From assembly GCA_965226795.1 (NCBI GenBank), contig CBDDDZ010000005.1:1312001-1376000 (forward strand): 64,000 nucleotides of DNA. The letters are read 5' to 3'. Each line of letters starts with the position of its first letter. Positions within the stretch are counted from its first letter, which is position 1. The translations under genes and the position numbers were made by a program. Positions 1 to 64,000 of the stretch are shown here, in pieces. Below the pieces are notes generated by a model. That model was not told the DNA's origin and made no database searches. It was given only the letters and a program-made list of their open reading frames with translations. The DNA comes from Candidatus Latescibacterota bacterium (GTDB lineage Bacteria; Latescibacterota; UBA2968; GCA-2709665).

Positions 1-226
1 CGGCTCGTGTTTTCCGAACCTGTTCACGGATGCCGTCGAAGTCCTGGGGGCCGGAAACCGGTACGCTTCCCCGCAGATCCAGCAAGGTTTGGTTCAGAGG
101 CTGAACCGAGAACTCGTGGCATCGTCGAACGAAGACAATATGATCGCCCTCCTGAACGTCGAGTGCTTTGCGAACATCCCGGGGCAAGGTCATTTGCCCA
201 CGACGTCCCACTTTTGCAATCGGCAT
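1..226 (-). CDS. AbrB/MazE/SpoVT-family DNA-binding protein (probable type II antitoxin), runs off left edge
   Basis: Not in ORF track. Minus-strand translation from ATG at 226 gives MPIAKVGRRGQMTLPRDVRKALDVQEGDHIVF..., the GQ.TLP..VR..L....GD AbrB signature, with no stop before position 1. Confidence 0.85.
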   Translation of the reverse strand, partial: MPIAKVGRRGQMTLPRDVRKALDVQEGDHIVFVRRCHEFSVQPLNQTLLDLRGSVPVSGPQDFDGIREQVRKTRA

Positions 227-536
227 GGCAATCTCGTCAATAAATGGACGAATTTGAAATTGACTGTCGTATTCAAACATGCCTGATAAAATGCAAGTAA
301 TTTCTATGCTTTGGAAATGGCCCCGCGGGAAGTATCTGTAGTTCAGAACGGTACTCACGTTCCACCGTCCTGTCACACACGCCGTTCGTACTGTAAGTTT
401 CGCGCTGCTGAATGATGCGTTCGATTCCGTCAGTCCTGCGAAATCACAACGCTCGGTGCGCCGGTTGGGTTCCGGCCGATTACAGCCGACGCCGGGACCC
501 GGTCGGGATTGTCCAATATTGGAGGGATGGCAGCAT

Positions 537-2936
537 ATGCGGAACAGGAACCTGTTACACAGGGGTCGTGTTACGCTCAGAGGGGCCAATGCGGCCGAGG
601 TTGCGTACCTTTCGGATGACAATTTTGAAACCGCGGTACAATGGCCCTCGGTGTCGGGAGAGTGCGGGTTCGAGGTCTTGTTCGATGACCCTGTCTCTTG
701 CGATGTGCTGGTACTTCGATGGAAGGCGATGCCTGCGCAGTACGATGTTGATGTTCGCGCGTCCGGCACGTGGCAAACGGTGGAATCGATTCGAAACAAC
801 GTCGTACTTGGTCCCAGGGTGAAACTCCATTTGCCAGACGATGTCCGGACAGGGTGCCTGCGGGTCCGGATTCTGCGTCCGGTGAGCAGTGACCTGCACG
901 GCAGAGAGCCTGACCCGGGCGGGGTTGTCGCTCTATACGGTGTGGACGTATACGCGGCAAATCGGCTTCCCTCCTGTATCCGTTCATTTCTGCAGCGAGA
1001 CAGGCCGAGCCTGGTGACAATCCCGGCCGGCCGGCCGGGGACTGGCCATGAGGCGCCCGACCCTTCCCTGTTGGATGCCGAGATCCCCACGTGGGAGCCC
1101 ATTCCGAAGGATCGTTACAACTGGCAACAGACCGGACGGGAGGTCAATGAAAAGGATCACGCGAGACGCGCGGTCCTGCAGGGATGCTCGAAAGCCTATG
1201 CCATAACCGGCGACCAGGAGTACGCGCTAAAGGCGTGTGAGGCCTTGCTGGCGAATCTGGCGCATTACGATCGATACCAGTCGTTTCGGTTTATTGGAAT
1301 TAACTGGAAAGCGGTAACCTTTCAGGATCCGGCGTATAATCTGAGAGAAACGATCGAAGCGTACGACCTGCTCGTTTCGTCACCCCATCTTACGCTTTCG
1401 GACAGGTTGCGATTTCTCTTTTTCCTCGTGGACCTCGGCGAGTTTCAATATCTGGCGATGCGGGACCGGTTCGTCCCTACGGAAAACTGGGCGTCGTGTT
1501 CGCTGGCGGAGATGGTCTTCCTGGCCTGCTACCTGGAAGATGTGCCCGAAGTGGGGCGTTGGGTGCAGATGGCCGATAAATTGTATGGTTCCTGTTTCGA
1601 TCCCTTCTTCGCCGATGGGTACTGGTGGGAATGTTCGCCTTCGCATTCGGTCTATATGATCAGGGGAATGTGCAGGTACGCACTGGGAAAGCATCTGATG
1701 GGCGATCCCGTCTGGTCACGTGCGTACAACGGAAAATCGCTGGAGTACGTGCTGGAGGCCCTTTGCAAGACAATGACGCCGTTCGGGGAAGTTCCCTCCA
1801 TCAACGATTCCACGGGGAACGACGGCCATCTACTGACGGACTGGCCGGAACTCAGGGTTCCGTTTTACCTGATCGGGCGCGGGGATCTGTTGCGAATGGC
1901 GAGGGATTCCGGGGAGGTGCCGCCCATGCGCGGGGTGGAACTCAAGCCGGTCCGGCAGGAGGATCCTCCCTATACGTCGGTGCTGTTGCCGGATGCCGGG
2001 TTGGCGGTGATGCGGGATGGATGGTCGAAGGAGGACGGGTACCTCATTTTCGATTATGGACCGCACGGGGGCGGGCATGGGCACCCCGACAAGCTGAACT
2101 TCGTCATGTTCGCCAACGGACACCACTGGATTCCGGAAGCGGGGAATTCGCCACATTATTGCATTTTTCCGGAACAGGCCACCTGGCACAAGCAGACCAT
2201 ATCGCACAATACCGTGCTGGCGAACAATGAGAGCCAGAAAGAATGTACGGGACAGCTGATATTCTGGTACACCGACGCCGACGTTGATATGGTTTGCGCG
2301 TATCATTGCGAAGGCTACGAGGGCCTGGTGCACCGCCGTACGATTGTCCATCCCCGGAGCGGATATTTTCTGATTCACGACGCGCTCGATACCGAGGGCG
2401 ATGGGTTCAACCTGGACTGGCTGTTGCACGTATACGGCGAGGTCGAGTCTCAGGCGGACGGCAGGGTGCATTTCCGAAGTGGCAATGGCAATCAACGCCT
2501 GTTATGGCTGTCCGAGGATATCGGATCCTCGCCTCTGCCCATTCACCAGGGCCTCTGCGGCGGGTTTCGAAAACAGGCGTGGACAGGCCAGGGGTATCCG
2601 CCCAAAGGGGCGCCGGGTTGGATCTATATACCGTATTTCCGACTGCCGAAACGGATAGGGCCGGGCGGCGGGCGCGCCGAGTTTTACTCTGTATTGTATC
2701 CATTTACCGGAGACGTGCCTGACGTGGTCGTCGAACGTGTCGACGACGTGTCGGCGCGCGCGTCCGGAATCAGGATCTCTCACAATGGCACAGAGGATGT
2801 CTATGCCGGCGCCGTTCCCGGATACGACGCCGGGCGGGACGGCGACTTCAAATGCGGAAATTTAACCGGGCGTTCCAAAGCCGTATTCGTACGGCGCCAC
2901 GGTTCGGGCGTGGTCTATCGGAAGGAATGTGACTGA
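537..2936 (+). CDS. Heparinase II/III-family polysaccharide lyase with probable N-terminal beta-sandwich domain
   Basis: GGAGG RBS at 521 before ATG 537. DGYWWECSPSH, FDYGPHGGGHGHPDKLNF and SHNTVLAN motifs are typical of heparinase II/III proteins. No obvious signal peptide. Confidence 0.8.
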   Translation: MRNRNLLHRGRVTLRGANAAEVAYLSDDNFETAVQWPSVSGECGFEVLFDDPVSCDVLVLRWKAMPAQYDVDVRASGTWQTVESIRNNVVLGPRVKLHLPDDVRTGCLRVRILRPVSSDLHGREPDPGGVVALYGVDVYAANRLPSCIRSFLQRDRPSLVTIPAGRPGTGHEAPDPSLLDAEIPTWEPIPKDRYNWQQTGREVNEKDHARRAVLQGCSKAYAITGDQEYALKACEALLANLAHYDRYQSFRFIGINWKAVTFQDPAYNLRETIEAYDLLVSSPHLTLSDRLRFLFFLVDLGEFQYLAMRDRFVPTENWASCSLAEMVFLACYLEDVPEVGRWVQMADKLYGSCFDPFFADGYWWECSPSHSVYMIRGMCRYALGKHLMGDPVWSRAYNGKSLEYVLEALCKTMTPFGEVPSINDSTGNDGHLLTDWPELRVPFYLIGRGDLLRMARDSGEVPPMRGVELKPVRQEDPPYTSVLLPDAGLAVMRDGWSKEDGYLIFDYGPHGGGHGHPDKLNFVMFANGHHWIPEAGNSPHYCIFPEQATWHKQTISHNTVLANNESQKECTGQLIFWYTDADVDMVCAYHCEGYEGLVHRRTIVHPRSGYFLIHDALDTEGDGFNLDWLLHVYGEVESQADGRVHFRSGNGNQRLLWLSEDIGSSPLPIHQGLCGGFRKQAWTGQGYPPKGAPGWIYIPYFRLPKRIGPGGGRAEFYSVLYPFTGDVPDVVVERVDDVSARASGIRISHNGTEDVYAGAVPGYDAGRDGDFKCGNLTGRSKAVFVRRHGSGVVYRKECD

Positions 2937-3041
2937 TCGCCCGCTACGTCAGGGGTTCCAGCGGTTCGCCCGTTGGTTCCGGAACGCGGAGCCAGGCGTC
3001 GGTTTGGCCGCATGCGTCCTGGGGCGAGGAGGGTGTGCAAT

Positions 3042-3836
3042 TTGAACAGCGAACATATCTTCGGAGGGTTGGACGGCCGGAATCGGTCGGGAAAACCCCG
3101 CGATCAGGGGTTTACCATGGTAGTGGACTGGGGTCTTGGGTCGGGGGCGCAGTCTGATTTAATAGAGACCGCGGCCCCTTTTTTTGATTTTGCGAAGGTG
3201 GCCGTCGGCATTTCCAGGCTGCTGACCAACGACGCGCTTGCAGCCAAAGTCAGGCGTTATCGGGACCATGTTATCGAACCGTTTCCGGGTGGGCAATATC
3301 TGGAATATGCCCAGGTGCGAGGCAAAGCCGACCTGTATTTTCCCGCTGTAGCCGCAGCCGGATATCGTTGGGTCGAGGTGTCGGACAACCTGGCTGTGGT
3401 GACACACGAATGGAAGCTGAAAATGATCCGGAGGGCGGTAGAAGTACATGGACTGAAAGTATTGGGGGAAGTGGGGCAGAAGGAGGGGCTGGACGCGGGC
3501 ATACCCCTGGCGGATGACGTGAAGGCCTGTCTCGACGCAGGATCCCGCATCGTTCTGCTGGAAGCGGCCGAACTGGTTGACAGCGATGCCGACAAGGCAA
3601 GGCAGGTCGAGCAGGCCGTGGAGGCCGCCAGTCTGAAAAACGTCATGTTCGAATTGCCGGGTCCATGGATCTCAGGGGTGAACCCGCACCACGTTCACCA
3701 GATGCGGCGTAGCCTTGTAGACCGGTACGGTCCGGAGGTGAATCTGGGCAATGTGCTGCCGGATGATCTGATGACGCTGGAAGCATATCGCCGGGAACTG
3801 GGCGTAAATGCGGGTAGCGCCCCGGAGGAGGAGTGA
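3042..3836 (+). CDS. comA: Phosphosulfolactate synthase (ComA)-family protein, divergent
   Basis: KPRDQGFTMVVDWGLG, PGGQYLE, VEVSD, EVGQK and GPEVNLGNV motifs. TTG start at 3042 follows GAGGAG. Confidence 0.8.
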   Translation: MNSEHIFGGLDGRNRSGKPRDQGFTMVVDWGLGSGAQSDLIETAAPFFDFAKVAVGISRLLTNDALAAKVRRYRDHVIEPFPGGQYLEYAQVRGKADLYFPAVAAAGYRWVEVSDNLAVVTHEWKLKMIRRAVEVHGLKVLGEVGQKEGLDAGIPLADDVKACLDAGSRIVLLEAAELVDSDADKARQVEQAVEAASLKNVMFELPGPWISGVNPHHVHQMRRSLVDRYGPEVNLGNVLPDDLMTLEAYRRELGVNAGSAPEEE

Positions 3837-3839
3837 TCG

Positions 3840-5030
3840 ATGAGACTGTTGGACACGGATGCCGGGATTCAGATCGACGACGAGTTTCCATGCAGCAGCG
3901 CGGGAGAGATGCGCATCACGCCCGGCGGCCACTATGAGATCGGCTACCAGCCTGAGGAGATTCCCCGGTGGTTTCAGGATCTGCTCGATGAATTATTCGC
4001 GGGGGCCGGTGTACCGAAAGAATACATGGCCCACGTGCGTGTGCGCAACTCGGCCGATGCCTCGCGGCGTGTGAAGCTCCGATTTCTGTTGAGCAGAAAG
4101 GGGTCCAACTATATGTATCCGCCGTGGTGGGTGTGGCGGGAAGATTCGGGTTGGGCATGGTTGCCGCGGGAAGATACGGATTATCGCGAGCATGAATATA
4201 TGGACGCGTCAGTGGCGGTCCACCCGGGCGAAGCCGTTCGTATTGCCTCGGCGCCCTACGAGGCGCCCGATACGGTGCTCGAGAAGGCGAAGCAACTGGC
4301 CGAATATTCAGAGATCTGGACCTGTCGGGAGATCGGGACATCCGCCCATGGACGGGCGATTCCAGTACTGGAGTCGCCGCCGCGGGAACTGAAACTGCTG
4401 GTGGATGCAACCATGCAGTCCTGTGAGCCGGTTTCGTGGGGCATTATGCACGTCGCCCACTGGTTGACCATCCCGACGGCACGAGCGCAACGGCTTCTCG
4501 AGAATGTGCAGTTCTGTCTGATGCCGATGCTGAATCCGGATGGCGTCTACGCGGGCCACAGCGTTACCAACGCAGTCGGCGAGGTGCCCAAGTTTGGAAT
4601 CAACAACCTCGTAGAAGGCAAGGGCGCTTCCAGGGAAACCGAGGCCCTGTGGAATTATCTGCTGGACACCCGACCGGATGCCTCGATTGAGGTGCATGCC
4701 CATTTTACCCGGGAGGGATTCACCCGGAGCATCGGAATGCACGACAAAGATTCCATGCCGCAACACTTGCGTGCAAAGGGCACCGTCGTCGAGGCGGCGA
4801 TCGAGGAGAATTACCACGTTCAGCCGCTGGAGAATCGGCGAGTCCTGATCGATCCGAGACAGCCGGAACTCAATGTGTACGGAGACCGGTACGTGAGCGA
4901 ACATGCGGGCACGATCCGGACGTTTCTGCAGGCCGTTCCCGATAGCATCGAGTCCCACTGCGCCGACGTGAGAGAAATGACGGAGACCATTTCGAACGCG
5001 CTGATTTCGTGGAAGGCGCGTTGCGGATAG
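3840..5030 (+). CDS. M14 zinc-carboxypeptidase-like protein with altered active site
   Basis: IGTSAHGRAIPVL, PMLNPDGV and SIEVHAH motifs. The HxxE position reads QSCE. Starts 3 nt after the comA stop. Confidence 0.65.
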   Translation: MRLLDTDAGIQIDDEFPCSSAGEMRITPGGHYEIGYQPEEIPRWFQDLLDELFAGAGVPKEYMAHVRVRNSADASRRVKLRFLLSRKGSNYMYPPWWVWREDSGWAWLPREDTDYREHEYMDASVAVHPGEAVRIASAPYEAPDTVLEKAKQLAEYSEIWTCREIGTSAHGRAIPVLESPPRELKLLVDATMQSCEPVSWGIMHVAHWLTIPTARAQRLLENVQFCLMPMLNPDGVYAGHSVTNAVGEVPKFGINNLVEGKGASRETEALWNYLLDTRPDASIEVHAHFTREGFTRSIGMHDKDSMPQHLRAKGTVVEAAIEENYHVQPLENRRVLIDPRQPELNVYGDRYVSEHAGTIRTFLQAVPDSIESHCADVREMTETISNALISWKARCG

Positions 5031-5114
5031 GGGGAAAGCGGTGGTCGTAATAGACCGTGGACCGTGTCGTGCAAGGACGGGAATTGCGGGCCGGTTTAAC
5101 AAGAGGAGAGGTTT

Positions 5115-5906
5115 ATGAAAATTGGCGTGACGCAGATTATTCTGGGTCGGCTTTCGCTGGACGAAACGCTGGAGCTATGCCGGGACGCCGGTTATGAGGC
5201 TCTGGAACTGGTGTTTCGCGACGGCGGCGATCCGGACGTGAACATGAACGACGATGAGATCCGGGCGTTACGGAGGAAATGCGATGCCGCCGGCCTGGAA
5301 ATCGGCAGTTCGATGGCGCAATATGCGGATCGCGGAAACTTCCTGAGCTTGAATTCGAGCGATCGGGAGCTGGGCGTCAGGTGTCTGGTGCGATCCATTG
5401 AAATCGCTCACGTTTTGGGAATCGACGCTGTACTGCTGCATCCAGGGCAACTCACGGCCGGGGGTACCTATGAACAGGCCTGGGACTTGATGCTGGGCGC
5501 AATCCGGGACCTGGCGCCTGTGGCCGAGGAGAAGGGGGTCTCCGTGGGTATAGAGAACGTGTGGAACAAGTTCCTGTTGAGTCCTCGGGAGATGGCCGGT
5601 TTTGTGGATGCCGTGGGTAGCCCGCGGGTGGGGACCTATCTCGACACCGCGAACATGATGGCCTACGGCTTCCCGGAGCACTGGATTCGTGGCCTTGGCG
5701 ACCGAATTGTCCGGGTGCATTTCAAGGACTTCAGGCGAAGCGAACACCGATTTGTGGATCTCATGGACGGCGATACGGATTGGCCTGCGGTGATGGCCGA
5801 ACTGCGCGTCATCGGATATCGTTCTCCGGTGGTCCACGAGGTTTCGGGGGGCCGCGAGGCGCAGATTGAGACGGCAAGGCGAATGAAGAAGATCGTGGCG
5901 ATGTAG
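5115..5906 (+). CDS. Sugar phosphate isomerase/epimerase (xylose isomerase-like TIM barrel)
   Basis: IENVWNKFLLSP, YLDTAN, VHFKDF and VVHE metal-ligand motifs. GAGGAGAGG RBS. Confidence 0.88.
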   Translation: MKIGVTQIILGRLSLDETLELCRDAGYEALELVFRDGGDPDVNMNDDEIRALRRKCDAAGLEIGSSMAQYADRGNFLSLNSSDRELGVRCLVRSIEIAHVLGIDAVLLHPGQLTAGGTYEQAWDLMLGAIRDLAPVAEEKGVSVGIENVWNKFLLSPREMAGFVDAVGSPRVGTYLDTANMMAYGFPEHWIRGLGDRIVRVHFKDFRRSEHRFVDLMDGDTDWPAVMAELRVIGYRSPVVHEVSGGREAQIETARRMKKIVAM

Positions 5907-5977
5907 GCCGCGACGAACTTTTGCATCGGGAGCCTGGAACTCGATTCCCGGCTCCGACGGTCAATCGAGGAGTGTCG

Positions 5978-7981
5978 ATGGCTGAACCATCCACGCGGGG
6001 TTTGGCGCGTCTGCAGAGAAACCCGGCGTACGTGGCGGCGGAAGATCGCGGTACCACGGTTCGGGCGCTGATTTTCGGGCTGTGTCTGTCGCTTGTCATT
6101 AGCGTTCTGGGCAATGTCGTACGGTATATACTCCATTCTTCGTTTATGGCCTACAGCCACATGCCGATGGGGAATCTGATCATCTGGCTGCTGTCGATTC
6201 TGGTCTGTGCGGCGCTGGCGAAAGGGTTCGGCCGTAAATTCGCATTCTCGCCCAGCGAGTGGATTACGATTTTCGCCATGGGATTCATAGCGTCCCTTGG
6301 GCCGACCTATGGCGTGAGCGGCTACCTTGTGGGTGTCATCGTGACACCCTATTACTTCGCCACACCCGAGAACCGTTGGGCAGAGTTTCTGCATCCGTAC
6401 CTCCCTGAATGGATTATTCCAACCAACAAGGACGGGGCGATGACCTGGTTTTACGACGGGTTGCCCAAGGGAGCACCCATTCCGTGGGAGGCGTGGACCA
6501 TGCCCCTGTTCTGGTGGTTTACGTTCGTCAGTGCGGTGGCGTTGGCATGTCTGTGCGCGTCCGTAATTATCCACAGGCAGTGGTCGGAGAACGAGAAGAT
6601 CGTGTTTCCCGCAATGGAACCGATCGTGGAGATGGCGGCCAACGCAGGCAAGGGCAAAGGTTGGCTCCCGGAGTTCATGGCCGGCAAGGCCTTCTGGACA
6701 GGATTTGCGATCGTTTTTTTTGTGTTCAGTTGGAATATCATCGGATGGTTCAAACCGGGGTTTCCCGTTTTTCCCACGGCGAGGGGAACCTGGATTCCCC
6801 TGGGCCATGCCTTTCCCCCGCAGTGGATTTTCGTGAGTACGGTTGTAATCTGTTTTTCCTACTTCGCCAGCCTCGAGGTGTTGTTCAGTCTCTGGTTCTT
6901 TGACTTGATGTTTATCTTCGAGGGCGGGTTCCTGAACCGGCTTGGGGTCGAAGCGATTTCACCCCACTATATGACGGGACGGTACGCCTGGCAGACGGCG
7001 GGCGCCTTTATCGGAATCTCCTTCTGGTGGCTGCTGGTTTCCCGGACGCACCTGCGCCAGGCGTTCCATAAGGCGCTCCGGCCCGAGCGGGTCCCTCTGG
7101 ACGACAGCCGGGAACTGATATCGTATCGGGCGGCATTTCTCTGGCTGGGCGTTTCAACGGTATACGCCGTTGCGTGGTTGTGGCAGGCGGGAATGGACCT
7201 GATGGTAATCTGCCTGTTGATTCCCACCATGTTTCTGATCTATTTCGGGGTGGCCAAGGTTCTGGCCGAGACGGGTCATATCTATATAGGATCGGCGACA
7301 GGGGCGTGGGATCTCGCCACGGCGGCATTGGGCGGCGCCAGCGCTGTTCCGGCGCCCAACCACGCGTTAATGTATCCGGCGTCGGTATCGCTTAACCACT
7401 TTCGCGCGTACACGTTTTCGCTGGGGATGCACCTGAACCGACTCGGAGATTTTCTTGTCGGAGGACATCGTCGGTTCTTTGGCGGCGTTTTTGCCGCGTT
7501 TATCGTGGGTGTGGTGGGATCCACCCTGTTTACGATCTGGCTGGGATATACGATAGGCGGGTACAACTTCCAGCCCAACTGGCTGATTATCCGCGCCGGC
7601 ATCGGCGGATACCAGCGAGGGGTGAACGATATTCTCTCGCCGGAACCGACCGAGGTGGGGGATTGCTGGTTTTTCCTGGCGGGCTTTATCGCAATGATGA
7701 CGTTGAATCTGTTGCGGTACCGCCTCAGCTGGTGGCCTCTTCATCCGGTGGGATTCGCAATCTCAGGCGCCTGGCTGACGCGGCTGACGAGTTTTACGCT
7801 GTTCCTGGCCTGGCTGGTGAAGTTCATCCTGCTGAAGTTGGTTGGCGCCGCGTTCTACAGGAAATCGCGTCCGTTTTTTATCGGAGCGCTTACGGCATAT
7901 ATACTGGTTACAACGCTCGGGCTGGTCGTGGACGCCGGTTTCTTCGGAAAGCAGGGGCACACACTCCACAAATGGTATTAG
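5978..7981 (+). CDS. DUF6785/DUF6784-type polytopic membrane protein (putative transporter), copy 1
   Basis: About 667 aa and highly hydrophobic, with YYFATPENRW, RQWSENEKIVFP and WWPLHPVGF motifs. GAGGAG RBS before ATG 5978. Confidence 0.8.
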   Translation: MAEPSTRGLARLQRNPAYVAAEDRGTTVRALIFGLCLSLVISVLGNVVRYILHSSFMAYSHMPMGNLIIWLLSILVCAALAKGFGRKFAFSPSEWITIFAMGFIASLGPTYGVSGYLVGVIVTPYYFATPENRWAEFLHPYLPEWIIPTNKDGAMTWFYDGLPKGAPIPWEAWTMPLFWWFTFVSAVALACLCASVIIHRQWSENEKIVFPAMEPIVEMAANAGKGKGWLPEFMAGKAFWTGFAIVFFVFSWNIIGWFKPGFPVFPTARGTWIPLGHAFPPQWIFVSTVVICFSYFASLEVLFSLWFFDLMFIFEGGFLNRLGVEAISPHYMTGRYAWQTAGAFIGISFWWLLVSRTHLRQAFHKALRPERVPLDDSRELISYRAAFLWLGVSTVYAVAWLWQAGMDLMVICLLIPTMFLIYFGVAKVLAETGHIYIGSATGAWDLATAALGGASAVPAPNHALMYPASVSLNHFRAYTFSLGMHLNRLGDFLVGGHRRFFGGVFAAFIVGVVGSTLFTIWLGYTIGGYNFQPNWLIIRAGIGGYQRGVNDILSPEPTEVGDCWFFLAGFIAMMTLNLLRYRLSWWPLHPVGFAISGAWLTRLTSFTLFLAWLVKFILLKLVGAAFYRKSRPFFIGALTAYILVTTLGLVVDAGFFGKQGHTLHKWY

Positions 7982-8050
7982 AAACGGCAATGCATAACGG
8001 GGTTGCGCGGGTGGACCGCATTCACCCCGGCGTTTATACGGGGCTGTCCA

Positions 8051-10054
8051 ATGGATGAACGCGGTGCGGCCGTTCGGCAGGCCGCACAACGAAATCTCGA
8101 AACGCCACTGGCGTCAGAGGATCGGGGCGTCACGCTTCGATCGGTCGTCTTTGGACTGTGCTTGGCCGTGGCCGTCAGCCTCCTGGCCAACACCGTGCTT
8201 TATCTGGTTCATGGCTCCCTTATGGCGTACAGCCATATGCCCATGGGCAACCTGATATTGATCCTGCTGTCAATGGTCCTCTGTTCCGTTCTGGCCTTTC
8301 GATTCGGAAGGCCTTTTGTGTTTTCCAGTTCGGAGTGGCTGACCATTTTTACGATGGGGTTTGTGAGTTCGCTCGGGCCCACGTATGGCGTGAGCGGATA
8401 CCTGGTGGGTGTGATCGTTTCCCCCTACTATTTCGCTACGCCTGAGAATCGCTGGTCGGAATTCCTGCATCCGAATCTGCCGGATTTTATCTTCCCCCAG
8501 AACAGAAACGGGGAGATGAGCTGGTTTTACAACGGATTGCCTCCCGACGCGGGCGTACCCTGGGAAAGCTGGGCGGGGCCGCTTTTCTGGTGGTTCACGT
8601 TTATTGCCGCGGTGGCATTTGCCTGTTTCTGTGCATCCATTATAATCCGTCGTCAGTGGTCGGAACACGAAAAGCTGGTTTTCCCGGCCATGGAACCGAT
8701 CGTGGAAATGGCCTCCTCCGCCGGTGCGGGAGGACGTTTGCTGCCGGAACTGATGAAAGGTCGGATGTTCTGGGCCGGGTTTTCGGTAAGCGCCTTCATC
8801 TATTGCTGGAACATGATCGGCTGGTTTTTCCCGGCCTTTCCCAGTTTCCGCATGACGCCGGGTTGGTACCTGCCAGTGGCGCGGGACTTTCCCGCGTTGT
8901 GGATTTCCTTCAATACCTTTGCGGTGTGTTTTGCCTATTTTGCCAGCCTGGAAGTCCTGTTCAGCCTCTGGTTTTTCGATCTTTTCTTCGTGGTAGAATC
9001 CGGAATCCTGACCCGACTGGGCATGCCGTCCTGGCACTCCTACCGGTCTGCCGGGCCGTATGCGTGGCAGACCGCAGGCGCGTTCGTCTGCCTGGCGGCT
9101 TTCTGGGTCTTGATTTCGAGGCGTCATCTTCGGGACGCATTCCTCAAAGCGATACGACCGCACAGCGCCCATATTGACGATAGCCGCGAACTCATTTCCT
9201 ACCGTTCGGCCTTTCTCGGACTGGGAGTCGCGTGTGGCTACGCCATCGCCTGGCTATGGAATGCCGGGATGGACGTGGGTGTGATTCTGCTCACGGTGCC
9301 GACCATGTTTCTGGTTTACCTGGCGATGGGTAAGATACTGGCCGATTCAGGTCTGGTCTTTCTGAGTTCGCCGACATCAGCCCGCAGCCTTGTGCAGGCT
9401 GCTTTCGGGGGTCCCAAGGGGATACCGGCGGCAACCCACGCTTTGTTCTATCCCACGGCCGTGGCATTGAGTCACTTTAAGGGGACGATATTCACATTCG
9501 GCATGCACGCCAACCGGCTGGGGGAATTTGTGGCGGGAAACAGAAGACGGTTGTTCTGGTCGGTGTGTGCCGCGTTTCTCGTGGGACTTGTGGCGTCCAC
9601 CTTATACGTGGTCTGGCTGGGGTACAGGGTCGGCGGGTACAATTTCGAGCCGAACTGGCTTGTGACGCGGGCCGGGCACATGGGTTTCCAGGGGGCGGTA
9701 AGCGATATCATTTCACCCAAACCCATGCTGTCGAGCGAGTATGTGTTTTTCGTCGTGGGTGTGCTGGCAATGGGTGCAATCACGTTCATGCGCTATCGGT
9801 TTGCGTGGTGGCCCTTTCATCCCATTGGTTTTGCGCTCTCCGGTTCCGCCCTGTCCCATCTAACCGGGTTTACGATATTTCTGGCTTGGAGCCTGAAGGC
9901 TATCCTGCTGAGATTTTTCGGAGCCGTGTTTTACAGGCGTTCGCGTCCTTTTTTTGTCGGGCTCCTTATAGGATACGTGTTTTCGATCGCGCTTGGTCTG
10001 GTATTGGATGCCGTCTGGTTCGTGCCCCGGGGCCACCGCGTCCATACGTATTGA
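8051..10054 (+). CDS. DUF6785/DUF6784-type polytopic membrane protein, copy 2 (tandem paralog)
   Basis: Shares SHMPMGNL, SLGPTYGVSGYLVGVIV, YYFATPENRW and WWPFHPIGF with copy 1. Confidence 0.8.
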   Translation: MDERGAAVRQAAQRNLETPLASEDRGVTLRSVVFGLCLAVAVSLLANTVLYLVHGSLMAYSHMPMGNLILILLSMVLCSVLAFRFGRPFVFSSSEWLTIFTMGFVSSLGPTYGVSGYLVGVIVSPYYFATPENRWSEFLHPNLPDFIFPQNRNGEMSWFYNGLPPDAGVPWESWAGPLFWWFTFIAAVAFACFCASIIIRRQWSEHEKLVFPAMEPIVEMASSAGAGGRLLPELMKGRMFWAGFSVSAFIYCWNMIGWFFPAFPSFRMTPGWYLPVARDFPALWISFNTFAVCFAYFASLEVLFSLWFFDLFFVVESGILTRLGMPSWHSYRSAGPYAWQTAGAFVCLAAFWVLISRRHLRDAFLKAIRPHSAHIDDSRELISYRSAFLGLGVACGYAIAWLWNAGMDVGVILLTVPTMFLVYLAMGKILADSGLVFLSSPTSARSLVQAAFGGPKGIPAATHALFYPTAVALSHFKGTIFTFGMHANRLGEFVAGNRRRLFWSVCAAFLVGLVASTLYVVWLGYRVGGYNFEPNWLVTRAGHMGFQGAVSDIISPKPMLSSEYVFFVVGVLAMGAITFMRYRFAWWPFHPIGFALSGSALSHLTGFTIFLAWSLKAILLRFFGAVFYRRSRPFFVGLLIGYVFSIALGLVLDAVWFVPRGHRVHTY

Positions 10055-10204
10055 GCTTTTCAGGTGTGATGGTCCCCGGCCCCGGCACATAGCCATCTTT
10101 AATGCCGTAGTGAACGTTACCCGCGCGCGCAAGGAAACAGGATGACTGCCGAATGATACCAAATGTCCCGCAACAGAGGATTGGTCAGAAAAAGGAGAAA
10201 TGAA

Positions 10205-11251
10205 ATGCCAGACGGCTTTCGCAGGGCGGCGGCCAAAGACGGCGCCGGACGGATTGTGGTGATTGAGGAACCGATTCCACGGCCCGGTCCCGGTCAGGTC
10301 CTGGTTGAGGTCAGGGCGAGTTTTGTGAGTCCGGGTACGGAACTGGGCGGCGTGAAGAGGCTTCGGGAGAAACCGGGCAGCGGCCCGCCCCGCCCGTTCG
10401 GTTATTCCAATTCCGGCGTGGTAATAGGACAGGGCGAGGGGTGTGAAGACGTTTCAACGGGTACCCGTGTGGCCTGTATGGGTGGAGGTTACGCACTGCA
10501 CGCAACCCACGTCTGCGTTCCCAGGAATATGACGGTTCCGATGCCCGAATCGGTTCCCTTTGAGGACGCGTCGGCGATTCATCTGGTTGCGACGGCGTTA
10601 AACGCCGTCCGCCGTGCCGAGTTGACTCTGGGTGAATATGTCGCGGTCGTCGGACTGGGACCGGTGGGACAGTTCTCCTGTCAATGGGCGCGGCTTGCCG
10701 GCTGCCACACGCTTGCGCTGGACAGGCTGCCGATGCGCCTGTCGGCGGCGAAGAAGACAGGGGTGGACCGGACCGTGATTGTGGGCAAGGAGGACGCCTC
10801 AGGCGTGTCAAAAGATTTTACGCGCGGATATGGTCTGGATGCCGGAATACTCGCCTTCGGCGGGGATGGCACCGAGGCTTTCAAAATGCTGGTTTCGATG
10901 ATGAAGCGGGCGCCGGATACACACCAGATGGGCCGGATCACGATCGTCGGCGGAGCGAAAATCGAGCACGTATTCGCATCGGGCCTGGGCAACCTGGACG
11001 TTCGGAGCGCGGCCCGGACGGGCCCCGGATACCACGATGAAGCCTGGGAACACGGACGGGACTATCCGCCCGTGTTCATGCAATGGACCACCAGGCGGAA
11101 CATGGAGGAGTGCGTGGAGTTTATGGCTTCCGGCGGGATGCTGGTCGAACCGCTCATCACCCACCGGGTCGGGCTTTCCGATGCGCCGGAGGCCTGTGAA
11201 GACCTGATTCAACGTCCCAACGAAGCGCTCGGTGTGGTGCTGGTGCCATAG
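10205..11251 (+). CDS. Medium-chain dehydrogenase/reductase (alcohol dehydrogenase superfamily, apparently zinc-free type)
   Basis: SPGTE and GYS in place of zinc ligands, VVGLGPVG Rossmann motif, C-terminal LITHRV. AGGAG RBS before ATG 10205. Confidence 0.82.
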   Translation: MPDGFRRAAAKDGAGRIVVIEEPIPRPGPGQVLVEVRASFVSPGTELGGVKRLREKPGSGPPRPFGYSNSGVVIGQGEGCEDVSTGTRVACMGGGYALHATHVCVPRNMTVPMPESVPFEDASAIHLVATALNAVRRAELTLGEYVAVVGLGPVGQFSCQWARLAGCHTLALDRLPMRLSAAKKTGVDRTVIVGKEDASGVSKDFTRGYGLDAGILAFGGDGTEAFKMLVSMMKRAPDTHQMGRITIVGGAKIEHVFASGLGNLDVRSAARTGPGYHDEAWEHGRDYPPVFMQWTTRRNMEECVEFMASGGMLVEPLITHRVGLSDAPEACEDLIQRPNEALGVVLVP

Positions 11252-11409
11252 TATCCTGTCCCGGAAATATGGGACCACTCTTCCCGGTCTGCATGCGTGA
11301 GGCTGCACGAACAGGCACGCGCCGGTTCATCCCGTCTCGCGGCGTTGCTCGCACTGAGCTTGTCGAAGCGAGCTTGTTGGAAATTCACGCAGCACAAGGG
11401 GAATTGCAT

Positions 11410-12492
11410 ATGTCTGGAAAACGGTATCGAGGTGGCGCAATTGGCCGAACGGGCCGCGGCGGCTACGGACATGGCCTTCATCTGGGCCTGGCGGCGGCGG
11501 GCGTTGTGGACATGGTGGCCGTGGCGGATCCGGATGAGCAAGGTCGGCGGGACGTCGCGGAGGCGGTGGGTGCGGAACGGACCTATGAAGACTATCGGGA
11601 GATGCTGGAAAAAGAAGCGCTGGAAATTGTAACCGTGGGCCCCCGCTGGGTGGATTGCCACGAGGAGATGGTACTGGCGTGTGTGGCAGCGGGTTGCCAT
11701 ACCTATTGCGAAAAGCCGATGGCGCACAGTCTGGAATCGGCGGACCGCATGGTGTCGGCGGCGGAACGGGGGGGGGTGAAACTGGCCGCAGCGCATCAGG
11801 GCGTTTATCTGCCGCAGGTTCAGGCCGTGAAACACATGCTGGACGAAGGTCGCATCGGCCCGCTGCTGGCGATCTACGCAACCGGCAAGCAGGACCATCG
11901 CGGTGGAGGTGAGGACATGATGGTCCTGGGCATGCACCTGTTCAATCTGATGCGGTTCCTTGCCGGCGATGTGGCCTGGATGAGCGCTCAGGTCAGAGTG
12001 GGAGACCGGGAACTGTGTCCAGGTGACGCCTTTGAAGCCAGGGAACCCGTCGGACTGATTGCAGGAGACTGTATACACAGTTGTTTTGCGTTTGAAAACG
12101 GTGCCGCCGGTTTTTTTGGGTCCCGGGCGAATCAGCCCGGCAATGGGCAGTGTTTCGGGTTGGAACTGGTGGGGCGGGACGGACGGTTTATGCTGCGAGG
12201 CGGCGCACCAACCGTGGTTGCCGCTTATCCGTACAGTGCCTGGTTGCCGGAGGATGAATCGCAGGTTTGGGAAGTGCTGGATCTGGAAACCGCGCCGCTG
12301 GCCGACGGCAATCGGCTGGCGATTCTGGATCTGATTGATGCGATCGAGCATGATCGGCAACCCCTCTCGAGCGGTGTGGATGCGGTGAAGGCTCTGGAGA
12401 TGGTGCTGGGAGCCTATGCGTCGCAGATTTCGGGCGCGCGCGTGGCGTTTCCGATTGCTGACCGAACCCATCCGCTTGAGGGATTCATATAG
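11410..12492 (+). CDS. Gfo/Idh/MocA-family oxidoreductase
   Basis: GRTGRGGYGHG, VAVAD, YCEKP and GMHLFNLM motifs. Confidence 0.88.
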   Translation: MSGKRYRGGAIGRTGRGGYGHGLHLGLAAAGVVDMVAVADPDEQGRRDVAEAVGAERTYEDYREMLEKEALEIVTVGPRWVDCHEEMVLACVAAGCHTYCEKPMAHSLESADRMVSAAERGGVKLAAAHQGVYLPQVQAVKHMLDEGRIGPLLAIYATGKQDHRGGGEDMMVLGMHLFNLMRFLAGDVAWMSAQVRVGDRELCPGDAFEAREPVGLIAGDCIHSCFAFENGAAGFFGSRANQPGNGQCFGLELVGRDGRFMLRGGAPTVVAAYPYSAWLPEDESQVWEVLDLETAPLADGNRLAILDLIDAIEHDRQPLSSGVDAVKALEMVLGAYASQISGARVAFPIADRTHPLEGFI

Positions 12493-12778
12493 CCGGAATA
12501 CAGTGTTGGCCCGTCTCCCGTATCCACGATACCGGGATACGGATTGGCACCTGTGGATTTTCGATCGGTACATAGCTGACCTGTGCGGGCACGCTGGCCT
12601 ATCGGGTCTTTCGGAAGCTGAATCAGACTGAATCGATCCTGCGGCTCATGTACGGATGCTTTGGATATACCACGGAATTGTCGTATATTTTCGGGAGCAA
12701 ATCCGTGTCGAACGGGATTGCATCGGTTTCCAGCCTGTTCTGTTGGCATCGAGGCCCCCGGCGGGAGGTGGAATCAAG

Positions 12779-13741
12779 ATGAATACGAGAATCACCAGAG
12801 ATATTTCAGATCGGATGCGCCCTTCGATCATGCTGGCCGCATGGCCGGGTATGGGAAGTGTGGGCGTTGGGGCGCTGGATTACCTGCGTCGGAAACTGGA
12901 CGCGCTGCCGTTCGCAGAGATTGACATGAGTGAATATTTCGCTCCGGAGGCGGTGGTTGTGGAAAAGGGACTCGCGCGTTCGTTTTCGGATCTGCCAAGC
13001 CACGTCTTTTACTACGTCGAAGAGCCGCCGTTAATTATATCAGAAAGCGAAGCACAGATACCGGGCATGGGAGGCACGGTTCTCATGGGCCACATGCTTG
13101 ACCTTGCGCAGCGGTTCAAGGTGGAAACCATCTATACCGGCGCGGCGTACGCGATGCCTATCAGCCACCACGAACGCGTTCAGGTCCTCGGCGCGGCCAA
13201 CGAGGAAGCCTTGCGGGACGCGCTTGGGCAGCACGGCGTGGAGATCTTGCAGGAAGGACATATTGCCGGTCTGAACGGACTGTTGCTGGGATCGGCCGGG
13301 CTTCGAAATATCCGGGCGGCCTGCCTGTTGGCGACAATGCCGATGTACGCCCAGATGATGCCGAATCCCAAGGCATCGCGGGAGATCGTTCGGGTCTGGG
13401 CGAGAATGCTGGATCTGGATGTGAATATGTCGGAAATCGACCAGGCCGTTGAACGCATGGACGACACCATGTCCCAGATCGAAGAGAAGATTCGCACCAC
13501 CTTCTCCACCATGGAACACGAGGACGAGGATGAAATTGAACTCGAAGAAGTGGACGAGGAGCAGGTGCCTCAGGTGGTGATGGAGCGGATCGAGCGCCTT
13601 TTTGAAGAGGTCGAACACGACACAACCAAAGAGAAGGCGTCCCTTCTGAAGCGGGAACTGGACCGGTGGAACCTGTATGGGCTTTACGAGGACAGGTTCC
13701 TGGGTCTCTTCCGAAAGGATAGCGGCCCCAATCGCGGTTAA
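12779..13741 (+). CDS. PAC2 (proteasome assembly chaperone)-family protein
   Basis: LAAWPGMGSVG, IAGLNGLLLG, ACLLATMP and PNPKAS motifs. GGAGG RBS. Confidence 0.8.
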   Translation: MNTRITRDISDRMRPSIMLAAWPGMGSVGVGALDYLRRKLDALPFAEIDMSEYFAPEAVVVEKGLARSFSDLPSHVFYYVEEPPLIISESEAQIPGMGGTVLMGHMLDLAQRFKVETIYTGAAYAMPISHHERVQVLGAANEEALRDALGQHGVEILQEGHIAGLNGLLLGSAGLRNIRAACLLATMPMYAQMMPNPKASREIVRVWARMLDLDVNMSEIDQAVERMDDTMSQIEEKIRTTFSTMEHEDEDEIELEEVDEEQVPQVVMERIERLFEEVEHDTTKEKASLLKRELDRWNLYGLYEDRFLGLFRKDSGPNRG

Positions 13742-13904
13742 AGAGGTACCCCGCCAGTCATTCCTTATGTTTTCGCGTTATGCAGATTTCGGGACGCGGC
13801 GAATCCCGGTTTCAACGCTCCGTCCAGCAAGAGCCGGTTGCCCCGCTTCAATCCATTGATTCCTGCGGCTGGTTGGTCTGGTCGCTGCGTCGCAACCCGT
13901 CACA

Positions 13905-15005
13905 ATGGTTGAACATAAGGAGACAACAGTGTATCCGGAGCCTGTCGATAGTTCTCTGTTGAAAATTGATCTTTACAGCGATACGGCAACGAAACCCACC
14001 CGCGAAATGCGAGAGTTTATGTGTGCGGCGGAAGTCGGCGATGAGCAGCGTGGGGAAGATCCGTCAGTGAATGAACTGCAGGAGATGGTGGCCGACATCC
14101 TGGGTAAAGAAGCCGCATTGCTGCTGCCGTCAGGTACGATGTGTAACCAGATTGCCTTTGCGGTGCACTGCCGCCCCGGCGATATGGTTCTACTGGAAAG
14201 AAACGCCCACCCACTGCATTCCGAAGCCGGCGGAGCGGCAGTCCTCGCAAGTGCGACCCTGTACCCGGTTGACGGTGTCAATGGGCACTTTACGGCTGAA
14301 CACGTGGCGGATGCCCTTCAGCCGGCGACCCGCTACTGGTCGGGCTTTCGTCTGGTGGCCGTAGAACAGACCACAAACCGGCCGGGCGGGCGCGTCTGGC
14401 CACTGGAGCAGATGCGGGCGGTCTGCGATGCGGCACACGAGCGAGGCGTGCAGACGCACATGGACGGCGCCCGTCTGTTCAATGCGGTTGTCGCGTCCGG
14501 GATTTCGGCAGGGCATTACGCGGAAACGTTCGATTCTCTTTGGATTGACCTGAGCAAAGGCCTGGGTGCGCCCATCGGGGGCGTGCTGGCTGGCGAGACC
14601 GGGTTCATTGAAGCCGCCTGGCAGTGGAAGCAACGGGTGGGAGGTGCGATGCGGCAGGCCGGTTTTGTGGCGGCCGCCGGGATCTACGCGCTACGGCACA
14701 ACATCGACAGGCTTGCGGAGGACCACGCCAATGCCAGAAGGCTGGCGGTCGGCATCTCGGACGCGCCGGGAATTCAGGTGAATCCGGACGAGGTCGAGAC
14801 CAATATGGTGAAATTCGACGTGGGCGGTACGGGGGTGAGTTCGAAAGAGTTCTCAAGCCGGTTGCTTACCGGATGGGGCGTCCGCGTGAGCACGCCGGGC
14901 CCTGTGGCGATTCGCGCCATACCATATCTTGGTATCAGCCAGGACGACGTCGATGAGGCCACGCGTGCGATCTGTGTGGTCGCGGAGGAATTGGCGCAGG
15001 GCTGA
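13905..15005 (+). CDS. ltaE: Low-specificity L-threonine aldolase (PLP-dependent)
   Basis: DLYSDTATKP, PSGTMCN, HMDGARLFNA, LSKGLGAPIG and GGAMRQAG motifs. Confidence 0.9.
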   Translation: MVEHKETTVYPEPVDSSLLKIDLYSDTATKPTREMREFMCAAEVGDEQRGEDPSVNELQEMVADILGKEAALLLPSGTMCNQIAFAVHCRPGDMVLLERNAHPLHSEAGGAAVLASATLYPVDGVNGHFTAEHVADALQPATRYWSGFRLVAVEQTTNRPGGRVWPLEQMRAVCDAAHERGVQTHMDGARLFNAVVASGISAGHYAETFDSLWIDLSKGLGAPIGGVLAGETGFIEAAWQWKQRVGGAMRQAGFVAAAGIYALRHNIDRLAEDHANARRLAVGISDAPGIQVNPDEVETNMVKFDVGGTGVSSKEFSSRLLTGWGVRVSTPGPVAIRAIPYLGISQDDVDEATRAICVVAEELAQG

Positions 15006-15504
15006 ACAACTGTCGACAACAGATATGCAATGAGGCAACCTTCCACCCAAGTCTAGCGAGAGATGGCGCCAAGTGGGAGAACAGGAGCCGAAGCATCCCG
15101 AAATACTGTTTACCAGAATGCACCTGGCATGAAAGTGTATGACGACGACGACATCGTACAGCGCAATCACTGGAGGCGAGGGATAGGGTACGCGGTGGGG
15201 AGAGCATGGGATGAAGGCAAGAACCCATATTGTAGAGAATTGGACAGAGCAGTTATTGGTTGTGGAATTACCATGGGGACCTCTATAGCCACGCGCTCGA
15301 GCGCGGAACCGCCGAAGCGGAGGCCAGGATGGGTTTGGGGCCATTTCGACGCTCTATAGAGTCGCCTCTTGTCAGTTGGCCTGCTGAATTGGGTAGCCGA
15401 TGTCGTTGGGAGGGGTCGGCTGCCTTTCCCTTTGGGATTTGTGCGGGAATTCTCCCACTGAGCGTGGAAGTGAATTGTAAATGCCTGCAGCTGAAGAGTA
15501 CGCT

Positions 15505-15696
15505 ATGAAACGCACATTTACCGTGAAGGCTGTCTGGGACGATGAGGCGCAGGTCTTCTATGCTCAAAGCGACATTGAGGGCTTGCATATTGAGGCTGCC
15601 AGCCTTGATGAATTTGAGGAAATCATAATCGACGCGGCACCTGAATTGATCATGGCCAACCATCGAAGTGTGTCCGAAATCGCCAGGAAAGTTTGA
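15505..15696 (+). CDS. DUF1902-family (HicB-like) small protein, possibly C-terminally short
   Basis: MKRTFTVKAVWDDEAQVFYAQSDIEGLHIEAASLDEF...APELIMAN matches the DUF1902 pattern. Confidence 0.75.
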   Translation: MKRTFTVKAVWDDEAQVFYAQSDIEGLHIEAASLDEFEEIIIDAAPELIMANHRSVSEIARKV

Positions 15697-15767
15697 ACGG
15701 TTGGCGCGATTTTTTCAACATCTGCGGGCGGTTCACGATTTGCAGGCCCGCGACATCTTGCTGACTT

Positions 15768-16586
15768 ATGCGCATTATCGATCCTCACGTTCACGTATGG
15801 GTGAACGACCCTGCCTATCCCTGGGCGCCGGACAATCCGAATCCGCCGAGGGAGGATGCGTCCTGTGACATGTTGCTGGAGCAGATGACGCGTCACGGTA
15901 CGGAAAAGACCGTGCTGGTGCAGGTGATACACTACAAGTGGGACAACCGGTACGCGGGCGACTGTCTGAAAAAATATCCGGATCGTTTCGAGGGCGTCTG
16001 CCGCGTGGACCCGAACAGTCCGTCTGCGGCCGACGATTTGAGCCGATGGGTGGAGGAATATGGTTTCCGAGGCGTACGGTTGAGCCCGGGTGCGGGATCG
16101 GAGGGCGACTGGTTCACCCGGACCGGCTTGGATCGGCTATGGCGGCGAACGCGAGAATTGAAGGTGCCGATGTGCATCCTGACCGAGCAGGCGCGGTTGC
16201 CGGACCTGGAGCGCTGGATTCGCAAATACGACGATGTACAGGTTTGCGTGGACCACATGGCGAGACCACCGGTTGACCGGTCCGGCGGCGCCGGAAGTCT
16301 TCTGAAACTCGCCGAGTATCCGGAGGTGTACGTGAAGATTTCGGGCACCTGGGCCGTGTCTCGTGAAACCTATCCGTATCGGGATACGCACGCGGTTGTC
16401 AAGCAGGTTTACGACGCGTTCGGGCCGGAACGGCTCATGTGGGGCACCGACTGGCCGCTCGTCGAACAGAAGTGCGGCTATACCGGAGCGCTGGAACTGG
16501 TATCGAGGGAATTGCCGTTTCTGAACGAAACAGACAGGGAATGGATCCTGGGAAAGACGGTTCTCAAGCTCTGGCCGTTCGCCTGA
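15768..16586 (+). CDS. Amidohydrolase family 2 (lactonase-like)
   Basis: IDPHVHVW, GVRL, VDHMA, VYVKISG and LMWGTDWP motifs. Confidence 0.88.
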   Translation: MRIIDPHVHVWVNDPAYPWAPDNPNPPREDASCDMLLEQMTRHGTEKTVLVQVIHYKWDNRYAGDCLKKYPDRFEGVCRVDPNSPSAADDLSRWVEEYGFRGVRLSPGAGSEGDWFTRTGLDRLWRRTRELKVPMCILTEQARLPDLERWIRKYDDVQVCVDHMARPPVDRSGGAGSLLKLAEYPEVYVKISGTWAVSRETYPYRDTHAVVKQVYDAFGPERLMWGTDWPLVEQKCGYTGALELVSRELPFLNETDREWILGKTVLKLWPFA

Positions 16587-16595
16587 CGGCCGGCC

Positions 16596-17429
16596 ATGGA
16601 GGCAGCGTCCATGTATAAAGTGTCCTACGACGGCACGAACAAAAAGGTCCTCTGGCAGGAGATGTGGCGCCACGAGTTTGAAGAGGCCCTGACGCACCAT
16701 CCCGTGGTGATTTTGCCCACCGGTTCGGTGGAGCAGCACGGACCCCATTGCCCGATGGATGTGGATATCGTCGGGCCATTCTATATGGCGGTTCGCGTGG
16801 CGCAGCGGGTGGATGACTTTCCCGTGATCGTCGCGCCGCCCATCTGGTCCGGGTTCACACACTACAACAAGGGGTTTGCCGGCACGATCAGCCTGCGGAT
16901 CGAAACATACCTGAACCTGGTCGGCGATGTCTGCAGGAGCATATATGACAACGGCTTCAAGCGGATCGTGATGGTGAACGGGCACGGGGGCAATATGGCG
17001 CCCAACCACGTGGTTCGGGACACCATAGCGGAGGAGAACGTGTTTGTGGTGGCCTACAGCTGGTGGCAGTCCGTTGCGGACGAGATGCTGGAGTGGAGCG
17101 ATGCGGACAACGGCAGCGTGGGACACGGCGGTGAGTGGGAGACATCGGTTATGCTGTATCTGCGGGAGCATCTCATCGCGAAACACCTGATGAACGATGA
17201 TGTCTTCCCGAATCCGTTCAGCGATGATCTCCGGCATTTCGGCGGGTTCTCGGAACGCCGCAGGGATACCCGCGACATCACCGGCACGATGGGCAGTTCG
17301 AGCGCGGCAAGCAGGGAGAAGGGGGAGCGGGTCTTCAACCTGGCGGTGGATCGTCTCGAGCGTCTGGTTCGGGAATTCCACGAACAGCCGGTCAGGCAGT
17401 ACAGGGAATTCGGTTCGCATTGTCCGTAA
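16596..17429 (+). CDS. Creatininase/creatinine amidohydrolase-family protein
   Basis: PTGSVEQHGPHCPMDVD, VNGHGGN and HGGEWETS motifs. The start may be 16611. Confidence 0.88.
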   Translation: MEAASMYKVSYDGTNKKVLWQEMWRHEFEEALTHHPVVILPTGSVEQHGPHCPMDVDIVGPFYMAVRVAQRVDDFPVIVAPPIWSGFTHYNKGFAGTISLRIETYLNLVGDVCRSIYDNGFKRIVMVNGHGGNMAPNHVVRDTIAEENVFVVAYSWWQSVADEMLEWSDADNGSVGHGGEWETSVMLYLREHLIAKHLMNDDVFPNPFSDDLRHFGGFSERRRDTRDITGTMGSSSAASREKGERVFNLAVDRLERLVREFHEQPVRQYREFGSHCP

Positions 17430-17663
17430 GAACCGTTCGCGGCCTCTCCCGTCGGCCCATACCGGCGGTGCCGAGGGGCGTTTTTCCGATTCGGCGATGG
17501 TGGACGGTGAGCGGCGGTGAGACGAAACGATCATCGCAAGTGTTCCGACTGATCCGGGTGACGAAACCGGTCCTGTATGGGCTCTGAAGCTCCCGGATCG
17601 GACGTCGCTACGCGGTCGAGGCTTAACGCGGCACGAAAAGGCATCCGACAGGAGGTCCAGGGC

Positions 17664-19280
17664 ATGTCGAATCTGCTTTATTTTGATTGTCACGCAACCG
17701 TTGGTCAGCGCCCCATGAAACATCCGCGGGTGCGTTGGTCTACCGAGCATCTTCTTGAAGATATGGACCTGGCCGAGATATCCGGCGCGCTGGTGACGCA
17801 CGGTGTGGCCCTGAGTTACGATTCCGCGTACGGAAATCGCCGGCTGCAATCGGAACGGGCAAAGGCGCCAGACAGGCTGTTTGCCGCGTGGTGTATCGTT
17901 CCGCTCGGAGATCCCGGTTTCTTCGCCGACGGAGACGCGTTGATCGGGGCGATGGAGAAGAATGAAGTGCGGGCCGTGCGGCTGGCGCCGGGCGGGTATT
18001 CCATGCATCCTGAATTGGTGGGCCCCACCTTTGAGGTGCTGCAACACCACGGAATCCTGACGTTGCTGGAGGTGGGGTGGGGAATGCCGGATATCTTTAC
18101 GTTCTTCCACGAATTGCTGTGCCGGTACCCACGGTTGCCGGTCTTGTTGACCGATCACGTCTGGAGCCAGCAGCGCCACGTTTACGCGTTGATGCAGCGG
18201 CACGAGAACCTGCACCTGGAATTCTCATCCTACCAGATCAACCTCGGAATTGAGAAATACGCGGCGGATTTTGGAGACGAACGCCTGTTGTTCGGTACCG
18301 GAGGCACGGAGAAGTCGCCCGGCGCGGCCCGGTTTTACGTGGATTACGCGCAGATTCCGGAGACTTCCAAATGCCGGATTGCGGGCGGGAATCTGAAACG
18401 GTTGTTGAAGGGTCAGGGGCCCGTTGCGCCGGCATCGCCCTCGGCGGAAGCGGATGGAATCGTGGCCGAGGCCAGGGCCGGTCAACCTCTATCCGTTCCT
18501 GTCCTCGACGCACATTCCCACGTGTTGCACGAAGGCGGGCAGACGGCAGGTGTGAATTATCTCATGTATGACGGCGATGCCGAACATATGCTGTCCCTGA
18601 ACGCGCGTTGCGGCATCGACCGGACCGCCATGATGAGTTGGAACGCGCCGGTTTGCGTGGATGCACACGACGGAAATGAGATTGTCTGGCGAGCCATGAG
18701 GCGATTCGGTGAACAGGTGATCGGTGTGGCGGTTATCGATCCAACCCATATGACCGCCGCCGAGATGCAGGCCGAGATACGTCTACGGTACATCGAGCAG
18801 GGATTCGTGGGAATGAAGCCCTACGTGCGAATGAACCTGAATTATGAAGATGAGAAATTCATGCCCTGGTGGGAGTTCGGAAACGAACACAGCCTGTACG
18901 CGTTGATGCACGTGGCCGGGCATACGGGCGGCGTGGCGGGCATCGGACGATTGGCGGAGCGGTTCCCGGAGGTAAGCTGGCTGATTGCGCACGCGGGGGG
19001 GAGCTATTCGTTCGCGGAGGAAGTGGCCGCCTGCATTCGGGAGCATCCGAACGTCTATGCCGAGATCACGCTGACTCCCGTGACGAACCGTGTGGTTGAG
19101 TTTCTGGTTGCGACAACGGACGAAGACCACGTGCTGTTCGGCACGGACGCCCCCATGAGAGACCCGCGGCAGCAACTCGGATGGGTCGTCTGGACGGCGT
19201 TGCCGGTGGACGTGAAAATGAAGGTTCTGGGCGGGAATTTCCAGCGGATACTGGATCGGGTAAAGTTACCTGGTGCGTGA
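17664..19280 (+). CDS. Tandem two-domain amidohydrolase-family protein
   Basis: Two TIM-barrel repeats, FDCHAT...LLFGTG...IAGGNLKRLL and LDAHSH...LFGTDAP...LGGNFQRIL. GGAGG RBS. Confidence 0.82.
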   Translation: MSNLLYFDCHATVGQRPMKHPRVRWSTEHLLEDMDLAEISGALVTHGVALSYDSAYGNRRLQSERAKAPDRLFAAWCIVPLGDPGFFADGDALIGAMEKNEVRAVRLAPGGYSMHPELVGPTFEVLQHHGILTLLEVGWGMPDIFTFFHELLCRYPRLPVLLTDHVWSQQRHVYALMQRHENLHLEFSSYQINLGIEKYAADFGDERLLFGTGGTEKSPGAARFYVDYAQIPETSKCRIAGGNLKRLLKGQGPVAPASPSAEADGIVAEARAGQPLSVPVLDAHSHVLHEGGQTAGVNYLMYDGDAEHMLSLNARCGIDRTAMMSWNAPVCVDAHDGNEIVWRAMRRFGEQVIGVAVIDPTHMTAAEMQAEIRLRYIEQGFVGMKPYVRMNLNYEDEKFMPWWEFGNEHSLYALMHVAGHTGGVAGIGRLAERFPEVSWLIAHAGGSYSFAEEVAACIREHPNVYAEITLTPVTNRVVEFLVATTDEDHVLFGTDAPMRDPRQQLGWVVWTALPVDVKMKVLGGNFQRILDRVKLPGA

Positions 19281-19476
19281 GCGCCCCGCCGTTCGATTTA
19301 CGGCTTTCAGAATGCCTTTGCAGGGCGCGCTTCGTGGACGGGCAGTCGGGTCGAGACCGGCGAAAGTGGAGGTGAGGCCGCCGGTCCACACCCGGAAACG
19401 CGACAGGTCGAACCTGAACCCGATAGCGCGCCGGGCGCCAGGTGTCAATCCACGCTACGGGAGAGAAACCGGAGAT

Positions 19477-20550
19477 ATGGACAGGTTACGAGTGGCTCAA
19501 TTCGGGCTCACGCACCCTCACGCTCTCGCGCACCTGAAAACGTTGCAGTTGTCCGATATGGTGCGTGGTATCGTGCTGTATGACGGCGACGCACGGGTTG
19601 TCGCGGAAGTTCAGACGACGATGGGAGACAAGGTCGAAGGGGGATACCACGACCTGGATGAGATGCTCGATAAGGAATCCTTCGAGGTGGGAATCGCGGA
19701 TTTTCAGAATCACCTTAACGGGCCGCTTTGCCTCAGGCTGATCGACAGCGGCATCCACGTGATCAGCGAGAAGCCAATTTCCGATTCCTCGGCGGAACTG
19801 TCTCGAATTGTCGACGCCGCGGCGCGATCGGATTTGAAACTGGGCGTTATGTACCAGAACCGGTACCATCCGGTCTCCCTGGAGGCGCGCCGATTGGTGA
19901 AGGAGGGGATCATCGGCCGGGTCACCGGGTGCGAGGCAAGGATGATTACGTCGCAGGTGAGGTTTCGGAATCCCCGCCACTGGTTGTTCGACAAACAGAA
20001 AGCCGGCGGCGGGATCCTCTCGTGGTTGGGATGTCATTATATCGATTTGTTGCGTTATGTGTTGGACGACGACGTGGTCGAGGTCTGTGCAATTGCCGAC
20101 ACGCTGAGCGGCGAGGACATTGACGTGGAAGACGTGGCATCGCTCGCATTCCGGTTCAGAGGGGGCGCCATCGGCAGCCTGCATGCCGGGTATCAGCTCG
20201 CGGTGAGCATCCCTGGTTATTCGGGTGCGACTTACGACAACTACGTCGGGTTTCGCGGCACCGAAGGAAGGGTGTACTGGAATCCAGTCGACAAACCGGC
20301 TGTATTGCACGCTGAGAGCGCGACACCGGGCTGGCAGGCCTCCCCGGCGCGCTCGTATCGGTACGCGTTGCCCCAGGTGGACTGTTACGGAGGCGCGTTC
20401 GGAATGGCGTTCCTGGAACGGTTTTTCCGCGCAGTGAACGGAGACGGGGAGCCCCCGGCCACCGGCGAGGACGCGCTCAAGGTGGCCAGGATAATCGAGG
20501 CTGCCTACGAGTCCAGCGAAACCGGCCGCCGGATCGATGTGGATTCGTGA
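19477..20550 (+). CDS. Gfo/Idh/MocA-family oxidoreductase
   Basis: HVISEKP, GGGILSWLGCHYID and DVED motifs. GGAG RBS. Confidence 0.88.
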   Translation: MDRLRVAQFGLTHPHALAHLKTLQLSDMVRGIVLYDGDARVVAEVQTTMGDKVEGGYHDLDEMLDKESFEVGIADFQNHLNGPLCLRLIDSGIHVISEKPISDSSAELSRIVDAAARSDLKLGVMYQNRYHPVSLEARRLVKEGIIGRVTGCEARMITSQVRFRNPRHWLFDKQKAGGGILSWLGCHYIDLLRYVLDDDVVEVCAIADTLSGEDIDVEDVASLAFRFRGGAIGSLHAGYQLAVSIPGYSGATYDNYVGFRGTEGRVYWNPVDKPAVLHAESATPGWQASPARSYRYALPQVDCYGGAFGMAFLERFFRAVNGDGEPPATGEDALKVARIIEAAYESSETGRRIDVDS

Positions 20551-20608
20551 GAGAAGAAGTGGAAATCGGAAACAATGGACCCATCGTGTTTCTTGCCCCG
20601 GGTGGCTT

Positions 20609-21439
20609 GTGATCGATTCCAATGACATCAGAACATTGGCGGGAGGTGCGGTTCAGCCGCTGGGTCTTGCAGGTTCCCCCGACACACAGAGCGGATTCGC
20701 TCCCGTCGCACACCGGGCCGGGGTTAATTTCTTTTTCTTTTACGGCCTGAACTTTGGAGGAATGGTCGACGGCGTGAAGCGCCTGCTCCAGCGACATCGA
20801 AACGAGATATTCGTAGCGACCGGAACGGAGTCCCGCGACCCGGGTGAGATGCGGGACTATTTTGACGCGGCGCGCAGGGCGCTGGGTGTGGACGCGATCG
20901 ACCTGTTCTTTGCCGAATATGTGTCACCGGCGGACGATATCCAGGATGTGCTGGGAAAGGGCGGCGCGATCGACGAAATCTGGAAGTGGAAGAACGACGG
21001 AAACGTCTGCTACGTTGGCGCAACCGCCCATAGCCGTTCACTTTCGATCCGCCTTGTCGAGAGCGGTCGGGTCCAGGTGTTGATGCACCGGTACAATATG
21101 GCGCACCGGAAGTCGGAGCACGAGGTGTTGCCCGCGGCCATCGAGGCGGGCGTACCCGTGGTCGCGTTCACCTGTACACGCTGGGGTTCGCTGCTGAAGG
21201 GGCATGCCGATTGGCCGGGGCAGGTGCCCTCGGCGGCGGATTGTTACCGCTTCGTCCTGCAGCACCCGGCTGTCCATCTGGCATTGACCGCCCCCGCCAC
21301 CGAGCATCATCTACGAGAAAATCTCAAGGTGCTTACAGATCCTGGCGAACCGGGCCCGGAAGAGATGGCGGCCGGGAAGACATACGGAGACCTCGTTTAC
21401 GGGGAAGGCACCGATGCATTTGAAACACGTTGGCCTTAA
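20609..21439 (+). CDS. Aldo/keto reductase-like protein with non-canonical catalytic residues
   Basis: VGATAH, VLMHRYNMAHR and CYRFVLQHPAV are AKR-like motifs. Start is uncertain (20537-20609). Confidence 0.72.
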   Translation: MIDSNDIRTLAGGAVQPLGLAGSPDTQSGFAPVAHRAGVNFFFFYGLNFGGMVDGVKRLLQRHRNEIFVATGTESRDPGEMRDYFDAARRALGVDAIDLFFAEYVSPADDIQDVLGKGGAIDEIWKWKNDGNVCYVGATAHSRSLSIRLVESGRVQVLMHRYNMAHRKSEHEVLPAAIEAGVPVVAFTCTRWGSLLKGHADWPGQVPSAADCYRFVLQHPAVHLALTAPATEHHLRENLKVLTDPGEPGPEEMAAGKTYGDLVYGEGTDAFETRWP

Positions 21440-21452
21440 TGCTGGAGCCCCC

Positions 21453-22220
21453 ATGTACCCTTGGCGCCCATTGCTGATTCTGCTCTTCGCGACCGCATGT
21501 GGTCCGAGTCCTGAAAATCCGCCGGCTGAAGGATTCAATGATGCCGGTTCGGACGCCAGGGCGATTGAGATTGCCGATGCCGTAATGCGGGAAATGGGAG
21601 GCCGCCGGAACTGGGACGGAACCCGGTATCTCACCTGGAGATTCTTCGGCCGGCGGTTGCACGTGTGGGACCGGTGGACCGGTGACATCCGCTTTGAGGA
21701 GGCCGATCGCGTCACCCTGATGAACGTCAATAGCAGGGAAGGGCGGGTTTGGAAGGGCGGGGAGGAAATCGCGGAGCCGGATTCTCTTGAGAAATATCTC
21801 AACAGAGGGTACCGCGCCTGGATCAACGATTCCTACTGGCTGGTGATGCCTTACAAGCTGAAGGATTCGGGGGTGGCGTTAAAGTACAGCGGCGAAGGCA
21901 GGCAGGAGAACGGGCGAGACGCTTTCGTCCTTACGTTGACATTTGACAACGTTGGCGTGACCCCGCAGAACAAATACGACGTCTATGTCGACAGGGAACG
22001 TATGCTGGTGGAACAGTGGGCGTTCTACAGGAATGCGTCCGACGTGGAACCGCGGTTTGTCGGCCCGTGGGTGGACTGGAAGCCTCACGGACGAATCCTG
22101 CTGTCCGCGAACCGGGGCCGGACGTCGCATTCCGACGTGGCCGTTTTCGATGACCTGCCACGCGCTGTGTTTGAAAGCCCTGAACCGGTGGATATGATGG
22201 CGTACGAAAAGGCCAGGTGA
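21453..22220 (+). CDS. Lipoprotein of unknown function (DUF6503-like)
   Basis: Lipobox LLFATAC followed by ADAVMREMGG..NW and WINDSYWLVMPYKLKDSGV. Confidence 0.65.
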   Translation: MYPWRPLLILLFATACGPSPENPPAEGFNDAGSDARAIEIADAVMREMGGRRNWDGTRYLTWRFFGRRLHVWDRWTGDIRFEEADRVTLMNVNSREGRVWKGGEEIAEPDSLEKYLNRGYRAWINDSYWLVMPYKLKDSGVALKYSGEGRQENGRDAFVLTLTFDNVGVTPQNKYDVYVDRERMLVEQWAFYRNASDVEPRFVGPWVDWKPHGRILLSANRGRTSHSDVAVFDDLPRAVFESPEPVDMMAYEKAR

Positions 22221-22501
22221 AGATTGACCCGAAACAACATCATCGTACCGCACTGATCCGTTATCGCGTCGGTAGCCTGAAGCGTATAGATGGATCGCAC
22301 AATGTGCGTAGATGAGTCGCCTTCAAGCGCTTTTTATGCTCCGTGAAGACGACATTAAGGCCCTTGTAGTCGAAGGGCTTTATTTCATGCCTTTGGTAGT
22401 TCCCGCCCGTCATCTTTTTCGCCTTGCGCGGTCCGGACCCGACTGGCAGGATTCCGGTTGTGCAGCTTCGACGCTGTCCTGCGCACCGAAGGCGCACATT
22501 C

Positions 22502-22530
22502 TTGACTTGACAGATCAATTTGCGTATGTT
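22502..22530 (+). promoter_or_regulatory. Putative sigma70 promoter
   Basis: TTGACT-17 nt-TATGTT, about 345 nt upstream of the ATG at 22876. Confidence 0.45.
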
Positions 22531-22875
22531 GTGAAAACTCTGTGGCGCCCAAAAAAGTCCGGGTCGAACGGTTGCGGGCAGAGTGTCGCAGGATGCGAAA
22601 GTTTCCGCACAAAAGGGGCTCTAGGGCAATCGAATGCTCGCCCGGAACGCCCTGTTTAAAGACGGATTAGCCGCTTCGCGGGTGAAAACATCCGCTAACC
22701 GTCACTGCATTGAATAGTAGATATCTGTTCGATCGAAAGATGGTAACGACAACTGCGGACTGGCGGTGGCGAACGGTGGTGCCACGCCTCGACGCATTCC
22801 GGATTAGTAGACGATCGCGTAAAACAGTTGCCGGGTCACAAAGATTACCGACAAAAAAATTAAGGGAGGGCGGCT

Positions 22876-23646
22876 ATGCGTTTCTTTATGAGATGGATCA
22901 TCATTGGATTGCCGTTGCTGTGGCCCGCAATCGGAGATGCACAATTGATGAAGGAGGGGACGGAAAAGCCGAAGCCCACCGGCGGTGACCCCGCCGGCGC
23001 GTGGATGGCGGACTCGACGGCGCTGCCGGTCTGGGCGGACCCAAAAATATGGGCCGTGATTAACGATCCGTCCATCGACGGAACAGTAGACGGAACCCTG
23101 ATATTAAATGCCGAGTCCGGTACCTACGAGGCCGATTACGTCGCATCGGTAAAGGTGAAGCTGTCCGTACCAGCGTTCAGTATCAGCCTCGATAGTACGT
23201 TCGTCGTACCGCGGAAACAGGAGGGCGTCTACGAAATCAAGGACTCCAACCTGATACTCGAATACACGCCCGAGGATGAAGAGGCCGCGGTGAGAGATAC
23301 GTTGGGATTTACGGTCAGGGAAGATTCCCTGTTTATACTTCAGGACGTGCCGCTCGGTCAGTATGAGTTTGCGTTGGCTTTTCTTCAAGCGGAGGCGCCT
23401 CTGGCCGTGATGGGGTTCGCGAAGGTGGAAGAAGAACCCGATCCGGATCCCGATCCGCCTGAACCCGGGGTCGCCGCGGACTTCAATGGAGACGGGAGTG
23501 TAGATTTTTCGGACTTTATTTCGTTTGCGCAGAACTTCGGGCGGAGCGAGGGGGACGCGAACTTCGACGCCCGGTTCGACCTGAGTGGGGACGGGAGTGT
23601 AGATTTTTCGGACTTTATTGCGTTCGCCCAACAATTCGGCCAGTAG
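22876..23646 (+). CDS. Secreted protein with C-terminal tandem EF-hand/dockerin-like module
   Basis: Signal peptide, a PD-rich linker, then DFNGDGSVDFSDFISFAQNFG and DLSGDGSVDFSDFIAFAQQFG. GGAGG RBS. Confidence 0.8.
   Translation: MRFFMRWIIIGLPLLWPAIGDAQLMKEGTEKPKPTGGDPAGAWMADSTALPVWADPKIWAVINDPSIDGTVDGTLILNAESGTYEADYVASVKVKLSVPAFSISLDSTFVVPRKQEGVYEIKDSNLILEYTPEDEEAAVRDTLGFTVREDSLFILQDVPLGQYEFALAFLQAEAPLAVMGFAKVEEEPDPDPDPPEPGVAADFNGDGSVDFSDFISFAQNFGRSEGDANFDARFDLSGDGSVDFSDFIAFAQQFGQ
23491..23619 (+). repeat. Identical 30-bp direct repeat within the dockerin-like module
   Basis: gacgggagtgtagatttttcggactttatt at 23491-23520 and 23590-23619. Confidence 0.9.
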
Positions 23647-23669
23647 CAGCAACGTTGGGACTGTCGTCG

Positions 23670-24440
23670 CTATGGGACGCCGGTGAGGAGGAGGCCGCCG
23701 TCCACAGGCAGTGAGACGCCGTTTATGTTTGCGGCGTGGGGGCTGGAGAGAAAGACCACGGCGCGTCCGATGTCTTCCGGTGTGCCGCCCCTGCGCGTGG
23801 GGATGAAGCCGTGGAGGTTTTCGGGCGCGCTGCCGCGCGCAGGCGGGTTCTGCCCGAAGGCGTGTACGGTGTCCATATAGCCGGGCAGGATAGCGTTGCA
23901 GCGAATGCCCAGGGGCGCCAGTTCGTACGCCATGCTCATGGTAAGACGCAGGATGCCCGCCTTCGCGGTTCCGTAACAGGTGTCGTTCTCCCACACGGCC
24001 TGCGCGTGTACCGACGAAATGCTCACGATGCTCCCGCCCGCGCGCCGTTCCGCCATATTTCGGGCTGCCGCCTGGCTGCACAGGAAATACCCTTTCAGAC
24101 AGACGTCCAACGTTCGGTCCCAGATTGCTTCGGTGATTTCCAGGAAGGGCATGTTCTCGGACCAATAGGGGTTGTTGACCAGGATGTCGACGCGGCCGAA
24201 GCGATCTACAAAAGCGTCAAACATCCGGTTCACCGCAGTCGCGCTGGAAATATCGGCTTCAAAAAAGGCTGCTTCGCGGCCCGCTTCTTTTATAAGATCC
24301 AGGGTTGTTTCAGCATCGGCGTCGCGCTCGACGTCGTTGATGCCCACGTCGCATCCGGCTTCCGACAGCGCCTGGGCGATCCCCCTGCCGATGCTGCGCC
24401 TTGAGCCGGTAACGAGTGCTTTCTTGCCGTCGAGCAACAT
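23670..24440 (-). CDS. SDR-family oxidoreductase
   Basis: TGSRRSIG, DILVNN, SISS, YGTAK and PVDGG motifs. Confidence 0.9.
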   Translation of the reverse strand: MLLDGKKALVTGSRRSIGRGIAQALSEAGCDVGINDVERDADAETTLDLIKEAGREAAFFEADISSATAVNRMFDAFVDRFGRVDILVNNPYWSENMPFLEITEAIWDRTLDVCLKGYFLCSQAAARNMAERRAGGSIVSISSVHAQAVWENDTCYGTAKAGILRLTMSMAYELAPLGIRCNAILPGYMDTVHAFGQNPPARGSAPENLHGFIPTRRGGTPEDIGRAVVFLSSPHAANINGVSLPVDGGLLLTGVP

Positions 24441-24540
24441 AGATGTACCTCGCTATTAGTGGATCGTGGAACGGAATGGGAGTTGCAGGCATGAAATACG
24501 ATATCGTTTTTCACCTGTCAAATAGAAAAGGGGGGAGGCA

Positions 24541-25263
24541 ATGATGGCTTCCCCCTCTGACTTGAGAGGTGTTTTTTTCATTGCGGCCCTTGTGCTCGGT
24601 CTGGCCGGGCGGGCCCTTGCTGAGGAGCCGGCGCCGATTGTGCCGGAATTTGAAGAAAGTCTGAAGGTTGCCCCTGATGCTTCTCGTGTACAGTCGGCTC
24701 CGGAATTGCTTGTTGCCGCGGCTGCGATGGAAGCGGGAGACTATACGTTGGCGGCAAGGGAACTCCAGGCGCTTACCATGAAAGACTCTACAAACCTCGA
24801 CGCGCTGCGTATGCTTGCAAGCGCTTACCTGCGCCAGAAAGCCTACGCGCGGGCTGTTCCGGTCTCCGAACGGATTGCAGCGCTGGATTCCACGGACGCG
24901 GGCGTCAGGGTCGCCCTGGGTTTCCTGCACGAGAAGCTGGGAGACGTGGACCGATCCCTGATGGCGTATACGGATGCCCTCGAGATCGATGCCGAGATGA
25001 TTCAGGCGTACCAGGGTCTGGGATGGATCCTCCTGCAGCGGCGACAGCTTCAGGAAGCCATGAATATGATTGCGAAGGCCACCGAACTTGAGCCCGGATA
25101 CGCCCCGAATTACGTTCTTATGGGACGTGTGCTGACGGCTCAGGGCTTTTATGAAAATGCCCGGCAGGCCTTCGAGACTGCATTCAGGCTGGACTCCAGA
25201 TTGCGCGAACAATATGGAATCTTGCTTCAGGAGCTTGTCCTGAGACATCGACTCGGGCGGTGA
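24541..25263 (+). CDS. Exported tetratricopeptide-repeat protein
   Basis: Signal peptide (ALA-EE) followed by several TPR-like repeats. GGAGG RBS. Confidence 0.8.
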   Translation: MMASPSDLRGVFFIAALVLGLAGRALAEEPAPIVPEFEESLKVAPDASRVQSAPELLVAAAAMEAGDYTLAARELQALTMKDSTNLDALRMLASAYLRQKAYARAVPVSERIAALDSTDAGVRVALGFLHEKLGDVDRSLMAYTDALEIDAEMIQAYQGLGWILLQRRQLQEAMNMIAKATELEPGYAPNYVLMGRVLTAQGFYENARQAFETAFRLDSRLREQYGILLQELVLRHRLGR

Positions 25264-25406
25264 ACCATCCGGGAGCAGGACGTCCGGAATCTCCCGGGCG
25301 AGACCGTCGTTTTTTGTTAAGATGAATGGCGGGAACTTATCTAACGCAGCTGAGGGGCGATTGAGGGGATGTCTCCTGGATTCAACTAAAGGATGGATAT
25401 CAGGAG

Positions 25407-26165
25407 TTATTTTAGGGAAAAAGTGATCGGCATTATCATCCAGACCTTGCGTTTTTGGCCTTCGTGCTTACCGGGGCGGAAGCGGAATTGACGGGCGGCG
25501 TCTATGGCGTAGCGTCGAAAGATCTCCGGACCGCTGATAACCTCAGCTTTTTCCACGTGGCCCCTTTTGTCCACAAGTACGCGAACTTTAACCTCGCCTT
25601 CCAACTTCGCCTTGTGAGCGGCCCGCGGATATTCGGGCGCCACGATACGAATGGGATGCGGCTTATATTCGATGTCGAACTCGTCCAACGGAGCGTCCGA
25701 CGGCGGGCCTGCAGCAATCGGACCCGTCAGGTGAAGATCCAGAGGGAGCGCATCGAGGTCCAGTTCGGTGGTTTCGATCGTAACGTCTTCAGGGACTTCC
25801 TCCCCTTCAACCTCGATCGGTACACTCGGACGAGGCGGCGGCGGCGGACGCTGGGCCTGGGAAGTCTCGGGAATTTGCGCCCACTGCACGACGTCTATCT
25901 GTGGGTCGTTCAGCACCACCGTGGGGATATGTTCGGGGTAGATGAGTACGGCGAATAGCATGAACAGGAAGGATGCGCCCACCGATTTGACAAAGCGGGT
26001 CCGGTAGTCGAGTTTGAGGTCCATGTCGGGGTCTTTGGAGCGAACCGATACCCGAACACCCGTCGGATGATCCTCTAGAAGGCGCAGAAACCTCTCCTGG
26101 CGCTCACGAAATCGCGCCAACTGCGCCAGGAGCGAATGATTGAAGCGATGGTGAACGATATTCAT
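25407..26165 (-). CDS. tonB: Energy transducer TonB-family protein
   Basis: TM anchor, RPPPPPRP linker, and C-terminal PEYPRAA...EGEVKVRVLVDKRGHV...FRFRPG...PITF. Confidence 0.85.
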   Translation of the reverse strand: MNIVHHRFNHSLLAQLARFRERQERFLRLLEDHPTGVRVSVRSKDPDMDLKLDYRTRFVKSVGASFLFMLFAVLIYPEHIPTVVLNDPQIDVVQWAQIPETSQAQRPPPPPRPSVPIEVEGEEVPEDVTIETTELDLDALPLDLHLTGPIAAGPPSDAPLDEFDIEYKPHPIRIVAPEYPRAAHKAKLEGEVKVRVLVDKRGHVEKAEVISGPEIFRRYAIDAARQFRFRPGKHEGQKRKVWMIMPITFSLK

Positions 26166-26541
26166 TGTTCAATCTGGTGAGGTCACGAGTCGAAGGCAAC
26201 TATGCTCGCGCCTGGAACGGATTCGCTCTTCGTTCCGGATCAATTCCCGGAGAATAGGGCTATCGGGCAATTGATCAACGAAGTTCGCCGCTTGGCCGGT
26301 TTCGTCTCTTTTACTCTTAAACCAACAAGAGGAGAAATGGTTCCGGGCCGATGGCTTTGCTCAGCCCGGCCCGGCAGATGCTGAGACGACAGGAATCTTC
26401 GCTCGTGAATATTCGGCCCACATCGGTAACGCAGACGTGCCTGAAGCCATAGATCACTAAGTTAGTACAGACGTGCGAAAAGTCAAGCGCAAACTTGAAA
26501 AAGCGGTGCGGTTCCACCATAACAAGGCGGGCCATGGCATT

Positions 26542-26877
26542 ATGTACAACAGAACGGGCATTCCCGTCCGGATCGACGTTCGGCGGAACGACGGCGAGAT
26601 GGAAATCGAATGGCGCGGCGGCGGCGTTGACCGTCTGCCGCTTTACGAGTTGCGGCGCTGGTGTCCGTGCGCGCTGTGCTCGGACCAGCGCGCACATCAG
26701 GCCCGGAACCAGGGTCTGCACATGTTGACGGCGGAGGAGCGCGATGCTACGGCCGATGTGGTGGATGTGATTCCGGTGGGCCGGTACGCGATACAGATCA
26801 GGTGGGGAGACGGTCACGATACGGGGATCTACACGTACGACTCCCTGCGGAAAATGGGCGAGGATCGTCGGAGCTGA
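26542..26877 (+). CDS. DUF971 (GBBH N-terminal-like) protein
   Basis: LRRWCPCALC and VGRYAIQIRWGDGHDTGIYTYDSLR motifs. Confidence 0.88.
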   Translation: MYNRTGIPVRIDVRRNDGEMEIEWRGGGVDRLPLYELRRWCPCALCSDQRAHQARNQGLHMLTAEERDATADVVDVIPVGRYAIQIRWGDGHDTGIYTYDSLRKMGEDRRS

Positions 26878-26995
26878 ATGGCGGGGCTGGGAACCCGCCC
26901 GTGGGATCAATCGTTGACAGATCGGGCACGGTGATGCCATATTGCAGGTGTGCGGAATAAGGACCGTTTGGGAACCTCATATCCTGGAGAACCCT

Positions 26996-27919
26996 ATGGC
27001 GCAGTCTATCGAGAGTGGTCTGGTTGCACACGTGACGAAGAATACCGCATTGCCGGTACCCCAAAGAATGCTGGGTAAAACTGGCGTGCGTGTACCCGTT
27101 CTTGGCTACGGATCGGCCCCCGGCGGGATTGGCATGGACGACGATGACGCCATTGCACTTTGCCACAGGGCGATCGATCTCGGCGTGACATTTATCGATA
27201 CCGCGCCCGGGTATGGCCGGGCGCATCTCCAACTGGGGCAGGTGATGGCGGACCGCAGGGATGAAGTCTTCCTGGTCACCAAAACGCCGGCCGACGATGC
27301 GGCGGAGGCGCTGTCGATGCTGGAGAACGGTCTGAAGGACCTGCAAACCGACCAGGTCGACCTGGTTTACGTGCATTCGATGGGTAACCGGGACGTGGAC
27401 AGGGTGCTGGCCTCCGGTGGCGCGCTGGAGGGTCTACGGGAGGCGCGGCGGCGAGGATGGACCCGGTTTATCGGAGTCACGGCGCACAACGCGCCCTGGC
27501 GAACCGTGCGGGTACTGAAGGAAGCGGAAATCGACGTGATGATGCTTGCCATGAACATTGCCGACCGATATACGTACAACTTTGAGAACGAAGTGCTGCC
27601 TATCGCCTGTGAACAGAACGTCGGGGTAGCGGCCATGAAGGTATACGGGGGGGCGCCGGGAATGAATTACGATAAACCGACGCTTTCGGCCCTGGCCGCG
27701 CACGGGCCGCACGATCATGAAGCGGCGCTCCGGTACGCGTTGGGGCTGCCAGGGGTCGGCACGGCGGTGGTGGGAGTGTTTACCGAGGCTGAACTGATGC
27801 AGAACGTGGAATGGGCGCGGCGAATTACACCGCTGGATGAGGCGGATAGCCTCGCCGCGGAGCGCATCGGGCGGAAGGTAGCCGCCGACTGGGGGCCGCA
27901 TTACGGGGCGGTGGAATAA
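26996..27919 (+). CDS. Aldo/keto reductase
   Basis: Canonical tetrad in IDTAPGYG, VTKT and DLVYVH. Confidence 0.88.
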   Translation: MAQSIESGLVAHVTKNTALPVPQRMLGKTGVRVPVLGYGSAPGGIGMDDDDAIALCHRAIDLGVTFIDTAPGYGRAHLQLGQVMADRRDEVFLVTKTPADDAAEALSMLENGLKDLQTDQVDLVYVHSMGNRDVDRVLASGGALEGLREARRRGWTRFIGVTAHNAPWRTVRVLKEAEIDVMMLAMNIADRYTYNFENEVLPIACEQNVGVAAMKVYGGAPGMNYDKPTLSALAAHGPHDHEAALRYALGLPGVGTAVVGVFTEAELMQNVEWARRITPLDEADSLAAERIGRKVAADWGPHYGAVE

Positions 27920-27935
27920 AAAGCGATACGAGAAA

Positions 27936-29075
27936 ATGATCTCTGGGAGCCCTGTTGGCGCAGGATTCACACGACTGACGGTTGGCGTCCGCCGGGTTCC
28001 GACCGGCGTATGGTCCGGTCTTGCAGTGCTGGCTCTGTGCGCGTGTGGGGTCGACGAAACAGGTTCGCTCCTGGGAGGTGTGGCGCCCAGATCGTTTGGC
28101 GTGGTCGGACCGATGGTTGAACCCAGGAGGGATCACACGGCCACCCGACTATCCGACGGCACCGTGTTGATTGCCGGAGGGTTACACGTAGTAACCGCCG
28201 GCATTGAAGAACCACTGACCCGTGCGGAGGTCTTCGATCCGGTCACGGGACGGTTTCGGCTTACCGACAGCCTGCCCGAGGGGCGCAGCGGACACGTGGC
28301 TGCCTTATTGAACAACGGCAAGGTGTTGATTGCCGGAGGAGGCCAGCAACCGCTGGTTCTGTACGATCCCGATTCCGGTTCCTTTGTCGGCAGTGCGGCC
28401 ACAAGCAGGATTCAGCGCCTGCGAACGGCGACGACGCTACAGGATGGCCGGGTAATGCTGTTGGGCGATTTGAGCTTCGCGGCGGAGATTTACGACCCTG
28501 AAAAGGACGATATTGCAAAGACACTCACGGTGGGTACAAGGCGCGTGCAACAGACTGCAACGTTGCTGAACAACGGAGATGTGCTCATCGCGGGCGGCGC
28601 CCGGGGACTAGCCGAGCGATTCCATCCGGCAACCGGGAGATTTGTGCCGCCGGGCAGCGCCAGCTCGCAGGTCGTTAGATACGGGCATACGGCGACGTTG
28701 CTGGCCGATGGACGCGTGTTGCTGACCGGGGGCAGTGCCGAGTTCGGAGGACAGGTGTTCGCGCCCGTGAACAGCACCGAGATTTTCAATCCGGACATCC
28801 CGTCGTTCCGAGACGCGGGCGATATGCAAATTCCAAGGTTTGGACACGTGGCCACCCGGCTGCGCGACGGAAGGGTGCTCATAATGGGCGGCGCAGCCGC
28901 CGATGCCGAGCTCTACGATCCCGTTACGCGGGCGTTTCAGTTTGTGGGCGGAGACGAGGGCCGGGTTCGAAGCGGCGCTACCGCCACCCTGTTGAACGAT
29001 GGCCGGGTACTGGTGGCCGGAGGTGTGGACGAGGAGTTTTCATATCTCGAGAATGCGTTGGTGTACAATCCTTAA
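27936..29075 (+). CDS. Kelch-repeat beta-propeller lipoprotein
   Basis: Lipobox ALCAC and repeated R..HTATLL.DG.VLIAGG...AE.YDP units. Start is uncertain. Confidence 0.85.
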   Translation: MISGSPVGAGFTRLTVGVRRVPTGVWSGLAVLALCACGVDETGSLLGGVAPRSFGVVGPMVEPRRDHTATRLSDGTVLIAGGLHVVTAGIEEPLTRAEVFDPVTGRFRLTDSLPEGRSGHVAALLNNGKVLIAGGGQQPLVLYDPDSGSFVGSAATSRIQRLRTATTLQDGRVMLLGDLSFAAEIYDPEKDDIAKTLTVGTRRVQQTATLLNNGDVLIAGGARGLAERFHPATGRFVPPGSASSQVVRYGHTATLLADGRVLLTGGSAEFGGQVFAPVNSTEIFNPDIPSFRDAGDMQIPRFGHVATRLRDGRVLIMGGAAADAELYDPVTRAFQFVGGDEGRVRSGATATLLNDGRVLVAGGVDEEFSYLENALVYNP

Positions 29076-29312
29076 GTATCCCAAGTTTGGCGGATAATGT
29101 ATAACCGAGGCTGAATCCCGCATGGGCGGCCTCTATTTTTTGTGCGGTTATTTCTGACGACGTCTCGAAGGTGATACAACTCTGCAGGGCAATCCGCGAT
29201 TCAAAATGCCTGCCTCTTCAGCCTTCGAACGCGCCCGATCGATTGCGTAAAACGCACGCGTTGACGGGTCTGTTCCCGTATGGTTGGATATGCCTAGAAG
29301 GTTTCGGATCTG

Positions 29313-31310
29313 ATGAGCCAGCCCGACTTTCAAAATCCTGTCCAGTTCCCGGGAGATTCTCGGGTGTCGGCCGCCGAAGCTCTTCGTGGAACTGTTGTCG
29401 CGCTTTCGGTTGCCATGCTGGTATTTGCGTGCGTCGCGGCTACGTTTTTGGAATTCAGATCCCGCTCCGCACACATGGCCATGGCAAACCTTCCCCTGGC
29501 GGTGTTGTTGCCATTCGTCACTTGGCTTCTGGTAAACGCCCTGCTAAAACGGTTTGTTCCCCGGCTGTCCCTGACTTCGGCAGAGCTGCGGCTGGCGTTG
29601 AGCATGCTCTGGGTGGGTGGATCATTTGCCGGGTATAACTGGATTACGCAGTGGGTGGGCGCAATGGCGGCGCCCAGGTACTACGCCTCGCCCGAGAACC
29701 GGTGGCGGGAGTTGATTTTCGACTACTTGCCGTGGTGGATGTTTCCTTCAGATTTTCCGGGCGTGACCGAGGGGTTCTTCCTTGGGATCGAGAAGGGCGC
29801 GGGTGTGCCCTGGGGCGCATGGCTGGGACCGGTTTTCTGGGCGATGTCCGCCGGTGTGGCGATGACGGCGATCGGGGTGGGGGTGACGGCGGTGTTCCAG
29901 AAGCAGTGGGTTCGGCACGAACGCCTCACCTATCCACTGGCGCAGGTGCCGATCGACTTGACGGAAGGTTTCGACCGGAAGCGAGGATGGCCGCCGTTTG
30001 CACGCCAATGGCTGTTCTGGACGGGTTTCGCGATATCGGCGGTTCCCTTGCTATGGAATCTGATCGAGTATTGGTCGCCCGGGTTTCCCCGCCTGGCGAT
30101 TTTCGACGCCTATTATGGACCGAGCGGGCCCAGAGGTGCGGAACTGTCACGTTATTTGCAGCCGTTTTCCTACCGTATGTTGCCCACGGTAATGGGCTTT
30201 ACGTTCTTGTGCGATCTGAATATCCTGTTCAGCATATGGGCGTTGTGGCTCTCCGGACAACTGGGCCTGTACGCAATGTCCAGGGTTGGATTTTCGGTGG
30301 GCCTGGTGGGGCAGGAGGCCAAACCGTCTGCAATTCTGGGTTTGTTCACACACGGCGTCAGCATGGGATTGGTATTATGGACCCTGTGGGCCGCCCGGGG
30401 CCACCTGAAACGAGTCTTTCTGCAGGTGGTACGCCCGCGCGATGACGAAGAGGCGGAAACCGTGATTCTCCGCCCCCGATTGGCTCTGATTTCGATTCTG
30501 GCCGGCGGCATCTATATGGTTTTCTGGTTGAACAGGGCGGGCTACAGCGTGACGATCGGCCTGTCCTGGTTACTGCTCTTCTGGGCGAGTATCCTGGTGG
30601 TGATGAAATTCCTGGCCGCAAGTGGGTTTGCGTATCTGTTTCCCAGTTTCGGTACGTCGATCCTGAATATGACCGTTGGCGCAAACCGGATGAATGAATC
30701 CACCCTGGTGGGGCTTCGCCTGGTGAACTGGAGACTCCTGGCAGGCTGGCGGTTGCCGGCGGCGCTACCTCACGTTGAACGTCTGCTCGGGCGGTCGGGT
30801 CGTACGGGATGGGTGGTGGCCGGCAGCCTCGTGGCCGGCATGCTGGCGGCGATCATTTACACGGTTTCAATCTGTTACGAGGAGGGAGGCAGCACGTTCC
30901 GTACGTGGTCTCTTGTGGGCGCGCCGCGGGGGATGTACGAGGGCATCGCAAAGGCCGTTGCCGACACCGACCCCGAAGTAACCGATCCTGGCAAGATCGG
31001 CGTGTGGATCCTCGGGGGCCTCACCGCGGGTGCCATACAGCTGATGCAGAGCCGATTATCCTGGTGGCCGCTACATCCCCTGGGTGTCATGCTGATGTCG
31101 AGCGGCTACGTTCAGCTTTATGTTCTGGATATCTTCCTGGTGTGGCTGGCCAAATTGATGGTTCTCCGGTTTGGCGGCATCTCCCTGTACCGACGGGTAA
31201 AACCGTGGTGCTACGGATTGATTGTGGGTTATGTATTTGCGGTTGGGTGTTCTTTTCTCGTGGACTTGATCTGGTTTCCCGAAGGCGGTCACTATATTCA
31301 CGGATACTAA
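29313..31310 (+). CDS. DUF6785/DUF6784-type polytopic membrane protein, copy 3 (distant paralog)
   Basis: YYASPENRW, KQWVRHERLTYPL, WWPLHPLG and a C-terminal GH.IHGY motif. Confidence 0.8.
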   Translation: MSQPDFQNPVQFPGDSRVSAAEALRGTVVALSVAMLVFACVAATFLEFRSRSAHMAMANLPLAVLLPFVTWLLVNALLKRFVPRLSLTSAELRLALSMLWVGGSFAGYNWITQWVGAMAAPRYYASPENRWRELIFDYLPWWMFPSDFPGVTEGFFLGIEKGAGVPWGAWLGPVFWAMSAGVAMTAIGVGVTAVFQKQWVRHERLTYPLAQVPIDLTEGFDRKRGWPPFARQWLFWTGFAISAVPLLWNLIEYWSPGFPRLAIFDAYYGPSGPRGAELSRYLQPFSYRMLPTVMGFTFLCDLNILFSIWALWLSGQLGLYAMSRVGFSVGLVGQEAKPSAILGLFTHGVSMGLVLWTLWAARGHLKRVFLQVVRPRDDEEAETVILRPRLALISILAGGIYMVFWLNRAGYSVTIGLSWLLLFWASILVVMKFLAASGFAYLFPSFGTSILNMTVGANRMNESTLVGLRLVNWRLLAGWRLPAALPHVERLLGRSGRTGWVVAGSLVAGMLAAIIYTVSICYEEGGSTFRTWSLVGAPRGMYEGIAKAVADTDPEVTDPGKIGVWILGGLTAGAIQLMQSRLSWWPLHPLGVMLMSSGYVQLYVLDIFLVWLAKLMVLRFGGISLYRRVKPWCYGLIVGYVFAVGCSFLVDLIWFPEGGHYIHGY

Positions 31311-31320
31311 CCAACATGAC

Positions 31321-32070
31321 GTGGCCATTGACGTCTGTGGCGTGAACAAGGTGTTTGAGAGCGATGCCGGGCGGGTGGTGGCGTTGAAGAACGTGAATTT
31401 GCAGGTTCCGCGGGGCGCTTTCGTGAGTGTTGTCGGGCCCTCCGGTTGCGGAAAGACCAGCCTGATGCGCATCGTCGGCGACCTGGAGGTGCCGACGTCG
31501 GGTTTGGTTCGGGTGAACGGAAAGCTGCCGGTGGAGGCAAGACGAGCGCGGGAGATTGGTGTGGTCTTTCAGAGTCCCGCCCTGATGGGCTGGCGCACGG
31601 TGGAGGAAAATGTGCGTCTGCCTGGAGAGATCTTCAACGATATGCAGGTCGTAGCGCAGACCCGGGAGATGATTCGGGCCGTGGGGCTGCAGGGCTTCGA
31701 GCAGTCCTATCCGAGGCAGCTTTCGGGTGGCATGCAGTCACGGGTGGCCATTGCCCGGGCGCTGACGTACCGCCCCGCCGTATTGCTGATGGACGAACCG
31801 TTCGGCGCTCTTGACGAAATTACAAGGGAGAGAATGCAGCTGGAGTTGCTTCGAATATGGCGGGTTACAAAGCCCTCGGTGCTTTTTATAACCCACAGCA
31901 TCCCGGAGGCCATTCTGCTTTCGGACCGGGTCGTGGTGATGTCGGCTCGTCCGGGCCGCCTGGTGGGCGACGTCGACGTGGATTTTCCGAGACCGAGAAA
32001 CGTGGAATTGCTGGTCCAGCCGCGTTTCGTAGAGATGGTGGCGCACCTCAGGGCCCTGCTGGCGGGCTAG
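31321..32070 (+). CDS. NitT/TauT-family ABC transporter ATP-binding protein
   Basis: GPSGCGKT, LSGGMQ, LLMDEPFGALD and FITHSI motifs. Confidence 0.92.
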   Translation: MAIDVCGVNKVFESDAGRVVALKNVNLQVPRGAFVSVVGPSGCGKTSLMRIVGDLEVPTSGLVRVNGKLPVEARRAREIGVVFQSPALMGWRTVEENVRLPGEIFNDMQVVAQTREMIRAVGLQGFEQSYPRQLSGGMQSRVAIARALTYRPAVLLMDEPFGALDEITRERMQLELLRIWRVTKPSVLFITHSIPEAILLSDRVVVMSARPGRLVGDVDVDFPRPRNVELLVQPRFVEMVAHLRALLAG

Positions 32071-32217
32071 TGTTCTGTCCCGGAAATAGATTGCCGAATG
32101 GTGACATATTTCTGGGACGGGACACGCGATTCGCCTGGCCGCCGGGATAGGACGTCGACACAGACTACCTGTGTTGGGAGATTACGCGGTTCCGCCAGGA
32201 AGACCGAAGTGCCACGA

Positions 32218-33189
32218 TCAGGGAACCGGCGGCAGCAGGTCGGCAACGAACAGCCGGGAAACTTCGATCTTTCTGGCGATCAGACCCAGATCGAACAGAA
32301 TTTCCTGTGTGTGCGACCACCGTTCGGTGGTTTGCGCACCCAGCCCGAGGCGTTCAACGTCCGGGCTCATCAATATGGGGATGAGCTGTTCGAAATTGGC
32401 CCGATTGAATTCGGCATTGCTTTCCGGGCGGTAGGCCGTATATGCGGCAACGGCATCTTCCGGGTTATCGACGGCGTAGCGCCAGCCCTTCATACTGGCG
32501 TGGACGAATTTGCGCACGACGTCCGGGTTCTTTTTCAGATAGTCGACATTGGCAATGATGTTGGTGCTGTACAGGTCGATGCCGTATTGGGCAAACGAAA
32601 TACGGGTTACCTCCCGACCCCGGAGTTCTACGGTTACTGGCTGGTCTTCGGTATAACCCAGCATGGCATCGACTTTTCCGGCAAGCAGAGGGGCGGGACT
32701 GGATTCCGTCATTCCCATCAGCCGGACGCGGTCTTCATCGATGCCCACCTTTTTGAGAAAAGCTTGGAATTCCCGATGTTTGGTGCCCCCGACATTGACG
32801 CCAACCCGTTTGCCGATAAGATCTTCCGGTATTCGGATGTTGTTCTCTTCCAACGCGTACACTACAACCGGCGAATGCTGGTTGATCACGGCGAGGGAGA
32901 CCACGGGGATGTCTCTTGCGCGCGCGATCAGCGTGGCTGAGCCGCTGGAAATCCCGAGCTGATACTTGCCGCTGCCCACCAGGCGAGCGGTCGTAGGCGC
33001 CCCTGTACCTTCGAGAATCTCAACCGAGATCCCCTCGGCATGGTAATATCCCTTCGCTTTCGCCACAAAAAAGCCGGCGTGCTCCATCTGTGCTTTCCAG
33101 TCCAGAAGCAACTGAATCTGCTGAAATGTCTCCGGTGGTTTGCCGCAGGCGGTCAGAAAGGCGAAAAGCAGCCAGACCAGACGGTTCAT
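32218..33189 (-). CDS. NMT1/THI5-like ABC substrate-binding lipoprotein
   Basis: Lipobox FLTAC and LDWKAQMEHAGFFVAKAKGYY. GGAGG RBS upstream of ATG 33189. Confidence 0.88.
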   Translation of the reverse strand: MNRLVWLLFAFLTACGKPPETFQQIQLLLDWKAQMEHAGFFVAKAKGYYHAEGISVEILEGTGAPTTARLVGSGKYQLGISSGSATLIARARDIPVVSLAVINQHSPVVVYALEENNIRIPEDLIGKRVGVNVGGTKHREFQAFLKKVGIDEDRVRLMGMTESSPAPLLAGKVDAMLGYTEDQPVTVELRGREVTRISFAQYGIDLYSTNIIANVDYLKKNPDVVRKFVHASMKGWRYAVDNPEDAVAAYTAYRPESNAEFNRANFEQLIPILMSPDVERLGLGAQTTERWSHTQEILFDLGLIARKIEVSRLFVADLLPPVP

Positions 33190-33211
33190 TGGAATCCTCC
33201 CGTGGGTTGTT

Positions 33212-34003
33212 CTATCGCCTGAGTGGTTCATGGAAATCGCCCCAGCGTCTGAGCAGGAGTTTTTCCAGGCCTTCCACAATCAAAAAAAGGAGCGTGCCCA
33301 TCGCGCCCAGCATAATCAGCGCGGCGAACATCAGATCCGTAGCCAGCTCGGAGTTGGCCAACCGCGTGAGGTGCCCCAGGCCGGCGCTGGCACCCACGAA
33401 TTCTCCCACAACCGCACCGATAACACTCAGGGTGACGCAGATTTTAAGGGCGGCAAAAAGATAAGGAATGGCGTTCGGCAGGCGGACTTTGATTAGAATC
33501 TGGCTCCGCCCCGCGGAAAGCGCCCGCATCAGATCCAGAATGAGCGGGTCCACGGCAAGCAGGCCGCGTGTCGTGTTGACAATGACAGGAAAAAAAGAAA
33601 TGAGCGCGGCGATAATCACCTTCGGGAACAGCCCGAGGCCGAACCAGACGATAAATAGCGGGGCCAGTGCTTCTTTTGGAAAGGTTTGGGAAGAGATGAC
33701 GATGGGATAGAGCATTCTCTCGATTATGGGAGAACGAGCCATGACAATAGCGCCGGCGACGCCCGTGCTGGCGCCGAGAAGAAAACCCCAGAGCGCTTCC
33801 TGCAGGGTCACCCAGGCATGGAACAAAAGCGTGTAGCGCGCCGAGATCAGTTTACCGAGGATTCGCGACGGCGCCGGCAGGATATAGTCTGCGATGTCCC
33901 ACGCAAACACCAGAACTTCCCATATGCCAAGCGTGAGGGATACGAAGAGCAGGGAGAGGCCGTACTCCCTGATGAGAAAGCGGACGACGTTGACCGGGAT
34001 CAC
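33212..34003 (-). CDS. NitT/TauT-family ABC transporter permease
   Basis: ILPAPS, QTFPKEALAPL, FFPVIVNT and GAVVGEFVG motifs. Confidence 0.9.
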   Translation of the reverse strand: MIPVNVVRFLIREYGLSLLFVSLTLGIWEVLVFAWDIADYILPAPSRILGKLISARYTLLFHAWVTLQEALWGFLLGASTGVAGAIVMARSPIIERMLYPIVISSQTFPKEALAPLFIVWFGLGLFPKVIIAALISFFPVIVNTTRGLLAVDPLILDLMRALSAGRSQILIKVRLPNAIPYLFAALKICVTLSVIGAVVGEFVGASAGLGHLTRLANSELATDLMFAALIMLGAMGTLLFLIVEGLEKLLLRRWGDFHEPLRR

Positions 34004-34377
34004 GGTTCAAACAGAATGATCTGGGCCTGAATTGAGCCGGCCTGGTTCTGATATTCGGGGTTTTCGTTCATTGCCATATATAGCGGTCCTTCGTAGGGTG
34101 AGAAAAAGTCGAAATAGACCCCTGCAGCAAGGGCCGGATTATCCGAACCGACCCTGCAGATCAGGGCGCCTACGTTGGTGCCGGGCAGAAGATACTCGTC
34201 TCCGGCCAGGTTGCCTTCGATTCCATTCGCGCTGCACCAGACGATGGTGGCCGGACGCATCTCGGGCGACCATATGCCCTCGGCCGAAATGACGAGGCGA
34301 TGATCGCTTTGTATCCGCAGATACATCTCCTGCCAGATCGCATTTGGCCGGATGGTTTTGTTGATAGTCAGCGGCAT
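34000..34377 (-). CDS. Small LecA/PA-IL-like beta-sandwich protein
   Basis: WQ...I.AEGIWS...CSANG...GALICRVG...GPLYMAMNE...YQNQAGSI pattern. GTGA overlap with the permease start. Confidence 0.6.
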   Translation of the reverse strand: MPLTINKTIRPNAIWQEMYLRIQSDHRLVISAEGIWSPEMRPATIVWCSANGIEGNLAGDEYLLPGTNVGALICRVGSDNPALAAGVYFDFFSPYEGPLYMAMNENPEYQNQAGSIQAQIILFEP

Positions 34378-34732
34378 CGGGTATGTACTCGATCCTGTGT
34401 GCGAAAATGGATTTGGCTTGGCGCTACAAGATAGGGCCTCGCAATGCCAATGTCAAGGAGGGAGGTCTTCATGCCCCACGTGTGGCGGCTGGCGTCTTTG
34501 GCTTTTGCCGAGGTGTATGGAGAACGTGCGGGACCCGGGCCGGATCGACTGTTTACCGATAGACGAACGAAAAGGAAGTGCTGCCGCGCAGTTGCAGGCT
34601 GCCGGGACCCGCACTCTGCCGTTCAGACTTCGCATGGCCCTGAATGAAACAGGGTAGACCGCACATGCCTGGACCCTCGTGCGATCCCTCGATGGCATTC
34701 CGGATAAAACCCAAACCGTGAAAGGTTGCACA

Positions 34733-36496
34733 ATGGAATTTCATCTGACTCTGGATTTCAGGGACGACTTCACCGCCAGCGCGATTCCATGGACCGCCGA
34801 ACGATTCCGGGAATACATACGCCTTGTGGCCGATCTGGGGATGGCGGGTATTCATTGGATTGAGATGGGGGACAAGGAGATGGGCAAATGGGATCGGGGT
34901 TCGTCTACCGATCTCAGGGGCAGAGCCCGCGAGTTCGTGGAGGCCGTTCCCAATCCCCTGGCGTTTCTGTGCGAGGAGGCGCATCGTGTCGGAATGAAAG
35001 TTTACGCCGTGCATAAGATCAACGATATGGCCAGTTTCGGCCCCGGTCGGTTCTATCCCCTGGGAACAGCACCCGATGTGATGCCGGGCATTCCCCAGAT
35101 CGGGGGATCGGGCCAGATGGCATTCCGATGGCTCCGTCAGCACCCGGATCGGAGGGTGGAGATCCACCCGTCTCAAATGGAAGCGGCGGGTATCCGGAAA
35201 CCCGTCGGGACCATCCGTCTCTGGCACGAAACCGATCGCCTGGGAAGGGTTCCGGGCATTGAGTTATTTGTGAGTGAGACGAATGCGCGTTACGTGCCCT
35301 ACAAGGGCGGCAGGGAACTCGACGTTTCCGTGCGAAGGCGAAAGCCACCAGTATATACGCCGGCGCCGGAAAGACGTTTCGGGCAGGAAGGGGATTTTGC
35401 CTGCATCGAAATCTCCGGCCTCGAGATATCGCAACCGTTTTTTTGTGTCCGCTTCGCAGATACACTCGGGCTTACCAACACACTTGCGGCACTCGTGGAA
35501 GTGGAGGACGTGGACGGAGAACCCGTCGTTTTGACGTGGGGATTCTGCCCCCGGTCGGATTATTCGAAATCTCTTGGCTCGTTCGAAGAAACCGGCATCG
35601 GGTTTGACGCCAACTGGCATGTGCCTTTCGAAGACCATCCCGGGGGTGCCGAATGGGAGTATTCGGCGGGAAGGTACCGGCTGAACGTGGATAAGGTTCC
35701 CTTTGTCGGAATTGCCCGCGGCAGAAACCGGTTTCTGTCCTCAGCGGTCGAACTCGGGTATCCTGACGTCAGACGCTGGTTGCTCGACATCGTTCAGTAT
35801 GAACTGGACGCGGGCTGCGACGGAGTGGACATTCGGGTGGAATGTCATACACAGAATATGGATTTCGAAAATTACGGATTCGGACAACCCATTGTCGAAG
35901 CGTTTCGGGATCGATACGGCGTGGATATAACGCGGGAATCATTCGACCGGAGCGACTGGCGGGAATTGCGGGGAGAATATTTCGATCTGTTTCTGAAGGA
36001 CGCATCTGATCTGATTCGGTCACGCGGCAAAGAACGATGGATACACCTGACTGGATATCCCGGCATGGATCGGCAGCCCCGGCAGCAGAGCCTCTATCAG
36101 AAGTACTGGAACTGGCGGAAATGGTTGGCGGAAGGCTGGGTGGACGTTGTGAATTTCAAGCGATTCCAGGCGAGGGGTCTTTCACCCGGGCAGCGGGGGG
36201 AAATTGACCGTTTCTATCGAAAGGCGCTGAACCACTGCAGGGATCTTGACCTGCGAATGGCCTACACCCCCGATCCGAGATACGAGGGCATGAGCGAGGA
36301 GGAATTCGTGGACATGGAACTGCGGAATATCCATCGTATCGCGCGGGACGGATTCGAAATCTACAATTTCTACGAGGGTTGTACCTATATTCGTCTGACT
36401 GAACACGGATTCAAAGTCGATGCCGGGAATTTATGGCGAAACGTCCGTGAATGGAGTGAGGCACACAATCGCGCACCGGGTCGTGACGGCTCTTAA
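34733..36496 (+). CDS. Glycoside hydrolase family 10-like (GHL10/DUF187-type) TIM-barrel protein with insertion
   Basis: PLAFLCEEAHRVGMKVYA, GYPDVRRWLLD, CDGVDI, FRDRYGVD and WLAEGWVD motifs. Confidence 0.6.
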   Translation: MEFHLTLDFRDDFTASAIPWTAERFREYIRLVADLGMAGIHWIEMGDKEMGKWDRGSSTDLRGRAREFVEAVPNPLAFLCEEAHRVGMKVYAVHKINDMASFGPGRFYPLGTAPDVMPGIPQIGGSGQMAFRWLRQHPDRRVEIHPSQMEAAGIRKPVGTIRLWHETDRLGRVPGIELFVSETNARYVPYKGGRELDVSVRRRKPPVYTPAPERRFGQEGDFACIEISGLEISQPFFCVRFADTLGLTNTLAALVEVEDVDGEPVVLTWGFCPRSDYSKSLGSFEETGIGFDANWHVPFEDHPGGAEWEYSAGRYRLNVDKVPFVGIARGRNRFLSSAVELGYPDVRRWLLDIVQYELDAGCDGVDIRVECHTQNMDFENYGFGQPIVEAFRDRYGVDITRESFDRSDWRELRGEYFDLFLKDASDLIRSRGKERWIHLTGYPGMDRQPRQQSLYQKYWNWRKWLAEGWVDVVNFKRFQARGLSPGQRGEIDRFYRKALNHCRDLDLRMAYTPDPRYEGMSEEEFVDMELRNIHRIARDGFEIYNFYEGCTYIRLTEHGFKVDAGNLWRNVREWSEAHNRAPGRDGS

Positions 36497-36537
36497 CCAC
36501 ACAACCGCGGTCTCGGCACAAAAGAGGGGATGCCTGA

Positions 36538-38088
36538 ATGATGCAGAATGAAGTTATCGAAGTGGGATCCGGAAAGCAGTTGTTCGTGGATTCGAAGTTC
36601 GTTGCGTCCAGTGAGGGTGTCGCCTTTGTAATGAACCCGCCGTACCAGGCGGACGAACCGGTACTGATGCCGGATCAAACCTGGGAACGGCGGCCTGGAG
36701 CGAGTTACGGAATTTATAGCAGCATTCTAAAGGACGCAGACGGAAGGATACGCGCCTGGTATCACGTTCGCATCGGCGACTACCGTTCCGGTAAAGACGA
36801 GGCCCACGTGGCCTACGCCGAGTCCGCCGATGGCATCCATTTCACCAAGCCGGTCCTGGACCTGTTTGAGTCCAACGGAACAACGCATAATAACGTTATC
36901 ATCCATGGCGATATAGGGGGAAGTTCCGTGTGGATCGATCCTCACGCACCGCCCGAGGTTCGTTACAAGACCCAGGCGAAAGTCTATTCGCCGCCCGAGG
37001 TATGGGGGCATCTGCACATGCACGGGTCGCCCGACGGGATTCACTGGAAGCTGGTGCGCGACATCGAGCTCAGTCGCGGCGGGTGGGATACGCAAACCAT
37101 CGTCTTCTGGGATCCGCCGGTCGGGCGCTACGTAATGTATACCCGACACTGGTTTGCAAAGCGGCACGGGACCGCCGGAGGAAATATAAACTACCGGACG
37201 GTGCGCAGGCTGGAGTCCGACGACCTGCTTGAATGGGGCAATCAGCGAATTGTAATGCGCCCCGACGACGTGGATATGGACACCTATGAGACGCCCGTTC
37301 CCCTTCGACCTGAGGGACCGGAACGCCCTTACGGTCGGGTACCGGTCGACTACTACGGTGCTTCGGTCTTCAAATATCCGGACCCTGAGGGTGTGTATGT
37401 CATGCTGGCCAACGCAAACTGGTATTGGTACGACCGCGAGCCGATTGTCACAGTCATGCGCGATGATATGGGCGTCGCGCGTGAAGAGACCCAGAATATC
37501 TATGGTCCCAGCCGCTTCGACGCCCGGCTGTCCGTAAGCCGGGACGGCATCAACTTTCAGCGATGCGGCGGGCGCAAGGCCTTCCTGACGCCCGGCAAGG
37601 AGGGGAGTTTCTCTTCCCGCATGGTATGGGCGACGCCGAGTCCCGTACCGATGGGGGACGAGTTGTGGATTTACTACAGCGGTACAAACAGGGATCACGA
37701 CGGCGTTGTGGATCCGTCGGCTGGAAGGCATCTCAGCGGTATCGGCCGTGCCGTGATGCGGTTGGATGGATTCGTATCCGCGGACGCCGACTACGGAGGC
37801 GGCGAACTTGCCACACCGGCAATTCGATTTGAGGGGGCGCAACTGCAATTGAACCTGGATACCGGCGGGGGAGGCTCGGTGAAGGTGGAGTTGCAGGATC
37901 ATCAGGGCCGGCCGTTAACGAATTATACCGAATCGGACGCCTCATTTTTGTGCGGCAACTCCGTACGGATGCCCGTGCGGTGGGGCGAGAGGACGGAGGT
38001 CGGCGAGTTGTCGGGGAGGCCGATCAGGATACGCTTTGTCATGCGCGACTGCAAGCTGTATGCGTTTCAATTCACGTCGTCCGGTTGA
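36538..38088 (+). CDS. Five-bladed beta-propeller glycosidase-like protein
   Basis: KQLFVD, AYAESADGIHFTKP, SPDGIHW, SRDGINF, ELWIYYSG and RLDGFVS, plus a C-terminal beta domain. Confidence 0.65.
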   Translation: MMQNEVIEVGSGKQLFVDSKFVASSEGVAFVMNPPYQADEPVLMPDQTWERRPGASYGIYSSILKDADGRIRAWYHVRIGDYRSGKDEAHVAYAESADGIHFTKPVLDLFESNGTTHNNVIIHGDIGGSSVWIDPHAPPEVRYKTQAKVYSPPEVWGHLHMHGSPDGIHWKLVRDIELSRGGWDTQTIVFWDPPVGRYVMYTRHWFAKRHGTAGGNINYRTVRRLESDDLLEWGNQRIVMRPDDVDMDTYETPVPLRPEGPERPYGRVPVDYYGASVFKYPDPEGVYVMLANANWYWYDREPIVTVMRDDMGVAREETQNIYGPSRFDARLSVSRDGINFQRCGGRKAFLTPGKEGSFSSRMVWATPSPVPMGDELWIYYSGTNRDHDGVVDPSAGRHLSGIGRAVMRLDGFVSADADYGGGELATPAIRFEGAQLQLNLDTGGGGSVKVELQDHQGRPLTNYTESDASFLCGNSVRMPVRWGERTEVGELSGRPIRIRFVMRDCKLYAFQFTSSG

Positions 38089-38174
38089 TTCCGTGAGCTT
38101 CGCTGAGGAACTCGCTGAGACAGGTCGGCCGATGGCCAGGCCATTTCGTTCTTGCAATCGACTCGGTGAACGAT

Positions 38175-39014
38175 CTACCAGGCATGTTTCTCCAGAAGTG
38201 CCTTGCTCTTGAGTACACCCTCGTGATCGTCTGTTCTGCCCTCGTATTCGATCCCGTAGGGGTTGTTGTAGCCCGCCTCCCTGAGGATGCCGATGGCGGC
38301 GGCGCAGTCGATTTCCTTTGATTCGCCGTCCGCCGAGAAGCTGAGGAATTTCGCGTGGGTCGCCCATGCGTACGGGGCGACCTTGCTGAGGTTTTCCAGC
38401 TTGTCGTCTTCGGCCGGCCAGTTGAGGAAATCGGCTAGGACCCGGCAGTGGTCGCTTCCGACCGCGTCCATGATCCGCAGGATGTTTGCCGCGGATCGCG
38501 ACACGCCCCCGTGATTCTCCATCAGCAGTCGGATGCCCGCCGGGGCGCAAAGTTCCGAGAGTTCGCCAAAACTGTTGATACACTGTTTAATATGTGTTTC
38601 GTTGGCGGGTTCGCCCCGGCCGGGGCCGCTGTTGGCGCGAAACGCGTTGCAACCCAGCGCCAGGCATGCATCGATCCATTTTCTGTGGTTCTCTACGGCT
38701 TGTTTCCGTTCCCTTTCGTCCGGAGATGAAAGGTCGCCGTGGCCGTCCACCGCAATGTTAAGCAACCGTACGCCGGCATCCTCCGCACGTTGACGCAGTT
38801 CGAAGAGATATCCATCGGCCAGACGACTGGTCGCGGGGCTGTCCGGATCGGCGTAGACAAAGAAGGGGCTGTTGAGTTCCAAGAGACGAATGTCGAATTC
38901 ATCAACGGTAAGAGCTGGAAAGTCGAGGAGACGCAGGGGGTTATCGGAATTCCTGAACCGCCGTTGAATGCTCCAGCCCGCGAGTGAGATTTCCATGGCG
39001 GTTGCCTCCGTCAT
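38175..39014 (-). CDS. Sugar phosphate isomerase/epimerase (TIM barrel)
   Basis: LMENHGG, LADFLN, THAK and GIEYEG motifs. Confidence 0.85.
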   Translation of the reverse strand: MTEATAMEISLAGWSIQRRFRNSDNPLRLLDFPALTVDEFDIRLLELNSPFFVYADPDSPATSRLADGYLFELRQRAEDAGVRLLNIAVDGHGDLSSPDERERKQAVENHRKWIDACLALGCNAFRANSGPGRGEPANETHIKQCINSFGELSELCAPAGIRLLMENHGGVSRSAANILRIMDAVGSDHCRVLADFLNWPAEDDKLENLSKVAPYAWATHAKFLSFSADGESKEIDCAAAIGILREAGYNNPYGIEYEGRTDDHEGVLKSKALLEKHAW

Positions 39015-39225
39015 TGGTTTGGGTTTGCTCTTGCTTTTGCAACGGAGTGGGAATATAATATTCCGCCGTAGGCTTTGCCAGCGCTTCCTGTGCTTCCGGT
39101 CAGCCGTCGCTGGACCGGAATTGGAAGCGCTCGATCCACGGGTCGCACAAACCGACCGATAGACCCGCGTGAACGGACTTCTTCACCGATGTGCATTTTC
39201 GCCCCTGCAATCGAAAGGAAATCTC

Positions 39226-40794
39226 GTGAAAGGCATGGTTACCGCGCCCCAGCCGTTGGCGGTAGACGCCGGCGTTAAGGTGCTGGCCGATGGAGGGAAT
39301 GCCGTTGACGCGGCCGTGGCGGCGGCATTTGTTCAGATGGTGACGACGCCGCGCAGCTGTGGAGTCGGCGGCTTCGGAATGATGTACATTCATACCCGGG
39401 AAACGGATACGATTCTGGATTTCCACGGGAAAGCCGGCGCACGGGTCCGATCCGATATGTGGGAGCATGACATCATCAGCGAGAACGCCTCGGGGTATGG
39501 ATACACGCTCAGGGGGCAGGTCAACGAACTCGGCTATGGCGCGGTTACGACACCCGGTACGGTGGCCGGCCTTTACAGAGCCCAGACGGATTTCGGGACC
39601 TTGCCGTGGCGGGAGGCTCTCCAACCGGGCATCGCGGTTGCAACGGACGGATTCGAGGTGACCCGCGCGGGGGCGGCGTCGTGGAAACGGATACCGACTC
39701 CCGAGTCGACTCCGTGGCAAACAGTGGCGACGTCGCCCTACGAGGGCGGGGGTGAGTTGATCGCCAACCCGGAAATGGCCAGGACATTCTCAATTCTGGC
39801 CGAAGGCGGCGCCGAAGTTTTCTATCGCGGGGATGTGGCCACGGCAATCGCCGAGGATATGGAAAAGGGCGGCGGATTCGTGACGCTGGAAGATCTTGAA
39901 CGTTACAAGGTTACGGTTACCCGGCCACTGCATTCACGGTATCGGGAATATACCGTCGCCTCCAATCAGCCTCCCGGAGGGGGGCTGACCATTCTGCAGA
40001 TGCTCAAGATCCTTGAGGGTTACAACCTGGCGGATATGGAATACCTGTCGCCGGAGTATGTGTACACTGTATCGATGGCGATGAAGGCCGCCTGGACGGA
40101 CCGGGCGAATCTGATTGGGGACCCCGCATTCGTGGACGTGCCGGTTGACGACTTGCTGTGCGAGAAACGCGCGGCGGCGTGGCGGCGGCGCATCGACGCC
40201 CGGGAGAAAATCACTATCCCTCGATGGCATCCGCCGGAGCCTCCGTGTACCACGCATATCTCCGTTGTGGACAAATGGCGCAACGTTGTGGGCCTGACGC
40301 ACTCGCTGGGTTCGGGTTCAGATGTGATTACCCCGGGATTGGGGTTCATGTACAATAACTGTATGAATTGTTTCAACCCCGTGCCCGGGCAGGTGAGTTC
40401 CATCGAACCGGGCAAATCAAGAACAACGGGAATGGCGCCGACACTGGTGAAAATGGGTGACGACCCCTTCTTCAGTGTGGGCGCGCCCGGGGGTACACGG
40501 ATTGTGACCGGGATTCTCCACGCAATTCTGAACGTGATCGACCAGAGAATGACGGCGACCGAGGCCATCGCGGCCCCCCGGTTTGATTGCCAGAGTGACG
40601 TGATTGTCGCCCACTCCAGAATTGCTCCTTCCGTATGTGAAGGCGTGCGAGCGATGGGCCACGGAATTCATTCCATGCTGGACGGCTACGGTGGTATTGC
40701 GTCGGTGCATGGTATCATTCTCGATCCGTCAACGGGAGCCCTCGACGGCGGGGCGGATCCCGGTTCACCGGGAATGGCGATGGCGGCAATTTGA
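39226..40794 (+). CDS. ggt: Gamma-glutamyltransferase-family protein
   Basis: GGNAVDAAVA, GVGGFG, catalytic TTHISVVD and GAPGGTRI motifs. Confidence 0.9.
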   Translation: MKGMVTAPQPLAVDAGVKVLADGGNAVDAAVAAAFVQMVTTPRSCGVGGFGMMYIHTRETDTILDFHGKAGARVRSDMWEHDIISENASGYGYTLRGQVNELGYGAVTTPGTVAGLYRAQTDFGTLPWREALQPGIAVATDGFEVTRAGAASWKRIPTPESTPWQTVATSPYEGGGELIANPEMARTFSILAEGGAEVFYRGDVATAIAEDMEKGGGFVTLEDLERYKVTVTRPLHSRYREYTVASNQPPGGGLTILQMLKILEGYNLADMEYLSPEYVYTVSMAMKAAWTDRANLIGDPAFVDVPVDDLLCEKRAAAWRRRIDAREKITIPRWHPPEPPCTTHISVVDKWRNVVGLTHSLGSGSDVITPGLGFMYNNCMNCFNPVPGQVSSIEPGKSRTTGMAPTLVKMGDDPFFSVGAPGGTRIVTGILHAILNVIDQRMTATEAIAAPRFDCQSDVIVAHSRIAPSVCEGVRAMGHGIHSMLDGYGGIASVHGIILDPSTGALDGGADPGSPGMAMAAI

Positions 40795-40936
40795 GAATGA
40801 GACGTAAATCACACCGGCCGTTGCCATATTTACCACCCTCGCCGCGGTGCGGGGCTGGGGTCATCATTCTTCCTCAGGTCAAGCGAGAAGGTGGTTCATC
40901 GTCACATGAGCAGTGAAAACAGAGAGAGGAAACGTA

Positions 40937-42136
40937 ATGTTCGAAGCGTTGGAGATGGCGCCCGCAGATCCGATTCTGGGATTGACCGCGGTATATAGTG
41001 CAGATACCAATCCCAACCGGATCAATCTCGGCGTTGGTGTCTATAAAGACGATGACGGCAACACGCCCGTTTTCCGTGCGGTGCAAAATGGGGAAGCACG
41101 GATTCTCGAACGGCAGACCACAAAGAACTATCTGCCGATTTCGGGCGGCCCGGAATATGCCGCCGCAGTACAGGCCCTGTTGTTCGGCCCAGGTCATGAA
41201 ATCGTTACAGGAAAACGGGCGGCAACCGTACATGCGCCGGGCGGGACAGGGGGATTGCGGGTTGCCGGCGATTTCATTCACAAGCTGTTTCCGGACGCCA
41301 GGATCTGGCTGAGCGATCCGACCTGGGCGAATCATCCCAATGTTTACAGACACGCAGGGGTCGCCATCGAGACGTATCCTTATTTCGAAAAGGATACAAA
41401 CGATCTGGATTTCCCCGCCATGCTCAATGCCCTGAGCGCGGTTCCGGAGGGAGATGTCGTACTGTTGCACGGCTGTTGTCACAACCCGACGGGTATCGAT
41501 CCCGCGCCCGAACAGTGGACGCAGATCGCGGATGTGGCCGGCGCTCGCGGTTGGATCCCGCTTGTCGACCTCGCCTACCAGGGGCTGGGGCATGGGCTCG
41601 AGCAGGATAGGCAGGGATTGAGGGCGCTGTGCCGGTCGGGCGCCGAGTTGATGGTGTCCAGTTCGTTTTCAAAGAACTTCGGACTCTATAACGAGCGGGT
41701 CGGCGCGTTGACCCTCGTGGCGTCGTCTCCTGAGGCGGCAAGGGCGTTGATGAGCCAGGTGATGATCTGCATCCGGGCCAACTATTCGAATCCGCCGGCC
41801 CATGGCGCGGCCATCGTCACGGAGGTGCTGAACGATTCCGGTCTTCGCAGCCAATGGGAGGGCGAGGTGAAGGAGATGCGGAACCGGATCAACCGCATGC
41901 GGGCTTTATTTGTGGATACCCTGGAACGGAAGGGTGTTCGTCGCGATTTCTCCTTCATCGCCCGGCAGCGGGGAATGTTCTCGTTCTCGGGCTTGAATAG
42001 CGAACAGGTGGATGCCCTTCGAGAGGAATATTCAATCTACATGGTGGGTTCGGGGCGGATTAACGTGGCGGGCATCACGGCTGCGAACGTGGACTATCTC
42101 TGTGAATCGATTGCCGTGGTGTTGCGGGCAGCGTAA
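40937..42136 (+). CDS. Aspartate/aromatic amino acid aminotransferase (AspC/TyrB type)
   Basis: APADPILGL, INLGVGVYKD, HGCCHNPTG, SSFSKNFGLYNERVG and GRINVAG motifs. Confidence 0.93.
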   Translation: MFEALEMAPADPILGLTAVYSADTNPNRINLGVGVYKDDDGNTPVFRAVQNGEARILERQTTKNYLPISGGPEYAAAVQALLFGPGHEIVTGKRAATVHAPGGTGGLRVAGDFIHKLFPDARIWLSDPTWANHPNVYRHAGVAIETYPYFEKDTNDLDFPAMLNALSAVPEGDVVLLHGCCHNPTGIDPAPEQWTQIADVAGARGWIPLVDLAYQGLGHGLEQDRQGLRALCRSGAELMVSSSFSKNFGLYNERVGALTLVASSPEAARALMSQVMICIRANYSNPPAHGAAIVTEVLNDSGLRSQWEGEVKEMRNRINRMRALFVDTLERKGVRRDFSFIARQRGMFSFSGLNSEQVDALREEYSIYMVGSGRINVAGITAANVDYLCESIAVVLRAA

Positions 42137-42225
42137 CGCCACGGTATCGACGAATGTGACGCGTGCCATTTTTCCGCCGATCCTATCGAGGCGGGAGCAG
42201 CCACGAAAGCGCGGGTGAGTAACCG

Positions 42226-43728
42226 ATGGACGATTCGTTGTTCTGGGGAGACCTGCATACGCATTGTGCGATCAGCTATGGTTACGGCAGTCTGGACCGG
42301 GCCTTCAGACTGGGGCGCGAGCATCTGGATTTCTGTTCGGTGGTGGGGCATGCAACGTGGCACGACATGCCGGTCGATCGGGATCGTCACGGATTCATCA
42401 TCGACTACCATAGAGAGGGATTCGCCACGCTGAAGCGAAACTGGAAGCACGTGCAGGAAACGGTGAATCGGTATAATCAGCCGGGGCGGTTCGTCACGTT
42501 TCTGGGTTATGAGTGGCACTCGTGCGCTTACGGTGACCACAACGTGTACTATCTGGAGGATTGCGGCGGAATTGTCGAGCGCGATAGCCTGGAGGAACTG
42601 GACGAAGCGCTTAAGGGGCAGGAAGTTATGATTCATCCCCATCATATCGGTTATGGCAAGGGATACCGGGGGATAAACTGGTCCCATTTTGACGCTCGGC
42701 GGTCACCGGCCGTCGAGATTCTGTCCGGCCATGGGGGGTCGGAGCGGGACGGCGGGCCATACCCGATGTACCATACAATGGGCCCCAGGCAATATCGGGG
42801 GACGCTGGCATACGGGCTGGAACTCGGTCACCGGTTCGGATTTCTGGGAGGCACGGACCATCACGGGGGATATCCCGGTCATTACGGAGAGGGAAGAACC
42901 GGCGTCTACGCGCCGGAACTCACGCGCCGGGCGATATGGGACGCGATCCGCGCCAGGCGCTGTTATGCGGTAACGGGGGATCGCATCGCGTTGCGATTTT
43001 CCATTAACGATGCGGTGATGGGGGAGGAGACGACCGTTTCGGGCGCCCGTGAAATCAGGGTAGCCGTTAGTGGAGCCGACGCACTGGATCGGATCGAGGT
43101 GGTGAAGAACAACCGGCCGCTGAAACGGGTTTTCGGGCCCGCGCCCGCGGGGGCGCTGCCCGACCCGGTCCGGGCGAAGGTCCGCGTGGAATGGGGCTGG
43201 GGCGATAAAGAGGAGTGGGTGCGGTGGGATGCGAGGGTTCGGCTTTCCCATGGACGGCTGGTTTCCGTGGAGCCATGTTTCACCGGCGACCCCGTGCTTG
43301 CGCCCTCGGCGGACGGTGCGGTTACGGCAACCGGTGAGGAGCCGATTCACGGCATTGTGGCGCAGGATGAACGGCACGTGGCCTGGTTTTCCCATACCCG
43401 CGGCAATGCGCATCCGTACTTGCGGGGGACCAACGCGTTGATCCTGGAACTGGCTGCGCCTCACTCCGCCTCACTGGAATTCAGTCTCAACGGCAAAACC
43501 TATCGCTATCTGCTGTCGGATCTCTTCACCGGTTCCCGGAGCGAGTTCATCCGGGGATGGCGGTCGGAGGCGATGCTCGTGCACCGGGCAGTACCCGAGG
43601 CCCAACTGCAGGCCGCGCTGGTGTTTGTAGACGACGAGCCGGAGCGCGAGACCGATTTCTATTACGTCCGCGTGGCGCAGGAGAACAACCAGTGGGCCTG
43701 GGCCAGCCCCATCTGGGTGTCGAGTTGA
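42226..43728 (+). CDS. PHP-like metallohydrolase (DUF3604/CehA-McbA-like)
   Basis: WGDLHTH, GYEWH, HPHH, GGTDHH, RRCYAVTG and AWASPIW motifs. Confidence 0.78.
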   Translation: MDDSLFWGDLHTHCAISYGYGSLDRAFRLGREHLDFCSVVGHATWHDMPVDRDRHGFIIDYHREGFATLKRNWKHVQETVNRYNQPGRFVTFLGYEWHSCAYGDHNVYYLEDCGGIVERDSLEELDEALKGQEVMIHPHHIGYGKGYRGINWSHFDARRSPAVEILSGHGGSERDGGPYPMYHTMGPRQYRGTLAYGLELGHRFGFLGGTDHHGGYPGHYGEGRTGVYAPELTRRAIWDAIRARRCYAVTGDRIALRFSINDAVMGEETTVSGAREIRVAVSGADALDRIEVVKNNRPLKRVFGPAPAGALPDPVRAKVRVEWGWGDKEEWVRWDARVRLSHGRLVSVEPCFTGDPVLAPSADGAVTATGEEPIHGIVAQDERHVAWFSHTRGNAHPYLRGTNALILELAAPHSASLEFSLNGKTYRYLLSDLFTGSRSEFIRGWRSEAMLVHRAVPEAQLQAALVFVDDEPERETDFYYVRVAQENNQWAWASPIWVSS

Positions 43729-43847
43729 ACGACCCCAAGAACGTCGAAATGCGATTGTGGATTATTGGCAAGGAAGGTTGCACCGGAGTCCGATTGTGTG
43801 TATCCCTTCGCGCCTTAAGGTTGTATCGTTAGAAATGGAGGTCCTTC

Positions 43848-44621
43848 ATGGTGTTGAAAGACCGGGTGGCCATCGTGACGGGCGGAAGTTCGGGAATCGG
43901 CCGGGGCGTCGTCCTGGAATTCGCGGGAGAGGGGGCGACGGTGGTGGTGGCCGATGTCCGGGAGGCGCCGAAGCAGGGTAAATATCACGAGCAGGAGGTC
44001 CTGACGCCCACCCTGGAGGAGGTGCGTGGGCTGGGTGGTGAAGGGCTGTTTATCGAAACCGACGTGGGCGACGCCGCCGCAGTTGAGGCGCTGGTGAATC
44101 GGACGGTGGACGCGTTCGGCGGACTGGATATTCTGGTGAATAACGCGGGGATACATATTCCGGGGGATAGCCAGACGCTGACGCTGGAGGCGTGGGACAC
44201 GGTGATGGGCGTCAATATACGAGGCGTGTTCGTCGCGTCCAGAGCCGCGATCCCTCATCTGAAACGATCTCAGGCCGGGAGAATAATCAATATCGCGTCG
44301 GTGCATTCTTTCGGCGGCGGCGGCGGCCCAGCCTATGCGCCCGCCAAAGCCGGCGTGGTCAACCTCACTCGCGATCTGGCGATGGAAGTGGCTCCGGAAG
44401 GGGTTACGGTGAATGCCGTCTGCCCGGGATATATCGAAACCGCCATACAGGACTATTTAACCGAGGAACAGATCCGCGATGCGCTGGAAAGGACGCCGCT
44501 TCCCCGATTCGGATTGCCAAGGGATATCGGCCGGGCCTGTGTCTTCCTGGCGTCCTCCGACGCGGAGTGGATCACTGGGGTGGCGTTGCCGGTCGATGGC
44601 GGCTGGCTCGCTCCCGTTTGA
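43848..44621 (+). CDS. SDR-family oxidoreductase
   Basis: TGGSSGIG, NNAG, YAPAK and PVDGG motifs. Confidence 0.92.
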   Translation: MVLKDRVAIVTGGSSGIGRGVVLEFAGEGATVVVADVREAPKQGKYHEQEVLTPTLEEVRGLGGEGLFIETDVGDAAAVEALVNRTVDAFGGLDILVNNAGIHIPGDSQTLTLEAWDTVMGVNIRGVFVASRAAIPHLKRSQAGRIINIASVHSFGGGGGPAYAPAKAGVVNLTRDLAMEVAPEGVTVNAVCPGYIETAIQDYLTEEQIRDALERTPLPRFGLPRDIGRACVFLASSDAEWITGVALPVDGGWLAPV

Positions 44622-44687
44622 GGGAATTCGGATGCGATCCGTCCCCGGCGTCGCATCGCGTCCGAACACGACCCGATTTTTAGGAAA

Positions 44688-45758
44688 ATGATCGAGACCC
44701 GAGCCGTCCGCGAAGACGAAATTGAGGAGACGCTGGCGCTCCAGCGGCTGGTATTCCGGCCGGACGAGGGCGTGGGGGCGCTCGAACGTTACCGGACGTA
44801 CGTGCGGGACGATCCGAGCTACCGGCTGGATCAGTCTCGGGTTCTCCTGGAAGACGGGCGAATCGTGGCGCATTTGCGGGTATGGGATCGGGCAATTCGC
44901 GTGCGCGGGGCTGTGATTCGTGCCGGCGGTATCGGCAGCGTGCTGACCCACCCGGAATACCGGGGCAGGGGATTTTCGGGTGCGCTGATGCGGAATACTG
45001 AAGCGTATATGCTGAACGCCGGATACGACGTCGGACTCCTCTTCACGATTATCGGGACACCGTTCTACGAAGCGTTGGGTTGGACGCCGATACCGCTGCC
45101 GACGTTTGCCATCGACCTGGAATCTGAGCCCACTGACCGCCTCCCAACTCATGTCAGGGCTCTGGATGTTGTACGCGACCTGGATGCCGTGATGGCGATT
45201 TACGAGCAATGTTCAAGTCGCTTGACCGGTCCTGAAATGAGACCAGGGGATTACTGGTCGGCCGGCCCGTCGCGAATACGGGGTGTTTTCCCTAAGTGGG
45301 GCGTTGAGCAGGATGCGGATCTGTGCGGTTATGTGACCTTCGACGCAACCGGGGATCGGATCTGGGTGAAAGAAGGTTGCGTTGCGCCGTCGCATGAAGA
45401 AGTATTCGACGACCTGGCACGATTGATCTGCCGGTGCGCCAGCCGGAACGGATTGACGCGGGTGGAGGGCAGTCTTCCTGTGGGCCACGGGTTGGTGCGC
45501 GCGCTCGAAAAGGTCTGCGGTTCCATTGCAACATGGAACAGCCACGATGAAATGATGTTGAAGGGGATCAACTGGCGCACAATCAAGGAAAAGCTGAAAG
45601 GAGACCCGCCGCCCGGGGCAGCGCCGGCGGCCGAGGGAGCGTTCTGGCGCGCGTTATTCGGGCAGGACGGGGTCGGTTTGGATGAATCGATGTCGGGATG
45701 GATGGAATCTTTGCCGAAGTGCGAAGGACCGTTCTACTGGTGGAGCGATATCTTTTAG
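44688..45758 (+). CDS. GNAT-family N-acetyltransferase (Eis-like, double GNAT)
   Basis: GGIGSVLTHPEYRGRG and FYEALGW motifs. Confidence 0.82.
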   Translation: MIETRAVREDEIEETLALQRLVFRPDEGVGALERYRTYVRDDPSYRLDQSRVLLEDGRIVAHLRVWDRAIRVRGAVIRAGGIGSVLTHPEYRGRGFSGALMRNTEAYMLNAGYDVGLLFTIIGTPFYEALGWTPIPLPTFAIDLESEPTDRLPTHVRALDVVRDLDAVMAIYEQCSSRLTGPEMRPGDYWSAGPSRIRGVFPKWGVEQDADLCGYVTFDATGDRIWVKEGCVAPSHEEVFDDLARLICRCASRNGLTRVEGSLPVGHGLVRALEKVCGSIATWNSHDEMMLKGINWRTIKEKLKGDPPPGAAPAAEGAFWRALFGQDGVGLDESMSGWMESLPKCEGPFYWWSDIF

Positions 45759-45761
45759 TGT

Positions 45762-47609
45762 TCAGTCGAGGAGCCGCGCTTCGGCCTCGTCCACCATACC
45801 CTTCAGAATCCGTGCTGCAAGCCGGTCGATTTCGGTTTTCGTCTCCTCCAGGTTGGATCCGCACAGGTGGGGATGGTCCACCGATGCGGCGGAGACGTAG
45901 TATTTGATTTTGGGTTCGGTTCCCGACGGTCGGGCGGTGACGCGAGTATGGCCGGCAGGGGTGAAGGTAAAGGCGATGACGTCGCCCTTCGCGGCATCGA
46001 TCGTTCGGGTGGCGCCCGTCCGGACGTTCAGTGCCTTCCCCGCCCTCCTGTCGATGATTTCCACGACGTCGCAGCCGCCGACCTGTCGGGGTGGATGAGT
46101 CCGCAGGGATTCCATAATGTGGACGATATCGCGGCTGCCCTGCGCCCCGGTTCTGGAAACGGACTCCTGGATCTCCCGGAAGTAACCATATTCAGCATAA
46201 ATGGCGTCCAGGTATTCTCGCAGCGTGCGACCGCGGGCTTTGAGTCCTGCGGCACATTCGCATAGGAGGACGGCGGCGACGGCAGCGTCCTTGTCTCGGG
46301 TGAACGACCCTGCCAGATAGCCATGGCTTTCTTCGGTTCCGAACAGGAATTCGGCGTCCGACGGAAGATCGGCGATGATCCTGCCGATGTATTTGAAGCC
46401 GACCAGCAGGTCTTCTATGACCCTGGCGTCGAAGGCGCGTGCGATGATGGAGACCAGGTCGGTTGTGACGATTGTTTTTGCCACAATACCACCCCCAGGC
46501 AGTTCCCGGCGGTTTTTTTTTGTCTGTAAGAGGTAATGGCACAGAACAACGCCAATCTGATTGCCGTTGAGTGCAAGATCCTCAAGGGGGGCGTTCCATC
46601 CGGTTCGGGAAACAGGAACGGCGCAACCGAGCCGGTCGGCGTCCGGGTCGCTCGCGATGACCAGATCGGCGTCGATCTCGGCGGCTTTTTGAATGGCCAG
46701 AGCGAGTGCGCGGGGATCTTCGGGGTTGGCGATGCCTTCGGGAACCGTGGGGAAGTTGCCGTCCGGTTGCGCCTGCGATGGGACAACGTGCAGGTCCCTG
46801 TAGCCAAGGATTTCCAGTACCGGCAATATCGACGTGGTACCCACGCCGTGCAGCGGCGTGTAGACGACTCGGACGTCGCGTTCGGGGCTGAGCGAGAGGT
46901 TGGCCAGCTCGCGTTGATAGCACGTGTCGACGGTGCGATCCAGTATTCCGATTAGCCCCTCTTCAACCGCCCGGTTGAAGTCGATCTTCCTGATTTCGAG
47001 AACCGAGTTGACTTCCGCTATGATGTTTCCGTCGTGAGGCGGTACGACCTGGCCGCCGTCGGACCAGTACACCTTTATGCCGTTGTCGCCAGGCGGGTTG
47101 TGGCTGGCGCTGATCACCACGCCGGCTACCGCATTGGTCAGCCGGACAGCAAAGGAAAGTTCGGGGGAGGACCGACAGTCTCCAAAGATACTGGCGTGGA
47201 TGCCGTTGCCTGCAAGAATAGCCGCAACCTCGTTGGCGAAGGCTTTCGAGTTGTTTCGGGTGTCGTACGCGATTACGGCGTCGCGTCGCGTAGCGTCGGA
47301 GCCGGATTTGAGGACGTATTGCGCAATACCCTGCGCGGCTTCGCCGACGGTTCGCAGGTTGATGCGGTTTGGTCCCGGTCCCATGGCGCCTCGAATACCG
47401 CCGGTGCCGAATTCGATCCGGACGCGAAAGGCGTCTTCGAGTTCGTGCAGGTCTTGAGCCTGCACCAGGTTTCTGATTTCCTCCGCCGAAGCAGCATAGC
47501 CGGGGTCGGTCAGCCAGAGTACGGCGTTCTTTTCGGCGGCTTCGGAAAGTTCGCCCTCAGCGACCCAGAACTCGATTTTATTTAATGTGTCCGACGGCGT
47601 TTTTTGCAC
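45762..47609 (-). CDS. Phospho-sugar mutase (phosphoglucomutase/phosphomannomutase)
   Basis: FGTGGIRG, SASHNP, DPDADR, GFKYI, EESHG and RPSGTEPK motifs. Confidence 0.93.
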   Translation of the reverse strand: MQKTPSDTLNKIEFWVAEGELSEAAEKNAVLWLTDPGYAASAEEIRNLVQAQDLHELEDAFRVRIEFGTGGIRGAMGPGPNRINLRTVGEAAQGIAQYVLKSGSDATRRDAVIAYDTRNNSKAFANEVAAILAGNGIHASIFGDCRSSPELSFAVRLTNAVAGVVISASHNPPGDNGIKVYWSDGGQVVPPHDGNIIAEVNSVLEIRKIDFNRAVEEGLIGILDRTVDTCYQRELANLSLSPERDVRVVYTPLHGVGTTSILPVLEILGYRDLHVVPSQAQPDGNFPTVPEGIANPEDPRALALAIQKAAEIDADLVIASDPDADRLGCAVPVSRTGWNAPLEDLALNGNQIGVVLCHYLLQTKKNRRELPGGGIVAKTIVTTDLVSIIARAFDARVIEDLLVGFKYIGRIIADLPSDAEFLFGTEESHGYLAGSFTRDKDAAVAAVLLCECAAGLKARGRTLREYLDAIYAEYGYFREIQESVSRTGAQGSRDIVHIMESLRTHPPRQVGGCDVVEIIDRRAGKALNVRTGATRTIDAAKGDVIAFTFTPAGHTRVTARPSGTEPKIKYYVSAASVDHPHLCGSNLEETKTEIDRLAARILKGMVDEAEARLLD

Positions 47610-47798
47610 AGGAGTGCTCCTGTTGAATACACGCCAATTCCGTTGTGGGCAGAAAGTCGTATGCCTCGTGGGCGCCTGCCGGAATCGCGCCTTTTAATAT
47701 ATCTCATGAGACCCCGCGATCAACAGATAAATCGCTTGACTTTCGTAAGGCATTGTGCATATTGTCCGTAAGTGAAACAGTTATAAGGAGTTGGTCAC

Positions 47799-48497
47799 AT
47801 GACTATACTCTTTTTCCTCCTGTTTGCGGTCTTGCTGATTGTTCTGCCACCGGTCCGTCTGTCGGCGCATGGCCATTGCGGCGAAGGGCGGGAACCGGCG
47901 CTGGAAATACGTTTAAGGCCGTGGATCGGGCTGGCGGGTATCCGGCTTTTCCACGCTGACGGCGGTTGGCGTGTAGGCGTTCTTTTGGGGTGGTGGACAG
48001 TGTGGGCAACGGCGTTGACGAGGGGCGAGGATCGGAAGGAACAACGGGGCGCCAGGAAAAGTGTCAAGAAGAAAACGGATTTACCGGACGGGTTCCGGAC
48101 AGCGGTCGAACGGTTGGAGCGCGCCGGGCTCTATTTCAAGAGACTGTGGTTGCCTCTGCGACGGTCTGCGTCGCAATTTTATAACGGGTTCCGTCTACGC
48201 CGCATTTCATGCAAGGTCGCTTTCGGCGCATCCGATCCGGCCACGACCGGGCAGATCTTCGGATACTTCGTGGCGGCCTCGTCATTAATAGGGACAGGAG
48301 GACGCGTTGAGGCGACGCCCGATTTCAAGCGGCAGCGCCTGGATGGCGAAGCCAAGGTGGAAATCTGGATTTATCCACACCGGCTATTGTGCGCGTCTGT
48401 GTACATTGCGTGGCGCGTTGGGCTTGCATGGTTTTCCGAGCGACGCAACCGGAAACGCCTGCGGGAGGGCGTCTTTCGGGCTGGCACAACGAGTTGA
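47799..48497 (+). CDS. DUF2953 (YtfI-like) membrane-anchored protein
   Basis: N-terminal TM segment and FGASDPATTGQIFG...TPDF motif. Adjacent to ytfJ. Confidence 0.72.
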   Translation: MTILFFLLFAVLLIVLPPVRLSAHGHCGEGREPALEIRLRPWIGLAGIRLFHADGGWRVGVLLGWWTVWATALTRGEDRKEQRGARKSVKKKTDLPDGFRTAVERLERAGLYFKRLWLPLRRSASQFYNGFRLRRISCKVAFGASDPATTGQIFGYFVAASSLIGTGGRVEATPDFKRQRLDGEAKVEIWIYPHRLLCASVYIAWRVGLAWFSERRNRKRLREGVFRAGTTS

Positions 48498-48517
48498 GCG
48501 GGGTTTGAGGAGGCGTT

Positions 48518-48919
48518 ATGTCTGTTGAAGATCTCATCAAGACGGTGATGACGGAATTCCGTCAAATGGTAAAGACGGAGACCGTTGTGGGCGAACCGAT
48601 CGAGATAGGTGGGACGGTTGTCGTGCCGGTGTCCAGGATTTCCTTCGGGTTCGGCGCGGGCGGGGGCGCGGACAAGACGGATGGTGGCGGGAGCGGTACC
48701 GGGGGAGGAGCTTCTGTGGAACCGTTGGCATTTGTTGTGATTCGAGACGGGAAAACACAGATTCTCCCCGTACAGGAGAAAGAAGGATCCATTAAAGGGT
48801 TGTTGGATCTGGCACCGGACCTTCTGGCGAAGGTGAAAGCGTTCAAGGAGAAGAGAGACAGGAAGAGGGCCGAGGCGGAAGCCGAGCCAGGTTCCGGTGA
48901 TGACGACGTGAGCGCATAG
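48518..48919 (+). CDS. ytfJ: YtfJ/GerW-family protein
   Basis: TETVVGEPI...VPVSRISFGFGAGGG...GGGASVEPLAFVVI. Confidence 0.88.
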   Translation: MSVEDLIKTVMTEFRQMVKTETVVGEPIEIGGTVVVPVSRISFGFGAGGGADKTDGGGSGTGGGASVEPLAFVVIRDGKTQILPVQEKEGSIKGLLDLAPDLLAKVKAFKEKRDRKRAEAEAEPGSGDDDVSA

Positions 48920-48931
48920 GCCGGGGCGGCC

Positions 48932-50161
48932 ATGAACCGGCTTCTGCTTCTAATTCCGACAACGACCTATCGCACTCACGACTTTATGGCAGCGGCGTCG
49001 ACGCTCGACGTATCCGTGGTCGTGGGATCCGACCGCCGCCAGGCGCTGGCGAGTCAGACACCGGGAAGTACACTGGCGCTGGATTTCACGGAGCCCGCAG
49101 CCTCGGTCGAGAAGATTGTCGGTTTTTCAAAGGCGTACCCCATCCAGTCGGTCGTGGGAGTGGACGATGAGACCGTCGTGCTCGCCGCGATGGCCTGCAT
49201 GGCACTCGGACTTCCGCACAATTCGGTGACGTCGGCCCGGGCGTCCCGGTACAAACACGTGATGCGTCAGATGCTTGCTGAAAAAGGCCTGCCCTCGCCG
49301 GGGTTCAGGCTTTTTTCAATTTCGGACGAACCGGAAACCGCCGCCGCGATGGTCGACTATCCGTGCGTACTGAAGCCCGTGTTTCTGTCCGCCAGCCGCG
49401 GTGTGATCCGGGCAAATGAAGAAGCGGATTTCGTGACCGCGTTCGACCGGATTCTGCGGTTGATTTCGGAATCTGCACGTGGCGCGCCCGAAGGTGGAGA
49501 TTGTATTCTGGTGGAGGACTACATTCCTGGCCGGGAGGTGGCGCTGGAGGGATTGCTGGTTGAGGGTGAGTTGCAGACGCTCGCCCTTTTCGACAAACCG
49601 GATCCGCTCCATGGCCCTTATTTTGCCGAGACGCTGTACATAACGCCCTCCCGGCTGTCGGAATGCCTGCAGGCGCAAGTCCGTGAGACTGCGCAGAAGG
49701 CCGCGCGCGCGCTGGGGTTAAGCGTGGGGCCCGTACATGCCGAGCTCCGGCTGAACACGCGTGGCATCTACGTGGTGGAAATCGCCGCGCGGTCCATCGG
49801 CGGGCTGTGTTCGCGGGTATTGCGCTTTGGCGCCGGCATGTCGCTGGAGGAACTGATTCTGCGCCAGGCAACCGGTTACGCTCCCGGAAATTTTCGGAGG
49901 GAAAACACCGCGACTGGCGTAATGATGCTGCCGGTGTCGAAGCCGGGAATACTGCAATGCGTGCGGGGGATGGCACGCGCACGTCGCGTGCCTGGAATTA
50001 TTGACGTCGCGATAACCCTACCTACGGGTCAGCCCGTACAACCGCTGCCTGAGGGAGACCGGTATCTGGGGTTCATTTTCGCCCGCAATAAGACATCCGA
50101 GGCGGTGGAAGCTGCGCTTCGCGAGGCAAACCGACAACTCGGAGTTGTGATTGAGGGATGA
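48932..50161 (+). CDS. ATP-grasp domain protein (L-amino-acid ligase-like)
   Basis: YPCVLKP...SASRGV, LVEDYIPGREVALEG, GPVHAELR and EIAARSIGG motifs. Confidence 0.87.
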   Translation: MNRLLLLIPTTTYRTHDFMAAASTLDVSVVVGSDRRQALASQTPGSTLALDFTEPAASVEKIVGFSKAYPIQSVVGVDDETVVLAAMACMALGLPHNSVTSARASRYKHVMRQMLAEKGLPSPGFRLFSISDEPETAAAMVDYPCVLKPVFLSASRGVIRANEEADFVTAFDRILRLISESARGAPEGGDCILVEDYIPGREVALEGLLVEGELQTLALFDKPDPLHGPYFAETLYITPSRLSECLQAQVRETAQKAARALGLSVGPVHAELRLNTRGIYVVEIAARSIGGLCSRVLRFGAGMSLEELILRQATGYAPGNFRRENTATGVMMLPVSKPGILQCVRGMARARRVPGIIDVAITLPTGQPVQPLPEGDRYLGFIFARNKTSEAVEAALREANRQLGVVIEG

Positions 50162-50232
50162 GAAAGGGGCAATCAGTCCGGGGGGACCCTGGACGGTGTG
50201 TCCGGATCATTTTTTCTTCGAGGTTCTTTCGA

Positions 50233-51660
50233 TTAGACAAGAGCGAACTGCTCTTCGGTTGGTTCCGCTCAGCAATACCACGGCTCGGTGAGGCGGGGAA
50301 GGGATTGGCGGTTCGAGTCAATTCCTGAATCGAACTCTGGGGCCGGGCGGCCCAACAGGTGGTGGACGTACGACTGGATTCTATGGAAAATTTCTCGTCG
50401 GCTGGTGTCTTGATTCTGAAGCCGGGTGACCAACCGGGTGAGTTCGTGTTGGAGCCGATCCAACCGGACATCCGGATGTGCCCACGGATATGACAGGGTT
50501 TCGGGTGCGAAGGTTTCCACCAGGTCCCGAATCTCGGCAAGGCCCAGGAGTCTTGAGCCTTTGGGGATGAGCAGCCGTATCGTGAGCTGTACGGGAGAGA
50601 CGTTCTCGATCAGGTCAAGGCCCGCGAGGGTGTCCAGAAAGCCGGCATAGTGCTCCATGGTGACCCAGGGCGTGAACGGGATGAACGTCGGATTCATGAC
50701 GAGTTCGTGTCGTCGGAAGAGATGCACGACTTCGATGAAGTCGTCGACTGTATGGCCCTTGTCCAACCGCGCGAGGACCCGGTCGTCGAGGGACTCCACG
50801 GCGGTCGTGACAATCGCGCACCCGGTATCTTTGAGGAGGGGCAGATAACGGCTATACCCTAGCAGATGTTCGATTTTGACGGTGATATCGTAGGTGACAT
50901 CGGGAAATTTTTCGTGGAGCCTTGTCAAAACTGGTATGGCGTGGCCGATACCGTTGAAGAAGTCGGGATCACCAAACGTGATGTGGCCGGCCCCCGCGGC
51001 GACCTGTTTCGCAATGTCGTCCAGCACGGTCTCCGGTTGCACAATACGGAATCTGCCCCTGTACACGGGCACCACGGGACAATGGCGGCAGAGATGTTTG
51101 CAACCTCGGCTGGCCTCCGTATAGCCGACGGTTGTGAGATGGCCGTCCTCTGTGGATAGTTGCGCGTATCGGGAGAGGTCCGGCAGGCCTGTCCGGTCGG
51201 GCGGAAGAAACCGCTGCCTGGCCAGGGAAACGACGGGCTCTTCCTGGTCTGGGGTGGCGCTCGAGGCCCCTCGCAGGCGCCTGCAGAGTTGAAGCAGTCC
51301 GTTTTCGAATTCTCCGCCGAGAATGGTCTGGGCGCCCACGCTTCGCAGGAAGGATTCGTTCACGGATGCATAGAGCCCATAGAAACAGAGGTGGGCGTTG
51401 GCATTCTGTTCGCGGGTTCTTAAGGCAAGCGGTACGGCAAGTCGCGTTGCCGTGTGCATTGGCACGTAGAATGCCACCAGATCGGCGTCCCGAACGGCCT
51501 CTTCAGGAAAATCGTCTATTGAAACGTCAGCCAGGACAACGTCGAAGCCCGCCCTCCGCAACCATCCGGCCGGCGAGGCCAAACCGAATGGCTGACGACC
51601 CAATTCGTAGGTGGATACGAGCACGACTTTGAATGGACGCAATGGGGAGATGGTAGGCAT
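50233..51660 (-). CDS. CUAEP-tail radical SAM selenoprotein (B12-binding-like N-domain + radical SAM; in-frame TGA at 50271-50269 read as Sec)
   Basis: CKHLCRHC (CxxxCxxC). The tail reads TGG TAT TGC TGA GCG GAA CCA ACC GAA GAG CAG TTC GCT CTT GTC TAA = W-Y-C-U-A-E-P-T-E-E-Q-F-A-L-V-stop, giving 475 aa. Confidence 0.85.
50239..50255 (-). promoter_or_regulatory. Putative bacterial SECIS hairpin
   Basis: On the minus strand, 13 nt after the TGA: stem AAGAGC, loop AGTTC (G at position 2), stem GCTCTT. The loop lies 19 nt from the UGA. Confidence 0.65.
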
Positions 51661-51675
51661 CCCTTGTTCATCCTG

Positions 51676-51722
51676 AAAAAAACGGCAGACACGGGGACGA
51701 CCCCCACGAAGTCTGCCGTTTT
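51676..51722 (-). terminator. Intrinsic terminator after nfuA
   Basis: Minus strand reads AAAACGGCAGAC...GTCTGCCG followed by TTTTTTT. Confidence 0.72.
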
Positions 51723-51735
51723 ATGTATGCTGTTG

Positions 51736-52320
51736 TTATTTTGAGGATTGGTAGTACGGGTTCGTGCCACCCGCGTGTTCGGTCACGTCGAGGATCTCTT
51801 CAATTTCGGGCACGGCCTCCTTGATGAGGACTTCGACACCCTGTTTGAGCGTGACATCCACCATGCCGCAACCCTGGCATCCTCCACCGAACTGGATGTA
51901 CGCTCTATTGTCCTTTACGTCGATCAACGAAATATGACCACCGTGCGAGGCAACGCTGGGGTTGATCTTCTCGTCGATAATGTTCTGGATCTTCTCTGCA
52001 GTGGTGCCTTTCAGATGCGAGGGAACCTTGTTGGGATTCTCTATCTTGAAACCTCGGCCCATCAGGCTGTCCACATAGTCCAGAATAATGTCCTCGGCAT
52101 ACGGGGCGCTTTCCTGGTCGACGTAGATATTGAACCCGTCGAACGGCGTGACGACGTCGTCTTCTTCTTCCTGCCCGTCGGCGATAAAGGCGAGTCGGTA
52201 GCTGGCCTGCAGAGGCGATACCGCCTCTGCTTTGACACGAACGCCAACGATGGCCGATTCCTGGTTCCTGATAAGGTTGACGACCTCCTTCTTCGCGGCT
52301 TCGGTTACGGTGATGTTCAT
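51736..52320 (-). CDS. nfuA: NfuA-type Fe-S cluster carrier
   Basis: Cys-free A-type N-domain (ITVTEAA...GFKIENPN) plus NifU-C domain INPSVASHGG...GGGCQGC. Confidence 0.88.
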   Translation of the reverse strand: MNITVTEAAKKEVVNLIRNQESAIVGVRVKAEAVSPLQASYRLAFIADGQEEEDDVVTPFDGFNIYVDQESAPYAEDIILDYVDSLMGRGFKIENPNKVPSHLKGTTAEKIQNIIDEKINPSVASHGGHISLIDVKDNRAYIQFGGGCQGCGMVDVTLKQGVEVLIKEAVPEIEEILDVTEHAGGTNPYYQSSK

Positions 52321-52360
52321 ATCGACCTTCCCCTTAGAGAGGTGTACTTTGCCAGGGCGG

Positions 52361-52855
52361 TCAGGACTCAAGCGCCACTGTCGGTCTTGCAGGATGTTCG
52401 CGGTCTATTTTCTCCTGGATTTTCATCAGCGCGAACAACAGGTCTTCAGGCCGGGGCGGGCAGCCGGGCACGTAGATATCCACCGGCAAGAACTGATCGA
52501 CGCCCTGAACCAGCGTATACGTATTGAAAACGCCTCCGGACGATGCGCAGGCACCCATCGAAATCACCCACTTCGGATCCGGCATCTGATCGTAGATCTT
52601 CTTGAGAACCGGCATCATCTTGATCGAAATTCGACCTGATACAATGAGCAAGTCGGACTGCCGTGGCGAGAACCGCACAGCTTCCGCGCCGAAGCGAGCC
52701 ATGTCGAAGCGTCCGGAAAGCGTGGCCATCATTTCGATGGCGCAGCAAGCCGTGCCGAATGGCATTGGCCAGAGGGATGACTTGCGCGCCCAGTTAATCA
52801 TTTTGGACAGAGTGGTTGTGAAAACGTTATCGCCAAGGCCCGTCTCAAGTCCCAT
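52361..52855 (-). CDS. nuoB: Second, stand-alone NuoB-family Fe-S protein within the SUF operon
   Basis: [30 protein letters not shown] and [10 protein letters not shown] motifs. Confidence 0.9.
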
Positions 52856-52961
52856 TGATCACCTCTGACAGAAGGGTTGGAAACGTCACGTGAGTTGTCC
52901 GTCGCCGGCGGAGAGTCCCCGACGAACCTTCGGGTTGGCACAACCCGCCCGCGGCGTTTTG

Positions 52962-53441
52962 CTAACCCGAAACCTGAATCAGCTCGTCCGTCACGTTCTG
53001 CAAACAGGCATCCATGGACTGTTCTTCTCCCAGCAGATCATTCAGTGTAACACGGCTCAGAATCTGGTCAATCATGGACTGTACCGAGGTCCACAGCGAA
53101 CGTATCGAACAGTCTACCGAGTGCGTACATAGTGCTTCCTGGCCGGCGTGTTCCTCGCAGAATTCTGGAGTGAACAGACGACCGCCGAGCGCGGACAGTA
53201 CGTCGCCAACCACAATCAGGTCAGCGGATTGCGCGAGTCTGTACCCTCCGGCCTGACCTCGAAGGCTTTCCACGTATCCCCCCAGCCGCAGAAGACGCAT
53301 CAGCTTGGCGACATTGGGGGCTGAGAGGCCTTCAATCTGGCTGATCTCAGATATGGAGAGGCTCCCGCCGGTTTCTTTCTGCCTCCGGCCTATCTGAAGC
53401 AGGCACCGCAGCCCGTATTCTTCCCCGGCGCTCAATTTCAT
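52962..53441 (-). CDS. Rrf2-family (IscR-like) transcriptional regulator
   Basis: EEYGLRCL, VESLRGQAGGYRLA and three Cys in FCEEHAGQEALCTHSVDC. Confidence 0.88.
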   Translation of the reverse strand: MKLSAGEEYGLRCLLQIGRRQKETGGSLSISEISQIEGLSAPNVAKLMRLLRLGGYVESLRGQAGGYRLAQSADLIVVGDVLSALGGRLFTPEFCEEHAGQEALCTHSVDCSIRSLWTSVQSMIDQILSRVTLNDLLGEEQSMDACLQNVTDELIQVSG

Positions 53442-53575
53442 GGCTCTATAGCTTTCATGGATGGGTTGGAAGACCGATTTAATCCATAGGGCTCCACGGA
53501 TCCGGAAAGAACGCGTCGTCGGCCCCCGCGACCGCGACGTGTAGGGGGGGGGTGTGGCGCGGCTTCGGGAGCCGC

Positions 53576-54085
53576 CTAAAGCAGTCCGAGCTCCAGTCTT
53601 GCGGCTTCGGACATCATCTCCGGGTTCCACGGCGGATCGAAGGTCAGATCCAGGCTGACGTCTCGTACACCGGAAACCGATCGGGTGGCGCTTTCAACTT
53701 GCCCGGGCAAGATACCCGCGGCCGGACAGGCGGGGGAGGTCAGGGTCATCTGGAGGTAGGTCATCCCGGTGGGTTCGACCTTGATTTCGTAAATGAGGCC
53801 GATGTCGTAAATGTTGACCGGAATTTCCGGGTCGAAGACCGTGCGATGGGCCGCGATAATGTTCTCCCTGACGACTTCGGTGTCTATCGGATCGTCGGAC
53901 TCGGCCGCGGTCTCGCCCGCTTCGGCCATCTCTTGCTTTTCTTCCTGGCGTCTGGCGGTGTGCGCTTCCAGCGCGCTGGTGTCGACGGGATTCACCTCGT
54001 CTGCCGCGTTGGTATTCGACTCGTCGTTTGGTGGCGAATCGCCTTCTTCGTTCCTGTACAGTCGGTTCAGCAGTCGTTGGAGCAC
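53576..54085 (-). CDS. sufT: DUF59/SufT-like Fe-S assembly protein with acidic N-terminal extension
   Basis: VFDPEIPVNIYDIGLIY, MTLTSPACP and FDPPWNPEMMSEAARLELG. GTG start follows GGGAG. Confidence 0.85.
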   Translation of the reverse strand: MLQRLLNRLYRNEEGDSPPNDESNTNAADEVNPVDTSALEAHTARRQEEKQEMAEAGETAAESDDPIDTEVVRENIIAAHRTVFDPEIPVNIYDIGLIYEIKVEPTGMTYLQMTLTSPACPAAGILPGQVESATRSVSGVRDVSLDLTFDPPWNPEMMSEAARLELGLL

Positions 54086-54108
54086 GATGGATTTCTCCCG
54101 ATGGAAGC

Positions 54109-54564
54109 CTACTCGGTGGTTACCGGCAATTCGCGGATTTCGAGTGCAGCCACGAGGGTGTGCCATGCCAGGGTTGCGCATTTGATGCGCACCGGAAACT
54201 CTCTCACGCCTGCAAAAACTGCCAGTTTGCCGATACCGTCGGTGACGGGTTCGTTCGAAACGTCGCTGGTGACCAGGTCGCGGAACTTTCCGAAGAGCGA
54301 TTGGGCTTCCTGAAGGGTCCGTCCCTTGACCGCGTCGGTCATCAGAGACGCCGACGCTTTGAAGATGGCACATCCGGCACCCTGAAACGCGATATCTTCA
54401 ATGTGGTCGCCGTCGAGTTTGACGAAGAGGTTCAAATGATCGCCACACAACGGGTTGTACCCTGCGGACGTTCGATCCGCGCCGGTCATGGACCGGTAGT
54501 TGCGCGGACTCCGGTTGTGGTCCAGAATGACTTGTTGGTAGAGTTCACGGAGATCGGACATCAT
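54109..54564 (-). CDS. sufU: SUF system NifU-family protein SufU
   Basis: LYQQVILDH, NPLCGD, GCAIFKASAS and RIKCATLAW motifs. Confidence 0.92.
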   Translation of the reverse strand: MMSDLRELYQQVILDHNRSPRNYRSMTGADRTSAGYNPLCGDHLNLFVKLDGDHIEDIAFQGAGCAIFKASASLMTDAVKGRTLQEAQSLFGKFRDLVTSDVSNEPVTDGIGKLAVFAGVREFPVRIKCATLAWHTLVAALEIRELPVTTE

Positions 54565-55841
54565 CGGAAGACCTCATTGGTCGTGTGCAACGCCCGTACA
54601 AGCGTGTCGATGTCTTCCCGCGTATTGTAAAACGCAGTCGCCGCCCGGGTCGTCGCCGAAATGTTGAAGTGCCGCATGACAGGTTGGGCGCAATGGTGTC
54701 CAGCACGTACTGCCACGCCTTGCTGATCGACGATGGTGCCGACGTCATGGGGGTGTACACCGTCCATAACGAAGGAGACGACGCTGATTTTCTCTTCAGC
54801 TGTTCCAATGATTCTCAACCCTGGTATCTCGGAAAGGGCGTCCGTCGCATAGGCCAGCAGGTCGTTCTCGTAAGCCGCGGCCGCTTCCAGGTCGATCCGG
54901 TTCAAATAGTCGATGGCAGCGCCCAGGCCGATACAACCGGCAATATGGGGTGTGCCGGCCTCGAAGCGGGCGGGTGGATCGGCATAGGTAGTTTTTTCGA
55001 GCGAAACTTCACGAATCATGCCGCCCCCGCCCTTGTAGGGCGGCATCGATTCAAGCAGTTCACTTCTCCCGTAAAGAACCCCGATGCCGGTCGGACCGTA
55101 TAGCTTGTGCCCCGAAAAGGCGTAGAAGTCGCATCCGAGCGCCTGTACGTCCACTTTGAAATGGGGGACCGCCTGTGCCCCATCCAGGAGAACGGGGATA
55201 CCGCGATCATGTGCCAGTTCCACGATTTCGGCGACCGGATTGAGGGTGCCAAGGACGTTCGACACGTGTACGACAGCCACAAGTTTCGTACGCTCATTCA
55301 GCCGTCTTTCAACCTCGTCGATCTGGAAATCGCCCCGGTCACAAATGGGTATAACCCGCAATCGTGCACCTTTTTCCTCGCAGAGCATCTGCCACGGAAC
55401 GATGTTTGAGTGGTGTTCCATGGTGGAAACGAGGATTTCGTCGCCGGCTTCCACGCATTTGCGTCCAAATGTCTGGGCGACCAGATTGATGCTGTCCGTC
55501 GTGCCGCTGGTGAAGATGATTTCCCGGTCGTGGGCCGCGTTCAGAAACTGGCGGACCTTGCTGCGTGCCCCTTCGTAGGAATCCGTTGCAAGCTGGCTGA
55601 GAAGATGAACCCCGCGATGTACGTTGGCATTGGCCGTTTCGTAAAAGACTTCAAGGACGTCCAGTACGTCCCTGGGCTTCTGGGTTGTCGCGGCGTTGTC
55701 GAGGTAGACCAGCGGATGGCCCCGAATGGATTGGCCTAGAACCGGAAAATCCCGACGGATACGGTAAGGATCGAAAGGCCCCGCGCGTTCGATGAGCGGG
55801 CAGGCAAGCCGTTCGGCCAGGGTATGTGCTGTTAGGCTCAT
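54561..55841 (-). CDS. sufS: SufS cysteine desulfurase
   Basis: YLDNAATTQKP, SGHKLYGPTG and RAGHHCAQP motifs. ATGA overlap with sufD. Confidence 0.95.
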   Translation of the reverse strand: MSLTAHTLAERLACPLIERAGPFDPYRIRRDFPVLGQSIRGHPLVYLDNAATTQKPRDVLDVLEVFYETANANVHRGVHLLSQLATDSYEGARSKVRQFLNAAHDREIIFTSGTTDSINLVAQTFGRKCVEAGDEILVSTMEHHSNIVPWQMLCEEKGARLRVIPICDRGDFQIDEVERRLNERTKLVAVVHVSNVLGTLNPVAEIVELAHDRGIPVLLDGAQAVPHFKVDVQALGCDFYAFSGHKLYGPTGIGVLYGRSELLESMPPYKGGGGMIREVSLEKTTYADPPARFEAGTPHIAGCIGLGAAIDYLNRIDLEAAAAYENDLLAYATDALSEIPGLRIIGTAEEKISVVSFVMDGVHPHDVGTIVDQQGVAVRAGHHCAQPVMRHFNISATTRAATAFYNTREDIDTLVRALHTTNEVFR

Positions 55842-57163
55842 GGCATGTTTCCGGCGTTTTGCGCCTGTTCGAATCTGTCCATTACAATACGTTCGAGATA
55901 GTCCCGAACGGAATCGGGTTTGATTCTGTTCAGGATGTCGACCGCGAATGCATGTACAAGGATGCGCTGTGCGGTTGCGTGACTCAACCCGCGAGAGCGC
56001 AGGTAAAAGACCGCGTTCTGATCGAGTTGCCCAATTGTTGCGCCGTGGGAGCACTTGACCTGATCGGCGTAGATTTCGAGTTGGGGTTTGGTATTGATAC
56101 CGGCGCCGTCCGAAATGAGCAGGCTCTGGTTGCTCTGATAGGCGTCGGTCTCCTGGGCTTTCCGGTGGACGTGAATCTTGCCGCGAAAGACGCCGCTGGA
56201 CCTGCCCCCGAGAATTCCCTTGTAGAGTTCGTGGCTGCTGCAATTCGGCTCGGCGTGTTCGATCAGGGTATGGTTGTCGATATGCTGCTCGTTGTCGGTC
56301 AGATAGAAGCCGTTGACCGTGGCTTCACCGGCTTCACCGGCCAGCAACACGTTGACTTCGTTGCGCACCAGTTTGCCGCCCAGAGAAATGGCGTGCGTGG
56401 ACAGATTGCTCCCGGCACCCAAACGGCTTTGCATCGTGGCGATATGAAACGCCTCGGGGCTCTCCAGTTCCAGCTTGTAGTGATCCACCACCGTACGGTC
56501 GTCGGCGATGACTTCGGTCACCGCGTTTGAGAAATAGGCGCCGCCGCCGGTATAGGTTTCGACTACCGTGGCCTGGCTGTCTTCTTCAGCCAGGACAAGC
56601 GTGCGGGGGTGTGAAATGGAAGGACCGCCTGAAGGGATTGAAATAAACAAGATGTGAATGGGAGATTCGACAGCCGTGCCCCGTGGGATATATACACAGG
56701 CACCATCCTGCAGAAATGCGGTGTTGAGCGCGACGAAGGCGTGCTCTTCGTACGCCGCGTGTCGCGCGATATGGGTTTCCACCCATTCGGGTTCGGAGGC
56801 CATCAATTCGGACAGACTGCACACCCGCACGCCGTGTGGGAGGTTCCCCGTGCGGGAATATTCGGCACTGTAGAAGCCGTTGACGAAAACCAGGCGCGTG
56901 GCTGCCAGTTCCTGGATGGCATCTTCCGTTTTCCAGACCCGACGTACATCTGCCGCCGTTGTTGTGCGAAACGATGTACGGACAAGCGGTGCAACATTTG
57001 TGTGAAACCACGCTTCGTCCCTCGTCCCCGGAAACCCGAGTTCCGCGAATCGTCCGATTGCAGACTTGCGGAGTGCGTGCAACGGCGTGGCGGACCGTCC
57101 GTTCAGGCTCTCTTCAAAGATGGCAAATGCGGAAAGATAGGCGTGTGTGCCTTTGTTCACCAT
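55838..57163 (-). CDS. sufD: Fe-S cluster assembly protein SufD
   Basis: FVALNTAF, KPQLEIYADQVKCSHGATIG and FYLRSRG motifs. Confidence 0.93.
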   Translation of the reverse strand: MVNKGTHAYLSAFAIFEESLNGRSATPLHALRKSAIGRFAELGFPGTRDEAWFHTNVAPLVRTSFRTTTAADVRRVWKTEDAIQELAATRLVFVNGFYSAEYSRTGNLPHGVRVCSLSELMASEPEWVETHIARHAAYEEHAFVALNTAFLQDGACVYIPRGTAVESPIHILFISIPSGGPSISHPRTLVLAEEDSQATVVETYTGGGAYFSNAVTEVIADDRTVVDHYKLELESPEAFHIATMQSRLGAGSNLSTHAISLGGKLVRNEVNVLLAGEAGEATVNGFYLTDNEQHIDNHTLIEHAEPNCSSHELYKGILGGRSSGVFRGKIHVHRKAQETDAYQSNQSLLISDGAGINTKPQLEIYADQVKCSHGATIGQLDQNAVFYLRSRGLSHATAQRILVHAFAVDILNRIKPDSVRDYLERIVMDRFEQAQNAGNMP

Positions 57164-57179
57164 GGTGCGACAACCTCCT

Positions 57180-57953
57180 TTAAGCACGGGCGAATCTGGC
57201 TGTAGACTCTTCGCGAATCCAATCGTAGCCTTCCGCTTCCAGCTTCTGGGCGAGTTCAATTCCACCGGATTTGACAATCCGGCCCTTGAGAAGAACATGC
57301 ACGGCGTCCGGCACGATGTAGTCTAGCAGCCGCTGGTAGTGGGTGACCACAAGAACCGCGCTCCCGGGGTTTTTCTGGTGAAGCGTGTTCACACCGTTGG
57401 CCACGATCTTCAGGGCGTCGATATCCAAGCCGGAGTCCGTTTCGTCCATAATGGCCAGCCTGGGTTCGAGCATTGCCATCTGGAATATTTCATTTCGTTT
57501 TTTTTCGCCGCCGGAAAAGCCTTCGTTGACCGCCCGATTGAGAAAAGTCGGGTCCATTTCCACTAGTTTGAGCTTTTCCTTGGAAAGAGCGAGAAAGTCC
57601 ATCGCATCGAGTGTACCCTGTCCGCGTACTTTTCGAAGTTCATTGAGCGCAGTCCGGAGAAAATAGGCGCTATTGACGCCGGGAATTTCCACCGGGTACT
57701 GAAAAGCCATGAAAACGCCGGCCTGGGCGCGTTCTTCCGGGTTCAACTCCAACAGGTCTTCGCCTTCGTAGAGAATCTCGCCCCGCGTCACTTCGTATTC
57801 TTCCCGACCGGCCAATACCTGGGCAAGGGTGCTTTTTCCGGATCCATTGGGACCCATAATAGCGTGGATTTCGCCAGCGTTGATTTTCAGGTCGATGCCG
57901 GAAAGGATGCCGGTTCCGTCGACGCTTGCGTGGAGGTCGTTGATTTCGAGCAT
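57180..57953 (-). CDS. sufC: Fe-S cluster assembly ATPase SufC
   Basis: [29 protein letters not shown] and THYQRLL motifs. Confidence 0.96.
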
Positions 57954-58091
57954 GTGTGTTCCTTTTTGTAAACTGCCCTTGTTGCAGCCGTGAGGCGCTG
58001 CCTGACGGGGCGTTTTCTTAGGCCTTCAGCGACGCCTTCGATGGGTTTGCAGATCCTCTCTACGTCGCCTGGGCGCGTTTCCCCTTGCGCT

Positions 58092-59558
58092 TTATCCCAC
58101 GCTGCCTTCCAGGCTGATGCCAAGCAACTTCTGCGCTTCGACGGCGAATTCCATAGGGAGTTCGGCCAGCACTTCCCTGCAGAAGCCGTTGACGATCATG
58201 GAGACGGCGTCTTCGGTGGAGATGCCGCGCTGGTTGCAGTAGAAAATTTGATCTTCACCGATTTTTGACGTGGAGGCTTCGTGCTCTACCTGAGAAGATG
58301 TGTTTCTCACGTCGATGTACGGGAAGGTGTGAGCCCCGCAACGGTCGCCGATGAGCATGGAGTCGCATTGGGTGAAGTTTCGGGCGTTCGTTGCGCCTTT
58401 TAGAACCTGAACCCGGCCCCGATAGGTATTCTGACCGTTCTTGGCGGAGATGCCTTTCGAAATGATGGTGCTGCGCGTGTTCTTACCCAGATGTATCATT
58501 TTCGTGCCTGTATCGGCCTGTTGGCGCCCGCTGGTTACGGCCACGGAGTAGAATTCGCCGATGGAGTTGTCGCCTTGGAGAATGCAACTGGGATACTTCC
58601 AGGTGATGGCAGATCCGGTTTCAACCTGGGTCCAGGAGATTTTGGCGTTGGCGCCTCGGCAGGCCCCGCGTTTGGTGACAAAGTTGTAGATCCCGCCAAC
58701 ACCGTTTTCGTCTCCCGGATACCAGTTTTGAACGGTCGAGTATTTGATCTGCGCATTGTCGAGGGCAACCAGTTCCACGACGGCGGCATGGAGCTGATTC
58801 TCGTCCCTCTTGGGGGCCGTGCAACCTTCGAGATACGATACGTACGCCCCGTCTTCGGCGACGATCAGCGTCCTCTCGAACTGGCCTGTATTGGCTGCGT
58901 TGATGCGGAAGTACGTGGACAGTTCCATGGGGCACCGCACACCCCGGGGGATGTAGCAGAAGGAGCCGTCCGTAAAGACCGCGGAGTTGAGAGCGGCGAA
59001 GAAATTGTCATTGTAGGGCACGACCGAACCGAGGTATTTCTTCACCAGGTCGGGGTGTTCCTGTACGGCTTCCGAGAACGAGCAGAAAATGATGCCCAGG
59101 TCAGCCAGCTTGTCCTTAAACGTCGTTGCCACGGAAACGCTGTCGAAAACGGCGTCGACCGCCACGCCGGCAAGTATCTTCTGCTCTAAGAGAGGGATGC
59201 CCAATTTCTCATACGTACTCAGGATTTCAGGGTCAACCTCGTCGAGGCTCTGGAGCGAGTCCTGTTTTTTGGGTGCGGAGTAATAGATGATTTTCTGATA
59301 GTCAATGTCCGGATAGTCGACCATGGCCCACTGGCGGCTTCGTTTGCGGCGGGTCGGATCGTCCATTTTGAGCCAGTTGCGATAGGCCTTGAGGCGCCAC
59401 TGCAACAGCCAGTCGGGTTCGCTTTTCTTCTCGGAAATAAACGCGATAATATCTTCATTCAGACCAGGGGGCGCTTCGTCCGTCTCGATATCGGTTATGA
59501 ACCCGTATTTATACTCTCCGGTTGCCAGTTCTTCAATTTCCTGCAATTGTTCGCTCAT
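58092..59558 (-). CDS. sufB: Fe-S cluster assembly protein SufB
   Basis: [28 protein letters not shown] and [10 protein letters not shown] motifs. Confidence 0.96.
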
Positions 59559-59643
59559 CGGGCGCTCCATATATCGCATGAAAGGGCATTGGTTTTGTTG
59601 TTGTCTGTGCGACGCGACGATAACGTTTCCTGAATTCAAGCTT

Positions 59644-59672
59644 AACATACCCAATCCGTAACCACGTGTCAA
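59644..59672 (-). promoter_or_regulatory. Putative sigma70 promoter of the suf operon
   Basis: TTGACA-17 nt-TATGTT on the minus strand, about 85 nt upstream of sufB. Confidence 0.6.
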
Positions 59673-59767
59673 GATTAAAAATGTACTAAAAAGTCAAGTT
59701 TGGCGGATCCGGTATCACGAGGGTTCGGCTCTGCCGGGGGAATGAATGCACGAGAGGTGCTTTTCTC

Positions 59768-59797
59768 TTGACAGATGCGCCAGGATTTCGCTAAATT
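59768..59797 (+). promoter_or_regulatory. Putative sigma70 promoter of the nuo operon
   Basis: TTGACA-18 nt-TAAATT, about 100 nt upstream of nuoA. Confidence 0.5.
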
Positions 59798-59896
59798 ATC
59801 GCCGTCCGTTCGGAAAGCAGATAACGACGGATTGAAGGACTGCCCAACATGTGAGTGCCTTTTCATAAGCGTTGCTCATCGGGAGGTTCCGATACG

Positions 59897-60316
59897 ATGC
59901 TGGATCAATATGCCAATGTTCTGATATTCCTGGGGATCGGCGCTCTCTTCGTGGTGGTCAATCTGTTCGTTGGCAGTCTGATTCGGCCCCGGAATCCCAG
60001 CGCCGAGAAACTGAGTACATACGAGTGCGGTGAAGAACCCGTGGGCGGATCCTGGATTCAATTCAACATTCGGTTCTATGTGATAGCCCTGGATTTCATC
60101 ATCTTCGACGTGGAAGTAGTATTACTGTATCCGTGGGCGGTGGTCGCCAACGACTTCGGCTGGTATGGCTTCGGCGTCATGTCGATTTTCGTCATGGTGC
60201 TTCTGCTTGGCTTGGCGTATGCCTGGCGGAAGGGCGCCCTCGAATGGGTGCGTCCCAAGCTCTCGGAGCGGCAGGTGCCCGTGCCCGCTCCCGCCACCAG
60301 GACACGTGTTGCCTGA
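59897..60316 (+). CDS. nuoA: NADH-quinone oxidoreductase subunit A
   Basis: KLSTYECGEEP, FIIFDVE and WRKGALEW motifs. GGAGG RBS. Confidence 0.93.
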   Translation: MLDQYANVLIFLGIGALFVVVNLFVGSLIRPRNPSAEKLSTYECGEEPVGGSWIQFNIRFYVIALDFIIFDVEVVLLYPWAVVANDFGWYGFGVMSIFVMVLLLGLAYAWRKGALEWVRPKLSERQVPVPAPATRTRVA

Positions 60317-60465
60317 TCCGCCCGCAGTATCCGGTCACGCGGCAGGCGCGTGGTGTGGTAATGAATCGCGCCCCGCTCGTTCTGCTTACATGGTTTCAAT
60401 TCGCAGCCCTTCACGGTGTACGAATTCAATAGTCCGGTCGGACGCTTAAGGAGGAATGCCCGTCC

Positions 60466-60951
60466 ATGGGAAAGCTCACGGGTCGTTTCCAGGATAACGT
60501 CATTGTGACGTCGGTCGATTATTTCGTCAATTGGGCGCGGCTGTCCTCACTCTGGCCGATGACGTTCGGATTGGCGTGTTGCGCCATAGAAATGATGGCC
60601 ACGGGGGCATCGCGGTACGATTGGTCGCGGTTGGGCATGGTCCCGCGCGCTACGCCCCGTCAGTCCGATCTGATGATTGTGGCTGGCACGGTTACCCTGA
60701 AAATGGCCACCCGCGTGAAGAAATTGTACGACCAGATGGCTGAGCCCAGGTACGTGATGTCCATGGGCTGCTGCGCCACGTCCGGCGGCCCGTACTGGCA
60801 GCACGGATACCATGTATTGAAGGGTGTCGACCGGGTTGTACCGGTTGATGTGTATGTCCCGGGCTGCCCTCCGAGACCGGAGGCCTTGCTGGAGGGCGTA
60901 CTGAAGCTGCAGGACAAGATCCGCATCGATTCCATCGCGAAAGTGAGTTGA
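60466..60951 (+). CDS. nuoB: NADH-quinone oxidoreductase subunit B
   Basis: [16 protein letters not shown] and VPGCPPRPE motifs. Confidence 0.95.
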
Positions 60952-60995
60952 GCAGCACCGACAGACTTGCGCCGGACCGGGTGTGGGGGTGATCA

Positions 60996-61466
60996 ATGAC
61001 GCCGCAGGAGATTTACGACCGGATGAAGGAGAAGTTCGCCGACCGTGTTCTGGATCTGACCGAAAATGTGGATCCGTTCATTCGTGTACGGTCCGACGCA
61101 ATTGCGGAAATCGGACTGTATCTGCGGGACGACGAAGCGATGCGGTTCGAGTCGCTGATGTGTCTGAGCGGAGTGGATTATCCGGAACACCTTACGCTGG
61201 TCTATCACCTGTTCTCAACGTCCCACCGTCACAAGATAACGCTTAAGGCGGAAGTGGGAAGAGACGATCCCCATGTGCCAACGGTGGAGGGTATATGGCG
61301 GGTGGCGAACTGGCACGAACGCGAGACGTACGATATGTTCGGAATTGTCTTCGACGGGCACAGCGATCTGCGGCGGATTCTGTGTCCCGACGACTGGGAA
61401 GGGTGGCCCCTTCGCAAGGATTACCAGGTTCAGGAATATTACCGCGGCATCAAGGTTGAGGTATAA
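60996..61466 (+). CDS. nuoC: NADH-quinone oxidoreductase subunit C
   Basis: SGVDY, ANWHERETYDMFG and DWEGWPLRKDY motifs. Confidence 0.94.
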   Translation: MTPQEIYDRMKEKFADRVLDLTENVDPFIRVRSDAIAEIGLYLRDDEAMRFESLMCLSGVDYPEHLTLVYHLFSTSHRHKITLKAEVGRDDPHVPTVEGIWRVANWHERETYDMFGIVFDGHSDLRRILCPDDWEGWPLRKDYQVQEYYRGIKVEV

Positions 61467-61469
61467 ATT

Positions 61470-62669
61470 ATGGCAGAGATTCCACGGGGGGCGGCAGAGG
61501 TGACGGTGGAGCGGCCGGGACTGCCGTCGGCAGCGGATGTGGGGGGCGATAATCTAAACAGCGAGTTGATGACAATCAATATGGGACCCCAGCATCCTAG
61601 TACGCACGGGGTGCTGCGTTTGGAGATCAGGACAGACGGAGAGATTGTTGAGGAGGCAAAACCCCATATCGGTTATCTGCATCGGTGTTTCGAAAAACAC
61701 GCCGAGAATCTGCCGTATCCGCAGGTGATCCCGTTCACGGATCGGATGGATTACCTGGCGGCGATGAACAACAATATGGGGTATGTTCTGGCCGTTGAGA
61801 AGCTTCTTGGACTCGGGGTTCCGGAGCGCGTGGAATACATCCGGGTCATCATGTGTGAGTTGAACCGGATTGCCAGTCACCTGGTTTCTTTCGGGACCTA
61901 TGGCATGGATATCGGGGCGTTTACGCCCTTTTTGTTTGCCTTCCGGGAACGGGAGGATATTTTCGACCTGTTTGAAATGACGTGCGGGGCCCGGATGTTA
62001 TACAATTACATCTGGGTGGGTGGCGTCTCCCACGATCTGCCGCCGGGATTCTTAGAGCGCTGCCGGCATTTCCTGGCAGCGTTCGACGGCAAATTGAAAG
62101 AGTACAACGACCTGCTGACGTACAATAAGATCTTTGTTGAGCGCACCGCCAACGTCGGGGTTCTGTCGCGGGAGTCGGCCTACAGTCACAACATTACCGG
62201 CCCGAATCTACGGGGTTGTGGGGTGAAATGGGACCTGCGACGGAATGAACCCTACTCAATTTACGACCGGTTCGAGTTCGACGTGCCCATCGGCAAGGGA
62301 GAGATGGGGACCCTGGGGGATTGCTGGGATCGTTACATGGTGCGGATTCGCGAGATGAAGGAAAGCGCCAGGATCGTGTCTCAGGCGCTCGATCAACTGC
62401 CCGACGGGGGAGACGTACAGGCAGCGGTCCCCAGAAACGTGCGGCCTCCCAAAGACGCGGAGTGTTATGTTCGCAGCGAAAATCCCCGGGGCGAACTGGG
62501 GGTATACCTGATCAGCGACGGATCCAACGTCCCGTACCGAGTGCGGGTGAAGTCGCCCTGTTTCACGGTTATGAGTGTTTTTGACGAACTCGCCAGGGGT
62601 CATTATTTGGCCGATATCATTGCCATTATCGGAAGCATCGATATCGTACTGGGCGAGATCGACCGCTAG
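61470..62669 (+). CDS. nuoD: NADH-quinone oxidoreductase subunit D
   Basis: NMGPQHPSTHGVLR, GYLHR, DRMDY and DIVLGEIDR motifs. Confidence 0.96.
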   Translation: MAEIPRGAAEVTVERPGLPSAADVGGDNLNSELMTINMGPQHPSTHGVLRLEIRTDGEIVEEAKPHIGYLHRCFEKHAENLPYPQVIPFTDRMDYLAAMNNNMGYVLAVEKLLGLGVPERVEYIRVIMCELNRIASHLVSFGTYGMDIGAFTPFLFAFREREDIFDLFEMTCGARMLYNYIWVGGVSHDLPPGFLERCRHFLAAFDGKLKEYNDLLTYNKIFVERTANVGVLSRESAYSHNITGPNLRGCGVKWDLRRNEPYSIYDRFEFDVPIGKGEMGTLGDCWDRYMVRIREMKESARIVSQALDQLPDGGDVQAAVPRNVRPPKDAECYVRSENPRGELGVYLISDGSNVPYRVRVKSPCFTVMSVFDELARGHYLADIIAIIGSIDIVLGEIDR

Positions 62670-62690
62670 GCTACGTCTGAGGAGTGCCCT

Positions 62691-63863
62691 ATGCTCGAGT
62701 TGGCGGAGGCTCTTGTAAATCAGGTGGGCTTTTTGAGCACCGTGCCGATCGGTCTGGTGTCCCTTGCGCTGGGGCTGCTCGCAGGGATCGTGGTTGTCAC
62801 GCTCGTCGCCGTGCTGGGCCTGATTATGGTGTATATGGAAATGAAGATATCGGCCCATATCCAGGACCGATTGGGGCCGATGCGTACCGGCGGATGGCAC
62901 GGCTGGGCTCAGCCGCTTGCCGACGGCGTCAAACTCCTGCTGAAGGAGGACATCATTCCTGCGGCGGCGGACAAAGGGCTTTTCATTCTGGCGCCTCTGC
63001 TGGTATTTTCCGGCGCCCTCGCTGTCTTCGTGTGTATCCCCTTCGGCGGCAGCCTCATCGTGAGCGATCTGGACATCGGTATCTTTTATATTCTGGCCAT
63101 ATCATCGCTGGGCGTCCTGGGCATTCTCATGGCCGGGTGGGCGTCGAACAACAAGTGGTCCCTCCTGGGCGCGATGCGCTCAGCGGCACAGGTTGTGAGC
63201 TATGAAATTCCGGTGGCCATGGCCTTCTTAAGCGTGATCCCGCTTGTGGGTAGTCTAAGCACGCAGAACCTGGTCGCCGCGCAGTCCGGATCGTTATACC
63301 ACTGGTTCGTCTTTCGCAATCCATTTACGTTTCTTGCATTCATCCTTTACTTTATCGCCTCTCTCGCAGAGGTCAACCGGACCCCGTTCGACATACCCGA
63401 GGCCGAATCCGAACTGGTGGCGGGATATCACACCGAATACAGCGGCATGCGCTTCTCGTTCTTTTTCGTGGCGGAATACGCGGCGATGGTGGCTGTAAGC
63501 ATGGTTGGCGCGGTGGTATTTCTGGGTGGCTGGCAGGCACCCTGGGGTGGTTCGTTTCCGGCCGGTCCCATCTGGATGATCGGAAAGGGCCTCTTGCTGG
63601 TAGCGGTGCAGATCTGGATACGATGGACACTTCCGCGGTTGCGCGTCGATCAGTTGATGTTCGTGGGCTGGAAGGTACTGACGCCAGCGGCGTTTATGTG
63701 CCTGTTCGGATCGGTCTTTTGGCACTTTGCCGCTCCCGGATGGCTGCAGGAACTCACGAAGGTTGGACTGATGGGCGTGATGGCCGTTGTTCTTTTCTTC
63801 CTGTTGCGGTCCGCCGCTCAGGGATTGATGCAGGGGCGGACACAGCGGGCCCAAACAGCATGA
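62691..63863 (+). CDS. nuoH: NADH-quinone oxidoreductase subunit H
   Basis: QDRLGP, QPLADGVKLLLKE, NRTPFDIPEAESELVAG and LPRLRVDQ motifs. Confidence 0.95.
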   Translation: MLELAEALVNQVGFLSTVPIGLVSLALGLLAGIVVVTLVAVLGLIMVYMEMKISAHIQDRLGPMRTGGWHGWAQPLADGVKLLLKEDIIPAAADKGLFILAPLLVFSGALAVFVCIPFGGSLIVSDLDIGIFYILAISSLGVLGILMAGWASNNKWSLLGAMRSAAQVVSYEIPVAMAFLSVIPLVGSLSTQNLVAAQSGSLYHWFVFRNPFTFLAFILYFIASLAEVNRTPFDIPEAESELVAGYHTEYSGMRFSFFFVAEYAAMVAVSMVGAVVFLGGWQAPWGGSFPAGPIWMIGKGLLLVAVQIWIRWTLPRLRVDQLMFVGWKVLTPAAFMCLFGSVFWHFAAPGWLQELTKVGLMGVMAVVLFFLLRSAAQGLMQGRTQRAQTA

Positions 63864-63932
63864 TTAGTTGACGAATAGCGTATTCGGGCCATAGTTTAGG
63901 ATCAACTGGACGACTCCTCCAAAGGTGATGCA

Positions 63933-64000
63933 ATGGGATCGTATTTCAGGAATATCTTTCAGTCGGCTTCGTCCATCTGGGTGGGCCTGAATATCACATT
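63933..64000 (+). CDS. nuoI: Probable NuoI N-terminus (truncated by window edge)
   Basis: MGSYFRNIFQSASSIWVGLNIT is an amphipathic start typical of NuoI, in the expected position after nuoH. Confidence 0.55.
   Translation, partial: MGSYFRNIFQSASSIWVGLNIT

Follow-up and report, generated by a model that had tools for sequence, protein, structure and literature searches.

Conserved pairing of an ArsL-related radical SAM selenoprotein with an ATP-grasp ligase in a Candidatus Latescibacterota genome, with an acceptor that is probably not arsenic

An ATP-grasp ligase gene and a radical SAM selenoprotein gene converge at positions 48932 to 51660 of the window, the whole stretch of 64,000 nucleotides from a Candidatus Latescibacterota bacterium (GCA_965226795.1) that was analysed. 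The genes and features of the locus, in window coordinates, are:

47799..48919, + strand: upstream of the ligase, two genes of DUF2953 and YtfJ/GerW-like type; lineage-specific and not part of the core
48932..50161, + strand: ATP-grasp ligase ORF, 409 aa; L-amino-acid-ligase type by architecture, of a subfamily dedicated to CUAEP/CCAEP radical SAM enzymes
49808..49810, + strand: ligase Cys293 codon, in the loop after conserved Arg287; Cys in 141/141 homologues
50233..51660, - strand: radical SAM selenoprotein with CUAEP tail, 475 aa, predicted Sec464 by UGA read-through
50239..50255, - strand: SECIS-like bacterial hairpin with a 6-bp stem and a 5-nt loop, G at loop position 2
50269..50274, - strand: Cys463-Sec464 pair (TGC TGA); C463 in 111/111 aligned sequences, the following codon is TGA at 134 loci and Cys at 78 (n = 212)
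51660-50269, - strand: radical SAM ORF under table 11, 463 aa without read-through
51079..51102, - strand: CxxxCxxC [4Fe-4S] motif of the radical SAM (C187/C191/C194), in 111/111 aligned sequences
51736..52371, - strand: NfuA-like Fe-S carrier with Fe-S_biosyn and NifU domains, co-oriented with and directly upstream of the radical SAM
52361..59672, - strand: sufB/C/D/S/U/T-like genes, an Rrf2 regulator and a nuoB-like gene; all run in the direction of nfuA and the radical SAM and lie upstream of them

The two genes are separated by 71 nt (50162-50232) once the TGA is read as selenocysteine (Sec), with the TAA stop of the read-through radical SAM at 50235-50233, in agreement with the gap of about 70 nt given in the preliminary description. 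The four motifs by which that description likened the radical SAM to ArsL all occur in the protein and each aligns with its ArsL counterpart, and the reported lack of arsM and ars efflux genes in the window was confirmed, as ArsM, ArsB, ArsI, ArsN and Acr3 have no match there. Rrf2 and NuoB were assigned by NCBIfam and share the strand of nfuA and the radical SAM, while the suf-like names rest on inspection of the sequence. Promoter and terminator scans of the locus gave results at chance level. Contigs from the RNA libraries of three studies span both genes (4 of the 21 listed runs were compared), which attests presence in RNA libraries only, as such contigs carry no information on strand, level or co-transcription. 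The YtfJ-like gene recurs in 9 loci only, all from close relatives.

Read-through of the TGA yields the tail ...EPWYC-U-AEPTEEQFALV, and Sec decoding has strong comparative support. Homologous loci and their neighbourhoods were compared in a set of 214, in which some genomes occur twice and many are related; of the 212 that could be scored, 134 have TGA at the Sec position and 78 a Cys codon (TGC/TGT). The hairpin 14-30 nt past this codon is fully paired in 82 of the 134 TGA loci vs 1 of the 78 Cys loci, its pairing is kept by compensatory changes in the former and lost in the latter, and loop position 2 is G in 134/134 TGA loci. The window's own hairpin is modest in isolation (z of -2.5 for a 27-nt piece and -0.6 to -0.8 for longer pieces). 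The genome also carries selA, selB, selD and tRNA-Sec, so that the hallmarks of a bacterial selenoprotein (in-frame UGA against Cys in homologues, SECIS hairpin, selA/B/C/D) occur together, and the Cys-Sec tail that had been read from the window is upheld.

The radical SAM is a member of family NF040546, scoring 586.9 bits against a cut-off of 500 (602.6 bits with read-through) and carrying the C-U/C-A-E-P tail of that family near its C-terminus. It reaches 286.2 bits with the ArsL profile NF040542, under the cut-off of 450, and the third-best NCBIfam family reaches at most 46.9 bits, so that among characterised families ArsL is by far the closest (286 vs 47 bits). Identity to three RCCLKC (ArsL) proteins is 33-35%, and in a quick tree built from 45 rows of CUAEP type, 4 of ArsL and 4 of an outgroup, the last being canonical-type radical SAMs on long branches, ArsL and the CUAEP proteins form one clade with SH-aLRT 97. 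The proposed kinship with ArsL therefore holds by profile, by pairwise alignment and in the tree. Because ArsL adjoins one long-branch CCAEP sequence in this quick tree, it is possible that ArsL is nested within the CUAEP family. Both share a PTFxxFxPW strand and an AxES/F motif, at the sites of which four canonical-type relatives carry GxPGE-type and GIES-type motifs, which have functional roles in radical SAM enzymes. These non-canonical core motifs and the common clade, as placed by the quick tree with its 4 ArsL rows, mark the enzyme as ArsL-like. The two-domain layout and a vicinal Cys-type pair at the C-terminus are likewise shared; ArsL, however, offers three Cys ligands in its CCLKC tail (RCCLKC), whereas the CU-AEP tail offers two ligands and no third Cys and follows a stretch about 45 residues longer than in ArsL, a difference that counts against the chemistry proposed below. 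C463 and the CxxxCxxC cysteines are present in 111/111 aligned sequences.

An alignment-based AF2 model of the radical SAM has a pLDDT of 95.9, with 89-92 in the tail blocks, compared to a pLDDT of only 46.6 for a single-sequence fold. Searching the PDB with the radical SAM sequence gave no match, and the nearest solved folds by Foldseek are AprD4, TsrM, MgmA, OxsB and MiaB, at 13-18% identity. AprD4, TsrM and MiaB share the Rossmann-like N-domain and radical SAM barrel but have different chemistry and no Cys-Sec tail. These folds would be compatible with canonical 5'-dA chemistry, as in a radical SAM enzyme that inserts sulfur or catalyses a rearrangement; its Cys-Sec pair would then act in redox or bind a metal, with the ligase working on an amino-acid substrate either ahead of it or afterwards. 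This reading also draws on NfuA, a known partner of the sulfur inserter LipA (PMC9585516, excerpt), and on three His residues (H69, H193, H303) that are conserved in CUAEP proteins (n = 111) and differ in ArsL. It is nonetheless rather unlikely, as the fold matches are far less similar than ArsL, which lies in the same clade, and no conserved extra Cys set for an auxiliary cluster was found (C92 in 70/111, C281 in 89/111). The B12-binding domain PF02310 scored 23.5 bits, under its cut-off of 32.1, which does not place the enzyme in class B; a precomputed B12-domain match is present in some homologues.

The ligase has the Pfam architecture ATPgrasp_N, ATP-grasp_4 and LAL_C2, and it is by this architecture an enzyme of the L-amino-acid-ligase (LAL) type. 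It reached none of the NCBIfam cut-offs, and ESM Atlas returned unnamed ATP-grasp and DUF169 clusters only. Residues K108, K148, E195, E271, E283 and R287 are kept at ≥95%, as in LAL-type enzymes. Domain architecture and the catalytic ExAAR loop are shared with the L-amino acid ligases BL00235 (3vot), BacD and RizA, but the module ligase is distant from these (best solved relative 3vot, E 3e-34) and has an invariant Cys in its substrate loop. In the alignment with solved relatives, Cys293 lies two residues past the position of BacD Trp332, of which 3wo1 is presumably the W332A mutant. Trp332 is a substrate-pocket residue, and the products of BL00235 include Met-Gly and Met-Met (PMC6920838, excerpt). 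A role of the ligase in small-molecule ligation is, on this sequence evidence, quite likely.

The linkage between the two genes is real. Across 603 genomes of three phyla, the radical SAM occurs in 88, the ligase in 93 and both in 83. In the organism's own phylum (151 genomes) the counts are 29, 29 and 29, with 26 pairs within 4 kb; in Acidobacteriota (201 genomes) they are 31, 35 and 30, and in Actinomycetota (251 genomes) 28, 29 and 24. One radical-SAM-only case in Actinomycetota is a weak 110-bit match. The unpublished genomes included in this profile are two with the ligase only (G178, G443), one with both genes (G475) and a negative control (G356). The ligase lies beside the radical SAM in 43 of the best 80 GTDB loci and near it in 47 of 80 metagenome loci, many loci ending at contig borders. 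The convergent layout of the window is not the conserved feature, given that 37 of the 43 linked GTDB loci are co-oriented; at some loci (e.g., L046 and L145) NfuA sits between the two genes. Of three genomes examined for want of a nearby ligase, two encode it elsewhere and one, Nonomuraea G152, has no ligase orthologue, an observation that runs against the reading preferred below. Convergence in the window and the separation of the genes in some genomes (e.g., G056, G153 and G154) would suit chance neighbours of unrelated function, but the presence of the ligase in 83/88 radical SAM genomes and of the radical SAM in 83/93 ligase genomes, in several gene orders and three phyla, largely refutes this reading and leaves it a negligible probability. 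The expected conserved link to this ATP-grasp subfamily is supported, with the reservation that genomes and loci are related and partly duplicated, so that the counts overstate independence and the neighbourhood Fisher values overstate significance. Nor does Sec capacity explain the co-occurrence, since SelD is found in 37/42 carriers and 34/38 non-carriers of a hand-chosen genome panel.

The family has at least 8000 candidates at E 1e-20, some of which may be related more distantly, and CUAEP/CCAEP radical SAMs, mostly selenoproteins, occur in ~11-19% of sampled genomes across the three phyla. Many of the neighbours handle Fe-S clusters. YggX, a protein with a role in Fe-S protection, has relatives no more than 2.5 kb from the radical SAM in 69/214 loci and NfuA in 44/214, the two together in 0/214, with neither nearby in 101/214; this split partly follows lineage. 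Aconitase is found in 60/214 loci and DUF169 in 30/214. The window's NfuA-like gene scores 161 bits with TIGR03341, under the cut-off of 269, and is likely an accessory member of the module. YggX was rejected as an obligatory partner, as the organism's own genome lacks it, and DUF169, found in 22/42 carriers vs 6/38 non-carriers, was rejected as an obligatory third member and is better described as optional. Neither a dedicated transporter nor a resistance gene is a recurrent neighbour in the 214 loci.

Such neighbours raise the prospect that the pair acts by protein modification, for instance on an Fe-S protein or one that traffics iron, instead of making a free metabolite. The YggX, NfuA and aconitase counts and the lack of a recurring transporter or resistance gene would fit this reading, and Dph2 provides a precedent for transfer of a 3-amino-3-carboxypropyl moiety (ACP) to a protein (bioRxiv 2024.02.01.577332). 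It is improbable all the same, given the LAL architecture of the ligase, known in its characterised members for coupling free amino acids, and the lack of any universal neighbour, with nearly half of the loci (101/214) offering neither YggX nor NfuA nearby and the organism's own genome no YggX. Rarer surroundings were seen at L041 (Nonomuraea), L144 and L194 (metagenome), where the radical SAM is found with keto-acid-type methyltransferase, PLP aminotransferase, DUF169 and MerB-like genes, accompanied in L041 and L194 by a 2OG dioxygenase; L041 has a GCS2 ligase instead of the ATP-grasp enzyme. The tailoring enzymes beside the radical SAM (methyltransferase, aminotransferase, dioxygenase) make an amino-acid product plausible, whereas the MerB-like genes point to a metal(loid) as a candidate in this cluster type, which speaks against a sulfur substrate there. 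The cluster type of Nonomuraea is rare, with the radical SAM in just 2/251 genomes of that class. In a check on whether the product might replace glutathione, bacillithiol or mycothiol, GshB and BshC were found in 0/5 genomes (3 carriers and 2 non-carriers only), and MshC exceeded its cut-off in 0/23 carriers and 2/20 non-carriers, while MshC-like matches scoring 370-430 bits came from 7 of the carriers and 2 of the non-carriers.

The clusters of ArsL itself provide the closest comparison for the pairing. ArsL-family genes were found on 36 plasmid records (37 rows; genus tallies cover all) and a LAL-type ligase on 34 plasmid records with matching genus tallies, adjacency having been checked in 3 annotated plasmid clusters. 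In these three, on Bacillales and Pantoea plasmids and known from annotation only, ArsL and the LAL-type ligase lie among ars genes that include ArsM (2/3) and a transporter, while a fourth ArsL locus (Pseudomonas) has no ligase. The two ArsL-linked ligases compared are 24-25% identical to the module ligase and both lack Cys293. At that level of identity they are parallels and not orthologues, and the pairing of an ArsL-like radical SAM with a ligase probably arose twice. The logic put forward in the preliminary description, in which an unusual amino acid is made and then ligated, gains from this parallel, but the metalloid (arsenic) substrate within it is not supported by the comparative evidence, which leans away from arsenic.

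ArsB, Acr3, ArsC, ArsH, ArsI, ArsN1, ArsQ and ArsR were found in 0/214 loci (2.1 Mb of neighbourhoods), and a search with nine kinds of ars protein gave a single weak ArsM-like match. Acr3 occurs in 4/42 carriers vs 12/38 non-carriers and ArsM, over its cut-off, in 12/42 vs 19/38. Neither the window, the organism's own genome nor the 214 loci show ArsM together with an exporter in an ars cluster, the setting that typifies ArsL, and Acr3, ArsB and ArsM have no match in that genome, in which an ArsS gene adjoins an ArsC-like gene ~110 kb from the locus. As none of the 214 neighbourhoods has an ars gene that convinces and neither Acr3 nor ArsM is enriched in carriers, arsenic as the substrate of the module is not supported. 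Where ArsL lies among ars genes, the module radical SAM lies without them and beside Fe-S helpers.

Transfer of ACP onto trivalent As or Sb held by two tail ligands, followed by ligation into a peptide, is an unlikely reading on these grounds, though several observations lend it substance. Methylated As(III) species serve as ArsL substrates, and the 'MCCA' tail mutant of ArsL, which by its name would retain two adjacent Cys, is the best catalyst with methylarsenate (PMC13598754, excerpt); a methylarsenite acceptor, for example, would give arsinothricin without ArsM. Further, CU motifs have been proposed as heavy-metal contacts (bioRxiv 2022.07.06.499078, excerpt), MerB-like genes occur at three loci, ArsL clusters have ligases, ArsS lies beside the ArsC-like gene of the same genome, and the depletion of Acr3 in carriers could reflect substitution. 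Conversely, the 214 neighbourhoods have no recurring ars gene, regulator or exporter, when all four ArsL loci examined lie among ars genes; the organism lacks Acr3, ArsB and ArsM matches; and single Cys-to-Ala variants of ArsL are reported to be inactive, as cited in bioRxiv 2026.04.29.721666 (excerpt).

The two-enzyme module is real and conserved; judged from sequence, its chemistry is probably ArsL-like and its acceptor probably other than arsenic. ArsL, described as the sole CxxxCxxC radical SAM to make an ACP radical (bioRxiv 2024.02.01.577332), converts SAM to MTA with As(III) on its tail cysteines and an Fe-ACP species, for which attack by a tail-bound nucleophile has been proposed, and when supplied with dithionite it yields homocysteine sulfinate, a product with a C-S bond (bioRxiv 2024.02.01.577332; bioRxiv 2026.04.29.721666, excerpt). 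ACP chemistry by the CUAEP enzyme is likely, and it should be noted that sequence kinship cannot prove it, because SAM binding in ArsL is canonical (bioRxiv 2026.04.29.721666, excerpt) and the ArsL literature examined offers no residue that would decide between ACP and 5'-dA cleavage. Should both ACP chemistry and small-molecule ligation apply, the chances somewhat favour a sulfur acceptor, owing to the missing arsenic context, the Fe-S and sulfur-handling neighbours, the dispensability of selenophosphate in Cys-form carriers and the cysteine in the substrate loop of the ligase. The case for plain sulfide is weakened by the availability of homocysteine through ordinary routes and by its falling under the quantification limit in the ArsL assay (bioRxiv 2026.04.29.721666, excerpt).

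The full scheme, ACP transfer to a tail-bound sulfur species followed by ligation into a small peptide, is put forward tentatively. Cleavage of the C-gamma-S bond of SAM would give MTA and an Fe-bound or radical ACP; a thiophilic, sulfur-based acceptor (persulfide or sulfur oxyanion) and not arsenic would be held on C463/U464; the ligase would form the amide, with Cys293 contacting the sulfur-bearing substrate; and NfuA or YggX may maintain the radical SAM cluster, E. coli NfuA being known to regenerate the cluster of a radical SAM enzyme (PMC9585516, excerpt). A selenium acceptor, with which the amino acid would be of the selenohomocysteine type and the peptide a seleno-peptide, is suggested by the Sec tail and the SelD of 37/42 carriers. 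This is very improbable, since SelD is equally common in non-carriers (34/38), five carriers have no SelD match, four of them of the Cys form, and sel genes do not recur in the neighbourhoods. More broadly, the pair could, at less than even chance, serve a housekeeping-like pathway of soil and marine bacteria in which ArsL-type SAM cleavage and a Cys-Sec carrier arm yield a C-S or C-metalloid amino acid for a cytoplasmic peptide tied to Fe-S upkeep. That the pair makes a widespread small peptide is likely.

The radical SAM family is already named (NF040546), and its partner and context were not found in print. A literature search on CUAEP, CCAEP, NF040546 and RCCLKC gave a sole relevant mention, as an 'uncharacterized' family (Haft and Gwadz, bioRxiv 2022.07.06.499078, excerpt), and no description of the pair, from which subscription ArsL papers and preprint supplements could differ; the excerpted text has neither 'ATP-grasp' nor 'ArsL', so the partner genes and the ArsL link appear undescribed in it. 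Searches on ACP with radical SAM and selenocysteine returned nothing relevant, and those on arsinothricin with an ATP-grasp or dipeptide ligase returned no paper on ArsL-ligase clusters; papers on DUF169 and on tRNA deacylase shed no light on the module. The CUAEP family is a far larger sister of ArsL, and if the housekeeping reading is correct, ArsL and arsinothricin would be a derived, arsenic-specialised offshoot of a much larger selenoenzyme family. The ligase partner and the missing arsenic context turn an orphan family into one amenable to a two-enzyme assay, which might bring to light a second class of substrates on which ACP radicals act, a function of Sec within a radical SAM enzyme, and a metabolite that is common. 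Separately, the plasmid ArsL-ligase clusters predict an arsinothricin peptide.

ArsL-family clusters on plasmids encode, among their genes, a LAL-type ATP-grasp ligase and a small CMD-like protein:
L115, 3178-8275, Priestia plasmid
L116, 3145-8299, Alicyclobacillus plasmid
L224, 6430-11173, Pantoea plasmid

The position of the ligase inside these clusters predicts, from gene content, that their product would be an arsinothricin-containing peptide, and a ligase of this kind occurs in 34 plasmid records. Literature searches on arsinothricin and ligases found no published description of such a peptide or of an ATP-grasp in ArsL clusters.

CCAEP/CUAEP radical SAM genes also occur in secondary-metabolite-like clusters, beside genes for a methyltransferase, an aminotransferase, DUF169 and one or two MerB-like proteins:
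L041, 8129-16576, Nonomuraea locus
L144, metagenome locus
L194, 81-10804, metagenome locus

L041 and L194 further include a 2OG dioxygenase, to which the former adds a GCS2 ligase and the latter AurF-like, dTMP-kinase-like and dehydrogenase genes. Nonomuraea candida has a close MerB-like homologue. Module-linked DUF169 proteins retain four cysteines and mostly represent a lower-scoring subtype; the DUF169 gene of the window's own genome (L226, contig C4, 623435-624163) is not linked to the module and lies upstream of a chlorite-dismutase-domain gene. The annotated CUAEP protein of a Thermomicrobium roseum plasmid (L114, 6947-8383) ends at WFC, apparently cut off at UGA, and most database homologues likewise end at this site.

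The window's own genome encodes ArsS (TIGR04167, 460.6 bits against a cut-off of 300) convergent with an ArsC-like gene (L227, contig C5, 1472390-1473941); searches of this genome returned no ArsM, Acr3 or ArsB match. Many sub-cut-off ArsM-like matches in the sampled genomes (e.g., G269, G221, G176, G157, G209 and G233) contain a single in-frame TGA, and their sequences possibly represent a selenoprotein methyltransferase family.

Within the window, RNA contigs from three runs start at 47790-47811, within ~25 nt of the DUF2953 start and downstream of a promoter-like site (47736-47765), which together hint weakly at a DUF2953-ytfJ-ligase transcript. Two nuoB-like genes lie on opposite strands:
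52361-52855, minus strand, inside the suf-nfuA run
60466-60951, plus strand, in the nuo operon

Follow-up and report, generated by a model that had tools for sequence, protein, structure and literature searches.

A CUAEP-tail radical SAM gene with a predicted selenocysteine codon, and its ligase and NfuA-like neighbours, in a Latescibacterota genome

The window analyzed in this study is a stretch of 64,000 nucleotides from the genome of a Candidatus Latescibacterota bacterium, and on its minus strand, at 50233..51660, lies a gene for a radical SAM protein with a CUAEP tail. Under translation table 11, the open reading frame starting at 51660 (-) encodes 463 amino acids, ends ...LTEPWYC and stops at a TGA at 50271-50269. 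When this TGA is read as selenocysteine, the product is instead 475 amino acids long and ends C463-U464-AEPTEEQFALV ahead of a TAA, and the frame WYC-TGA-AEPTEEQFALV-TAA put forward in the first-pass annotation was confirmed on the minus strand. The first half of this vicinal Cys-Sec pair, the Cys463 codon TGC (50272..50274, -), is invariant, and it is followed by the in-frame TGA of the predicted Sec464 (50269..50271, -) and by the tail AEPTEEQFALV with the true stop TAA (50233..50268, -), in which A465, E466, and P467 are invariant. The CxxxCxxC cluster motif (C187, C191, and C194; 51079..51102, -) is likewise invariant across 79 aligned sequences.

The protein belongs to NF040546, the family of radical SAM proteins with CUAEP or CCAEP tails, which had been named correctly at first pass. 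It scores 609.2 bits when read through and 586.9 bits when truncated, against a cut-off of 500, with the profile match ending at position 457 in the truncated form and at position 467 of 468 in the read-through form. The second-best family is that of ArsL (NF040542), at 286.1 bits against a cut-off of 450, and the next family reaches about 47 bits. A Pfam scan recovered the radical SAM domain (PF04055) at 50.7 bits (cut-off 29.5). The genome, which is 95.9% complete, holds a single copy of the family. The predicted model of the protein has a mean pLDDT of 92.7, with values of 72 for residues 441-450, 83 for 451-460, and 63 for 461-470, and this pattern at the C-terminus fits a tethered arm that may be mobile. 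The best match to the fold of the model is AprD4 (TM 0.68, 17% identity), and the top structural matches, AprD4, TsrM, and OxsB, range from TM 0.56-0.70 at 14-18% identity. These three are radical SAM enzymes with a cobalamin domain and have a similar fold, whereas the N-terminal B12-binding-like match here (PF02310) is weak, at 23.4 bits and below its cut-off of 32.1. Searching solved structures with the single sequence gave no match, and a profile search returned only weak matches to AprD4 and MgmA.

Convergent with this gene is an ATP-grasp L-amino-acid ligase of 409 amino acids (48932..50161, +; PF13535, PF18603, PF18130) with an RxIGGLC293 motif, in which the domains ATPgrasp_N, ATP-grasp_4, and LAL_C2 score 44.3, 112.8, and 57.9 bits, all above cut-off. 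Upstream of the ligase, at 47799-48919 (+), one gene belongs to DUF2953 and another to the YtfJ/GerW family, and in the wider loci neither is kept alongside the module. With one found against 0.3 expected, the terminator-like hairpin at 50189-50205 (+) is too weak for use. Directly upstream of the radical SAM gene is an NfuA-like Fe-S carrier (51736..52320, -; PF01106 and PF01521), which scores 161.5 bits on TIGR03341, below the cut-off of 269. This carrier closes a suf run (52361-59672, -) of sufB, sufC, sufD, and a sufS-like gene, as identified by sequence, and of sufU, a gene for a SUF-associated protein, and one for an Rrf2 regulator, as identified by family scan; a lone nuoB-like gene then precedes nfuA. 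A second nuoB belongs to a separate nuo operon, which starts at 59855 (+).

The genome encodes the machinery for selenocysteine, with all four of the genes that the first-pass annotation had named for a search, selA, selB, selC, and selD, being present. The genome profile search placed selA (562.6 bits), selB (370 bits), and selD (361.7 bits) above cut-off, and selC is a tRNA with a TCA anticodon that matches the Rfam tRNA-Sec model at 73.6 bits, again above cut-off. The selA, selB, and tRNA-Sec genes are clustered on the window's own contig (C5:2494849-2498371). The selD gene (G000:C4:335792-336715) is a selenoprotein candidate itself, with CG-TGA-AAK followed by a hairpin similar to the one described below, 17 nt from the UGA and with the loop GGUC. 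Within the phylum, selA was found in 117 of 140 genomes, including all 31 that carry the radical SAM gene.

Wider comparison drew on the best 80 of 561 confirmed contig matches, a set in which one of the six seed patterns favours Cys forms and four of the 80 overlap the relatives or the phylum sample; three motif matches at other places in these loci proved spurious and were excluded. Among these best 80 of 561 homologues, the codon at the recoded position is TGA in 45 and TGC or TGT in 35, with nothing else observed, and the AEP that follows is invariant. Conservation past the TGA and the existence of orthologues with cysteine are both as the first-pass annotation had expected. The TGA and the AEP tail are present in all 22 genomes of the window's own family, and the gene was found in none of the 19 genomes of the sister family that were searched. 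Across the phylum it occurs in 31 of 140 genomes, each with a single TGA. In a quickly built tree of 81 members, the state changes between Cys-Sec and Cys-Cys 12 times, with three of these switches forced by strong branches. In the best 80 of 561, selA is above cut-off in 42 of the 45 TGA-form genomes and in 20 of the 35 Cys-form genomes (Fisher p 2.6e-4, with kin not being independent). The three TGA-form genomes from which a selA match is absent are drafts of 1.3, 1.9, and 5.7 Mb.

Behind the TGA lies a SECIS-like hairpin (50239..50255, -) with a 6-bp stem, a 5-nt loop, and a conserved loop G at 50248, assigned through folding, comparison, and consensus criteria. Its sequence is AAGAGC/AGUUC/GCUCUU, with 50255-50250 pairing with 50244-50239, a gap of 13 nt from TGA to stem and 19 nt from TGA to loop, and the G as the second of five loop nucleotides. 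Every detail of the geometry described at first pass holds; taken alone, the hairpin is weak evidence, as about 1% of other stops have one. This rate comes from the stops of frames of at least 300 codons in the same genome, where a perfect stem of at least 6 bp with a loop G at a like distance follows 20 of 1858 TGA, 10 of 893 TAG, and 5 of 795 TAA stops. Shuffling five segments gave z-scores of -0.5 to -1.4, so that the stability of the hairpin is not significant. In isolation it folds at -6.2 kcal/mol, and its pair probabilities are 0.8-0.9 with the RNA starting at the UGA and about 0.5 when upstream RNA is free to pair. An Rfam scan of 45000-64000 returned no match. Stability was therefore dropped as proof of recoding, being ordinary against shuffled sequences and common by chance, and the hairpin is convincing through comparison only.

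That comparison separates the two forms. Counted in the register of the window, 4.87 of the 6 pairs are retained in TGA forms and 2.94 of 6 in Cys forms, so the hairpin decays in the latter. Under a looser rule, which was set after inspection of the data and requires the conserved G at the first or second loop position whilst allowing one mismatch, at least five pairs are found in 44 of the 45 TGA forms and 9 of the 35 Cys forms (best 80 of 561). Covariation was assessed in 45 TGA sequences, made up of 43 of the 45 loci, the window, and Thermomicrobium roseum. Four of the six stem pairs have changed on both sides (30 cells), which was equalled in 0 of 500 shuffles and lies above all six slid registers; two stem pairs show breaks, in 14 and 19 rows, which fall mostly in a subgroup whose register is shifted by one. 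Codon choice follows the same division: the Gln at +7 is encoded by CAG in 45/45 TGA forms and in 25/31 Cys forms, and the Ala at +9 by GCT in 24/37 TGA forms and 1/14 Cys forms, a codon used for one of the 33 alanines in the gene body. In L153, L154, and T. roseum a Pro stands at +7, yet the loop G is retained, which argues that the constraint acts on the base.

Short contigs of other organisms match the window at the DNA level over almost this tail alone (50234-50298), which is in line with a double constraint from protein and RNA. The stretch is also contained in contigs from RNA libraries, of which one may come from the source sample itself and another has no cover over the tail; contigs of this kind cannot show transcription, strand, or level, and they carry no weight here.

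Taken together, the selenocysteine machinery, the alternation of TGA with Cys codons, and the covarying hairpin of the TGA forms make it very likely that this UGA is read as selenocysteine, the comparative signal being well outside what chance would give. The alternative, that translation truly ends at the TGA and that tail and hairpin are either remnants or coincidence, is highly improbable. It would account for a hairpin that is thermodynamically ordinary and of a kind found after about 1% of stops, and for the 3 of 45 TGA-form genomes (best 80 of 561) with no selA match, and the case for recoding is one made from sequence. A true stop would not, however, be expected to alternate with Cys codons alone in all of the best 80 of 561 homologues, to be followed by an invariant AEP, to switch state 12 times on the tree with three switches forced by strong branches, or to be accompanied by codon choice that tracks the hairpin in TGA forms.

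The effect on public annotation is considerable, and the expectation that gene callers truncate this protein was borne out: among the 120 best database homologues, 105 end in W[YF]C and the other 15 read CCAE. The window protein's own database entry is 463 amino acids long. The T. roseum protein WP_012643191.1 (RefSeq via PLSDB; L142:5947-7422) also stops at the TGA, past which its frame reads AEPLEDP with a hairpin in the same register. Several truncated entries bear the family name, and the family is therefore known while the residue is missing. The description of the gene as a hidden selenoprotein stands as far as truncation is concerned; "hidden" is an overstatement, since curators already list the family as a (seleno)protein and its cut-off is passed even by the truncated form (587 bits). 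Most database entries are without the likely catalytic residue, so cloning the annotated gene would yield a truncated enzyme.

Selenocysteine in this family is already catalogued in NCBIfam, and the window gene adds one member. Haft and Gwadz, in the accessible part of their text, name the CUAEP family as an uncharacterised CU-motif selenoprotein (10.1101/2022.07.06.499078), and it is not mentioned in the main text of a selenoproteome review from 2026. Literature searches for CUAEP/CCAEP and for ArsL with selenocysteine, with subscription journals and preprint supplements mostly outside their reach, returned no study of function, biochemistry, SECIS, or partner, and a search for DUF169 with arsenic returned no study of the function of the CUAEP family. 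Nor did these searches find in print the covarying SECIS, the profile of the ligase, or the link to NfuA. What makes the locus of interest is the module of radical SAM enzyme, ligase, and NfuA, unpublished as far as these searches show, and not the recoding.

The ligase and the radical SAM gene occur in an identical set of 31 of the 140 phylum genomes and are adjacent in 28 of the 31. As selA is present in 117 genomes, the ligase is not simply a trait of selenocysteine users; the co-occurrence in 31 of 140 represents a handful of independent events, with kin sharing genes. In the wider set (best 80 of 561), the ligase lies at 52 of 80 loci, be it downstream, upstream, or convergent. Among the remaining 28 genomes, an orthologue is present elsewhere in 19 (E 3.9e-90 or better), three have distant matches only, and six have no match. 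Nine of the best 80 of 561 genomes are thus without a ligase orthologue when searched with this query, and two of the nine are large genomes of actinomycete isolates; the pairing is therefore not obligate. A ligase locus in Pantoea has no radical SAM gene. Even so, the radical SAM enzyme and the ligase are most probably partners.

Cys293 of the ligase is present in 88 of 88 orthologue matches, and neither the 84 ligase matches nor the NfuA matches among the retrieved loci contained an in-frame stop. On one metagenome contig (WNGJ01045140.1; L156:1084-2235, -), a ligase orthologue that is 55% identical carries a TGA at the position of Cys293; this is a single contig with a weak hairpin, with an ABC substrate-binding gene nearby. 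A second metagenome match to the pattern of a TGA ligase proved spurious. In some organisms, the partner ligase may itself contain selenocysteine.

NfuA is found beside the radical SAM gene at 22/22 and 9/9 loci of the window's own phylum and at 12 of 81 wider loci, and it also adjoins four ligase genes that are separated from the radical SAM gene. Other recurrent neighbours at the 81 wider loci are YggX (36) and DUF169 (11), mostly in Acidobacteriota, and an 893-aa gene, presumably aconitase, at 29 loci, again mostly in Acidobacteriota. Two Acidobacteriota loci (L105:9603-13915 and L086:9527-12261) have a different arrangement, in which DUF169, a methyltransferase (above cut-off for CpaM in L105), and an HgcAB-like fusion come after the radical SAM gene. 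Searches of both genomes found no ligase orthologue, which suggests a second module. In a single case from Anaerolineales (L071:1298-1969), a MerB-family gene lies two ORFs upstream of a Cys-form gene.

The gene family probably helps to make a small molecule, and a pathway can be proposed by analogy with ArsL. SelB would insert selenocysteine at the hairpin. The enzyme, with its CxxxCxxC core, would cut SAM at the C-gamma-S bond as ArsL does, and its Cys-Sec tail would swing a bound thiophilic atom into the site, toward the aminocarboxypropyl (ACP) group of SAM. The ligase would then join the homocysteine- or methionine-shaped product to a second amino acid, giving a dipeptide, while NfuA would supply or repair the Fe-S cluster. 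That SAM cleavage resembles that of ArsL and that the tail carries the atom into the site is plausible by analogy, at a little under an even chance; that the ligase acts on the radical SAM product, in that order, could equally be so or not. The whole chain, from selenocysteine through ACP transfer to an atom on the Cys-Sec arm to dipeptide ligation, is put at slightly lower odds than the ArsL-like step alone. Sulfur or selenium is the more likely atom rather than arsenic, given that Fe-S genes rather than ars genes lie alongside, and this is the weakest step of the proposal. Within the chain, the tests made here cover the selenocysteine insertion step and the co-occurrence only. More tentatively still, the genes may represent a widespread two-enzyme pathway across Acidobacteriota, Latescibacterota/Gemmatimonadota, Methylomirabilota, Chloroflexota, and Pseudomonadota, in which an ArsL-type selenoenzyme would join ACP to sulfur, selenium, or a metalloid and a ligase, with a Cys or Sec site of its own, would build the dipeptide.

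The neighbouring genes could also be read differently. The Cys-Sec tail may be a redox or cluster-binding arm, one that reduces or ligates an Fe-S centre or delivers electrons, with the 5'-deoxyadenosyl radical acting on a peptide made by the ligase. Mammalian thioredoxin reductase has a C-terminal Cys-Sec redox arm and offers a precedent, and the top neighbours besides the ligase are genes of Fe-S or oxidative-stress function (NfuA at 12/81 and YggX at 36/81 loci), to which the suf run in the window can be added. The fold is also that of B12-domain radical SAM enzymes. However, AprD4, the best of these matches, is just 17% identical, whereas ArsL, at 286 bits against about 47 for the next family, is the sole close family, and it uses its tail cysteines to bind substrate. 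Removal of the ArsL tail, moreover, leaves iron and sulfur content unchanged, and the tail binds no cluster (10.1101/2024.02.01.577332). A redox or cluster-binding arm is, on balance, unlikely.

Closer to ArsL is the possibility that this is a two-ligand variant for an organoarsenical or metalloid such as methylarsenite, Sb, or Te, with the ligase giving an arsinothricin-like dipeptide prodrug. A vicinal dithiol suits mono-substituted As(III), and such chemistry would match the tail. The ArsL variant MCCA is, in the accessible portion of the report, the best catalyst with methylarsenate (PMC13598754), and Haft and Gwadz, in the part of their text available, tie CU/CC motifs to heavy-metal atoms (10.1101/2022.07.06.499078). 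At 2 of the best 80 of 561 loci, DUF169, a corrinoid-associated methyltransferase, and the HgcAB-like fusion lie downstream of the gene. Against this, 13 proteins from two ars islands, used as queries on 81 loci, gave ArsR-like matches in two and generic methyltransferase matches in two, and no ArsN1, ArsI, or aquaporin, whereas genes for RCCLKC-tail proteins, the tail type of ArsL, do sit in ars islands. The window's own genome (96% complete) likewise has no arsenite methyltransferase (ArsM) above cut-off and no Acr3 match. A metalloid substrate is therefore improbable, and transfer of ACP to sulfur or selenium remains the preferred reading.

Two ArsL-family clusters, on plasmids of Priestia (L143:2483-3706) and Alicyclobacillus (L144:2463-3695), do contain an ATP-grasp ligase, and they also hold a gene of the carboxymuconolactone-decarboxylase family. 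These clusters hint at an arsinothricin dipeptide. A literature search for arsinothricin with ATP-grasp found nothing pertinent, PMC13149037 being unrelated as far as its available text goes. Orthology between the window ligase and the ligases of these Bacillota clusters was considered and is not supported, as they are 24-25% identical and no closer than unrelated ligases. In 61 sampled Actinomycetota genomes there were nine matches to the ArsL family, all below cut-off.

If the proposed chain is correct, it would extend the rare ACP chemistry beyond arsenic and yield a new amino-acid-derived metabolite. The link to the ligase and NfuA offers a direct assay, covering which SAM bond is cut, which atom the tail binds, and what the ligase takes as substrate.

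Compared with known systems, the hairpin agrees with the bacterial SECIS consensus in most respects. The consensus, as given in the accessible text of PMC13188914, is a loop of 3-9 nt, a stem of 4-16 bp, a G in the first two loop positions, a distance of 16-37 nt from the UGA, and an energy of at most -7.5 kcal/mol. Four of these five numbers agree (loop 5 nt, stem 6 bp, G second, 19 nt), whereas the hairpin alone falls short of the energy guideline at -6.2 kcal/mol, compared with -10.1 for the segment from UGA to stop, which includes a second small hairpin; the lower stem is also absent here. Loss of the loop G in Cys forms is a pattern also described for hydrogenases in the available part of PMC13582414, and because hydrogenases behave likewise, the behaviour of the SECIS here can be regarded as ordinary.

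The ligase falls in the same three-domain ATP-grasp class as BL00235, BacD, and RizA. Its best solved relative is BL00235 (PDB 3VOT; E 3e-34), a distant homologue that makes Met-Gly and Met-Met according to the accessible text of PMC6920838, and a likeness at this level says little about the substrate of the window ligase. In the alignment, 3VOT and BacD are without the GGLC cysteine, which is invariant in the window ligase family.

Within NF040546 the window protein is a full-length member with a C-U-A-E-P tail and shows no difference in kind, and its nearest family is that of ArsL (RCCLKC tail, arsinothricin biosynthesis), with which it shares the N-terminal domain and the radical SAM core whilst falling below the ArsL cut-off (286.1 vs 450 bits). 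It is 33-34% identical to two RCCLKC-tail proteins through residue 407, although 33% identity is no proof of shared chemistry. ArsL itself cuts SAM to MTA and an ACP radical, and its RCCLKC tail is dispensable for this cleavage and needed for formation of the C-As bond (10.1101/2024.02.01.577332). In the accessible part of a later preprint, all three tail cysteines bind arsenic, as As(III), and the electrophile is proposed to be an Fe-ACP species (10.64898/2026.04.29.721666). The terminal CC of the RCCLKC proteins aligns with C463-U464, this terminal match following a long gap, and the window protein has about 50 extra residues before its tail. Where the ArsL tail has three cysteines, the window protein has two ligands, with selenocysteine for the second Cys and no third Cys, and where the two RCCLKC genes lie on plasmids inside ars islands, the window gene has no ars context. 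Among large families, the CUAEP family stands closest to ArsL, which is among the very few radical SAM enzymes that make an ACP radical.
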